Made by a program: the position numbers and the translations under genes. 32,000 bases of DNA from an uncultured Chloroflexia bacterium. GTDB taxonomy: Bacteria; Chloroflexota; Anaerolineae; Anaerolineales; Anaerolineaceae. Positions 1 through 32,000 of this stretch are shown here, piece by piece (position 1 is the first letter of the stretch; each line of letters opens with the position of its first letter). The notes beneath the pieces were generated by a model, which had not been told where the DNA came from, did no database searches, and saw nothing but the letters and a program-made list of their open reading frames with translations. The stretch covers positions 3,300,001 to 3,332,000 of the forward strand of contig OY969938.1 of the NCBI GenBank assembly GCA_963704755.1, in the 5' to 3' direction.

Positions 1-722
1 CGATTGTCGAAGGGCACGAACAACACGTCCGAGAAATTCAAGGGTGTCTCGAATTTATCCGCTTCTTTATGAATGACGACGACCCGGTTCTTGCCCAGTT
101 TTCCGAGAAAGAAACCGAGTTCAAAAACTACATTCTGCTTTGTGCGATAGCGGGCCGTGGCGGGGTCTTCGCCGACCTTGTAGGCAAGATCGTCGGGGGA
201 GAGTAAGATCACAGCAAACGAGGATTTTTCCCTGTAATCCATGAGTTTCTCAATTACGGCCCGGCCATTGTTGGGCTGCTCGTGCAGAATCAGCGGCTTG
301 AGCCCCAATTTTTCCAGCGTTTGGGCGATGGACTGCTTCATCGCCTCATCGTAGCCATGCACCACGAAAATAGACTGTTGAATGAGCTGGTCGGTGCGAT
401 CCAAGACCACCTGTTCGCCTTCGGTAATTACGCCGCCGAACAGGGTCAGGTCTTCGATCATGGTCTTGATCAGGTTCTGTAACTCGAATTTACCGCTGTT
501 CCAGGCCGGCCGTTCATCTTCTTCGGTCATCCCGGAAAACCAGACCACCGGTGAAAACCGGATATCGGCAAGTTCCTTGAGATAATTGCTGTTATCCCCG
601 AAGATTCTCCTGGTGAGCATTTCGGTCCGGCGCCGGCAGGTATCCAGCTTGTCTTCGGCTTTGAATTCCAGCGCATCGATTTCTGTACGAAGGTCTTCCA
701 GTAGTTCAAGTTCCTTGCTCAT
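1..722 (-). CDS. TIR-like nucleotide-binding domain protein (CAP12/Pycsar-effector-type TIR, COG4271-like); C-terminus runs off the window
   Basis: Absent from the ORF track because no stop lies in-window. I read every codon of the frame 722->3 and found no stop. ATG at 722-720 with GGAGG 4 nt upstream. Translation MSKELELLEDLRTEIDALEF..., then IFVVHGYDEAMKQSIAQTLEKLGLKPLILHEQPNNGRAVIEKL..FAVILLSPDDLAY..TKQNVVFELGFFLGKLGKNRVVVIH. This matches the conserved blocks I recall for the bacterial TIR-like family. Confidence 0.65.
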   Translation of the reverse strand, partial: MSKELELLEDLRTEIDALEFKAEDKLDTCRRRTEMLTRRIFGDNSNYLKELADIRFSPVVWFSGMTEEDERPAWNSGKFELQNLIKTMIEDLTLFGGVITEGEQVVLDRTDQLIQQSIFVVHGYDEAMKQSIAQTLEKLGLKPLILHEQPNNGRAVIEKLMDYREKSSFAVILLSPDDLAYKVGEDPATARYRTKQNVVFELGFFLGKLGKNRVVVIHKEADKFETPLNFSDVLFVPFDN

Positions 723-1146
723 TTCGCCTCCAGAGGTAAACATTTTCCCCGCGCAAATGTTTGGAAAATCCGCCTAAAGGTTTATGTTACTGAGAACTGG
801 GTGGACGGCAAAATGCTTGAGATTGGTCAGAACGCCAATGCAAGAAAATACTCAAGACGGTAACGAAACCCATCCGATCAGTTTGTTGAATGCGGTTAAT
901 AAGAGATGGCAAGGTGTGGCCAGGTCTGCGATTTTGCGTCCCCGGGCAACGCGAGCGGAATTGGCCACACCATTTTTGTACAAATCGAAGGGCTATTTAA
1001 AAGCCCCTTTTCTATACAAATTATACAATTTATTTCCCGAATTAATCCAAACGATTTCCTTACTGCTAAATCACCGCCCGCTGCGAACAACCGGAAAGGA
1101 CACCAGGCCACACCATCTTTTTGTGCCAGTGCACCAGTGAGGACCG

Positions 1147-1632
1147 TTATTCTACTCCGCGGCTTTGATTTGCACCCAATTCCAGGAGCAATTCTGCTAT
1201 TTCTCGACCGCGCGCGTTGGCAAAACCCATGGATTCGCCGATAATTATGAAGCCACATTTTTCCAGCACACGCCGTGAACCAGGGTTGTCTTTTGCCACT
1301 CGTGCGTAAATCGGACGAGTTTTATTGTCGTGGGCTAGAAATTCTGTCAGTGCCCAGGTGGCAATACCCTTGCCCCAAAATTCCCTGCCAAGCCAATAAG
1401 TAACTTCCGGCCTGCCTTCATCTTCGTAACTTGAGACACTCCCGGCAGTTTTTCCATTAAAAATGACGGTCCGGATAATATTATTTTCGTCGGCCAGAAT
1501 CCGGTGCCAGTGGGCCATAAAGGCCTCCCGTTCGTTGGGGTCCCGGGCAGTGAAAGCTGCCATGGTATTTGCTTCCGGATCGAGCTGCTGCTCAAAGAAG
1601 ATCGGCAGATCATCGGCAGCAACAGCGCGCAA
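1147..1632 (-). CDS. GNAT family N-acetyltransferase
   Basis: 161-aa ORF with the acetyl-CoA-binding motif region EFWGKGIATWALTEFL...ARVAKDNPGSRRVLEKCGF. The listed start is TTG without an obvious SD. The frame stays open upstream into the 3' end of the neighbouring gene, so the start is uncertain. Confidence 0.8.
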   Translation of the reverse strand: MRAVAADDLPIFFEQQLDPEANTMAAFTARDPNEREAFMAHWHRILADENNIIRTVIFNGKTAGSVSSYEDEGRPEVTYWLGREFWGKGIATWALTEFLAHDNKTRPIYARVAKDNPGSRRVLEKCGFIIIGESMGFANARGREIAELLLELGANQSRGVE

Positions 1633-1667
1633 GAGAAGCTCGTTTGGCTTGCGATATTCTTCCGGCG

Positions 1668-2654
1668 TTAATCCCTCCTTGAATACCAGTCCAGCACGCG
1701 CAAAGCGCGCAGGGTGTTCCAGCGGCTCGGGCGGCCTGTGCCTTCATCGATCTCGACCGGCATCACCCCGGAATACTGGGTCTCGAGCGGCCAGCAGCCG
1801 TCGGCGTCGCGTTTGGCGGCGAGCAGTTCGATGGCATCGGCCAGGCGTTCGTCGGGCGTGACGCCGGCGCGGCGCAGGTACTCGAGCCCGCGCAGCACAT
1901 CATAGTGCCACCAGGTGGGGAAGGCGAAGGAGGTCCAGACGCTGCCGTCCTTGCGGTCCCTTTCGATCACCGCGCCGGTCGATCGCCGGTGGAAGAGGCG
2001 GCGCTCGAGCAGGTATTCCTGTCCGCGCTGGCGGGCAGCGGTCTCCTGCGGGCTGCCGCCGGTTTCAAGCTCGTGCTCGAGCAGCGCATCGAGCACGCAG
2101 ATGGTGGTGTTGAAGGACGAGCGCGTCGAGCCGTTGATCGCCTCGCAGTTCCAGCCGCCGTCGGGTAGCTGTTCGCCGAGCAGCCGTTCGATGATGCCCT
2201 GCACATTCTGGCCAAAGTAGGCCCCGGCCGCGCCGACCTGGCCATTGATGCAGGGCTCCAGCTCGCCGGCGAAGAAGGGGTTGTCGTCGCATTCCTCTGG
2301 GCCGCTGCCCTGCCAGGTCACCCGGTCGCGAACGGCGCTCAGCGCGCGACGGGCCGGGTCGCCGGCCGGGTCGAGACCCAGGTCGCGCAGCAGCATCAGC
2401 ACGTGCATGGTCGAGTTCCAGCCGTGGTTCCAGGCCGCGCCACCCCAGCGGCCATCGGTTCCTTGTAGAGCTAGCAGCCGTGCACCCAGGCCCTGGCGGC
2501 CGACCTTGGCCCGCTCGGCCGCGACCTCGTCCTCCGAGGCGCCGGCCAGGTCGCGCAGCACCTGCCAGCGGATCGCGGGATCGGAGTCGAGCAGCCAGGC
2601 GATGACCGGGCTATCCGGCTGTGGGATTTGCGGTTCGGGTGGGTTAGCTGGCAT
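1668..2654 (-). CDS. prenyltransferase/squalene-oxidase-repeat (alpha/alpha-toroid) protein
   Basis: 328-aa ORF with repeated DG-W motifs (DGRWGGAAWN, DGGWNCE, DGCWPLE) typical of this repeat family. Very GC-rich (43/60 in line 1981-2040) compared with its neighbours. Confidence 0.6.
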   Translation of the reverse strand: MPANPPEPQIPQPDSPVIAWLLDSDPAIRWQVLRDLAGASEDEVAAERAKVGRQGLGARLLALQGTDGRWGGAAWNHGWNSTMHVLMLLRDLGLDPAGDPARRALSAVRDRVTWQGSGPEECDDNPFFAGELEPCINGQVGAAGAYFGQNVQGIIERLLGEQLPDGGWNCEAINGSTRSSFNTTICVLDALLEHELETGGSPQETAARQRGQEYLLERRLFHRRSTGAVIERDRKDGSVWTSFAFPTWWHYDVLRGLEYLRRAGVTPDERLADAIELLAAKRDADGCWPLETQYSGVMPVEIDEGTGRPSRWNTLRALRVLDWYSRRD

Positions 2655-2789
2655 TTTAGGTTTTCCTTATTGGGGATCGTTGGGAGCAACAATTAAACCT
2701 TAAAAGGTCGGAATTCGTGTTTATATTTTAGCATACCCGGTATCCCCAAAAGCTCCACTAGGAAAACGCCGCCAGCTTTACAAGCGTTT

Positions 2790-3506
2790 TTACCGGGTTT
2801 TGAGCCGGTACTTTGAAAAATAAATAGTTACTTTCAGAATATGTTTTTCCTGCATGCTTTCGAGTTCGCCGACTAATTTCCGGAATGGATCGGTAAGATT
2901 ATATTTCTGTGCAAAGGCTGCATACCGGGCAATAGAAGCCAGCAAAATATGGGCCAGTTCCGAGGCCGATACTCCAAGATCAATCTGTTCTTTTCCTTTC
3001 ATCAATTCGGTCAAACCGGGGCTATCCGAAAAATCGATCTCGTAGTCGTAATCCGATTGGACCTTATCCAGGCGGATGCCGCGTTGTAATAGAACGTCTG
3101 CCAGCAGGACTTCAAAGTCGTAGGCGATGATCAGGGCCTGGGCCCGGCAGACTCTTTGCAGCTCTTCGACCAGCGCGCTGGATTTGGCATAGAACAACGA
3201 GCCCGTAAACGTCACTCCGTCGACGGATCGATCCGGTACAGGCAGATCATCCGCGACGCCTGGCAGGTAGGTGATCTTTTCGTGCGGCGCGGCTTTTTGC
3301 AGCATAGGTTGGCTCGGATCGATGCCAAACACGTGGCGGCAATATTTAGAAAGGGCGATCGCCGAATACCCCGTCCCGCAGCCCACGTCCAGACCCTGGT
3401 CGAAGGCCTCGTTGCTCGAGAGCACCCGCGTTAAGATTAAAGCGTGTAAGGGAGGCCGGTAGGCTGCGTAGTGAAGGGCCGTGATCTGGTTGTATGGGGT
3501 GGTCAT
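2790..3506 (-). CDS. class I SAM-dependent methyltransferase
   Basis: 238-aa ORF with motif I LDVGCGTGYSAIAL and a downstream acidic loop (FGIDPS). Confidence 0.8.
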   Translation of the reverse strand: MTTPYNQITALHYAAYRPPLHALILTRVLSSNEAFDQGLDVGCGTGYSAIALSKYCRHVFGIDPSQPMLQKAAPHEKITYLPGVADDLPVPDRSVDGVTFTGSLFYAKSSALVEELQRVCRAQALIIAYDFEVLLADVLLQRGIRLDKVQSDYDYEIDFSDSPGLTELMKGKEQIDLGVSASELAHILLASIARYAAFAQKYNLTDPFRKLVGELESMQEKHILKVTIYFSKYRLKTR

Positions 3507-3716
3507 GGGTGAAGGTTTAACGTGATATAAATGCCGCCGCTAATATGCAGGTATGGTGCGGCTGGGAATTGACCACACTGTTTTACGAAACGTTAAGGCA
3601 TTTCCGGGCTAGCAATTCTCTTACCCCATCTCGACATCTTTAATTTGGGCGATCTCCGATGCCCAGTGTATGCTTTGTTAGAAAAATTTTATCCTTCAGA
3701 CTGCCTCTCGGCTCGT

Positions 3717-4004
3717 TTATGACAAATGCAGAAACACGTCCGGTTTTTGCTCGGCAATTCTCAACAAAGCAACTGCTGGGCCGCTGGGCTTGCGTCTGCC
3801 TTGTTCCCAATCCTGGACAGTGCGCAGACTAACGCCCATCAATGCTGCAAAAGCGGCTTGCGACAACTTCAATCTTTGCCGAATAACTTTTGGGGAAGAA
3901 GGCGCATTCAAGGTGCGAACAATCAATGCGTTCTTGCCGGCCTTATAATCTTTGATTTCCTGAATACCCTCGAGAATTTCCTGACCAATATCACACTTAG
4001 CCAT
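3717..4004 (-). CDS. XRE-type HTH antitoxin, HigA-2-like
   Basis: MAKCDIGQEILEGIQEIKDYKAG...RQRLKLSQAAFAALMGVSLRTVQDWEQGRRKPSGPAVALLRI. The start ATG 4004 is chosen because it overlaps the upstream toxin stop in ATGGCTAA, a typical TA coupling. The track ORF starts 33 nt further up. Confidence 0.7.
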   Translation of the reverse strand: MAKCDIGQEILEGIQEIKDYKAGKNALIVRTLNAPSSPKVIRQRLKLSQAAFAALMGVSLRTVQDWEQGRRKPSGPAVALLRIAEQKPDVFLHLS

Positions 4005-4308
4005 TTTCGATTTCCTTTGCGATCTGACGGAGAACATGAGCGGGAATGCTCTCTACCTCATTTTTACTGTAAATCGTCAACAACCAGATTTCGTCATCCT
4101 GCTTTTTGAAGTAATAGATCACCCGCACGCCTCCGCTTTTCCCTTTTTCCGCGATTGCCCAACGGATTTTGCGAACACCGCCGGAGCCACGAACGATTTT
4201 TCCTGCTTCAGGATACAGGAGTAAGAAATTTTACAAACCCAGATATTCCTCTGCGGAGAGATAGTCAAACACATGCTTTGTAAAAGCAATGGCTTCGATG
4301 AACTCCAT
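3997..4308 (-). pseudogene. HigB-2-like (RelE/ParE superfamily) toxin interrupted by an in-frame TAA
   Basis: Minus-strand translation MEFIEAIAFTKHVFDYLSAEEYLGL*NFLLLYPEAGKIVRGSGGVRKIRWAIAEKGKSGGVRVIYYFKKQDDEIWLLTIYSKNEVESIPAHVLRQIAKEIENG. The stop at 4233-4231 sits where Vibrio HigB-2-type toxins have Q (CAA->TAA). Not in the ORF track because both halves are short or lack a start. Confidence 0.7.
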
Positions 4309-4318
4309 GAGTTTATTG

Positions 4319-4333
4319 TACGGCAATGCCGTA
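4319..4333. promoter_or_regulatory. perfect 7-1-7 palindrome TACGGCAATGCCGTA, candidate HigA operator
   Basis: Lies 11-25 nt upstream of the toxin ATG (4308) on the minus strand. TA antitoxins commonly autoregulate through such palindromes. Confidence 0.35.
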
Positions 4334-4840
4334 TGCTAGGCAAGTGTGCAGCCGGGCAACTTGGGTCATATAGCCCAAAAAACTACCTAACGGTTTGAGT
4401 TGCTGTCGGCTGGGCGATTTTTGGGCGTAAAAAAAAGTGTAACTAGGAAAATGTTCGAAAAAGGCGCAGAACCCCTACGATCCATGGGACGCAGTGTTAG
4501 TTCGTTTCTGTCTCAATACGATTTTTGTAAATTTGAACAGAATTATCCGAGGGTTCTGACATACATTCTCCACTCATATGTCTTGAAAAACAATTTAATA
4601 AGAGTTCACAAGAGGGGCAAATTTAGTTAACGGACATAATTATTATGGCATAAAACACATAAAACTTGCTGAATTATAGGTTGATTAATTACAAACTCAA
4701 AGGAAGGGATGCTAATACAAATTGTGGACACTCAACCAAAGATGATTGGTTTATTTATTCATTGTGGAAAGTCAGCATCGTAAATTCCAGGTTACCGTTT
4801 ATAATCAATCCGTGAGATCAAACTTGGGAACGAACCATAC

Positions 4841-5662
4841 ATGTCGATAAAACCTGTATATGACTCCGCCTCGCGGGTTTCTCCTGCTTTGGAAGAAATC
4901 CGCGAGGTCGGTAAATATCGTTATTTGGTTGGTCAATTAGTTCGGCGAGATATCTTAAGCCGCTATAAACGCTCAGTTTTGGGTGTGGCCTGGACGATGT
5001 TAAATCCACTCGGGATTATGATCATCCTGAGTATTGTCTTTTCGCAACTCTTTAAGACCGTTGCATCCTATCCGGCTTACATATTAAGTGGAATAATTGC
5101 CTGGAATTTTTTCTCTCAGGCAACAACTGCTGCGATGAATGGAATTGTTTGGGGCGGAAATCTATTGCAACGCATTTATTTTCCTCCCACGATTTTTGGA
5201 ATATCAGCAATTGGTACAGGTTTAGTAAATCTGGCGTTATCGATTGTGCCTTTAATCCTGGTCATGCTTTTCACTCACCTGTCTATCCAACCATCCATCA
5301 TCTTTCTGCCGGTTTCCATGTTGATCTTGGCGGCATTTTCGCTGGGCTTTGGGTTGATTCTGTCTACGATGGCAATCTATTTCCCGGATGTATCCGAAAT
5401 GTACCAGATCATTCTGACTGCATGGATGTATCTAACCCCTATCATTTATCCCGATACGGTTTATCCCGCAAGACTCTTGCCATTCGTTCAAAAACTCAAC
5501 CCAATGTACCCATTGATTAAACTTTTCAGGATACCTATTTACGAAGGTCGCTTCCCAAGTGTGGCAGATATCCTTCCGGGTTTGATTTGGGCTGTCGGCG
5601 TACTGATCGTTGGTTGGTTATTCTTTACCTCGAAATCTAATGAATTTGCGTATAAGGTCTGA
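4841..5662 (+). CDS. ABC-2 type polysaccharide/teichoic-acid export permease (Wzm/TagG-like)
   Basis: 273-aa polytopic ORF with the N-terminal YRYLVGQLVRRDILSRYKRSVLGVAWTMLNPL signature of ABC-2 glycan exporters, followed by the ATPase gene. Confidence 0.85.
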   Translation: MSIKPVYDSASRVSPALEEIREVGKYRYLVGQLVRRDILSRYKRSVLGVAWTMLNPLGIMIILSIVFSQLFKTVASYPAYILSGIIAWNFFSQATTAAMNGIVWGGNLLQRIYFPPTIFGISAIGTGLVNLALSIVPLILVMLFTHLSIQPSIIFLPVSMLILAAFSLGFGLILSTMAIYFPDVSEMYQIILTAWMYLTPIIYPDTVYPARLLPFVQKLNPMYPLIKLFRIPIYEGRFPSVADILPGLIWAVGVLIVGWLFFTSKSNEFAYKV

Positions 5663-5786
5663 TGATTAAACGTTTACACAGCCCAACGTCGAAGCTCAAA
5701 ATGATGTTATCTGTATTGAAAATGTTTCGGTAAAATATCAGATCCCCTCGGAACGAATAGGTACATTTAAAGAATATGTCATTCGA

Positions 5787-6431
5787 TTGGCACAGGGAAA
5801 AATCCATTTCCAATCGTTTTGGGCTTTACATAATGTGAATTTATCCATTAAGCGTGGCGAGGTATTCGGCATTATTGGGAAAAATGGGGCTGGTAAGAGC
5901 ACTTTACTAAAAGTGATATCGCGAGTCCTGCGGCCCACAGAAGGCAGAGTGGTTGTCTATGGAAAAATAGCGCCTTTGTTGGAGTTGGGTGCAGGTTTTC
6001 ATCCTGAACTGACCGGCAGAGAGAATATCTATTTAAATGGATCATTACTCGGTTACAATCGAAAAGAAATGGATGAATGTTATCAAGGCATCCTGGATTT
6101 TTCGGAACTGCATGATTTTATAGATGCTCCTGTCCGCACTTATTCATCCGGCATGTATGCAAGGTTGGGCTTTGCAGTTGCAACGGCTCACCAACCCGAA
6201 ATTTTAATCGTCGATGAAATCCTTGGGGTTGGCGATGAAGCATTCCAACAAAAATGTACCGACCGTTTTACCAGGTTCCGAGAAAATGGAACGACCATAT
6301 TACTGGTTTCCCACTCCATGGATACGATTTTAAAAAGTTGCCAGCGTGCGGCCTTGCTAAGCCATGGGGGGTTAATCGAGGTGGGTGACCCCGAGAAGGT
6401 CATTGCCACATATAGGGAAATGGAGCAATGA
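5787..6431 (+). CDS. polysaccharide export ABC transporter ATP-binding protein (Wzt/TagH-like); 5' end unresolved
   Basis: Walker A GKNGAGKST, signature YSSGMYARLGF, Walker B ILIVDE. Family-like sequence (DVICIENVSVKYQIPSERIGTFKEY) continues in frame upstream to 5670 with no ATG/GTG/TTG. The track start is a TTG at 5787. Confidence 0.85.
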   Translation: MAQGKIHFQSFWALHNVNLSIKRGEVFGIIGKNGAGKSTLLKVISRVLRPTEGRVVVYGKIAPLLELGAGFHPELTGRENIYLNGSLLGYNRKEMDECYQGILDFSELHDFIDAPVRTYSSGMYARLGFAVATAHQPEILIVDEILGVGDEAFQQKCTDRFTRFRENGTTILLVSHSMDTILKSCQRAALLSHGGLIEVGDPEKVIATYREMEQ

Positions 6432-6570
6432 AATACCTTGTTGGTAAAATTTCATTGCGGTATCAGTGACATAACATGTTTTCATCATTAAAATTGTAAT
6501 TGTTTATTAGAAAAATTCTCATTATCCGGTTTATTTAATCGGATATCGAGTAAAGTTACCAGGATGTATT

Positions 6571-7029
6571 ATGGAGTCTGTCTCTTTACCTATGAACTTG
6601 CGGGCAATCACTTTCTATTCAAATCACGGGGAAGACCCGTGTGCCCATTTACGTCTGTGCGGTCCGATGCGACAGTTGGGGATCGAGGTCATCGAAGGTA
6701 AAGAAGGCGGTGAGATTTACCCGGAACGGGCTTCGCTGGGCGATCTGGTTTTTGTTCAACGTGATTTTCCTCGTGAGCTGGAAACGTATGAGGCGGTTAT
6801 CGCCCAGGCTCGGCAGAAAAACAAGAAGGTGGTTTTCGATCTCGACGATCTTCTATTCATGCTTCCAGACGATCATCCGGAGCGAAAAGACCGGGACTAC
6901 GTCGAGTCGCTTCTCCCAATGCTGCAAGCAATGTGCGATGCGGACCTTGTGACGGTATCGACACAAAAAATAAAAGATGCGCTCAATGGGCTCATTAATG
7001 AATGTTGCCGTTTTGCCCAATTTCTTTGA
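6571..7029 (+). pseudogene. N-terminal half of a GT-B glycosyltransferase domain, separated by a frameshift from ORF 6977..9925
   Basis: Ends ...DLVTVSTQKIKDALNGLINECCRFAQFL*. The expected continuation NVAVLPNFFDDSLW is found in the next frame at about 7001. Confidence 0.6.
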
Positions 7030-9925
7030 TGACTCGCTTTGGGAGATGCGAGAGCCTAAAATTAACTCGGATGGGCATTCCCCCCTAATTATCGGCTATA
7101 TGGGTAGCGAATCTCACCAACCCGATATCGAGTTTATTGCCCCGGTGCTGTATCACCTCTTTAGCCTTTTCCCGAAAGAGATCGAGGTTCACTTTTGGGG
7201 GATAAAACCGCCACAAATGCTTGCGGGTTTCTCCCAGGTTAAATGGATACCAGCACATTCATATGAGTATGTAGACTTCGCCCGAGATTTTCAAACCCAT
7301 GACGCAGACATATTCATCGCGCCATTGGTAGATAATCCATTCAATCGTGCTAAGAGCCCGCTCAAATTTTTTGAGTATTCTTCAATTGGCGTTCCAGGGG
7401 TCTATAGCCGTTTAGAGCCCTTTGAGCAGATGATCACCCATGGCCAGGACGGGTTGCTGGCTTCATCTCCCGAAGAATGGCTCGAATGTCTGACTCAATT
7501 GATTCAAAGCCCGGAATTACGATCTCAACTTGCCCACGGCGCTCAAGAAACGATTCGCTCGAAGTGGTTGTTGTCTCAGAATGCTTATCGATGGCGAGAT
7601 GTATATACACAAATAGCTCAACAGCCACCATCCAACGATGTTAACGATGCGCCTCTGGTTGACTTGGTAAAGTCAGTCACGCATCAATATTATGACCTTG
7701 GCATGTATCGAACACAGTATATTCAGCAATTGAGTGAAAAGGACCAACAACTTATTGCCCTTGCGTTCGAATTGGACAAAATCAAGTTAAGTAATTCATG
7801 GAGGATAGCTTTATTAATAAAGAGCCTGTGGGGTAAAGTAATTCCACCGGATACGTCCCGCGCAAAATTGGCGGACTTCTTTCTCCAGCGGATCCATGAT
7901 CGAAATGCGAAACGCGCCCGGAGAAAAAGGAAAGCAGCTTTTGACAGCTTTTTGAATTCGGGCCAGAATATCGTTCAATGCAAAGAAGTTGGTCACCACC
8001 GGGAATCGATTGATATTGTGGTCTGTGTTCATAATGCATTTGACGATGTACGTGCCTATTTAGAATCGGTTGTAACGCATAGCACGGATCCATACTCCAT
8101 AATCATTGTGGATGATGGCAGTATCGAACCCACCAAGGGATACCTCAAAACCTTCGCTGCGAACGAACCCAGGTGCGGGCTGATTCGGAACGACGAGGCA
8201 AAAGGATACACATTAGCAGCCAATATAGGCATGCATGCTTCTCTATCTCCGTTTGTTATTTTGTTGAATAGTGACACGATCGTTGGCCCAGAATGGCTCG
8301 ATCGGATGTATCGCGCCATTACGGTTGATGAAAAAATTGGCATTGTCGGGCCCCTGGCGAATACTGCGTCCTGGCAATCGATACCGGTTTTAAGCAGCGA
8401 TGGCGATTGGGCGATCAACACGTTACCCCCAAACCAGACCCCGGCAGATATGAGCAGGTTGATCGCCAAATATTCTGCCTGCATATTGCCTCAGGTACCG
8501 TTGATAAATGGCTTTTGCCTGATGATTCGTAAAACACTTATTGATGAAATTGGCTATTTCGATGAAGAGAATTTTGGGCAAGGGTACGGCGAAGAGGACG
8601 ATTTTACCCTGCGGGCCGGCAAAGCGGGATGGAAAAAAGTCATCGCAGATGATGTTTACATCTTTCATGCGCAGTCAAAGAGTTATTCCAATAGCAGAAG
8701 GTACGTCCTTTCCAGGCAAAGTGGGGAGAAACTGCGCAACAAACATGGCATCGACCTGATTGCCAACAGCGTAGCGTTCATGAATCCCAACCGGGTCATG
8801 GATGGAATCCGAAGCCGGGCAAACATTATGGTAGCCAGGGAAGAGACTCTCGAAAGAGGCCGGGGGGCCTTCTCCGGCAAGCGTCTCCTGATCATCCTGC
8901 CCGTGATCGATGCCGGCGGGGGAGCAAACGTAATTATCGATGAAGCCAGGTATATGCTCCAAATGGGCGTGGATGTCAGGATATTTAATCTGTCGAATTA
9001 TAAAGCGGGCTTTTTGGAAAACTACCCACATTTGGATATCCCCACTATTTTTGGAGGCGTAAACGAATTACCAAAAATCGCATCCGATTTTAATGCAGTG
9101 GTTGCTTCAGCAAATTATTCGGTGGAATGGCTCTTACCTATCCAAAAACTCGATGTGGTCCCAACGCTTGGATACTACGTACAGGGTTACGAACCGCTAA
9201 TGTACCCGGATGGCTCTGAACAGGCCAGAGACGCTCAGGCGAGCTACACCCTCATTGAGGGCTGTAAACTTTTTACAAAGACTGAATGGAATCGCAGGAT
9301 GGTTTTTGATCACACCGGAGCCAGATCGGATGTGGTGGGTATTAGTGTCAATATCGATTTATTCCGTCCTCGTGACATGGTTCCGTTAGGAGAAAGACCT
9401 GTCCGAATTGTAGCTATGGTCCGCCCAGGCTCTCCATATCGCAATCCAATAATGACCATGTCCATTCTCAAAGAAATTGAAAAAAAATATGGTAAAGACG
9501 TCGATATCTGGATTTTTGGGGCGGATGATGTCCGCGATATGGCCAATCAACAATACCTGGACTTCAACTGGAGGCAACTGGGGAAGTTAACCCAACACCA
9601 GGTTGCTTCTGTCATGAGTAAAGCGGATATTTTCACGGACTTTTCTACCCACCAGGCCATGGGGTTGACTGCGTTGGAGGCTATGGCGGCGGGATGCTCA
9701 GTCATCGTTCCAAAAATGGGCGGGGCGGTTGAATTCGTTCACAATCGAGAAAATGGAATCGTGGTCGATACTTCCAACGTTAAAGAAAGCTTACAGGCAT
9801 TAGAAGAGCTGGTGGAAGATGATAATTTGCGCAAGGAATTACAGATCGAGGGTATCAAAGATGTCGTTCAATATTTTCCGGAGAGAGTCAGCTATAACAT
9901 TTTAAAAACTCTCTTTACGTCTTAA
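6977..9925 (+). CDS. multidomain glycosyltransferase (rest of GT-B domain, coiled-coil linker, GT2 domain, C-terminal GT4-like domain)
   Basis: GT2 block IDIVVCVHNAFDDV..IIIVDDGS..LLNSDT..YGEEDDF at roughly 8000-8720. C-terminal GT-B block QAMGLTALEAMAAGCSVIVPKMGGAVEFVHNRENGIVVD. Heptad-like linker around aa 240-300. Confidence 0.8.
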   Translation: MRSMGSLMNVAVLPNFFDDSLWEMREPKINSDGHSPLIIGYMGSESHQPDIEFIAPVLYHLFSLFPKEIEVHFWGIKPPQMLAGFSQVKWIPAHSYEYVDFARDFQTHDADIFIAPLVDNPFNRAKSPLKFFEYSSIGVPGVYSRLEPFEQMITHGQDGLLASSPEEWLECLTQLIQSPELRSQLAHGAQETIRSKWLLSQNAYRWRDVYTQIAQQPPSNDVNDAPLVDLVKSVTHQYYDLGMYRTQYIQQLSEKDQQLIALAFELDKIKLSNSWRIALLIKSLWGKVIPPDTSRAKLADFFLQRIHDRNAKRARRKRKAAFDSFLNSGQNIVQCKEVGHHRESIDIVVCVHNAFDDVRAYLESVVTHSTDPYSIIIVDDGSIEPTKGYLKTFAANEPRCGLIRNDEAKGYTLAANIGMHASLSPFVILLNSDTIVGPEWLDRMYRAITVDEKIGIVGPLANTASWQSIPVLSSDGDWAINTLPPNQTPADMSRLIAKYSACILPQVPLINGFCLMIRKTLIDEIGYFDEENFGQGYGEEDDFTLRAGKAGWKKVIADDVYIFHAQSKSYSNSRRYVLSRQSGEKLRNKHGIDLIANSVAFMNPNRVMDGIRSRANIMVAREETLERGRGAFSGKRLLIILPVIDAGGGANVIIDEARYMLQMGVDVRIFNLSNYKAGFLENYPHLDIPTIFGGVNELPKIASDFNAVVASANYSVEWLLPIQKLDVVPTLGYYVQGYEPLMYPDGSEQARDAQASYTLIEGCKLFTKTEWNRRMVFDHTGARSDVVGISVNIDLFRPRDMVPLGERPVRIVAMVRPGSPYRNPIMTMSILKEIEKKYGKDVDIWIFGADDVRDMANQQYLDFNWRQLGKLTQHQVASVMSKADIFTDFSTHQAMGLTALEAMAAGCSVIVPKMGGAVEFVHNRENGIVVDTSNVKESLQALEELVEDDNLRKELQIEGIKDVVQYFPERVSYNILKTLFTS

Positions 9926-9945
9926 AGGAAATATTTTAAAATACC

Positions 9946-10057
9946 GTAACTATTCAGGCTCCTGTTAAGAAGTTACCGAATATGAGGTGCGTGCGGGGGC
10001 AGCGCCCCCGCACGCACCTCATATTCGGATTTCTTCCCCGCCAGGCTGAGCAGTTAC
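9946..10057. mobile_element. 112-nt foldback MITE-like element, copy 1 (A-end left, B-end right)
   Basis: Termini GTAAC...GTTAC. Perfect 25-bp central stem 9976-10000 / 10004-10028 with loop AGC. Flanked by identical 8-mers AAAATACC (9938-9945 and 10058-10065). Confidence 0.7.
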
Positions 10058-10394
10058 AAAATACCGTCACCCAAACAGGAAAAAATCGAGTAAAGTTGTG
10101 CTATTCACACCTCAAGGTTACTCGAAAAGCCATGCCAGGGGTTGTGGCGCTTTTTCAAAACAAGACAAATTTTATGTCAACGAATTGCTCTGGAAAGCAA
10201 TTCAATAGCCGCTTTTTCGCTGAGATATTCCGGTTTGAGCGCTTTGCACATTGTCCTTAGCCTGTGACATGCCTTTGGTTGGCGAGGGTCTTGATTTTTC
10301 GGCGGTTTTCTGGGTTTGTCCTTATTCCACTGATGGACACAGCAAACAATAATCTCCTAAAAATTATTCAACTTTACACAAACGAGGGATATTA

Positions 10395-11783
10395 ATGAAT
10401 GAGGAAACAATTCACGGATTTAGGAAAAATTGGGTCCGCATAAACCCGACTTTTGTGTTTATCGTTTTGCTGTCTATTTTTGTTGCATATTCCGCTTATT
10501 TGGCATGTAATCTCCAGCGAGGCATCTTGCCGGATGAGACCGCCCATTTTGCCTTCTCTGAGCACTACTCGACGACCTGGGCCATCCCTAAAGACACTCC
10601 CGAGACGTATCAATATGGTTGGTACATCAAACAAAACCCTTTCTTGTATTATTGGGTAAATGGCCGGGCATTGAACGCCCTCAATTTGGTTGTACCAGGG
10701 GCGAGCGATTGGCAAAAATTGGTTTTCCTGCGTTTATTGAGCGTAATTTTTTCGGCAGGAACGGTGGTGTTTTGTTATCTCCTTTCCAAGGAAATAATCA
10801 GGCATAAGTGGTGGCAACTTTTACCTGTTTTTTTGCTTACCAATACATTGATGTTTGTTTTTCTATCCGCCGGGGTCAGTTATGACAATCTTGCCAATTT
10901 CTTTAGTTTCGTAGGGCTATATTTTCTCGTCAGAGTGATGAATGGGAAAGATTACCTTTCCAATAGCCTTGGGTGGATTCTGTTTATTTGCCTGGCTGCT
11001 TTGGTGAAATACCCGATATTGCCGCTTGCCTTGGGAATGGCGGTTGCCTGGATAATTTATACAGTATATAAAAGGTCATTCATTTTTCCTTTGAAAATCA
11101 ATAGCCCAAAACTAATTGTGCTGGGCTCGCTTACTGCCCTGGCGATTTTCGGAAATCTGGCAATATATGGCGTCAATCTTTTGACCTACCACTCCCTTAC
11201 ACCCGCCTGTACCGATTTATTAAGTAAGGAACAGTGCGAATTGAGCCCGTATGTGGCTCGCGATAATCAGATTGCACTAGATCATAAGATGAGTATCGTC
11301 GAGAGCGTCCAACGAGGATACCCTGATCCGGTTGAATACGTGATCTACTCCTGGGTTCCGAATATGCTCAATCGCATTTACGGGGTCCTTGCACATCTCA
11401 GTTATTTTCCTACCCACATCGTTACTTTTTATTACTTGTTATTGATTTGGTGGTTGTTACTACTCGTTCGCTATTGGAAGCAACCCTCGTTTGCAATCTA
11501 TAGTCTGCTGGGGATATTTTTGTTTTATTCTCTGGTATTGCTTTACATAAATTATTCTTCTGAGCTTTCTTATGGATTTAAACAAATTGCGATGCAAGGG
11601 AGGTATGTTTTCCCTGTCATTGGGGCAGCTTATGTCCTCGTAGGCTCTCTTTTTACAATCATAAAAAATCGAGGCCTCCGCTTGACCACATTGATTTTTA
11701 CCCTGGCGCTATTTTTCTATGGGGGGCCGATTAAGTTTATCGTCTTGCATAATACCGTCTTCAATGGCTGGTTTATTAAATAA
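10395..11783 (+). CDS. polytopic membrane protein, DUF2142/GT-C-like glycosyltransferase candidate
   Basis: 462 aa with more than 10 hydrophobic segments and an early extracytoplasmic LPDETAHF motif, as in GT-C/DUF2142 proteins. Located in the glycan locus. Confidence 0.6.
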   Translation: MNEETIHGFRKNWVRINPTFVFIVLLSIFVAYSAYLACNLQRGILPDETAHFAFSEHYSTTWAIPKDTPETYQYGWYIKQNPFLYYWVNGRALNALNLVVPGASDWQKLVFLRLLSVIFSAGTVVFCYLLSKEIIRHKWWQLLPVFLLTNTLMFVFLSAGVSYDNLANFFSFVGLYFLVRVMNGKDYLSNSLGWILFICLAALVKYPILPLALGMAVAWIIYTVYKRSFIFPLKINSPKLIVLGSLTALAIFGNLAIYGVNLLTYHSLTPACTDLLSKEQCELSPYVARDNQIALDHKMSIVESVQRGYPDPVEYVIYSWVPNMLNRIYGVLAHLSYFPTHIVTFYYLLLIWWLLLLVRYWKQPSFAIYSLLGIFLFYSLVLLYINYSSELSYGFKQIAMQGRYVFPVIGAAYVLVGSLFTIIKNRGLRLTTLIFTLALFFYGGPIKFIVLHNTVFNGWFIK

Positions 11784-11933
11784 GTCATGGCAGCCCAACT
11801 TTTTGGCGGTTAATAATTCATATTCTGATATCCATTGACGCCATGCACTGATTCCGTCCGTTTCTCGACGGACAGGCCGGTCGGGCATAAGGTGTCCCAA
11901 GCGCAACTTTCCCCTCGATAGGCGTCAGGCATT

Positions 11934-12257
11934 TTACGGCATAGGCTTGCCGCGGATGCCCGCATCCAGTTCATAGAGGAGCCTGTCCAGGCGGCTTTTC
12001 CCAGCCTGGCGAGTGGGCATCTGCAGCGGGATTGCGCGCACCTCCGCGGGAACGTGTTGGAGCGTCCAGTAGACCTCGCCAGTGGTGATATTCGTATAGC
12101 CGGCTTGCTCGATCTTGAGAGCCAGGGCCGCCAGGGTGACCCCGGCGATGATCTCCATGGGAACCTGCGACCGGTCGATCGGAAGGATTCCGGCCATAAA
12201 GTTAAGGCTGTGGGGCGAATTCTTCTGCACAGCAGGCGTTGCGTTGAAATCCTTCAT
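11934..12257 (-). pseudogene. truncated paralog (C-terminal ~75 aa) of the 13697..14236 gene
   Basis: ...ALALKIEQAGYTNITTGEVYWTLQHVPAEVRAIPLQMPTRQAGKSRLDRLLYELDAGIRG aligns to the C-terminus of the 179-aa protein. The N-terminal 30 aa are unrelated and there is no SD before the ATG. Confidence 0.55.
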
Positions 12258-12526
12258 ATAAACTAATATACAGTGCTTTTGCCCTTTTTTTCAACGACTT
12301 CTGCTGGCAAGCGAAATTTCCCCCGGCGCTGAAGCGTGGCCCCGGCCGAGAATTGCTTAAGAGCGGCCGGCCGACGCGTTAAACGCTTCGCCGTGAACAT
12401 CCCTGCTGCGGTTTTCTTGACCCCCTCAGGGCAGGCTGCATCTCTATGCTGAAATATCGCGGCGATATCGATTGTGGTGAGCGGATAAAAGTGGTGCGGC
12501 CAAAGCTGGCCTATAGCGCCCGCCGG

Positions 12527-13387
12527 TTAGCGGTAGAGGTTATCGAACACAGCCTGCGGGGCGGCGGCCAGGCCGATGACCGTGGGGCCGGCGTGCGCGC
12601 CCAGGACCAGGGTGACCGTCACCAGTTGGTCCTCGACTGCGTTGAGCATCTCATGGACGGTTTCGCGCAGCATTTCTACCCCCGGCAGGTTGCTGCCATG
12701 CATTAGTTGGATGCGCAGTTTCTGATCGCCGAAATGCTCGTGTACTTTGCTGACCATCTTGCGGACCGCGCGCGAGACGGTCATTTCCTGGCCTACGTTG
12801 TAGTAGCGGCCGTCTTCCTCGTTCATGCCGATGATCGGTTTGATTTTGAGGATCGAGCCGAAGATGCTTTTCAAGTGGTTGATCCGCCCGCTGTGAATGA
12901 GGTATTTGAGGTCGCTGAAGGAAACCATGGTGTTGGTATTGTTTTTTACCTGCTGCATGGCTGCGAGGATGCGCTCTTTGTTCCAACCCGATTTGTTGCC
13001 GCGTGCGGCTACTTCCACCATCCAACCCAGGGCCGGCCCGACGGTATACGAATCGACGACGGTGATATGGGGATTGGCGACGATGCGGGCAGCATGTTCG
13101 GCGGAGGAGTACGAGCCGCTCAGGCCGGAGGACAAATGGACCGAAAGGATCTCCTCCTGGCCGCACTTCTCGAACACGTTGACATAATCACCCACGGATG
13201 GCTGCGATGTAGAGACGAATTCGTTGGGATTTTCGAGGTACATACGATACAGGTCTTCAGGGAGAATATCAATTCCATCCTTATAGGTCTTGCCCATAAA
13301 CGTAACCTGGAAAGGCACTACTTCTACACCTAAATTGGCCGCTTTTTCAACGGATAGGTTTGCCGCAGCATCAGTAACTACTCTCAT
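12527..13387 (-). CDS. DegV family fatty-acid-binding protein
   Basis: 286 aa: MRVVTDAAANL...TSQPSVGDY...LSVHLSSGLSGSYSSA, typical DegV blocks. AAGGA SD 9 nt upstream. Confidence 0.85.
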   Translation of the reverse strand: MRVVTDAAANLSVEKAANLGVEVVPFQVTFMGKTYKDGIDILPEDLYRMYLENPNEFVSTSQPSVGDYVNVFEKCGQEEILSVHLSSGLSGSYSSAEHAARIVANPHITVVDSYTVGPALGWMVEVAARGNKSGWNKERILAAMQQVKNNTNTMVSFSDLKYLIHSGRINHLKSIFGSILKIKPIIGMNEEDGRYYNVGQEMTVSRAVRKMVSKVHEHFGDQKLRIQLMHGSNLPGVEMLRETVHEMLNAVEDQLVTVTLVLGAHAGPTVIGLAAAPQAVFDNLYR

Positions 13388-13404
13388 TCAATTATTCCTT
13401 TTTG

Positions 13405-13516
13405 GTAACCTTACAGGCCAGTTCGGGCACGATGTGTGTTTTTGTGGGTTTTCGCGCGGCGAAACCCGTGAAAAGCAACAAAAACACACTACCTTCCAAG
13501 GTGGCTGACCAGTTAC
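13405..13516. mobile_element. 112-nt foldback MITE-like element, copy 2 (A-end left)
   Basis: GTAAC...GTTAC termini. 12-bp stem 13434-13445 / 13478-13489 enclosing a nested GGGTTTTCGC/GCGAAACCC hairpin. Flanking 8-mers CCTTTTTG / CTTTTTTG (7/8). Confidence 0.65.
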
Positions 13517-13696
13517 CTTTTTTGTTTTATTCTCGACAGGGGGGATAGATGGAAATTTCCAATGGGTGATAAACAAATCATCGACTGGATTGTGACACTG
13601 AATGATGCCAAGATTAAATTGTATATATATTGTACCATTTAGGGAAGAAATATCTGTCTGGTACGGGGTTCTAATAATATGCTAATGCCCCCGGCT

Positions 13697-14236
13697 CTAC
13701 ACCTGGCCGCGGATGCCCGCATCCAGTTCATAGAGGAGCCTGTCCAGGCGGCTTTTCCCCGCCGGACGAGCGGGCATGTGCAGCAAGACCTCGCGCGCTT
13801 CGGCGGGGACGTGTGCGATTGCCCAATGGATCTCACGATCGGCGATGTCTGCATCGCCGGCCTGGTCGAGCTCGAGCGCCAGGGCGGCGTAAGCCGCCGG
13901 GCCGAGGATATGCTTGGTCTGGTTGACGTTCGCCAGGGGGTGCGTGTAGGCGGACGAAGCGGCCAGGCCGGCGGCGCGAGCGGCCGCTGAGGCAGCTGGG
14001 TCGCCAGCTTCACGGGCAGCAGCCATGGCTGCCAGGGCCAGGGTGCGCAACTGGGCCGTGCGCTTACCTCCGGCGGCAAACACGCGGATGCCTTCGATCG
14101 CCGCGCGGGGCCGGGTATCGGAACCGGGGTACTTCTCGAACACCGGCAAAGCCCTTTCGGCGCAGTCCGCGGCCCAGCCTCCCAGGGCCTGGAGCGACTC
14201 CATACTCAATGGGAAATATTGGGGCTCATTGCTCAT
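13697..14236 (-). CDS. conserved all-helical protein (family I recall as 'putative immunity protein', often mis-annotated SbcC)
   Basis: 179 aa: WAADCAERALPVFEKYPGSDTRPRAAIEGIRVFAAGGKRTAQLR...AARAAGLAASSAYTHPLA...KHILGPAAYAALA. The functional name comes from memory only. Confidence 0.5.
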   Translation of the reverse strand: MSNEPQYFPLSMESLQALGGWAADCAERALPVFEKYPGSDTRPRAAIEGIRVFAAGGKRTAQLRTLALAAMAAAREAGDPAASAAARAAGLAASSAYTHPLANVNQTKHILGPAAYAALALELDQAGDADIADREIHWAIAHVPAEAREVLLHMPARPAGKSRLDRLLYELDAGIRGQV

Positions 14237-14322
14237 CTTCCATTACCTTCTACCATATTTAGTTTGTGGTACCCAATGCGCCGGCGGCGTGCGCATGACG
14301 ATCCGCGCTAGAGTGTTCGGCT

Positions 14323-15000
14323 TCAGGCTGGTTTGCCGGTCAGGTCCTTGTCTTCCATTTCCCAGGCGTGATCGAGGGTGTGATAGGCGGTGTGGCGGAT
14401 CAGGTAGCGCAGTGGCCAGGTGCGGGCCATTTTGCCCTGGGCATGCAACGCCCGAATGGCGTCGCAATAGGCGCCGCGGAAGGCGTTCAATCCCTCGGCG
14501 GTCAGCAGGGTGTCGAAAGGCGTGAGCAGGCCGAGCTTCTTGGCCCAATCCAGCTCGGTAGCCAACACATGGCGGACGATGCGGTCGCGGTCCCGCCCGC
14601 CGCCGCGCGGACCGCGCTGCAGCTCGGCCGATACGCGCGCCCGCACCGTATCGAAAAACGACCAGCCGGCCCGCATCAAAGCCAGTTCGCGCTCCAGGGC
14701 TTCGTCTGACATAATTTGGTTGTCTATGCTCGAAAACGCGAACGAGATACCCCAGAAGTCGGTCGAGCCCGTGCCCGGGTAGCGCTCGACCACGTCCGCG
14801 GCGCTGGGGTTTGCAAAGGCAGCCTCCAGCCCGGCCAGCCTGGCCACCATTGCATAGCGCGGGACGTAGGCGAGCAAGCGTTCGAGCGCCGCCGCCTCGG
14901 TCGAGCCGCCGCGCTCGAGGCCGGGCCAGTCCGGCGCCACCGCCACCACCTTCTTGCCCCTCGGCCCAATTTCCAAGGTCACCCGCATCGGATTGGTCAT
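14323..15000 (-). CDS. hypothetical protein with DinB-like C-terminal His motif
   Basis: Start moved to ATG 15000 (MTNPMRVTLEIG), which has GGAG 7 nt upstream. C-terminus RHTAYHTLDHAWEME resembles DinB-type four-helix-bundle proteins. The coding call is more certain than the function. Confidence 0.5.
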   Translation of the reverse strand: MTNPMRVTLEIGPRGKKVVAVAPDWPGLERGGSTEAAALERLLAYVPRYAMVARLAGLEAAFANPSAADVVERYPGTGSTDFWGISFAFSSIDNQIMSDEALERELALMRAGWSFFDTVRARVSAELQRGPRGGGRDRDRIVRHVLATELDWAKKLGLLTPFDTLLTAEGLNAFRGAYCDAIRALHAQGKMARTWPLRYLIRHTAYHTLDHAWEMEDKDLTGKPA

Positions 15001-15189
15001 GGCTGCTCCTCTCTCTGTCAGAGGGTAATTGTATACTACAAAGCGATGGGATTCAAAATGGGAATTGGAGAGGAGGGGGTTTAAATTTGATTGAAACACA
15101 ACCTATTAAATGGTAAATCAAATTCCACATCTTGCGGAAATCCAGTATGTAAGGCGCGGTCCGGTTTTGACCGCACCGTTTTTCGAGTT

Positions 15190-15849
15190 TCATGGGTTCA
15201 GCGGTATCTCTGTTTTGGCATGCAGAAAACTATTTTCGTCGCCGATAATGATGGCGGACAGGGGGCCAATGCCTTCGTTTATTACCAGGCCCGGTTTGGA
15301 TACGTCCTGCGGCAGGTCAAAGGCCACCGTGCGGCTGGCGATCTCGCCGGGTTCGACGGGTTGGCTCCACAATTGGCTAGCGGTGACCACCTCACCGACG
15401 GGGAGGTTGAGCTCACCCCCAGCGTTCAGAGCCACCCTATAAGATTTTCCAGCGGCATCCATGATAAACAGGTCGGGCTGGGAAGGGATCTGGGCGGTGC
15501 GTTTGGCGTTGCTACGCAATTGTACCGTGAGGATGTAAAAATTGCCTTTGGCAGTAAGTTGGTGAGGGGCTGTTCCCAGTGTATGGGCGACCGAGAGCGT
15601 TTTGACCGAATAACACATTTCGTCGAAACAGCGCTCCTGGCCCGGATTCAGGTAGTGGGTCTGGCTGAAAACCGAAAAACCCAGAAGGAGAAGCGTATAA
15701 ACCGCCAGCCAGCCCAACAAAAAACGGGCGACCTTCCAGGCCCGGCCCGCGTGACGGGTCGCCAGAGCAACCAGCAACAGGATGGCCCCAATCAACAGGG
15801 CCAGGATGGTGCCAAAAAAAGCGAGAATACCCAATAAACCTTCTAGCAT
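15190..15849 (-). CDS. membrane-anchored DUF4352-like protein
   Basis: Two N-terminal TM helices, then a beta-rich domain (GNFYILTVQLRSN...LFIMDAAGKSY...EPGEIASRTVAFDLP) with a DUF4352-like pattern. Its ATG overlaps the PadR stop (ATGCTAG). Confidence 0.6.
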   Translation of the reverse strand: MLEGLLGILAFFGTILALLIGAILLLVALATRHAGRAWKVARFLLGWLAVYTLLLLGFSVFSQTHYLNPGQERCFDEMCYSVKTLSVAHTLGTAPHQLTAKGNFYILTVQLRSNAKRTAQIPSQPDLFIMDAAGKSYRVALNAGGELNLPVGEVVTASQLWSQPVEPGEIASRTVAFDLPQDVSKPGLVINEGIGPLSAIIIGDENSFLHAKTEIPLNP

Positions 15850-16188
15850 GAATCATTTTCCTTATCAGATGGACAGGATCGCATCCACTGCCCTGGCAAA
15901 TTTATGCCATACCTCCTGCCGCCGTACCCGGGCAGGGTCTGTTGGCCTTTGTGAGTCAGGCGGTAGATGTGTTTGCGCCGTTTAGGATGCTTCGGCCCAT
16001 TCGCCAGGCAGCAGGCCATCGTTTTCCAGGCGGTGCAGGGCGGGGTAGCTTGTGCCTTCCGGCAGATCGAAGGCGCCAGTGCTGTGGCGGCGCAGAGACG
16101 CATAACCATGCAGCGGGTCGTTTTGCAAAACGGCCAGCGGTAGTAAATCGAGGTGCCCTTTGAGTGCTGCGCCAAGCATACCTAGCAT
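15843..16188 (-). pseudogene. PadR family transcriptional regulator with an internal frameshift
   Basis: N-terminal part KGHLDLLPLAVLQNDPLHGYA...EGTSYPALHRLENDGLLPGEWAEAS* stops at 15984-15982. The C-terminal part KRRKHIYRLTHKGQQTL continues in another frame to the stop at 15845-15843. Confidence 0.7.
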
Positions 16189-16216
16189 TATAATACATAG
16201 TATTGCTATGTGTCAA
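16177..16216 (-). promoter_or_regulatory. candidate PadR promoter (TTGACA-18-TATAAT) with an embedded palindrome, possibly leaderless
   Basis: Minus strand reads TTGACA CATAGCAATACTATGTAT TATAAT GCTAGGT ATG. The palindrome ACATAG-N5-CTATGT (16195-16211) lies in the spacer. The -10 overlaps the first ATG (16188), and the second ATG (16179) lies 7 nt after the -10. Confidence 0.4.
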
Positions 16217-16262
16217 GCCGTACGAATTGCCTCACAATTAATCTTACTTTGCGAAATAACGT

Positions 16263-17511
16263 TGGCTCAAAATAAATGTTACCCTAACGCGGAATAAAGC
16301 ACCGCAGAGGGAGCTCATGATGAGTCAACGCAGTCGGCGGGAGATGCTAGAAAGCATTCGTCCGCGCTATTTGAAAGCCAGGAAAGCCGAGAAGAAACAG
16401 ATTCTGGATGAATTTATCGCCACAAGCGGATATCATCGTAAATACGCTATTCGGCTGTTGAAGCATGGTTCCAAGCCAAAGGGGTTGAAGAAAGCCGGGC
16501 GACGGAAGAAATACAACGGGGAAGTCGTCGTGGCTCTGGAAAAGATTTGGGAAGTTAGTGGGTGCATCTGCTCAAAACGACTACAGCCTTTTATTCCTGA
16601 AATGGTGGATGTTTTAGAGCGCTGGCAGGAAATAGAGTTGAGCGAGGAAACCAAAGCGCTTTTGTTGAGCTTGAGCCGGGCCACCATAGATCGCTGTTTG
16701 AAAAAGGCACGCCTCGCCCCCACCCCACGTGGGCTTGGGACTACCAAACCGGGCAGTTTGCTCAAACAAGCCATTCCCATCCGCACCTTTACCCCTTGGG
16801 AGGACGAGAAGCCAGGCTTTCTGGAAATCGACCTGGTGGCCCATTGTGGTACAACCACCGAGGGTACCTACCTCAATACCCTCACTGCAACCGATTTAGC
16901 CACCGGCTGGACCGAGTGCCTGGGCCTGGCCAACAAAACCCAGACAGCTGTCTCTCAAGCCATTGAGGAATTGCGCCATAACCTGCCTTTTCCTCTTTTG
17001 GGATTGGATTCAGACAATGGCAGTGAATTCATCAACGATACACTTTTGCGATACTGCCAGAGCGAACTCATTACCTTTACGCGTTCGCGGCCTTACCACA
17101 AGAATGATCAGGCTCATGTGGAACAGAAGAATTGGTCGGTTGTTCGACATACCATTGGCTATGACCGCTTCGAAACCCCACAAGAACTTGCCTTGCTCAA
17201 ATCCATTTACTCCGATTTGCGTCTTTACATCAATTTTTTCCAGCCAGTTCTCAAACTGATTGCTAAAGAAACCGTTGACGGCAAGACGATCCGTAAGTAT
17301 GATCTGGCCAAGACCCCCTATCGCCGGGTCTTAGCCCAGGACTCTCTTCCCCTGAAAGTCAAGGCCAGTCTTACTGCCCAATATGTTCATCTGAACCCTG
17401 TGTCCTTACAGGCCAGTATCAATAAAAAGGTCAATCAATTGTTAAGAATTCTCCGGTAACATTTCTATTTGAGGCAACGATTATCCCAAAGTAACATTTT
17501 ATTTTGAGGCA
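16263..17511 (+). mobile_element. insertion sequence with a single rve-type DDE transposase
   Basis: Terminal inverted repeats TGGCTCAAAATAAATGTTAC (16263-16282) and GTAACATTTTATTTTGAGGCA (17491-17511). No clear target-site duplication. Family uncertain (ISNCY/IS481-like from memory). Confidence 0.65.
16317..17459 (+). CDS. DDE-type integrase/transposase (rve domain)
   Basis: 380 aa with an N-terminal HTH-like region (ILDEFIATSGYHRKYAIRLL). Candidate catalytic residues are in EIDLVAH, LDSDNGSEF and NDQAHVEQKN. Confidence 0.85.
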   Translation: MMSQRSRREMLESIRPRYLKARKAEKKQILDEFIATSGYHRKYAIRLLKHGSKPKGLKKAGRRKKYNGEVVVALEKIWEVSGCICSKRLQPFIPEMVDVLERWQEIELSEETKALLLSLSRATIDRCLKKARLAPTPRGLGTTKPGSLLKQAIPIRTFTPWEDEKPGFLEIDLVAHCGTTTEGTYLNTLTATDLATGWTECLGLANKTQTAVSQAIEELRHNLPFPLLGLDSDNGSEFINDTLLRYCQSELITFTRSRPYHKNDQAHVEQKNWSVVRHTIGYDRFETPQELALLKSIYSDLRLYINFFQPVLKLIAKETVDGKTIRKYDLAKTPYRRVLAQDSLPLKVKASLTAQYVHLNPVSLQASINKKVNQLLRILR

Positions 17512-17698
17512 CCACGGCCGTATCCCTTGAACCATGTAATTGCCAAAAGTGTTTTTGAATCGGCCCTGAATTCGGCAAAGAAAAATAATATTTTTGTTGT
17601 TGATTGATCGTAAGTTATTTGCCCCCCGAATTTAGGCTGGCCACGATCTGGAGCCGGAGCACACCATATTCCTCTCTGAGAACTATGGTGTGCTCCGG

Positions 17699-18330
17699 GG
17701 TTAGTTGTTTTTTTCGTAAAAGTCGCGTCCTAACGGTGCGTTCCGGGCACGCCGGTGTGGGCCAGTGGCCTGGTTATTCAACCATTTCCAGGATGGCAGC
17801 CCTAAAACGCACCCTACGCCGAGGTGGTTTTTAAGAAAATCTTCTTTGCGTCCTCTGCGTCTCAGCGGTGCAATATCTGGCTGCGTATAAGAGCGGCCTC
17901 GGTCTGGAGACCGGGCCGAACGCTTAAGGCGATTTTCCTTGATGAACCATCTTCTCTTTTAAGGTTTTCTCTGTGAACTCCGTGACTCTGTGGTTAGTTG
18001 TTTATTTTTGTAAAAGTCGCGTCCTAACGGTGCGTTCCGGGCACGCCGGTGTGGGCCAGTTGCCTGGTGATTCAACCATTTTCAGGATGGCAGCCCTAAA
18101 ACGCACCCTACGCCGAGGTGCTTTTTAAGAAAATCTTCTCTACGCTCCCCACGCCCTGGCGGGCGGTGCCATGGTCTGCGCCTCAGCGGTGCCAAATCTG
18201 GCCAGCATTGAAGAGCGGCCTCGGCCGACGGTACGGAGGTGAGACCGGGCCGAACGCTTAATACTAAATTTTTTGATGATCCGTTTTTTAAGGTTTCCTC
18301 TGCGTGCTCTGCGTCTCAGCGGTGCAATTC
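17699..18330 (+). repeat. two tandem ~293-nt non-coding repeat units (17699-17991, 17992-~18330)
   Basis: A-segments 17699-17845 and 17992-18139 differ at about 6 of ~148 positions by manual alignment. Each unit also holds a GC-rich B hairpin (17889-17928, 18211-18260). Each unit also carries two copies of a TTTTTAAG...CTCTGCG..CTCAGCGGTG-like motif (four in total, some divergent). Confidence 0.8.
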
Positions 18331-18518
18331 TTTGTGGTTTTCTTTCTTGACAAAGTGCAAGATTACTTCTTGCTTACAGTAAGATAAAAATTATGCGGTT
18401 TGGACGCTTGTTCTCTTTATAAAATTGCCATCATCCGCATCGGGTGTGTCGGCATCTACAGGTTTTGAAGAGAGCTTACCGGCTGATTAGCGGTGTTTGC
18501 TTGTGGCCGGCAGGCGGC

Positions 18519-18785
18519 TTACCCAATTACAAGCGGGTTGAATAGAGCGTGAGGAACTCCAATCTTTGCCACAAAAGCGTCAGCATTGCCTGCAAAGGGG
18601 TTCAGCGGGCTGCCCCAGGTGAAGGCGCTGGCTCCGGCGATCGCGATATTCCCTGCGGCGTCCACCGCAACCCCGGCGGCGACTTCATCGTCGGCAGAGC
18701 CCAGGAATGTGTGCCATTGTAACGCGCCGTTGAAATTTCTCCGTCCTGGATGTTGTCGTGGCGACCGGCAGGAATGGGCCTGCTT
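18519..18785 (-). pseudogene. C-terminal remnant of an SBBP-type beta-propeller repeat protein
   Basis: Frame open 18785-18522 without a start. It reads ...NFNGALQWHTFLGSADDEVAAGVAVDAAGNIAIAGASAFTWGSPLNPFAGNADAFVAKI..., which resembles a single SBBP repeat. The upstream part of the frame looks like junk. Confidence 0.35.
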
Positions 18786-18930
18786 CAGTAAAATCGCCGT
18801 TCATCTCCTATTTTGACTGAAAGGAAGCGTGCAGAAAATACAGAAAAATGGAGACTTTCTCTGGTTAAGAACTTCGTATTTACGGGTGAGGAAGCATCCA
18901 TTGAGTAAGAGCCTAAATATAATTTGTTTA

Positions 18931-19042
18931 GTCACTGCTCAGCTATCCAGGGAAGGGGATGTTTTTATTGTTTTTCGCGTGCGAAGCACGCGAAAAACAA
19001 TAAAAACATCCCCTTCTTTCAACTGGCCGAAGTAGTTTTGAC
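18931..19042. mobile_element. 112-nt foldback MITE-like element, copy 3 (B-end left)
   Basis: GTCAC...GTTTTGAC termini. Perfect 31-bp stem 18952-18982 / 18986-19016 with loop GAA. Flanking 8-mers match only 5/8. Confidence 0.6.
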
Positions 19043-19120
19043 ATTGTCAAAGGAAGTCACTCGTCAAAATATTAGAGTTATGCCCATAATAGTAGTAACT
19101 CTAATATCTCGGAGGAGCGT

Positions 19121-19252
19121 ATGTTTGTCGATCGCCGGCAAGAGCTCGATTTTCTCAACAGCGTCCTCACGCGCAGCCGCTCGGGGCCAGCACAACTGGT
19201 GCTGATGTATGTCCGCCGTCACGGCACTGCCTCGCACATCAACCAGCGGTGA
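19121..19252 (+). pseudogene. N-terminal remnant of an AAA ATPase (archaeal-ATPase/DUF234-type)
   Basis: GGAGG SD then MFVDRRQELDFLNSVLTRSRSGPAQLVLMYVRRHGTASHINQR*. It resembles the FVGRE.EL..L......AQL..iyGRRRvGKT N-terminus, but the Walker A is degenerate and a stop follows after 43 aa. Confidence 0.4.
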
Positions 19253-19340
19253 CTGAGGACGGCCATCTTGCTCCAACAGGTTCTCGGATAGGCCTTGTTA
19301 TAATGATCGGAAACCAATATGGATTTTTAGGATTCTTCCC

Positions 19341-20021
19341 ATGCTTTCTATCCTTTTCGTCGAAGACGATGACACCATCGCTATGGGGGTGGAATACTCG
19401 CTCAAGCAGGACGGTTTCCAGGCCAGCCTGGCCCACCGCCTGGAGGAGGCGCGCGATCTGCTCAAGCGCCAGCCCTTCGACCTGGTGCTCTTGGACCTGG
19501 GATTGCCGGACGGCAGCGGCTATGAGCTGTGCAAAGAAATCCGCGCCGCCGGGAATACGCCCATCATCATCCTCTCTGCCCGCGACGAAGAGGCCAGCAT
19601 CGTCCTCGGCCTCGACCTGGGCGCGGACGACTATATCACCAAGCCCTTTCGCCTGCGCGAGCTGATCTCGCGCATGAAAGCCGTCTTGCGCCGCCGCGGG
19701 CCGGTCGAGACAGGCGACCGTACCCTCACTTGTGGGGACGTGACGGTTTTCGCCCAGCAGGCCAAGGTCTACAAGAACGGGCGCGAAGTGCTTTTGACCG
19801 CGCTGGAATACCGGCTGCTGCTCACGTTGATCCTCAACCAGGGCCGGGTGCTCACCCGCAGCCAGATTTTGGGCAGCATCTGGGATGTGGACGAAGATTT
19901 CGTCAACGACAACACCCTAACGGTCTACATCAAGCGCCTGCGCGAGAAGCTCGAGGACGACCCACAGAATCCGGCGCTGATCAAAACTGTACGCGGGTTG
20001 GGGTACCAGGTAGGCGATTGA
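19341..20021 (+). CDS. OmpR/PhoB-family response regulator
   Basis: Receiver domain (ILFVEDDD...DLVLLDLGLPDGSG) plus a winged-helix C-terminus (LTALEYRLLLTL...IKTVRGLGYQV). Confidence 0.9.
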   Translation: MLSILFVEDDDTIAMGVEYSLKQDGFQASLAHRLEEARDLLKRQPFDLVLLDLGLPDGSGYELCKEIRAAGNTPIIILSARDEEASIVLGLDLGADDYITKPFRLRELISRMKAVLRRRGPVETGDRTLTCGDVTVFAQQAKVYKNGREVLLTALEYRLLLTLILNQGRVLTRSQILGSIWDVDEDFVNDNTLTVYIKRLREKLEDDPQNPALIKTVRGLGYQVGD

Positions 20022-20022
20022 C

Positions 20023-21279
20023 ATGAAACAGCTCCTTCATTCAGAAGAACGAAAATTGTTTATCTCCACAATAACCCTGTCGCTGATCGCTCTCCTGGCG
20101 GCAGGGCTCCTCAGCCTGGCAGTGACGATATATACCAACCGGGCGGTCAAAGACACTTATGCAGGCATCGTCGGCACGGTGACGCAGCGCTACCCCCAGG
20201 CCGAGGCGCAGGTCGTGCAGGATCTGACTTCGCCGGACGCCGCCTCCATCAGCCTGGGAACCCAGGTATTGGAGAAATATGGCCTGGGCGATCAGATTGC
20301 GGTCGAAGATCCCGCGCTCGGCGGGGCGGATACCGGCGTTGCCGCCGGCCTGCTGGCGCGCCTGCTGCCGGTCGGACTGGCGCTGGTCGGGCTGATCTGC
20401 ACCGGGTTCGTTCTTTTGCTGGCGCGTTACCAGCGGGCAGTTTCGGCCCAGGTGGCAGGGCTTTCGGCCTACCTGCGCCAGATCGATGGCGGTGATTATG
20501 CGCTGGACGTACGCGATAACGGCGAGGGCAGCTTCAGCCTGTTGAAGAACGACCTGTATAAGGTCACCGTCCGGCTGCGTGAGCAGGCCGAATTGCTGCA
20601 AAAGGATAAAACCGCCTTATCCAACCTGATCGCCGACATCTCCCACCAGATCAAAACCCCGCTCACTTCGTTGGGCGTTTTGGCCGACCTGCTGGCCGAG
20701 GATCCCCCGGAGGCGGACCGGCGCGCGTTTGTCGAGCGCCTGCGCGCGCAGCTCGGGCGCATCCAATGGCTGGTGACGGCTTTGCTCAAGCTGGCCCGGC
20801 TGGATGCCGGCACCGCTGCTTTAAAAAGCGAACCGGTGGACCTGCGCCGGCTGATCGAACGGGCGCTGGAACCGCTGCAGATCCCACTCGAGATCAAGCG
20901 ACAGCGCCTCGAGGTGCACGGCGAGGCAGAGGCAAGTTTTACCGGCGACCTCAACTGGAGCGCCGAGGCGCTGACCAACGTGGTCAAGAACTGTGTCGAA
21001 CATACCCCCGAGGGCGGGAAGATCGAGATAACTTACAGCGCCAACGCCTTATACGCCGAGATCATCGTCAGCGACGATGGCGAGGGGATTGCGCGCCGGG
21101 ATATCCCTCACGTCTTCAACCGCTTGTATCGCGGTGAGAACGCCGGCGAGAACAGCGTCGGTATCGGGCTGGCGTTGGCCAAGTCCGTCTTCACCGCCCA
21201 GGGCGGGGATATCACCGTGCGCAGCGAGCCCGGAGTGGGGACGCGCTTCGAGATCCGCCTTTTCCGCGGGGTGGTTTAA
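20023..21279 (+). CDS. sensor histidine kinase (two TM segments, HisKA + HATPase_c)
   Basis: H-box ADISHQIKTPLTSL, N-box VVKNCVEHT, G-boxes DDGEGI and GIGLALAK. Starts 1 nt after the regulator stop. Confidence 0.9.
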   Translation: MKQLLHSEERKLFISTITLSLIALLAAGLLSLAVTIYTNRAVKDTYAGIVGTVTQRYPQAEAQVVQDLTSPDAASISLGTQVLEKYGLGDQIAVEDPALGGADTGVAAGLLARLLPVGLALVGLICTGFVLLLARYQRAVSAQVAGLSAYLRQIDGGDYALDVRDNGEGSFSLLKNDLYKVTVRLREQAELLQKDKTALSNLIADISHQIKTPLTSLGVLADLLAEDPPEADRRAFVERLRAQLGRIQWLVTALLKLARLDAGTAALKSEPVDLRRLIERALEPLQIPLEIKRQRLEVHGEAEASFTGDLNWSAEALTNVVKNCVEHTPEGGKIEITYSANALYAEIIVSDDGEGIARRDIPHVFNRLYRGENAGENSVGIGLALAKSVFTAQGGDITVRSEPGVGTRFEIRLFRGVV

Positions 21280-21350
21280 GGCATGGTTGTTTCTGTGAGC
21301 TTACAGGTATGGTCGGGGGTCATGTACAGGTATAAAAATGGAGGTCGAAT

Positions 21351-21923
21351 ATGGCTAACTTGATTTACATAGCGAACACCTCACTCGACGGGTACACCGA
21401 AGACAAGGATGGTAAGTTTGACTGGACAGGCCCAAGTGAGGAATTGTTCAAATTTATCACGGACATCGTAAGGACAACACGCACGCACCTCTATGGGCGG
21501 CGCATGTATGAGACCATGATGGTGTGGGAGACTGATCCCAATCTGGCCGCCGAGTCTCCGCCCATGCGTGATTTCGCGGAGACCTGGCAAGCGGCCAATA
21601 AAATCGTGTACTCCAGGACGTTGAAGACGATCTCCACTCGCAACACGCAGCTCGAGCAAAACTTTGATCCGCAAGCGATTCGCCAGCTTAAAGCAGCCAG
21701 CGATCATGACATCCTCATCGGGGGTCCCGAACTCGCCGCCCAGGCCTTCCAGGCCGGGTTGATCGACGAGTACCAACTGTTCCTTATCCCGATTCTCGTG
21801 GGCGGCGGCAAATCGGCACTGCCCGACAACCTGCGATTGGAGTTCGAACTTTTGGCGGAACACCGCTTTCGCAATGGTATAGTTTTCCTCCGGTATCGAA
21901 CAAAGCCGGAAAGAGCCGCCTGA
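21351..21923 (+). CDS. dihydrofolate reductase family protein (RibD C-terminal domain type)
   Basis: 190 aa: MANLIYIANTSLDGYTEDKDGKFDW...LYGRRMYE...ILIGGPELAAQAF..GLIDEYQLFLIPILVGGG. Confidence 0.75.
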   Translation: MANLIYIANTSLDGYTEDKDGKFDWTGPSEELFKFITDIVRTTRTHLYGRRMYETMMVWETDPNLAAESPPMRDFAETWQAANKIVYSRTLKTISTRNTQLEQNFDPQAIRQLKAASDHDILIGGPELAAQAFQAGLIDEYQLFLIPILVGGGKSALPDNLRLEFELLAEHRFRNGIVFLRYRTKPERAA

Positions 21924-22005
21924 CACACATCGTCAGGTGAATAAATTGTCACAATTATAGTCACCGCAGGGTCACTCGCCATCGGTATGCTTTGAATGTT
22001 GGTAA

Positions 22006-22117
22006 GTAACTGTTCAGCCAAATGGGTAAGAATCCTGGATTTGAGGTGTTTGCGGGGGCTTCGCTCCCGCAAACACCTCAAATCCAGGAACTTTTATACA
22101 GGAGCCTGAGAAGTTAC
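22006..22117. mobile_element. 112-nt foldback MITE-like element, copy 4 (B-end left, inverted relative to copy 1)
   Basis: GTAAC...GTTAC termini. 26-bp stem 22034-22059 / 22063-22088 with one G-T pair and loop TTC. Flanking 8-mers GTTGGTAA / ATTGGTAA (7/8). Confidence 0.7.
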
Positions 22118-22148
22118 ATTGGTAATTCATAAATCTTGGAGGCATATA

Positions 22149-22832
22149 GTGGAAATTCTCGAGGTGAATAACCTTTCGAAGGTTTACGGAAAAGGCGATA
22201 CGCAGATCAAGGCCCTGGATGACGTCAGCTTTAAAGTAGAAAAAGGCGAATTCGTTGCTATCGTCGGCCCTTCCGGCTCTGGTAAATCGACCTTGCTGCA
22301 CATCCTGGGCGGGGTGGATACGCCCAGTTCTGGCCAGGTGCTGGTAGATGGCACCGACATCTGCACTCTCGATCAGACCAAACTGGCCATCTTCCGCCGC
22401 CGGCAGATTGGCCTCATCTACCAGTTTTACAACCTGATCCCGATCCTCAACGTCGCGGAGAATATCACCCTGCCGCTGCTGCTGGACGGGCGCAGCCTGG
22501 ATGAGGCGCGTTTACAGGAACTCGTGACCACCCTGGGTTTGGCCGACCGGATCCAGCACTTGCCCAATCAGCTTTCCGGCGGGCAGCAGCAGCGCGTCTC
22601 CATCGGGCGGGCGCTGATCAATAACCCCGCCCTGGTCCTGGCCGACGAGCCCACCGGCAACCTGGACAGCGCCAACTCCAAGGATATCATGGCGCTGCTT
22701 AAACTTTCCAACCAGCGCTATCACCAAACGCTGATCATGGTGACCCACGATCATGACATCGCCCTGCAGGCCGACCGCATCATCTCCTTTAGCGACGGGT
22801 GCATCGAACGCGACGAGGCGGTACGGGCATGA
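22149..22832 (+). CDS. ABC transporter ATP-binding protein (MacB/LolD/FtsE type)
   Basis: GTG 22149 is preferred (TGGAGG 6 nt upstream; [14 protein letters not shown]). Walker [10 protein letters not shown], signature LSGGQQQRV, Walker B LVLADEPT. Confidence 0.9.
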
Positions 22833-25498
22833 ACATCCTGACCACGTATACCCTGAAGTACCTGCGCCTGAACAGGAAGCGCACCGCGGTGACCATCCTG
22901 GGGGTGGTCCTGTCCGCCGCCCTGATCTGCGGGGTGCTCCTGCTGGGGGGCAGCTTCCAGAAGGTGATGATCGACCACGAGATCTACATGTCGGGGAACT
23001 GGCACGCCCAGTTCCACGCCGTGCCCTACGAAAAGGCGAAATATATCACCGACAACAGCGCCGTCCAAACGGCGATGCTCAGCACATGGCTCGGAAACGC
23101 CACTTATGGCAGCCACAACACCGCCCGGCCTTACCTGTACGTCACCGCCTATGACGCGACTTCTTTCCAAAACTACCCCATCCGGCTGGTATCTGGACGC
23201 CTTCCCCAAAACGGGAATGAGCTGCTCGTTTCGCAGACGATGATTCGGGACTCTGGCTTGGACTTGAAACCTGGCGCTACCTTGCAACTGACGTTTGGCC
23301 AGCGAAATTTCCCCGACTACGATGGGCGCGTCAAGGCCTGGGGCGGAGAAGAGTACGTCGCTCTGCAAGATGGAGAAACCTTTACCCCGTCCGGTTCAAA
23401 AAACTACACAGTGGTCGGCGTGATGAAGTCTTCGTCCGATGAGACCAGCATGCCCGCGGATTTCCCGGCTTTCACATCCCTCGACCCGGCTCAATTGGCA
23501 GCCACAGACACAGTGGACATCGCCATCCTGGCCCGCGATCCACGCAGCATTTCCACCAGCGCGCCGGCGATGGCGAAGAGCGCCGGGTTGGAGGTGACCC
23601 CCGGCCCGGACGGCAAGCCTGAAAACATCACCTACAATGAGGACCTGCTGCCCTGGCTGGGCGCCAGCGGCCGTTCCAACTACGTGGCCTTCTTCCTGGC
23701 GACCATCGCCGTGGTTATCGCCCTGATCATGTGCGGCTCGGTATTGCTGATCTACAACGCTTTCGCCATCTCGATCGGCGAGCGCAAGAAGCAGTTCGGT
23801 ATGTTTGCCAGTGTGGGCGCCACCGCCGCGCAGATCCGCCGCATCGTGCTGACCGAAGCAGGAGTTATCGCGGCCATTGGCATCCCGCTGGGCATTCTGG
23901 GTGCCATCGCCGGGGTGGAGATCCTGGCGGCGCTCACCCAGGGGATCGTCTCTCAGTTGATCCTGGACGCGCAGCAGGGGCTGACGTTGGTGGCCTCGCC
24001 GTTGGTTTTCGGTGTGACCGTGCTGTTTTCCGCGGCGACCATCTTGCTCTCGGCCTGGATCCCCGCCCGGCGCGCTTCGCGGGTTTCGCCCATCGAGGCC
24101 ATCCGCCAGAGCGGCGAGATCCAGGAGGGCAAACCACACAATCTGCGCACCAGCCCGCTCATCCGGCGGGTGTTTGGGTTCGAGGGCGAGCTGGCGCTCA
24201 AATCCCTCCAGCGCGACCGCAAACGGTACCTGACCACCTTACTCTCGCTCATGATTAGCATCATCTTGTTCGTTGCCTTCAACGCGCTGATGCTGTATAC
24301 CAACACCACTACCAGCATGGCTAACAAAGCGATGAACTTCGACCTGATAATTTCCCTGGACTACCGCCAAAGCCACGCTCTGGATTTTGCCGACATGGCC
24401 AGCCAACTGCCAGAAGTGCAGAGGGTTGCCTATAGGCGCTGCACCTACGAGCAGTACGCCCCTCCCCGTGCGGTGATCACCGACCCGGCTAACCAGGCCC
24501 TGCAAGAGCTGAATAACCTTAAAATTGAAAATATCCCCTCCCCAGTAGCAGGCGGTACATACCAGTTTGTGCTTCAAGTGTGTGCAGTGGGGCCGTCCGA
24601 GTTTGCTCACTACGCCGCGCAGCTCGGTCTGGACCCCCAACAGTATTCCGATCCATCCGCGCCGCTGGGGATCCTGATCAACCACACCACCCTGCGCCAG
24701 GGTGGCAAGCTGTATGATTTCGACGTGTTCAACCTTAAGCCGGGCGATACGATGACTGTCTCCAAGATGTCTGGCTACTCCACCCCCCAAACTGGTAATG
24801 AAACACCGGCCAGCCTGACGTGGAGGGTGGGCGCGGTTACCCAAGAGTTCCCTTTGGGTTTTCTGGGGGCAACGCTGGTTCCGAATTTGATCGTCTCGGA
24901 CGCCGTCTTCGATGGTTTGAGCGACCAACTGTTGCAGTTAGGCCCGAGCAATCCCGGCGCCATGTACATCCAGAGCAGGACCCCGGACGCAGCTGTGGCA
25001 GCCCTCCAACGGCTCTACCAGGCTACGGTCGGGGGCGACTTCTCGTACAATTCGACGGCTGAGATGAATAAGAACCGAAACCTGCAGGCGCTGATGACCA
25101 ACCTGTTTTTTTACGGGTTCCTGGCGTTGATCACGCTGATCGGGGTGACCAACATCATCAACACCCTGGATTCCAACATCAAGCTGCGCCGGCGCGAGAT
25201 CGCCATGCTCAAATCCGTTGGGCTGACGCCGGGCGGCTTTCGGTCCATGCTGCGCTACGAGAGCCTGTTCTACGGGCTGACCGCGCTGCTGTATGGTCTT
25301 CCGCTGGGGATTGCTGTGAGCGTGGTCATCTACTTCCAGTTCGGCGGGGTGAGTAGCTTTTCCTTCAGCCTGCCCTGGGGAGCGATCGCGGCTTGCATCG
25401 CCGGCGTTCTGGCGATTGTCTTCACCACCATGATGATTTCGGGTGCGATGATTCGCAACGACAACATCGTAAATACGATCAAAGAAGAAAATTTGTAG
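22829..25498 (+). CDS. FtsX-family ABC permease with two FtsX modules and two large extracytoplasmic domains
   Basis: ATG 22829 overlaps the ATPase stop (ATGA). N-terminal [33 protein letters not shown], with FtsX-type helix bundles near aa 290-420 and 780-889. Confidence 0.85.
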   Translation: MNILTTYTLKYLRLNRKRTAVTILGVVLSAALICGVLLLGGSFQKVMIDHEIYMSGNWHAQFHAVPYEKAKYITDNSAVQTAMLSTWLGNATYGSHNTARPYLYVTAYDATSFQNYPIRLVSGRLPQNGNELLVSQTMIRDSGLDLKPGATLQLTFGQRNFPDYDGRVKAWGGEEYVALQDGETFTPSGSKNYTVVGVMKSSSDETSMPADFPAFTSLDPAQLAATDTVDIAILARDPRSISTSAPAMAKSAGLEVTPGPDGKPENITYNEDLLPWLGASGRSNYVAFFLATIAVVIALIMCGSVLLIYNAFAISIGERKKQFGMFASVGATAAQIRRIVLTEAGVIAAIGIPLGILGAIAGVEILAALTQGIVSQLILDAQQGLTLVASPLVFGVTVLFSAATILLSAWIPARRASRVSPIEAIRQSGEIQEGKPHNLRTSPLIRRVFGFEGELALKSLQRDRKRYLTTLLSLMISIILFVAFNALMLYTNTTTSMANKAMNFDLIISLDYRQSHALDFADMASQLPEVQRVAYRRCTYEQYAPPRAVITDPANQALQELNNLKIENIPSPVAGGTYQFVLQVCAVGPSEFAHYAAQLGLDPQQYSDPSAPLGILINHTTLRQGGKLYDFDVFNLKPGDTMTVSKMSGYSTPQTGNETPASLTWRVGAVTQEFPLGFLGATLVPNLIVSDAVFDGLSDQLLQLGPSNPGAMYIQSRTPDAAVAALQRLYQATVGGDFSYNSTAEMNKNRNLQALMTNLFFYGFLALITLIGVTNIINTLDSNIKLRRREIAMLKSVGLTPGGFRSMLRYESLFYGLTALLYGLPLGIAVSVVIYFQFGGVSSFSFSLPWGAIAACIAGVLAIVFTTMMISGAMIRNDNIVNTIKEENL

Positions 25499-25509
25499 AG
25501 GAAATCGGA

Positions 25510-25995
25510 ATGTCAAAGAAACTTTGTCTTATTCTGTCCGTGATGTTAACGGCTACTATGGTTCTCACCGCCTGCGCGCCCTCGCAGCGTAGCGAAGGGG
25601 GCACGCCTGTGGCACCGACCGCTGCGCCGGCTGTCACACAACCAACAACCGCTCCGGCTACCCTCATAGAGCCTTCGGCAACCACAGCAGCGGCTGCCAC
25701 AGAACCAACGACCGCTCCGGGTGAAATTCCCCAAAGCGGAGATCTCTGCGGTGGCACCGGCGGCAACGGACAGGTTATCCGTGTGGGAGACAATGAATTT
25801 ACAATGAAACGAAACGACGACGGCAGTGATCAGGTAGTCCACCTTTCGGGCCGGGCAACGATCAAAACTTCAGCAGGTACCGCATCGCTATCCGATTTAA
25901 AAATAGGATACGCGGTAACGCTCGTCGGAGGCCCAAATCCTGATGGCAGTTTTACCGCAGATACTGTCGTGGTCTGCAATGGAATTGTTCCATAA
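25510..25995 (+). CDS. lipoprotein with a Thr/Ala/Pro-rich linker and a small beta-rich C-terminal domain
   Basis: MSKKLCLILSVMLTATMVLTAC has a lipobox (LTAC). Start at ATG 25510, 11 nt after the permease stop. Function unknown. Confidence 0.65.
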   Translation: MSKKLCLILSVMLTATMVLTACAPSQRSEGGTPVAPTAAPAVTQPTTAPATLIEPSATTAAAATEPTTAPGEIPQSGDLCGGTGGNGQVIRVGDNEFTMKRNDDGSDQVVHLSGRATIKTSAGTASLSDLKIGYAVTLVGGPNPDGSFTADTVVVCNGIVP

Positions 25996-26058
25996 ACTCA
26001 GTCGGGGCAGTGAAACGGTTCTCATCCCGAAGCCCAGTCGGCGCTACCCTCAAGCCCA

Positions 26059-26268
26059 ATGAAGAACGTGGACGTCGCCGTCTACAACTACCTGAAGACG
26101 GTTGCTGATGGCTCTTTCCGGGCCGGCATTAGCACCGGCGCCTTGCAAAACGGCGGCGTCGGTCTGGCTCCCTTCTATGATTGGAACAGTGAGATCCCAA
26201 CCGATTTGAAAGCCCAGATCGAGAAGGCCAGTGACGGGATCAAGGATGGTTCCATAAAGACTCAGTGA
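26059..26268 (+). pseudogene. C-terminal remnant of a BMP-family (PnrA/Med-like) ABC substrate-binding lipoprotein
   Basis: MKNVDVAVYNYLKTVADGSFRAGISTGALQNGGVGLAPFYDW..IKDGSIK matches only the last ~70 aa of roughly 350-aa BMP proteins. No upstream continuation in frame. Confidence 0.5.
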
Positions 26269-26290
26269 AGTAAAATACCTGCTGATGATC

Positions 26291-26326
26291 GGGTGCTGTG
26301 CTCAACAGGGTACAGCACCCTTTTTT
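26291..26326 (+). terminator. rho-independent terminator
   Basis: GGGTGCTGT (26291-26299) pairs with ACAGCACCC (26312-26320), followed by TTTTTT. Confidence 0.6.
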
Positions 26327-26395
26327 ATACCATCTCCCCCAATGTTGATTACATACTGCAAGAAAGCGCCTCTATTTTCAACCATCGAACACTCT

Positions 26396-27010
26396 CTAGG
26401 CGCTCGCGCCGTAGCGTAGCCCATCAATGAGTAGGGCGACCATGCGCCGTGCACGATCGGGGTCCTCGTCGAGGGCCTGCGTACAAAGGCCCGGGACTGC
26501 ACTCAGCAGGTCGTCCGCATAGACATCGGCACGCACCGCGCCTGCTGCGATCGCTGCGTCCAGCAGTGTTCGAAACGCTGGCAGGAGTCGTTTTTGGAAG
26601 TAGGCGGGCAAGGTGTCGAAGGCGGGGTTTCCCGAGTGCAGTGCCGTCGCCAACCCGCGCTTGGTTGCAATAAAGGCAGCGTATCGCTGCATCCATCTCG
26701 CGAGCGCCTCGCCGGGCTCGTGCTCGGCAGCCAGGCTTGCTGCGGCGTCTGCGCAGGCATCGACTTCGTGACGGAACACGGCAGCGACGAGGTCAGAACG
26801 CTGAGGAAAGTGGCGATAAAGGGTGCCGATACCGACGCCGGCCTTCTCGGCTATCTCACGGACCGGAGCGTCCACTCCAGAAGTCGTGAACACTGCCAGG
26901 GCCGCCTGAAGCAGCGCCTCACCGTTGCGCTGCGCGTCGGCCCGTATCCGTCGATCCATGCTGCCCCGAGGGTCCAGGCTATCATCCTGTTCTTCCGGTT
27001 TGTCGTTCAT
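26396..27010 (-). CDS. TetR/AcrR family transcriptional regulator
   Basis: Start at ATG 27010 (GGAGG upstream). HTH REIAEKAGVGIGTLYRHFPQRSDLV. Confidence 0.85.
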   Translation of the reverse strand: MNDKPEEQDDSLDPRGSMDRRIRADAQRNGEALLQAALAVFTTSGVDAPVREIAEKAGVGIGTLYRHFPQRSDLVAAVFRHEVDACADAAASLAAEHEPGEALARWMQRYAAFIATKRGLATALHSGNPAFDTLPAYFQKRLLPAFRTLLDAAIAAGAVRADVYADDLLSAVPGLCTQALDEDPDRARRMVALLIDGLRYGASA

Positions 27011-27021
27011 CCTACCTCCGC

Positions 27022-27067
27022 TTGACAAGCGGAACACCGTTCCGTATAATACGGAATGTAGTTCCGT
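27022..27067 (+). promoter_or_regulatory. consensus sigma70-type promoter with two overlapping palindromic operators
   Basis: TTGACA (27022-27027), 17-nt spacer, TATAAT (27045-27050). Palindromes CGGAAC-ACC-GTTCCG (27030-27044) and ACGGAA-TGTAG-TTCCGT (27051-27067) share a CGGAA half-site. Confidence 0.55.
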
Positions 27068-27343
27068 TTAATCTATATTAACACAGTATGGCCGTGTTGA
27101 CCATAGTTCGATGGACAAAAGGAGATTACCGTGCAATAAGCGCATACTTACCGGGTGATGCCGCCTGGAACCGGTGTTGGACTGAACGAGGCGGCCTACA
27201 ACCACCCGCGGTTGCGATGGTGGAACTGAGCTGCCGGCCAATCGCAGACCATGCTGCTGTGTAAGGCATTTCCATTTTGGCAATCTGGGGAAGCAGGATG
27301 GTGCCGACCACGCATAATTATTAATGCAAAAAAGGATATTTCT

Positions 27344-28102
27344 ATGAATGACAAACCTGTCGCCCTGGTCACCGGGGCAAATCAAGGAATCGGTCTTCAG
27401 ATTGCAAAGGACCTCGCGACACACGGCTTCACAGTGCTCGTCGGGTCACGCAATTTCGAGAAAGGGGAGACAGCCGCGAAGAGCATTGGAGCGTCAGCCC
27501 ACGCCGTGCAGCTCGACGTAACGGATCAGGCTTCAATCACCGCTGCGGCGGAGCGTATCCGCAAGGAGTTTGGCCGCCTCGATGTGCTCGTCAACAACGC
27601 GGCGATCTCGAATACGAATAAGTTACCCCATATGTCTGTCGAGGAGCACGTCAGGTTGTCCCGCCCAAGCAACGTATCCCTCGATGAGGTGCGGGCGATA
27701 TTCGAGACCAACGTATTCGGCGTCCTCGTCGTTACCCAGGCGCTGCTGCCGATCCTGCGCGAAGCGCCGGCAGCCCGCATCGTTAATGTATCCAGTGGTG
27801 CTGGCTCGCTGGCACTAAATGCGGACCCGGCCTACCCCGGGCGTTCGATCTTCGGTCCTGGCTACTCTGCATCCAAGACGGCTCTTAACGCCATGACGCT
27901 CTCTATGGCGATCGAGCTGGAGCCAGAAGGAATCAAGGTCAACGCCGTCTCTCCGGGCTTCATCAAAACCAACCTCAACAACTATGCTGGTACGGGAACT
28001 GTCGAGGAAGGCTCCCGCGAAGTCGTGCGCCTTGTGCTGCTCGGCCGAGACGGCCCGACAGGCACTTTTACGCGCTGGGAAAACGAAACAATCCCGTGGT
28101 GA
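27344..28102 (+). CDS. SDR family oxidoreductase
   Basis: Start at ATG 27344 (AAGGA SD). TGANQGIG cofactor motif, NNAA, and YSASKTAL catalytic motif. Confidence 0.9.
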   Translation: MNDKPVALVTGANQGIGLQIAKDLATHGFTVLVGSRNFEKGETAAKSIGASAHAVQLDVTDQASITAAAERIRKEFGRLDVLVNNAAISNTNKLPHMSVEEHVRLSRPSNVSLDEVRAIFETNVFGVLVVTQALLPILREAPAARIVNVSSGAGSLALNADPAYPGRSIFGPGYSASKTALNAMTLSMAIELEPEGIKVNAVSPGFIKTNLNNYAGTGTVEEGSREVVRLVLLGRDGPTGTFTRWENETIPW

Positions 28103-28122
28103 TATAGTCGCAGCGTGTGATC

Positions 28123-28166
28123 GAAGCGGTTGCGGTCAAAAATCGACCGCACCGCTTTTCTCTTTG
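28123..28166 (+). terminator. rho-independent terminator
   Basis: GAAGCGGTTGCGGTC / GACCGCACCGCTT stem (one bulge), followed by TTTTCTCTTT. Confidence 0.6.
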
Positions 28167-28417
28167 AAAATTATTTTCCCCATATCTTAATTTATACTGC
28201 AAAAAGCGCCTTCCATTTGTTGGAAAGCCCCTCAATTTTAGCGACTTAAAATCGATCGGACCTTGTACCGATAAATTTGGTTTAACGAATTCTTGAGTGG
28301 CTATCGCGTTATGAGGTTGAATGAGCGAATTTTTTTCCTTTGAATTATTGGTAATATGATTATCATAAAAGTTGATATAAAAATTCTCCTTTTGAGACAA
28401 AGGAATTTAGCCGCATT

Positions 28418-29093
28418 ATGGATCAATTTACTGGATTGAGCAACCGTGAAAGGGAAGTGGTAAAACTTTTACTGGAAGGAAAAAGCAATAAACTAATTGC
28501 TTCATCCCTTCATATTACCGAAAACACAGTTGAATTTCATTTGAAAAACATATATTCCAAGTATAAAGTAAGCTCCAGAACGGAATTGATTGTAAAACTA
28601 GGGAATTCCGTAGTTGCGGACAAGGGAGGAATTGCCGAGAATGGGGACAGGCTAAATTTATGGAATTGGGCTACACCTTTGAGGGAAGCAGTCTCTAGAA
28701 TCTACAAGGAGTTAAAAATGGAAGAGGCTTTGAATTCAACCGCCCATAATGGAGCAAATCCTATGACATTCTACGAATCAATTCGCATATGTCTCAAAAA
28801 GTACGCGGATTTTACTGGAAGAGCGTCGCGGCCGGAGTTCTGGTGGTTTATGCTGTTCATTATACTGGTTGCCTCGGCGTTAGTGTACGTGAGCCAGACT
28901 TTGGGTAGCATATTCCTGATTGCTACCCTGCTGCCTCTATTGGCAGCGGGGACGCGTCGACTTTAAGGATAGCGGCAAGAGCCCATGGTGGCAATTGTTC
29001 CTGCTGGCTCCGGTTGGTGGTATCGTATTGTTAGGGATTTTGTGGGCACAGCCGACCACGAGCCCTCAACCTGACGATACGCTTCCGGCGTGA
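28418..29093 (+). pseudogene. LuxR-type HTH fused to a DUF805 membrane domain; frameshifted near 28962-28964
   Basis: N-terminal LSNREREVVKLLLEGKSNKLIASSLHITENTVEFHLKNIYSKYKV. C-terminal FTGRASRPEFWWFMLF...AAGTRRL* continues in the +1 frame as KDSGKSPWWQLFLLAPVGGIVLLGILW. Together this gives the DUF805 RRLxDxGxSxWW motif. Confidence 0.6.
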
Positions 29094-29259
29094 TGGATCC
29101 GATTGCGTCCAGAACTTATACCGATAGTTTTGATTTAATATTTATTTTTGGGCGATTGTTGTCTGATATAGTATTTTGCATCCGTTTATTCGCAAAGAAC
29201 CCTTCGAGGAAGAATTTCCATATTGAATCGGTGTGGGTTTCAATGGCCGGACTCAGGGA

Positions 29260-29850
29260 TTATCCTTTGTGCAACTCTTTATAACGATAACAAGAAACAA
29301 CATGGTCGTTTACCATCCCGGCAGCTTGCATGAAAGCATACAAGATCGTGCTGCCGCAGAACTTAAATCCGCGCGCAATCATATCTTTGCTCATGGCATC
29401 GGAAATCGAGCTGGTGGCCGGAATTTGGGATAGGGTTTGCCAGCTATTCTGGACGGTTACCCCACCGGTGAATCCCCATAAATAGGCATCCAAAGTACTA
29501 AATTCCTGCTGGATCTCCAGGACGCGGTTGGCGTTCTGAATAATGGCGTTAATTTTGGCTTTGTTGCGGACGATTCCAGCGTTGGCGAGCAGCTCCTGAA
29601 TTTTGGTGTCGTTGTAGCCGGCAACCCGTTCGATCTCGAAATTGTCGAATGCCTGGCGGAAATTCTCCCGCTTACGCAAAATGGTATTCCAACTCAGTCC
29701 GGCCTGCATCCCGTCCAACGCCAGGAATTCAAACAACATCCGGTCACCATGCAGCGGTTCTCCCCACTCTTCGTCATGATAGCGGGTCAGAAGGGCATCG
29801 TTTAGATTCCACTCACAACGGGTCAGCGATCGGTCGATGATATATTCCAT
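29260..29850 (-). CDS. tag: DNA-3-methyladenine glycosylase I
   Basis: RCEWNLNDALLTRYHDEEWGEPLHGDRMLFEFLALDGMQAGLSWNTILRKRENFRQAFDNF is the hallmark Tag N-terminal region. Confidence 0.85.
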   Translation of the reverse strand: MEYIIDRSLTRCEWNLNDALLTRYHDEEWGEPLHGDRMLFEFLALDGMQAGLSWNTILRKRENFRQAFDNFEIERVAGYNDTKIQELLANAGIVRNKAKINAIIQNANRVLEIQQEFSTLDAYLWGFTGGVTVQNSWQTLSQIPATSSISDAMSKDMIARGFKFCGSTILYAFMQAAGMVNDHVVSCYRYKELHKG

Positions 29851-30080
29851 AGGTTTATTTTACCGTAGGCCTGAAAAAAGTAAGCCGGATGGGGTTAAAA
29901 GCAAAGCGCCCTCCATCTCTGAAGAGCGCTTCAATTTTCTAAGGATTTTCTCTACCGCACCACCGGATGGAACTTATACCCGTATAGCTTATTTAACGAA
30001 TTTTTGGGTGGTTATTACTGTATAAAAGAGGTGGAATCTCCGCAGGCACCCTTCGGGAAAAACGAACCCACCTTACAGAC

Positions 30081-30737
30081 TTAATTATATTGTAGAACCG
30101 CAACTCCCGGGAATTCTTTGATATTTGATACATTAACATCTAGCTCCTTATAATTCTTTGCGTCTTTTTTTGAAACGGTTATAAATGGTTCGACCTTTTC
30201 AAATATGAATCCGAGAATTCCCATCGCTTTCGTCCTGTAGTGCATCGGTATCACGACCGCCGGATTGAGCTGATTCATGACTTCCGCTGCGCCGCTGGCA
30301 TCCAGTGTGGCGCCCCCTCCTATAGGAATAAGCAGTATATCCACTTTTCCAATTTCACTAATCTGTTCAAGACTCAACTGATGTCCCAGATCGCCGCAAT
30401 GGCAGACATTTAATCCGTCTATCCTGAAATTATAGACGATATTTTTACCTCTTTTTTTCCCGGAAACATCATCATGAAAGGTCGGCACACCTTTAATCTC
30501 GATGCCTTCCTGCGAAAATTCCCCTGGGTCTTTGATATGCACAAAGTCCCCCTTAACCGCGCCGACATTGTTATGATCGCCGTGACCGTGACTGACTGTG
30601 ACGATGTGCGCGTCAATCTCCGGCAGTTTAAAGCCGGCCATAGCGCCAAACATATTGGAATACGGGTCCGTGACGATCTTAGTGCCGTTTTCAGCGGTGA
30701 GCATGAAACACGATTGACCAAACCATTGTATTTTCAT
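30081..30737 (-). CDS. MBL-fold metal-dependent hydrolase (UPF0173-like)
   Basis: MKIQWFGQSCFMLT...VTVSHGHGDHNN metal-binding motif. 218 aa. Confidence 0.8.
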   Translation of the reverse strand: MKIQWFGQSCFMLTAENGTKIVTDPYSNMFGAMAGFKLPEIDAHIVTVSHGHGDHNNVGAVKGDFVHIKDPGEFSQEGIEIKGVPTFHDDVSGKKRGKNIVYNFRIDGLNVCHCGDLGHQLSLEQISEIGKVDILLIPIGGGATLDASGAAEVMNQLNPAVVIPMHYRTKAMGILGFIFEKVEPFITVSKKDAKNYKELDVNVSNIKEFPGVAVLQYN

Positions 30738-30756
30738 ATGTATCTCCTTTCATTTA

Positions 30757-32000
30757 TCAAGCCTTGCTCGTGACCCATCGGTCTGTAACGGTTAAGAGCA
30801 TCGCCAAGACGCTAACCGCAAGCATAATGATCGCAATAACATTGAGCCCGGAATCCGAAACACTCTTTTGAAAAACTATGCTGATTATGGCTGTTGAAGC
30901 AATGGAACCTAAATATCCGGCAGTGCGGAAAAGTCCAGAAGCGGTTCCGAGCTGGTCTGCGGTAGACAGTTTATAAATGGCTGCTTGATTTCCGATAATC
31001 ATTGACCCCATCGTGACGCCGAATAAAACAGTGATTATCACAATGAATATGACCGAAGACGCCGTGGACAGAAAGAGAGCGCAAACAGAGGCAGCAATTG
31101 CGAATCCTGCAGCGATGAAGAGCGAACCGCGCACCATGTTTCTTCTGGATAACAAAAGCGCCACGACAGTTGAAACGATTACCATGGGCAACATAAGCAG
31201 TCCGGAGTTTGATGAACTTATTCCTTTTGCCACTTGCATCCATTCAGTCAGGCCATAAAGTATGGCGTAACTGCACAGCGTGAGTGCAGCAAAACGTATA
31301 TATGTACGCGTAATCGCCATATTCTTAGCAAGTAGGCGTACGTCTATGAATGGGTGTTTTACACGCAATTCCCACACAATCGATGCTGCACCGAAGATTA
31401 CGGTCAGAGCGAGAGGAATCCAAACGAAATGAGGCAGCGAGAATAGGAATATCAGGAGGGAAATCATTGTTCCCGCAAATCCGATGATTCCCATTCCATC
31501 AATACTGGAGAATACCTGGCCAAATGATTTAGCGCCATCGGTATGGATATCCCGGGGAATCCATAATATAGTTATGATAAATGCGACCAGTGCAAAGGGA
31601 ACATTAATAAAAAATGTCATACGCCATCCAACAAATTGTACGAGAGCTCCGCCAATCGGCAGTCCAATGATACTTGTAATCAGAGCAGCAATCTGAAGCG
31701 AGCCCAGTACATTTCCAGGCGGTTCGGATAGGCCGCCGGATTCAGCCCGTTGACGGATGATCAGCATGGATGATGGATAGGCTGTTGATGTGCCAATACC
31801 AATGAGAACCCTTGATATGATGAGCATAGTCAGATTCTGCCCAAATCCCCCGACTAAACCGCCCAAAAGTAAGATAATAATCCCGCTCAAAAATACCCGA
31901 CGCGGCCCTAATACTTCTGACAATTTTCCGGCGGTAGGCTGAGCAACCGTACAGGCCAGGTAGAGTACCGTGACTAATATGGTTACTTGAGCCACGGAGT
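30757..32000 (-). CDS. MFS transporter (drug/H+ antiporter-like); N-terminus off-window
   Basis: At least 12 hydrophobic segments. The MFS loop motif GKLSEVLGPRRVF sits only ~25 aa from the listed GTG start, so TM1 and part of TM2 must lie beyond position 32000. The frame stays open to the window edge. Confidence 0.85.
   Translation of the reverse strand, partial: SVAQVTILVTVLYLACTVAQPTAGKLSEVLGPRRVFLSGIIILLLGGLVGGFGQNLTMLIISRVLIGIGTSTAYPSSMLIIRQRAESGGLSEPPGNVLGSLQIAALITSIIGLPIGGALVQFVGWRMTFFINVPFALVAFIITILWIPRDIHTDGAKSFGQVFSSIDGMGIIGFAGTMISLLIFLFSLPHFVWIPLALTVIFGAASIVWELRVKHPFIDVRLLAKNMAITRTYIRFAALTLCSYAILYGLTEWMQVAKGISSSNSGLLMLPMVIVSTVVALLLSRRNMVRGSLFIAAGFAIAASVCALFLSTASSVIFIVIITVLFGVTMGSMIIGNQAAIYKLSTADQLGTASGLFRTAGYLGSIASTAIISIVFQKSVSDSGLNVIAIIMLAVSVLAMLLTVTDRWVTSKA

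Follow-up and report, generated by a model that had tools for sequence, protein, structure and literature searches.

A widespread, apparently undescribed MITE family of Anaerolineae with 14-bp terminal inverted repeats and 8-bp target duplications

Elements of the IS66 family have inverted repeats starting with GTAAGCG (GTAA-type ends) and are flanked by 8-bp repeats (PMC11946415). One member of its ISBst12 group, ISDge4 of Deinococcus geothermalis, is present in nine copies and has been observed to transpose (PMC12898284). It encodes a single transposase of 449 aa, its terminal inverted repeats (TIRs) are 14 nt long (GTGACTACTCAGCA / GTAACTGCTCAGCA), and its direct repeat is 8 bp (CCTCGATG) (PMC12898284). 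Here we analysed a 32,000-nt stretch of an Anaerolineaceae genome (contig OY969938.1; the window), in which an initial annotation had described four foldback elements as an uncharacterised MITE family. Our analysis indicated that this family is real, widespread, of a well-known kind and apparently undescribed. We found neither a Chloroflexota MITE nor one derived from IS66 described in the searchable literature.

Four copies of the element in the window

The four intergenic elements, each of 112 nt, were re-read at the positions given in Table 1, just as the initial annotation had placed them. It had also proposed that each of them folds into one long hairpin, and folding indeed gave a very stable hairpin for all four (minimum free energy −45 to −77 kcal/mol; z −3.7 to −12 versus dinucleotide shuffles). 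The inner arms were 23–31 nt long and 87–100% complementary, with loops of 3–10 nt. When the four copies were oriented and aligned, they had common ends (GTAACTnnTCAGGC... and ...GGCTGAnCAGTTAC) and different centres. The two ends of an element could be told apart, with GTAACT(A/T)(T/C)TCAGGC at one side versus GTAACTG(C/T)TCAGCC at the other. The polarity described earlier was therefore real: copies 1 and 2 run A to B, copies 3 and 4 run B to A, and the same polarity recurred in 14 by-catch copies. The ORFs crossing the copies were only mechanical ones running through them (18924–19205 and others), indicating that the elements are non-coding.

Table 1. Positions of the four copies, their ends, inner arms and flanking duplications in the window
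Feature	Position	Strand	Sequence	Remark
MITE copy 1	9946..10057	+		A->B; 112 nt
Copy 1 A-end TIR	9946-9959		GTAACTATTCAGGC	
Copy 1 B-end TIR	10044-10057		GGCTGAGCAGTTAC	
Copy 1 inner palindrome	9976-10000 / 10004-10028			perfect, 25 bp (25/25)
Copy 1 left TSD	9938-9945		AAAATACC	
Copy 1 right TSD	10058-10065		AAAATACC	identical to left TSD, 8/8
MITE copy 2	13405..13516	+		A->B; 112 nt
Copy 2 A-end TIR	13405-13418		GTAACCTTACAGGC	2 mismatches vs consensus
Copy 2 B-end TIR	13503-13516		GGCTGACCAGTTAC	
Copy 2 inner arms	13434-13456 / 13467-13489			87% complementary (20/23)
Copy 2 left TSD	13397-13404		CCTTTTTG	7/8 vs 13517-13524
Copy 2 right TSD	13517-13524		CTTTTTTG	
MITE copy 3, decayed	18931..19042	-		B->A on + strand; 112 nt
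Copy 3 B-end	18931-18944		GTCACTGCTCAGCT	
Copy 3 A-end	about 19026-19042		GCCGAAGTAGTTTTGAC	
Copy 3 inner palindrome	18952-18982 / 18986-19016			perfect, 31 bp (31/31)
MITE copy 4	22006..22117	-		B->A on + strand; 112 nt
Copy 4 B-end TIR	22006-22019		GTAACTGTTCAGCC	
Copy 4 A-end TIR	22104-22117		GCCTGAGAAGTTAC	
Copy 4 inner arms	22033-22059 / 22063-22089			96% complementary (26/27)
Copy 4 left TSD	21998-22005		GTTGGTAA	7/8 vs 22118-22125
Copy 4 right TSD	22118-22125		ATTGGTAA	

The flanking 8-mers of copies 1, 2 and 4 read exactly as had been claimed (8/8, 7/8 and 7/8). Copy 3 is a degenerate member of the family, with both tips mutated (GTCAC... and ...GTTTTGAC) and with flanks, TTTGTTTA / ATTGTCAA, that match at only 5/8 positions. 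Copies 1 and 4 belong to the same interior subfamily and are 75% identical over 112 nt. The 14-mer of the B-end, with up to three mismatches, had 17 matches in the window versus 6.0 ± 2.5 expected. Two of the near-matches, at 27518 and 31267, had been considered as extra copies; they were chance matches in coding sequence and had no partner end, therefore we count four copies in the window.

Copy 1 starts 20 nt after the stop codon of a glycosyltransferase gene (9925). A T-rich tail follows its hairpin, which was flagged as terminator-like, 54 nt past a gene stop. Copy 2 is located in the degV leader, with a conserved TGGTACAAT box on one side and the ribosome-binding site and start of degV (13387, minus strand) on the other. 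Copy 4 lies 82 nt after the stop codon of a RibD_C gene (21923) and directly upstream of an ABC ATPase gene. The window also contains an IS of its own (rve ORF, 16317–17459), whose ends were read as TGGCTCAAAATAAATGTTAC / GTAACATTTTATTTTGAGGCA and are unrelated to those of the four copies, as the initial annotation had noted.

Distribution, target duplication and element-free sites

The pattern GTAACNNNNCAGGC, a gap of 70–100, and then GGCTGANCAGTTAC was run against genomes representing the GTDB species, one for each. At least 112 loci contained the full-element pattern. Among the matches listed (112 loci), about 108 were Chloroflexota MAGs, mostly of Anaerolineae, and all but four were labelled Chloroflexota; the labels included Anaerolineales, Anaerolineaceae, Caldilineaceae, Thermoflexales, Villigracilis and others. 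Assemblies rich in the element include CP059258.1, JABTUK01, CBDBZO01 and VGOB01. The same pattern gave no match in 2.9 million viral contigs. A further 14 copies were obtained as by-catch and had not been selected by the search pattern.

The listed copies with both flanks were then compared for direct repeats. The 8-bp repeats were perfect in 74 of 112 copies and contained one mismatch in 20 of 112, and repeat lengths of 4–7 and 9–12 gave no signal in the same 112 copies. When flank pairs were shuffled, a match of at least 7/8 was reached in about 1% of draws, self-pairs included. Therefore, an 8-bp target-site duplication (TSD) is the rule for this family, which is the signature of a transposase that cuts and inserts with an 8-bp stagger and proves that the elements have transposed. 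The target octamer had G/C at positions 1 and 8 and A/T at positions 2–7 and at −1/+9, and it was roughly symmetric. Thus, the 8-bp target duplication that the initial annotation had read as the footprint of transposition extends to the further copies listed. Many more copies with TSDs were found; the opposite outcome, no further copies and no TSDs, had been named there as an argument against the family.

MITEs usually stay below about 300 bp. The elements are short by this measure and non-coding, share their TIRs, have a constant TSD length and are present at many unrelated loci; they are MITEs by these features. The family is old, has spread through Anaerolineae and has diversified into many interior subfamilies.

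Orthologous sites in relatives were also compared. The window's own DegV protein had no exact database record. DegV orthologues with 72–78% amino acid identity were present in four metagenome contigs (L198–L201), and none of these had an element upstream of the gene. The promoter-like box TGGTACAAT was kept in three of the four contigs, indicating that copy 2 was placed between the box and the degV ribosome-binding site. Another relative (L282) had the same gene order, namely ABC2 permease, ABC ATPase, glycosyltransferase and a 462-aa protein, and its glycosyltransferase was 74% identical to that of the window. The spacer after the glycosyltransferase gene was 106 nt in this relative, without an element, versus 469 nt in the window with copy 1, and the two spacers were still recognisably alike next to the stop codon and ahead of the following start codon. 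The L282 relative had its own copy of 173 nt elsewhere, with a perfect TSD; the Logan contig breaks inside that copy. Since the relatives stand at 72–78% protein identity and their spacers contain other indels, the comparison reports absence of the element at orthologous sites and not clean junctions. These element-free spacers exclude vertical conservation of the copies across relatives of this distance, which are not at strain level. The same sequence at every orthologous locus, the second outcome named earlier as speaking against insertion, was thus not what the relatives had.

Conserved ends and palindromic interiors

The information content of the aligned elements was about 2 bits at the fixed positions through position 14 and about 0 from position 15, at both ends. 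Therefore, the conserved module is a 14-bp TIR, GTAACTRYTCAGSC. GTAAC was present at both tips in three of the four window copies and throughout the retrieved ones, the search pattern itself having demanded GTAAC. Across the family, an IRL-like end, GTAACT(A/G)(C/T)TCAGGC, could be distinguished from an IRR-like end, GTAACTG(C/T)TCAGCC. The ...CAGGC end tended to have ACTAC or ACTAT, and the ...CAGCC end had ACTGC. In the 14 by-catch copies, the two ends again differed at position 13 (G or C) and tended to differ at position 7 (A or G).

The interiors of 116 elements (115 pattern matches and copy 3 of the window) formed 32 clusters without mutual similarity. Copies 1 and 4 were part of a 15-member cluster that is common to several Anaerolineales MAGs; the interiors of copies 2 and 3 were singletons. 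The length of the pattern matches ranged from 98 to 128 nt, which are the bounds of the search pattern. By-catch copies were 109–168 nt long and the L282 copy, as given above, 173 nt. A search for TIR pairs 250–4500 bp apart in the loci gave composite non-coding elements of 260 and 444 nt, also with TSDs. The fixed length of 112 nt that the initial annotation had ascribed to the family was hence a property of the four window copies only, the family covering 98–173 nt and the composites being longer. The modal length was nevertheless 112 nt (31 of the 115 copies listed), and it was found in 8 of the 32 interior clusters, with the next commonest length in 4. Simple MITE biology gives no account of this recurrence across unrelated clusters. 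Shared ancestry or a length optimum may lie behind the 112-nt mode.

To describe how the arms of the hairpin vary, the subfamily of copies 1 and 4 was analysed as an alignment of stem cells. Base pairs were formed in 94.8% of the cells, a value reached in 0 of 500 shuffles. Double changes were found in 18 of 24 inner-stem pairs (43 cells) versus 4–5 wobble cells, and these double changes were often of the transversion type, almost without G-U intermediates. Such changes point to a DNA palindrome in which each arm can serve as template for the other, and not to a selected RNA. We infer that arm complementarity is kept by template switching or hairpin-templated repair, not by selection on RNA. 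In this process, quasi-palindrome template switching or hairpin-templated correction at replication would restore the interior palindrome. Quasi-palindrome template switching is a mechanism established in E. coli genetics.

The most unusual traits of the family are the 14 bp per end kept class-wide, the turnover of interiors with palindromes kept, and the recurrent length of 112 nt. A stronger reading of these traits is a class-wide system in which the pair of 14-bp ends takes up or rebuilds perfect palindromic interiors time and again, with a preferred unit length of 112 nt, so that the elements are not ordinary deletion derivatives of an IS; we consider this reading unlikely. An ISBst12-type transposase or another Anaerolineae enzyme may act on the fold-back or cruciform, with the hairpin joining the two ends. 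If this fold-back reading were true, hairpin structure and length would be cis-requirements for transposition, and the elements would serve as a minimal substrate of the IS66-family mechanism, which is still uncharacterised.

Candidate transposase, alternative readings and known repeats

A text search of the literature for the TIR string returned only the ISDge4 paper (PMC12898284). The B-end of the family, GTAACTGCTCAGCC, was identical to the ISDge4 end GTAACTGCTCAGCA at 13 of 14 positions, ISDge4 being represented by the TIRs printed in that one paper. The two systems are alike in having 14-nt TIRs (GTAACT(A/G)YTCAGGC / GTAACTGYTCAGCC in the MITE) and an 8-bp target duplication, and both show the same difference between their ends at position 7 (ACTAC vs ACTGC). 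In contrast to the MITE, which is about 112 nt long and non-coding, ISDge4 is autonomous, coding and about 1.4–1.6 kb long. Positions 13–14 are CA in ISDge4 and GC or CC in the MITE ends, and the host belongs to Deinococcota there and to Chloroflexota here.

The canonical IS66 motif GTAAGCG was not found at the MITE ends, which read GTAACT(A/G); ISDge4 departs from GTAAGCG too. The canonical three-ORF elements (ISCro1, ISEc8; tnpA-tnpB-tnpC) share the GTAA start and the 8-bp TSD with the MITE. They differ from it in their IRs, GTAAGCG... of 16–20+ bp versus GTAACTR... of 14 bp, and in being coding and 2.5–3.4 kb long. As a control, 31 IS66 elements were collected from IMG/VR and phage loci. 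The terminus was GTAAGCG in 23 of them, GTAAACG in 5, and GTAAAAG, GTAACCG or GTAACGC in the rest; the GTAACTRYTCAG terminus was on none of these 31 canonical elements. All 31, as well as three IS66 elements in phage records, had 8-bp TSDs, a check that is partly circular since GT(A/G)A termini and flanks matching at 6/8 or better had been the selection criteria for the control candidates. The IS66 link, which the initial annotation had offered with reserve, thus gained support from the GTAA-type ends and the 8-bp TSD, and above all because the ends of an ISBst12-group member of IS66 match at 13/14 positions.

Searches for a cognate enzyme covered several data sets. TIR-pair searches of the 112 listed loci and the window, about 0.75 Mb of Anaerolineae DNA, did not yield an autonomous element bounded by these TIRs. 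In the same DNA, no IS66-type transposase (TnpC-type DDE enzyme, Pfam PF03050) was detected by tblastn with ISCro1 TnpC (a query 100% identical to a database entry) or by a profile HMM over 6,405 ORFs. Among 160 IS66-bearing viral loci there was no autonomous partner, and IMG/VR gave only three-ORF IS66 elements with GTAAGCG-type ends. The tblastn search of plasmids and phages and the IS66 profile search of a protein database were dominated by enterobacterial IS66/TnpC and likewise gave no autonomous partner. As no cognate transposase was found, we propose from the ends and the TSD that an ISBst12-type enzyme may mobilise the element in Anaerolineae.

In the mechanism we propose, a DDE transposase supplied in trans would bind both 14-bp ends, and the element would be inserted at staggered cuts 8 bp apart, repair of the stagger giving the 8-bp duplication. 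The target is rich in A/T, with G/C as the first and last base of the octamer. The likeliest enzyme would be a single-ORF IS66-family transposase of the ISBst12 group, like that of ISDge4. Overall, we consider it probable that the element is a non-autonomous DNA transposon (MITE) with 14-bp TIRs that is moved in trans, likely by an ISBst12-type enzyme.

A transposase outside IS66/ISBst12 could move the MITE instead, be it of the IS1595, ISL3, IS256 or IS6 type or an undescribed or domesticated Anaerolineae enzyme. That about 0.75 Mb of MITE-bearing DNA yielded no IS66-type transposase may leave room for such an enzyme or for a single-copy domesticated mobiliser, and the lack of the canonical GTAAGCG terminus at the MITE ends points the same way. 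We nevertheless regard a mobiliser of this kind as unlikely: identity to ISDge4 at 13 of 14 bases by chance is negligible, and the agreement extends to TIR length, TSD length and the difference between IRL and IRR at position 7. The usual termini of other families with 8-bp duplications (GGCTCTT..., GGTTCTG... and GGGG...; ISfinder) are unlike GTAACT.

Two further readings were weighed. According to one, the copies are structured elements selected by the host, which spread or persist because of a function and not as selfish transposons, such as an RNA terminator, a stabiliser, an sRNA or a REP/BIME-like protein-binding palindrome, for which one could cite the very stable hairpins, the strong covariation of pairs and the terminator-like hairpin and T-rich tail of copy 1. 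This is very unlikely, since 84% of the listed copies have 8-bp TSDs with at most one mismatch, the interior changes completely between genomes, and wobbles are rare next to double changes, a pattern that a DNA palindrome would give and an RNA would not; a GTAG/CGTC head as in REP is also missing. The genomic setting argues in the same direction. Of the 115 copies listed, 91 were clear of any ORF of at least 120 aa, and the neighbouring genes could be tandem, convergent or divergent; where the pair was tandem, 23 copies were oriented with and 19 against the genes, indicating no bias. The window copies had no Rfam match at the gathering score, which ruled out a known structured RNA family, and the sub-threshold matches were to miRNA-precursor hairpin models on both strands, as any long hairpin would give. 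According to the other reading, the copies are targets of site-specific recombination, of the integron attC type or another, at the borders of gene cassettes; in its favour, the copies have short conserved ends around a variable, imperfect palindrome, a length close to that of attC, and AAC...GTT in the ends. Integron attC sites share one orientation and form cassette arrays beside intI. We give this next to no probability. The copies occur in both orientations, 3–5.5 kb apart between ordinary housekeeping-type genes and with no integrase nearby; their right end, GTTACNN, does not fit GTTRRRY (R''/R' cores RYYYAAC...GTTRRRY); and 8-bp flanking duplications are not a product of site-specific recombination. 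The TSDs, the mixed orientation and the end sequence rule out integron attC sites.

We return to the reading as a MITE. Since the copies are mostly intergenic, in all gene arrangements, show no orientation bias, have no Rfam match and form a DNA-type palindrome, those in the window look like selfish, passive spacer insertions. The hairpin of copy 1, just past the glycosyltransferase gene, could terminate or stabilise a transcript incidentally. Other effects on neighbouring genes, including that of the copy 2 hairpin in the degV leader, would presumably be incidental as well.

These results define, for annotation and assembly, a mobile repeat that is present in high copy number in Anaerolineae, a class both widespread and little cultured. 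Its copies give rise to spurious ORFs and place hairpins within 5' leaders and at 3' ends, and at least one contig (L284) ends within a copy. To judge from the searchable literature, no earlier MITE has been linked to the IS66/ISBst12 lineage. The cis-requirement is narrowed to 14 bp per end and an 8-bp staggered, symmetric, AT-rich target, which offers an entry to the poorly understood transposition of IS66. Copies with many differences that are still perfectly complementary provide a natural data set for quasi-palindrome correction.

REP/BIME elements with their RAYT (IS200/IS605-like TnpA) resemble the family in being abundant intergenic palindromes with compensatory stem changes. REPs are 20–40 bp long, have a GTAG or CGTC head, are not known to make a TSD, and are linked to a RAYT gene (PMC3733652). 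The MITE differs from them in its length of about 112 nt, GTAAC at both ends and 8-bp TSDs, and these features ruled out a RAYT-associated REP/BIME. The window ORFs scanned included no Y1 transposase. Described bacterial MITEs (Correia/NEMIS, ERIC/MITEEc1, RUP, MITEPsy1, Nezha and MITECca01) are likewise small, non-coding and able to form hairpins; they have TIRs and a TSD of fixed length, and they are intergenic, multi-copy and dependent on a transposase in trans. The Anaerolineae family differs from these MITEs in three respects: no more than 14 bp per end are kept throughout an entire bacterial class; unrelated near-perfect palindromes take the place of the interior (32 clusters in 116 elements); and the TIR points to the IS66/ISBst12 lineage.

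Genes and repeats neighbouring the MITE copies

The glycosyltransferase gene whose stop codon precedes MITE copy 1 has a frameshift near 6993-7001 that divides it in two. The first 141 residues of a 1136-aa orthologue aligned to frame 1 (6571-6993), and the remainder aligned to frame 2 (7001-9922); the start of P0121, the 979-aa glycosyltransferase recorded in the database for the source genome, falls downstream of the frameshift. The split gene is either a pseudogene or the result of a sequencing error. Further along the window, two copies of a 215-nt direct repeat (75% identity) lie within two ORFs, which look like paralogous immunity-type genes on either side of degV and MITE copy 2.

The window also contains an IS with an rve-domain transposase. 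Its left end is TGGCTCAAAATAAATGTTAC and its right end is GTAACATTTTATTTTGAGGCA, of which an additional partial copy was found. The ends of the MITE are unrelated to those of this IS. Another repeat family, also unrelated to the MITE, adjoins the IS at 17700-18330 and includes a 143-nt pair and shorter common blocks, two of which are tabulated below.

Coordinates of genes and repeats in the window
Feature	Position	Strand	Remark
Glycosyltransferase gene	6571-9925		
215-nt direct repeat	11946-12160 and 13703-13917		
ORF holding the first 215-nt copy	11934-12257	minus	
ORF holding the second 215-nt copy	13697-14236	minus	Imm5-like
IS	about 16240-17511		
Transposase ORF of the IS	16317-17459		rve domain
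Right end of the IS	17491-17511		
Partial copy of the right end	17457-17477		
143-nt repeat pair	17708-17850 and 18002-18144		94% identity
Shorter common block	17844-17874 and 18298-18328		CTYTGCGTSCTCTGCGTCTCAGCGGTGCAAT
Shorter common block	17907-17953 and 18241-18287		

Target sites and copies in other genomes

Sites reconstructed for 94 copies gave a roughly symmetric target profile, with W at positions -1, 2-7 and 9, S at positions 1 and 8, and additional AT-rich positions at about -6/-5 and +13/+14. Among the matches listed, four were on contigs without a Chloroflexota label: L089, from the Moorella sp. UBA4076 MAG, had a perfect 8-bp TSD, and the flanks matched at 6/8 positions in L041 (Treponema), 4/8 in L058 (Phycisphaerae) and 5/8 in L095 (Burkholderiaceae). 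Horizontal transfer or mis-binning of the contigs could account for these matches, as could chance in the weaker cases.

In a relative of the source organism (L282), a 173-nt family member with the perfect TSD GAGCCATC was found at 3104-3276. A Logan contig of the same locus (L284, 1-82) terminates inside this element, which shows that MITE repeats break short-read assemblies.

Element length and interior sequence

When the elements of the pattern-scan loci (L001-L112) and the window were grouped by interior sequence, a length of exactly 112 nt occurred in 8 of the 32 clusters among the matches listed, and the runner-up length occurred in 4. The 14-bp ends were the sole sequence common to these eight clusters. 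The recurrent length could derive from a common 112-nt ancestor followed by fast interior turnover, or it could represent a length optimum.

A palindromic module, TGTCATT(C/G)CGAG...CTCG(C/A)AATGACA, recurred in many MITE interiors of other genomes (L084 6442-6701, L001 197-640, L018, L003 and others). The module was also nested or in tandem within longer elements of 260 nt and 444 nt, which had the same ends as the MITE and were accompanied by TSDs, suggesting that other palindromic repeats are captured by the MITE ends or become nested between them.

Follow-up and report, generated by a model that had tools for sequence, protein, structure and literature searches.

A probable mosaic of short extragenic repeat modules, doubled in tandem beside an insertion sequence in an uncultured Chloroflexia bacterium

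In a window of 32,000 nt from the genome of an uncultured Chloroflexia bacterium (contig OY969938.1; all positions are those of this stretch), the region from 17699 to approximately 18335 probably represents short, non-coding extragenic repeat modules arranged as a mosaic and then doubled through local tandem duplication, rather than a dedicated pair of RNA genes. Each of its two units contains a module A, a GC-rich hairpin B, and copies of a short motif. The motif is an arm of a family found across phyla, the region is independent of the adjacent insertion sequence, and A carries no coding, Rfam, or folding signal. Three possibilities had been raised in an earlier note on this DNA, these being a pair of ncRNA genes, a composite of non-autonomous elements, and a satellite-like repeat. 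It is the composite, combined with local tandem duplication, that is favoured here, the third part of each unit being a member of a widespread short-repeat family. For the window, a false lead is removed in that the tandem units are not to be annotated as ncRNA genes. The link found between the arms and genes of the GxxExxY family is more interesting than the tandem repeat itself.

The tandem units and their modules

Self-alignment of the window gives two head-to-tail units, at 17699-17991 and at 17992 to approximately 18335. Two tandem units of about 293 nt had been described previously; the duplication is real and unit 1 is 293 nt, but unit 2 is approximately 344 nt. An ungapped block of 143 nt (17708-17850 versus 18002-18144) has 94% identity at a spacing of 294 nt, and the matches that make up the array are not due to chance (0 in 100 shuffles). 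The modules follow one another in the order m0(doublet)-A-m1-B-m2-A-m3-B'-m4, with the solo arms all in one orientation.

17654-17698, plus strand: hairpin doublet m0, with 21-nt arms that are 90% complementary, a 3-nt loop, and then GGTTAGTTGTTTTTTT (z = -5.45)
17699-17991, plus strand: unit 1, 293 nt, containing A1, m1, B1, and m2
17699-17848, unstranded: A copy 1, an orphan module with no homologue in the collections searched, no protein-family match, and an ordinary folding energy
17841-17873, plus strand: arm m1, CTTCTTTGCGTCCTCTGCGTCTCAGCGGTGCAA, with TTTTTAAGAAAAT 5′ of it (E = 2.4e-9 with the profile of metagenome copies)
17892-17924, plus strand: hairpin B1, GC-rich, AGCGGCCTCGGTCTGGAGACCGGGCCGAACGCT (-21.9 kcal/mol, z = -2.67)
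17966-17994, plus strand: arm m2, TTTCTCTGTGAACTCCGTGACTCTGTGG, degenerate, at the unit junction, with 0 mismatches to the degenerate pattern (E = 0.44)
17992-18335, plus strand: unit 2, ~344 nt, containing A2, m3, B2, and m4, with insertions of 27 nt (18148-18174) and 12 nt (18229-18240)
17992-18142, unstranded: A copy 2, with 5 substitutions and 1 indel relative to copy 1
18122-18195, plus strand: arm m3, with prefix TTTTTAAGAAAATCTTCT and core TCTGCGCCTCAGCGGTGCC (18175-18193; E = 6e-4)
18214-18258, plus strand: hairpin B2, with the stem of B1 and a loop 12 nt longer (z = -1.84)
18294-18327, plus strand: arm m4, TTTCCTCTGCGTGCTCTGCGTCTCAGCGGTGCAA (profile E = 2.9e-8)

The 16 nt directly 3′ of unit 2 (TTTGTGGTTTTCTTTC) are similar to the start of a unit. 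With two copies, approximately 16 nt of a third, and an A-block period of 294 nt, the array is a tandem repeat in the sense of at least two head-to-tail copies at a constant period. Two copies are, however, too few for the label 'satellite', and of the satellite-like repeat suggested before only the tandem arrangement with its constant A period is retained. The array was not reported by Tandem Repeats Finder, presumably because of the 45 gap columns between the units.

Between the units, A has 5 mismatches in 147 positions and 1 indel over approximately 148 columns (96.6% identity), which agrees with the segment of about 147 nt and about six differences that had been noted from the sequence. 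The rest of the unit has 33 mismatches in 141 positions and 45 gap columns (186 columns, ~77% identity). The divergence of A and of the remainder is therefore unequal (Fisher p = 3e-7), and a single simple duplication is insufficient to account for it. The higher identity of A between the units may reflect gene conversion after the duplication, a further copying of A at a later date, or selection on A.

The B hairpin is present in both units, although the insertion in unit 2, reported as about 17 nt, is 12 nt (18229-18240). Likewise, the motif does occur four times, as had been described, but not as two equal copies per unit: m2 is degenerate, with CG changed to TG, and the prefix and core of m3 are split apart by a previously unlisted insertion of 27 nt. 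The flanks of m2 have two different relatives, the 5′ flank being homologous to the 5′ flank of m4 and the 3′ flank to the 3′ flank of m0; the right arm of m0, with its 3′ flank, can be aligned with m2 and the start of unit 2. The m0 hairpin, which the earlier note does not list and which has a T-run 3′ of it, is the sole strongly non-random fold of the area (0 of 200 shuffles fold equally well).

The neighbouring insertion sequence

Upstream of the array is an insertion sequence (IS).

16223-17516, plus strand: IS481-like IS, which encodes an rve transposase (16317-17459), is bounded by ~56-nt inverted repeats, and has a target duplication of 6 bp (GCCGTA)

The similarity of its transposase to IS481 is weak, and thousands of relatives that are 75-80% identical to this transposase are present in Chloroflexota-rich metagenomes. 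The inverted repeats have two copies each of GTAACATTT(C/T)TATTTGAGGCA. The insertion point is approximately 35 nt upstream of a PadR-family gene, beside an ACAT-N9-ATGT palindrome. The repeat units had been placed next to the IS, which is correct as adjacency and no more, in that 182 nt separate the end of the IS (17516) from unit 1, and the repeat lies outside both the inverted repeats and the target duplication. On an ENA contig (L021), a copy of the IS that is 98.3% identical is present between unrelated genes with none of A, B, or the motif alongside; the repeat does not travel with this copy. Based on the clean 6-bp target duplication and the bare copy on the ENA contig, the repeat is not part of the IS and is independent of it. 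The stretch 14931-16251 is matched at 100% identity by a Logan contig that stops within the IS, and therefore the insertion is present in that sample too. The IS is also represented in ENA ERZ25039495, and run ERR11571143 contains the same strain.

Coding potential and copies elsewhere

The region had been called non-coding on the grounds that its only long frame, on the minus strand, is broken by a stop in unit 2. This stop is confirmed, but the frame is not the only long one, since, on the plus strand, A is crossed in each unit by an open frame (17604-17831 and 17946-18125); the call was right and the argument behind it incomplete. In the plus-strand frame, the substitutions in A are 5 non-synonymous and 0 synonymous. 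Pfam searches of all frames of the region gave nothing relevant at E <= 10, and a chimeric six-frame query, aimed at spurious ORFs over homologous DNA, had no match among 5.8 billion proteins. Based on an open frame in which all substitutions are replacements, and which has neither a Pfam nor a protein match, the region is non-coding.

A search for other copies of A, as had been proposed, found none in the genome, metagenome, viral, plasmid, and phage collections searched, from which B was absent as well. A scan of the genome collection with GGTGCGTTCCGGGCACGCCG gave 19 matches in high-GC genomes, none of which extends beyond the 20-21-mer, and these are therefore ascribed to chance. There were 0 matches to GGCAGCCCTAAAACGCACCC in JGI metagenomes and viral contigs, and blastn searches of plasmids and phages with A and B returned nothing relevant. 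Neither module is present in ~62 kb of related Anaerolineales DNA or in the 17 motif-bearing metagenome loci described below. Most of the proteins of the window have no exact record, and the lookup of the DUF4352 protein returned solely a 1.3-kb Logan contig that ends inside the IS. The response-regulator module at 19295-26023 is in other contexts in other Anaerolineales, and therefore there is no orthologous intergenic region in those genomes.

A cross-phylum family of heptad arms

The arms m1 to m4 belong to a family of heptad arms that crosses phyla. Each arm has a T-rich lead, three CTCTGCG-like heptads 8-9 nt apart, and then GGTG(C/A)AA, with an approximate consensus of ttCCTCTGCGnnCTCTGCGnCTCnGCGGTG(C/A)AA. 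The family was collected by scanning metagenomes with the 20-mer TCTGCGYCTCAGCGGTGCMA, taken from m1 and m4, which gave 17 loci. In approximately 15 of the 17, one or two further CTCTGCG-like heptads and a T-rich lead are found 5′ of the 20-mer, outside the search pattern. The arm profile was made from these 20-mer-selected loci, so that its 3′ half derives from the window and only its upstream half is independent. Within the 32-kb window, the profile matches m1, m4, m3, and m2 only, and these have the T-rich lead, the two to three CTCNGYG heptads at a period of 8-9 nt, and the GGTG/GGTT end of the family.

Arms were found in soil and sediment metagenomes, Gemmatimonadota, Cyanobacteria, and Bacteroidota, in both orientations. 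Hairpin doublets are present between genes in a Bryobacteraceae MAG (L018) and at three other loci (L031, L035, and L045), and that of L045 (2950-3036, on a Gemmatirosa megaplasmid) comes directly after a stop codon, between convergent genes. Tandem arrays of arms have periods of ~68 nt in L023 and ~118 nt in L032. The arm profile had no match in ~62 kb of related Anaerolineales DNA (L020, L021, and L039-L041), and therefore the family is not abundant in this lineage. No paper containing the motif strings was found in the open-access literature.

In pattern and profile scans of the window, no arm in the reverse orientation was found. The inverted partner that is characteristic of the family is thus missing here, and the sole doublet is the diverged m0 hairpin. 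The 3′ end of A was considered as a degenerate reverse arm pairing with m1 and was rejected (p = 0.17 and 0.35 versus shuffles).

Origin of the array

Tandem amplification is recurrent in the family (L023 and L032) and m2 appears to be a hybrid, and therefore unequal recombination or replication slippage is the most economical mechanism for the doubling. The direct arms flanking an ancestral A-m-B unit would have served as substrates for either process. The outcome would be the order m0-A-m1-B-m2-A-m3-B'-m4, in which m2 is a hybrid junction with an m4-like 5′ side and an m0-like 3′ side. If transcribed, the hairpins would be at most generic RNA stem-loops, as in REP elements. Several features count against a mosaic of extragenic modules: A is far better conserved between the units than the remainder, the arms in the window all point the same way and are without inverted partners, unlike most members of the family, no further arm is present in ~62 kb of related Anaerolineales DNA, and A and B are known as modules from this window alone.

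Arms flanking GxxExxY genes

In two of the loci, inverted arms surround a GxxExxY gene, which in L032 (1950-3010) matches PF13366 (E = 6e-44) and TIGR04256 (E = 5e-45) and in L027 (192-642) is decayed. As an independent test, plasmids were searched using the GxxExxY protein, not the motif, and six of the eight matches were examined. The first four examined (L046-L049), selected by the gene, all have a reverse arm before the start codon and a forward arm after the stop codon; these armed plasmid loci are from Bacteroides, Bernardetia, Sphingomonas, and Gemmatirosa. The complementarity of the two arms of an element ranges from 24/28 to 28/31 in these four, and the heptads are lineage-specific yet matched within the element (CACAGAG/CTCTGTG, CGCGAAG/CTTCGCG, and CGCAGAG/CTCTGCG). 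The remaining two plasmid loci have a simpler inverted repeat (Treponema) and direct repeats (Prevotella). The cassettes are sited among co-oriented housekeeping genes (in the fabD-fabG interval, after radA, and after ade), and in the intact cassettes of L032 and L049 the forward arm is ~12 nt past the stop codon. As for the function of PF13366/GxxExxY, only 'function unknown' was found in the open-access literature.

It is conceivable, although the odds are against it, that the heptad arms serve as terminal repeats in an uncharacterised selfish cassette that has spread across phyla. Its autonomous form would carry the GxxExxY PD-(D/E)XK nuclease and its ORF-less forms would be the hairpin doublets and arrays, the array in the window being a landing pad or an ORF-less relic. 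Such an array could have formed through neighbouring insertions, with the cargo (A and B) captured or left behind, followed by amplification. The arms may act as DNA sites for the nuclease or for recombination, or as a long RNA stem that allows harmless residence in operons, as for rRNA intervening sequences. GxxExxY is a large protein family and, if its link to the arms reflects mobility or RNA processing, this would give it a testable function. The same link would explain intergenic hairpins that break assemblies and create spurious ORFs in many environmental genomes, and would supply a profile with which such repeats could be masked or annotated.

The array could also be a graveyard of decayed heptad-armed cassettes, in which A and B are relics of small genes, either GxxExxY or similar cargo, with their 3′ ends abutting the forward arms. 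Between the end of the plus-strand frame of A and m1 there are 12 nt, which is close to the ~12 nt from stop codon to arm in the intact cassettes, and the tail of this frame, G-x9-LKRTLRR, is loosely similar to the C-terminal G-x9-LKNGIRR of GxxExxY (tblastn E = 1.2). In addition, both unit-2 insertions (12 nt and 27 nt) have lengths divisible by three. This origin is nevertheless unlikely. No GxxExxY remnant was found in the window by tblastn, and the GxxExxY profile, at maximum sensitivity, found nothing in the six frames of 17500-18560, on which basis A and B are rejected as decayed GxxExxY genes. The results of the coding analysis also count against this origin, there being no relevant Pfam match in any frame at E <= 10, no match to the six-frame query among 5.8 billion proteins, and a change of amino acid at all five substitutions in the open frame.

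RNA and regulatory alternatives

The pair of ncRNA genes suggested in the earlier note would be paralogous sRNA genes whose functional core is A and whose 3′ end is formed by the motif, the B hairpin, or both. The markedly better conservation of A than of the remainder of the unit would suit such genes, as would the stable B hairpin with a U-rich stretch some distance 3′ of it; the hairpin and T-run at 17654-17714 could shield the unit from upstream transcription. The whole unit also folds somewhat better than shuffled sequence (plus strand, z = -2.3; minus strand, z = -3.4), but the B hairpin (z = -2.7 and -1.8) accounts for these scores. Alone, A, which had been described as structured, folds like its shuffles on either strand (z = -0.8 to -1.45, with 16-42 of 200 shuffles folding equally well).

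The nested complementary stretches that had been listed for A (GGTGCGTT/AACGCACC, GGGC/GCCC, and CCTGG/CCAGG) are all present in the minimum-energy fold, and the change from CCAGG to TCAGG does preserve pairing, as a G-U pair. When the five substitutions between the units are placed on the plus-strand fold of unit 1, four are in predicted pairs, of which two keep a wobble pair and two break the pair; none is compensatory. The Rfam covariance-model search that had been proposed gave 0 matches in the window at the gathering threshold. At E <= 10, no match overlaps A beyond chance, and there are only chance miRNA-like matches on the hairpin at 17654-17698; the 18 motif-bearing loci likewise gave 0 Rfam matches. 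A consensus scan found no promoter-like site on either strand of the array and one weak terminator-like match, inside m4 (18310-18326), where 2.7 are expected from shuffles. Considered with the lack of a homologue in the genome, metagenome, viral, plasmid, and phage searches, there is no positive evidence for A as a structured RNA, and a pair of sRNA genes is quite improbable.

Other classes of element were considered and rejected. The differences between the A copies (C/T, G/T, T/G, C/T, and G/C) are not adenine-specific, whereas those between the template and variable repeats of a diversity-generating retroelement would be, and there is no reverse transcriptase among the ORFs scanned. For tRNA/tmRNA, retron, bridge RNA, and omega RNA, Rfam gave no match, and the scanned ORFs encode neither a reverse transcriptase nor IS110 or TnpB.

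It is very improbable that the array is cis-regulatory DNA (an operator or binding-site array) for the divergent PadR/DUF4352 operon or another neighbour, since, although its position before the IS inserted was upstream of the minus-strand PadR gene and repeated heptads are typical targets of DNA-binding proteins, the same arms are found in unrelated gene contexts and phyla, the array begins more than 180 nt past the PadR-proximal palindrome, and A and B have no link to any regulator.

Other features of the window

Near-perfect palindromes are present at 18952-19016, 9976-10028, 22033-22089, and 13434-13489, with arms of 31, 25, 27, and 23 nt, respectively. The arms are 87-100% complementary and the loops are 3 nt, except for that of 13434-13489 (10 nt). 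Inverted copies of a 112-nt sequence, at 9946-10057 and 22006-22117, are 75% identical, which suggests a second hairpin/MITE-like repeat family in this genome.

The module at 19295-26023, which contains a response regulator, a histidine kinase, an ABC ATPase, and an FtsX permease, has 84-88% nucleotide identity to other Anaerolineales contigs. Proteins with 94-96% identity to its regulator are present in many metagenomes, one labelled Bacteroidota among them. Compared with one of the Anaerolineales contigs (L039), the interval from the kinase to the ATPase contains two insertions, a RibD_C gene (21351-21923) and a hairpin repeat. These comparisons suggest a module that moves horizontally.

Two paralogous Imm5-like putative immunity genes are on the minus strand, 1.76 kb apart (11934-12257 and 13697-14236), and share a 215-nt stretch that is 75% identical. 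An intergenic sequence of 27-47 nt, GGAACTTATACCGATA..TTTAACGAATT, is present three times among unrelated genes (28258-28304, 29112-29138, and 29969-30015, spaced by 853 and 858 nt) and could represent a shared operator site or a further short repeat. An apparent gene relic is closer to the array, as a 93-codon open stretch on the minus strand (18519-18804) that has an ATG-led fragment upstream in another frame. Its candidacy as a relic of an SBBP beta-propeller (18519-18800) was unconfirmed by Pfam.

The window is a compositional mosaic, with a G+C content of 42-49% in 4001-12000, which holds a glycosyltransferase/ABC-2 cluster, and of 53-65% in 12001-28000; the IS and repeat region are at 47-52%.

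Comparison with known repeat systems

As a probable mosaic of short extragenic modules, the array has its closest counterparts among the interspersed repeats of bacteria. The REP sequences, which form BIME clusters in enterobacteria, are palindromes, frequently with a GTAG head, and are associated with RAYT (HUH) transposases. The heptad arms are like REP/BIME and REPIN sequences in being an extragenic motif of ~35 nt that is found singly, as hairpin-forming inverted doublets, and in mosaic clusters with conserved linkers. They are also intergenic, near IS elements, and amplified in tandem (in L023, L032, and the window). They differ from REPs in having three direct heptads and not being self-palindromic, and the four arms in the window are direct rather than alternating. 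In addition, the only gene repeatedly found between heptad arms is GxxExxY, of the PD-(D/E)XK type, and no RAYT transposase is present among the 27 window ORFs scanned.

The pneumococcal BOX element (boxA-boxB(n)-boxC) is likewise a non-coding, three-segment modular composite with a variable number of tandem modules and hairpin potential. Its sequences are unrelated to those of the window, and its modules are dispersed in more than 100 copies per genome; for A and B, no copy is known beyond those of the array. The cyanobacterial STRRs share the seven-base periodicity, and heptad arms are present in cyanobacterial intergenic DNA (L043 and L044). However, STRRs are long, perfect, contiguous runs of heptamers, whereas an arm has two to three heptads, spacers of 1-2 nt, and a GGTG/GGTT end.

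MITEs are ORF-less derivatives that share the terminal inverted repeats of an autonomous element. Similarly, heptad arms are found around a gene (L027, L032, and L046-L049) or around 20-175 nt of non-coding DNA (L031, L034, L035, and L045), and the arms of one element are ~85-95% complementary. Unlike MITEs, the heptad family has no known transposase or recognised target-site duplication, and the unit in the window has direct rather than inverted ends and no visible target duplication. The 23S rRNA intervening sequences have small ORFs, for four-helix-bundle S23p or GxxExxY proteins, flanked by inverted repeats that form a stem. The cassettes resemble them in having a small ORF from this protein family between inverted repeats, and in being inserted within transcription units with the neighbours left undisrupted. 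The cassette loci are, however, outside rRNA genes, and the window has arms without an ORF or an inverted partner. By analogy with these systems, the locus in the window may best be described as a BIME/BOX-type mosaic, and the arm family as a whole would be more like a pairing of autonomous element and MITE, or like the ORF-bearing 23S rRNA intervening sequences.

Follow-up and report, generated by a model that had tools for sequence, protein, structure and literature searches.

The 32,000-nt stretch of DNA that was analysed here (the window) carries a 112-nt element, referred to as copy 2, between a gene for a RibD_C domain protein and an operon that encodes an ABC transporter. The first-pass annotation had described this setting as lying between a DHFR-like gene and the start of an ABC operon, and Pfam bears it out, with RibD_C upstream and an ABC ATPase and a MacB/FtsX-type permease downstream. 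The features of the locus are as follows, in window coordinates.

21351–21923, plus strand: gene for a RibD_C (DHFR-like fold) domain protein (PF01872, E = 8.9e-17)
21998–22005, no strand: left target-site duplication GTTGGTAA, equal to the right duplication at 7 of 8 positions
22006–22117, no strand: MITE copy 2, 112 nt, subfamily A, with exact termini; inverted 75% match to copy 1; member of a 22-sequence subfamily (profile search, among the matches listed)
22006–22019, plus strand: left terminal inverted repeat GTAACTGTTCAGCC, 0 mismatches to GTAACTNNTCAGSC, the motif that also ends ISBst12-group IS
22033–22059, plus strand: left arm of the central stem, 27 nt (repeat finder, fold)
22049–22050, plus strand: TT of the compensated double substitution, pairing with A22073 and A22072 (alignment columns 18/47 and 19/46)
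22060–22062, plus strand: loop TTC; relatives at fixed spacer orientation have TTC or GAA
22063–22089, plus strand: right arm of the central stem, with T22065 against G22057 as the sole non-Watson-Crick position
22072–22073, plus strand: AA partner of the double substitution (sequence, hairpin alignment)
22104–22117, minus strand: right terminal inverted repeat GTAACTTCTCAGGC (minus-strand reading), 0 mismatches
22118–22125, no strand: right target-site duplication ATTGGTAA (sequence, flank comparison)
22138–22142, plus strand: Shine-Dalgarno GGAGG of the ABC ATPase gene, 6 nt before the GTG at 22149 and untouched by the insertion
22149–22832, plus strand: ABC transporter ATPase gene (PF00005, E = 1.2e-35)
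22799–25498, plus strand: MacB/FtsX-type permease gene (PF02687 and PF12704)

The tip of the copy 2 hairpin reads GAGGTG (22043–22048)-TT-TGCGGGGGC (22051–22059)/TTC/GCTCCCGCA (22063–22071)-AA-CACCTC (22074–22079), and that of its relative elsewhere in the window, copy 1, reads GAGGTG-CG-TGCGGGGGC/AGC/GCCCCCGCA-CG-CACCTC. Both letter strings were re-read and confirm the double substitution reported earlier, CG to TT on one arm and CG to AA on the other. Pairing is retained despite this change, as had been claimed: the repeat finder gives arms of 27 nt with 96% complementarity for copy 2 and of 25 nt with 100% complementarity for copy 1. The earlier count of compensated changes, however, was too low, as three further compensated pairs lie lower in the stem, where CCGAATAT/ATATTCGG corresponds to CTGGATTT/AAATCCAG. 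Fold energies gave z = -11.9 and -12.0 with none of 200 shuffles as good, and both copies fold about 8–12 SD better than shuffles on either strand. The changes private to copy 2 are uncompensated, namely the G22057.T22065 position and one mismatch between the target duplications. With a single mismatch in the stem and another in the duplication, copy 2 looks like an ordinary, moderately old insertion that is ageing.

Copy 2 ends at 22117, which agrees with the earlier figure of 31 nt before the GTG of the ABC ATPase. The RibD_C-ABC intergenic region is 225 nt long and is reduced to 105 nt once the element and one duplication are removed; an element-free site would read ...GAATGTTGGTAATTCATAAATC... 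at this locus. From this geometry it had been argued that transcription of the operon must either start within the 31 nt or read through the stem, and the dichotomy is logically fair. The 31 nt leave little room for a promoter because the Shine-Dalgarno sequence occupies part of them. Since a consensus scan found no promoter-like site in or after copy 2, read-through is the likelier course, and the ABC operon is probably transcribed through copy 2 from an upstream promoter. The sole upstream promoter-like site in the consensus scan is CTGACA-16-TAAATT at 21920–21947, a match that is not evidence of function. The leader of the operon would probably have gained 120 nt in this way, including the 27-bp stem. 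Three GTCAC repeats about 12 nt apart were also seen by eye at 21949–21977, and these may be the putative binding site of an adjacent OmpR-type regulator.

A hairpin in this position could serve the host at the locus itself, as a stem in the leader RNA, as an RNase III site, or by terminating or attenuating transcription downstream of the RibD_C gene. The distance of 31 nt to the start codon, the intact Shine-Dalgarno sequence and the strength of the 27-bp stem as RNA (-67 kcal/mol) are in keeping with such a role, and the A6-stem-T6 layout of the VGOC01 relatives of copy 2 resembles, by eye, a bidirectional intrinsic terminator. Effects on transcripts are known for other MITEs of bacteria, Correia elements among them. 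The T-run, however, is replaced in the copy 2 lineage, where AAATCC comes after the stem on either strand, and the consensus scan found 0 terminator-like sites in 21300–22900 and none of the promoter-like kind in or after the element; an intrinsic (rho-independent) terminator was rejected on these grounds. Rfam 15 gave 0 matches in the window at the gathering score, and a permissive Rfam scan returned only generic eukaryotic miRNA-precursor models far below threshold. Together with the observations on copies elsewhere that are given below, these results make a host-level regulatory structure at this locus quite unlikely.

Three other elements related to copy 2 by their ends were found in the window.

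9946–10057, no strand: MITE copy 1, 112 nt, in the opposite orientation, with a perfect 25-bp stem (9976–10000/10004–10028) and the duplication AAAATACC at 9938–9945 and 10058–10065
13405–13516, no strand: third element, 112 nt, with the same termini (GTAACCTTACAGGC/GTAACTGGTCAGCC), an unrelated interior hairpin (13434–13456/13467–13489, 87%) and the duplication CCTTTTTG/CTTTTTTG
18931–19042, no strand: probable decayed fourth element with left end GTCACTGCTCAGCT, a degenerate right end, an uncertain right boundary and a different interior hairpin

Copy 1 and copy 2 are inverted repeats of each other over 112 nt (75%, repeat finder). All three intact elements of the window are flanked by 8-bp direct repeats. 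In the fourth element a target duplication was looked for and none was recognisable; it keeps a perfect 31-bp stem (18952–18982/18986–19016). The window contains 11 occurrences of the GTAACTNNTCAGSC motif, where 3.0 would be expected.

The wider distribution was obtained from a genome scan, in which each species was represented by one genome, for the two termini alone, with the interior left unspecified. Altogether, the scan yielded at least 119 loci with at least 127 further copies in about 46 or more assemblies, mostly Chloroflexota MAGs. About 33 of those among the scan matches listed were labelled Chloroflexota and represent Anaerolineae, Thermoflexales, Caldilineales, Chloroflexia and Dehalococcoidia, while the remainder were scattered. 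Including the two window copies, at least 129 elements have exact termini, and their modal length is 112 nt. Among the matches listed, a perfect 8-bp duplication flanks 85 of 126 testable elements and a 7/8 match flanks 13 more, whereas each duplication length of 2–7 or 9–12 nt was counted only 0–6 times in the same 126. Near-identical copies were encountered at different sites among these matches, each with its own duplication. The reconstructed empty sites are 65% AT in loci of 56% GC and show a weak S-A-W4-T-S symmetry.

The shared termini and the fixed 8-bp duplication across the family establish both the status and the exact boundaries of the element: 22006–22117 is a genuine MITE, a non-autonomous DNA transposon that runs from GTAAC to GTTAC. 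The copy 2 family is small, non-coding and multi-copy, and 112 nt leave no space for a transposase. Judged by the features that can be tested in sequence, it works like a bacterial MITE. The occurrence of the same element at more than 120 unrelated sites also speaks against a regulatory role at the ABC operon.

Extragenic repeated palindromes of similar length with long hairpins are known from REP/REPIN elements as well, and the hairpin, which is extragenic, repeated and about 100 nt long, resembles a REPIN doublet spread by a RAYT (Y1/HUH) transposase. REPs are imperfect palindromes. The arms of copy 2 have no two-REP substructure, and its head is GTAAC. The clear 8-bp duplications and the identity of the 14-bp terminal repeats with those of IS66-family IS effectively refute this origin, which we consider scarcely credible. 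GTAG- and CGTC-tagged REP super-families have been described (PMC3733652), and the GTAAC head of copy 2 matches neither tag. REPINs lack target duplications and DDE-type repeats, the opposite of what is found in the copy 2 family. An IS200/IS605-derived palindromic (PATE-like) element was likewise ruled out by the presence of terminal repeats and target duplications.

Several sub-families with unrelated stem sequences share a layout in which a terminus of 14 nt is followed by a non-complementary spacer of about 15 nt, a perfect stem of 21–31 bp with a loop of 3–4 nt, a second spacer and the other terminus. The same termini were found on 45 clusters of unrelated interiors, most of which fold far better than shuffles (matches listed). 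Perfect stems of at least 10 bp are present in 64 of the 146 elements listed, and 57 have at least 20 bp; no perfect stem of 10 bp appeared among 438 shuffled elements. For 62 of the 64, the centre of the stem is at most 3 nt away from the middle of the element (matches listed). The copy 2 subfamily comprises at least 22 genome-scan members and four from one metagenome, three of them intact and one with decayed ends, while subfamily B has at least 53 copies in two related MAGs. A metagenome scan with a spacer-based pattern of the copy 2 lineage gave three contigs only, all of the L100 type, and the population of the source organism itself was not recovered by this pattern. The hairpin module CGCGAAAC...GTTTCGCG was also found with GGGGAGTGCGCAAAG-type flanks and in chimeras.

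The source of mobility is suggested by the ends. ISDge4 of Deinococcus geothermalis belongs to the ISBst12 group of the IS66 family and encodes a single transposase of 449 aa (PMC12898284). It has the terminal inverted repeats GTGACTACTCAGCA and GTAACTGCTCAGCA and an 8-bp direct repeat, and its transposition has been demonstrated (PMC12898284); an 8-bp direct repeat of IS66 is also reported in PMC11946415. The Geobacillus kaustophilus plasmid pHTA426 carries a 1635-bp IS66-like element at 14107–15741 with an annotated IS66-like transposase, the ends GTATCTATTCAGCCC and GTAACTATTCAGCCC and the duplication GACGAGTT on either side. Close homologues of this transposase carry PF03050 (DDE_Tnp_IS66) and PF13005 (zf-IS66). 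Two metagenomic IS of about 1.57 kb (L121–L126) have ends that begin GTAACTATTCAGCC... or GTATCTGCTCAGGC... and 8-bp duplications ATAAAAAG and CTTTTGTT. By this comparison, the end sequence and the 8-bp duplication of the MITE match those of ISBst12-group IS: ISBst12, ISDge4 and the pHTA426 IS share with it the terminus GTAACTNNTCAGSC (GTAACTGCTCAGCA and GTAACTATTCAGCCC in the latter two) as well as the duplication length.

In other respects the IS and the MITE differ. The ISBst12-group IS are about 1.57–1.64 kb long and encode one transposase of 449–505 aa with zf-IS66 and DDE_Tnp_IS66, whereas the MITE is non-coding and 112 nt long, and they do not have its central 25–27-bp perfect stem. Since the ends of the pHTA426 and metagenomic IS are inverted over only about 12–14 nt, the central stem is specific to the MITE and does not derive from the IS ends. 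A tblastn search with the pHTA426 transposase as query found no ISBst12-type transposase gene in the 32-kb window or in L001–L119, which hold about 0.7 Mb of MITE-flanking DNA. No full-length IS with the MITE ends occurs in the fetched loci, where the candidates proved to be truncated or decayed MITEs and, in one case, a coincidental pair, and the cluster names of the metagenomic transposase relatives bear no Chloroflexota label. A multi-copy protein of about 450–490 aa beside the MITEs was considered as a transposase candidate and proved to be an ordinary HAMP/HisKA histidine kinase.

Covariation was analysed on an alignment of the hairpins alone, taken from 14 distinct sequences, as a full-element MAFFT alignment was structurally inconsistent between sub-lineages. 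Standard pairs make up 96.9% of cells, and 20 of the 26 pairs have changed on both sides; none of 500 shuffles matched the observed covariation, and in a control with partners slid by 1–3 columns the pairing was 39–55% (about 52%). The first-pass annotation had proposed a larger alignment as one way to refute its view of the hairpin, and because pairing goes beyond chance in the 14 relatives this refutation fails. Wobble pairs account for only 8 of 357 cells, with no excess of them among single changes. Their rarity fits a constraint at the DNA level rather than the RNA level, and the fact that G.U pairs are not favoured counts against a regulatory RNA.

The same data bear on the simplest account of copy 2, a dead MITE under neutral drift in which the compensated double change is coincidental. 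The uncompensated private changes, with one mismatch in the stem and one in the duplication, are in keeping with such an account. The 20 of 26 covarying pairs, the 0 of 500 shuffles and the 13 distinct compensated variants of subfamily B (matches listed), however, refute coincidental drift for the family as a whole; we hold it to be very improbable, and it is valid only for decay after insertion.

The TT/AA state is also present in L100/L129, twice in L128 and in L127, which are separate insertions from an Anaerolineaceae MAG and a metagenome. The stem GAGGTGTTTGCGGG...CCCGCAAACACCTC occurs in L100/L129 and in L128, variants of it are found in L127 and at L128 6865, and each intact site has its own duplication. 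Since the same state is found at independent insertion sites, the TT/AA of copy 2 was inherited from its source lineage and predates the insertion, having arisen between source lineages before either window insertion. A compensated change older than the insertion is a further argument against selection for a regulatory structure at this operon.

Subfamily B, with 53 copies listed, separates older from younger changes. Of 11 variants present in at least two copies, 8 are compensated, while single-copy variants, some of which may recur in unsampled copies, are uncompensated in 11 of 16. Because target duplications are identical at insertion, they can be used as an internal clock. Among the matches listed, the mismatch rate is 0.022 per pair in the stem and 0.020–0.032 per position in the target duplications, a comparison in which the filter for hairpin architecture mildly favours low stem mismatch and inherited mismatches bias the opposite way. 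Per column, private substitutions amount to 0.20 in the stem and 0.32 in the spacers, which is not a significant difference (p = 0.36). In-place protection of the stem was not detectable from the stem-versus-spacer substitutions or from the target-duplication clock, which means that copies decay at the neutral rate once inserted. That stems and duplications decay equally fast speaks against selection by the host at individual loci, and with it against the regulatory reading, and also against rapid repair in place. The double substitution had been taken as a sign that copy 2 is not a drifting MITE. This is not supported, since TT/AA is shared with other insertions, the private changes are uncompensated and stems decay like duplications.

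Other observations suggest that one arm has been copied from the other. At fixed spacer orientation the loop reads GAA in 11 and TTC in 9 copies in each of two lineages (matches listed), where the orientations come from short-read MAG assemblies, in which perfect palindromes can be mis-assembled, and where the sole cross-check is one locus identical in L100 and L129 that possibly stems from the same underlying data. Within the copy 2 subfamily, loop flips were seen as TAC/GTA in VGOC01 and as GAA/TTC between L129 and L128. Symmetric indels (TTTT/AAAA vs TTT/AAA; C6/G6) and adjacent compensated doublets (CG to TT; GG to CT with CC to AG) were also recorded. Template switching is known to homogenise the arms of inverted repeats and to invert their spacers (PMC8604942, PMC8794818), and the loop flips and symmetric indels suggest such templated arm copying here. 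Template-switch or quasipalindrome mutation and the hairpin-loop inversions of plastids have in common with the MITE the homogenised arms, the multi-base compensated changes and the inverted spacers (PMC8604942, PMC8794818). Those reports concern genes, rRNA and plastid spacers, whereas the present case is a transposing family in which the events are deduced from a comparison of copies and not from reconstructed ancestors.

These signs raise the prospect that mutation mechanics alone, through template switching or through gene conversion from arm to arm or copy to copy, account for the hairpin with no selection for it at any level. Apart from the near-50:50 loop flips, the symmetric indels, the adjacent multi-base compensated changes and the published precedent (PMC8794818, PMC8604942), copies with decayed ends that keep perfect stems agree with this explanation; examples are window positions 18952–19016, L128 6865–6917 and L075 4243, the last with a decayed left spacer. 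Such stems hint at some in-situ maintenance, of which the equal-decay test gave no sign. In intact copies, however, the stem mismatch rate equals that of the target duplications and private changes are mostly uncompensated, which means that correction in place is not fast. The centred layout (62 of 64 listed) recurs in sub-families with unrelated sequence and is unexplained by mechanics alone, and inversion of the tip by itself removes no mismatches. We therefore regard an explanation free of selection as rather unlikely. A perfect tip is not strictly needed for spread, as four VGOC01 copies have a remodelled, imperfect tip, distinct target duplications and an intact lower stem of 21 bp.

Selection and templated copying appear inseparable on sequence data alone. 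The earlier proposal that selection or templated regeneration, rather than drift, maintains the hairpin is thus supported for the family, where pairing beyond chance and signs of copying are both found, but not as an inference about the copy 2 locus.

The explanation that we favour, with good though incomplete confidence, is that of an ISBst12-mobilised MITE whose stem is kept in transposing lineages while inserted copies decay neutrally, with TT/AA inherited and the operon read through. An ISBst12-group (IS66-family) DDE transposase would most likely have moved the 112-bp MITE in trans via its 14-bp GTAACTNNTCAGSC ends; the element itself entered an AT-rich site within the ABC operon leader and duplicated 8 bp there. 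Complementarity of the stem would be preserved along those lineages that go on transposing. Fold-back competence may be selected at the level of transposition, where a hinge or cruciform would let the two ends meet across the short distance of about 84 bp between them. During replication, template switching from one arm to the other could supply the compensated multi-base changes, the symmetric indels and the loop inversions, and each MITE copy would drift neutrally after insertion. A bolder proposal, which we put forward tentatively and think may well be wrong, is that the centred palindrome is an essential cis-acting hinge or cruciform kept by frequent template switching (hence the 50:50 loop), with modules exchanged between MITE families. 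If true, the family would give a natural system for the study of template-switch rates and structure-dependent transposition.

The Correia/NEMIS elements of Neisseria, RUP, ERIC, Nezha and MITEPsy1 resemble the copy 2 family in their small size, terminal inverted repeats, target duplication and many copies. Bacterial MITEs also share a mostly intergenic position, a strong fold-back and a presumed mobilisation in trans by the transposase of an IS. The parents of other bacterial MITEs are IS630, IS5 and other IS, while that of the copy 2 family is probably of the IS66/ISBst12 type and its host is mainly Chloroflexota. The copy 2 family further differs from other MITEs in that many unrelated interiors are borne on one 14-bp end, with a subset that has a centred perfect stem and flipping loops. 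For MITEPsy1, mobilisation has been shown (PMC3189936). In the literature searched, the coverage of which was incomplete, we found no account of ISBst12-type MITEs, of Chloroflexota MITEs or of this end sequence.

Copy 2 itself is ordinary, and the specialist interest lies at the level of the family, in lineage-level compensation, neutral decay, loop flipping and the reuse of hairpin modules. The analysis names and delimits a repeat that is abundant in the intergenic regions of Chloroflexota (Anaerolineae and relatives) and can pass for a regulatory RNA or a terminator. It ties this repeat to a little-studied group of transposases, as transposition of ISBst12-type IS66 elements was only recently reported (PMC12898284). 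More generally, covariation in a repeated hairpin is by itself no proof that a particular copy has a function where it lies; source lineages can hand down compensated differences while the inserted copies decay neutrally.

Relatives of the hairpin of MITE copy 2, the 112-nt element upstream of the ABC operon, were found in other genomes with the form CCCGAAAAAAGGGTG...CACCCTTTTTTCGGG, in which a GC-rich stem stands between an A6 tract and a T6 tract (loci L003, L045, L055, L079, L110 and L115 of the MITE-rich assembly VGOC01, and L068 and L106). In arrangement they resemble a bidirectional intrinsic terminator. The terminator-like A6/T6 layout is lost in the lineage of the window, which has AATTT/AAATT instead.

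The window carries one further element with the termini of copy 2 and an apparent decayed one:

18931-19042, an apparent decayed family member; stem arms 18952-18982 and 18986-19016
13405-13516, a third 112-nt element; termini as in the MITE family, 8-bp target duplication matching at 7 of 8 positions

The left end of the 18931-19042 element has two mismatches, its right end is degenerate and a target duplication was not recognisable at its flanks, while its stem is perfect over 31 bp with a loop of 3 nt. A perfect stem beside decayed ends is not what neutral decay would lead one to expect; either the hairpin is kept up in place or the element boundaries are wrong. The interior of the 13405-13516 element (GTGTGTTTTTGTGGGTTTTCGCG...) is unrelated and resembles the interior of the 18931-19042 element.

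The window also includes a non-coding stretch dense with other repeats (17650-18340), located 3' of an rve-integrase ORF (16317-17459):

17708-17850 and 18002-18144, direct repeat of 143 nt, 94% identical
17654-17698, hairpin of 21 bp

Units similar to CTTTGCGTCCTCTGCGTCTCAGCGGTGCAAT occur three times in this stretch, and certain of its units resemble the interiors of other MITE clusters (L033, L104).

In the RibD_C-ABC intergenic region, three GTCAC motifs about 12 nt apart were noted by eye at 21949-21977, between the RibD_C stop codon and copy 2. Upstream of them lie:

19341-20021, OmpR-type response regulator gene
20023-21279, histidine kinase gene

These motifs, as sighted by eye, may be the site at which the OmpR-type regulator binds to act on the ABC operon.

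Overall, the MITE family target looks like S-A-W4-T-S within AT-rich DNA. One and the same target duplication, AAATTATG, flanks members of distinct sub-families at L014 2417, L033 6934 and L041 587, loci from three assemblies that are unrelated to one another. Exact matches to the termini extend to loci outside Chloroflexota (L102 of a Methanothrix MAG, L103, L050, L074, L023, L041 and others), from MAGs labeled as Acidobacteria, Armatimonadota, Elusimicrobia, Fibrobacterota, Verrucomicrobia, Proteobacteria and one archaeon. Perfect duplications occur at some of these loci (L023, L041, L042); others, such as L102, show no duplication and poor folding. The matches may reflect horizontal spread, binning contamination or chance.

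Two modules recur in several loci:

L016 4-60 and 3643-3699; L047 5552-5608; L067 3861-3917; L081 4103-4159; L069 3199-3259, hairpin module of sub-family B (the second MITE sub-family) with different flanks
L022 609-653; L031 5466-5510; L069 210-254; L090 173-217 and 7601-7645; L098 165-209; L101 3517-3561, module CGGCAGATTCGCCTCCCCCGC-TTT/AAA-GCGGGGGAGGCGAATCTGCCG

The former module, CGCGAAAC...GTTTCGCG, is also found between very different flanks, e.g. GGGGAGTGCGCAAAGCCCAATTGGTATC, and the copy at L016 3643 is chimeric, carrying an ISBst12-type end at just one of its sides. Repeat families with different ends seem to share or swap hairpin modules. The latter is bordered by CTAAGT...ACTTAG and in some cases abuts an ISBst12-type terminus. 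Among copies whose spacer orientation may differ, its loop, too, is seen in both orientations.

An imperfect, remodelled hairpin tip, GGGGGCGCAGCCGCTTTGCGTTCGCAC, characterizes 117-nt copies:

L086 5507-5623
L111 1483-1599
L045 3418-3534
L066 5373-5489

All four belong to one MAG and have this tip in common, with differing target duplications. The remodelled-tip variant went on transposing without a perfect tip.
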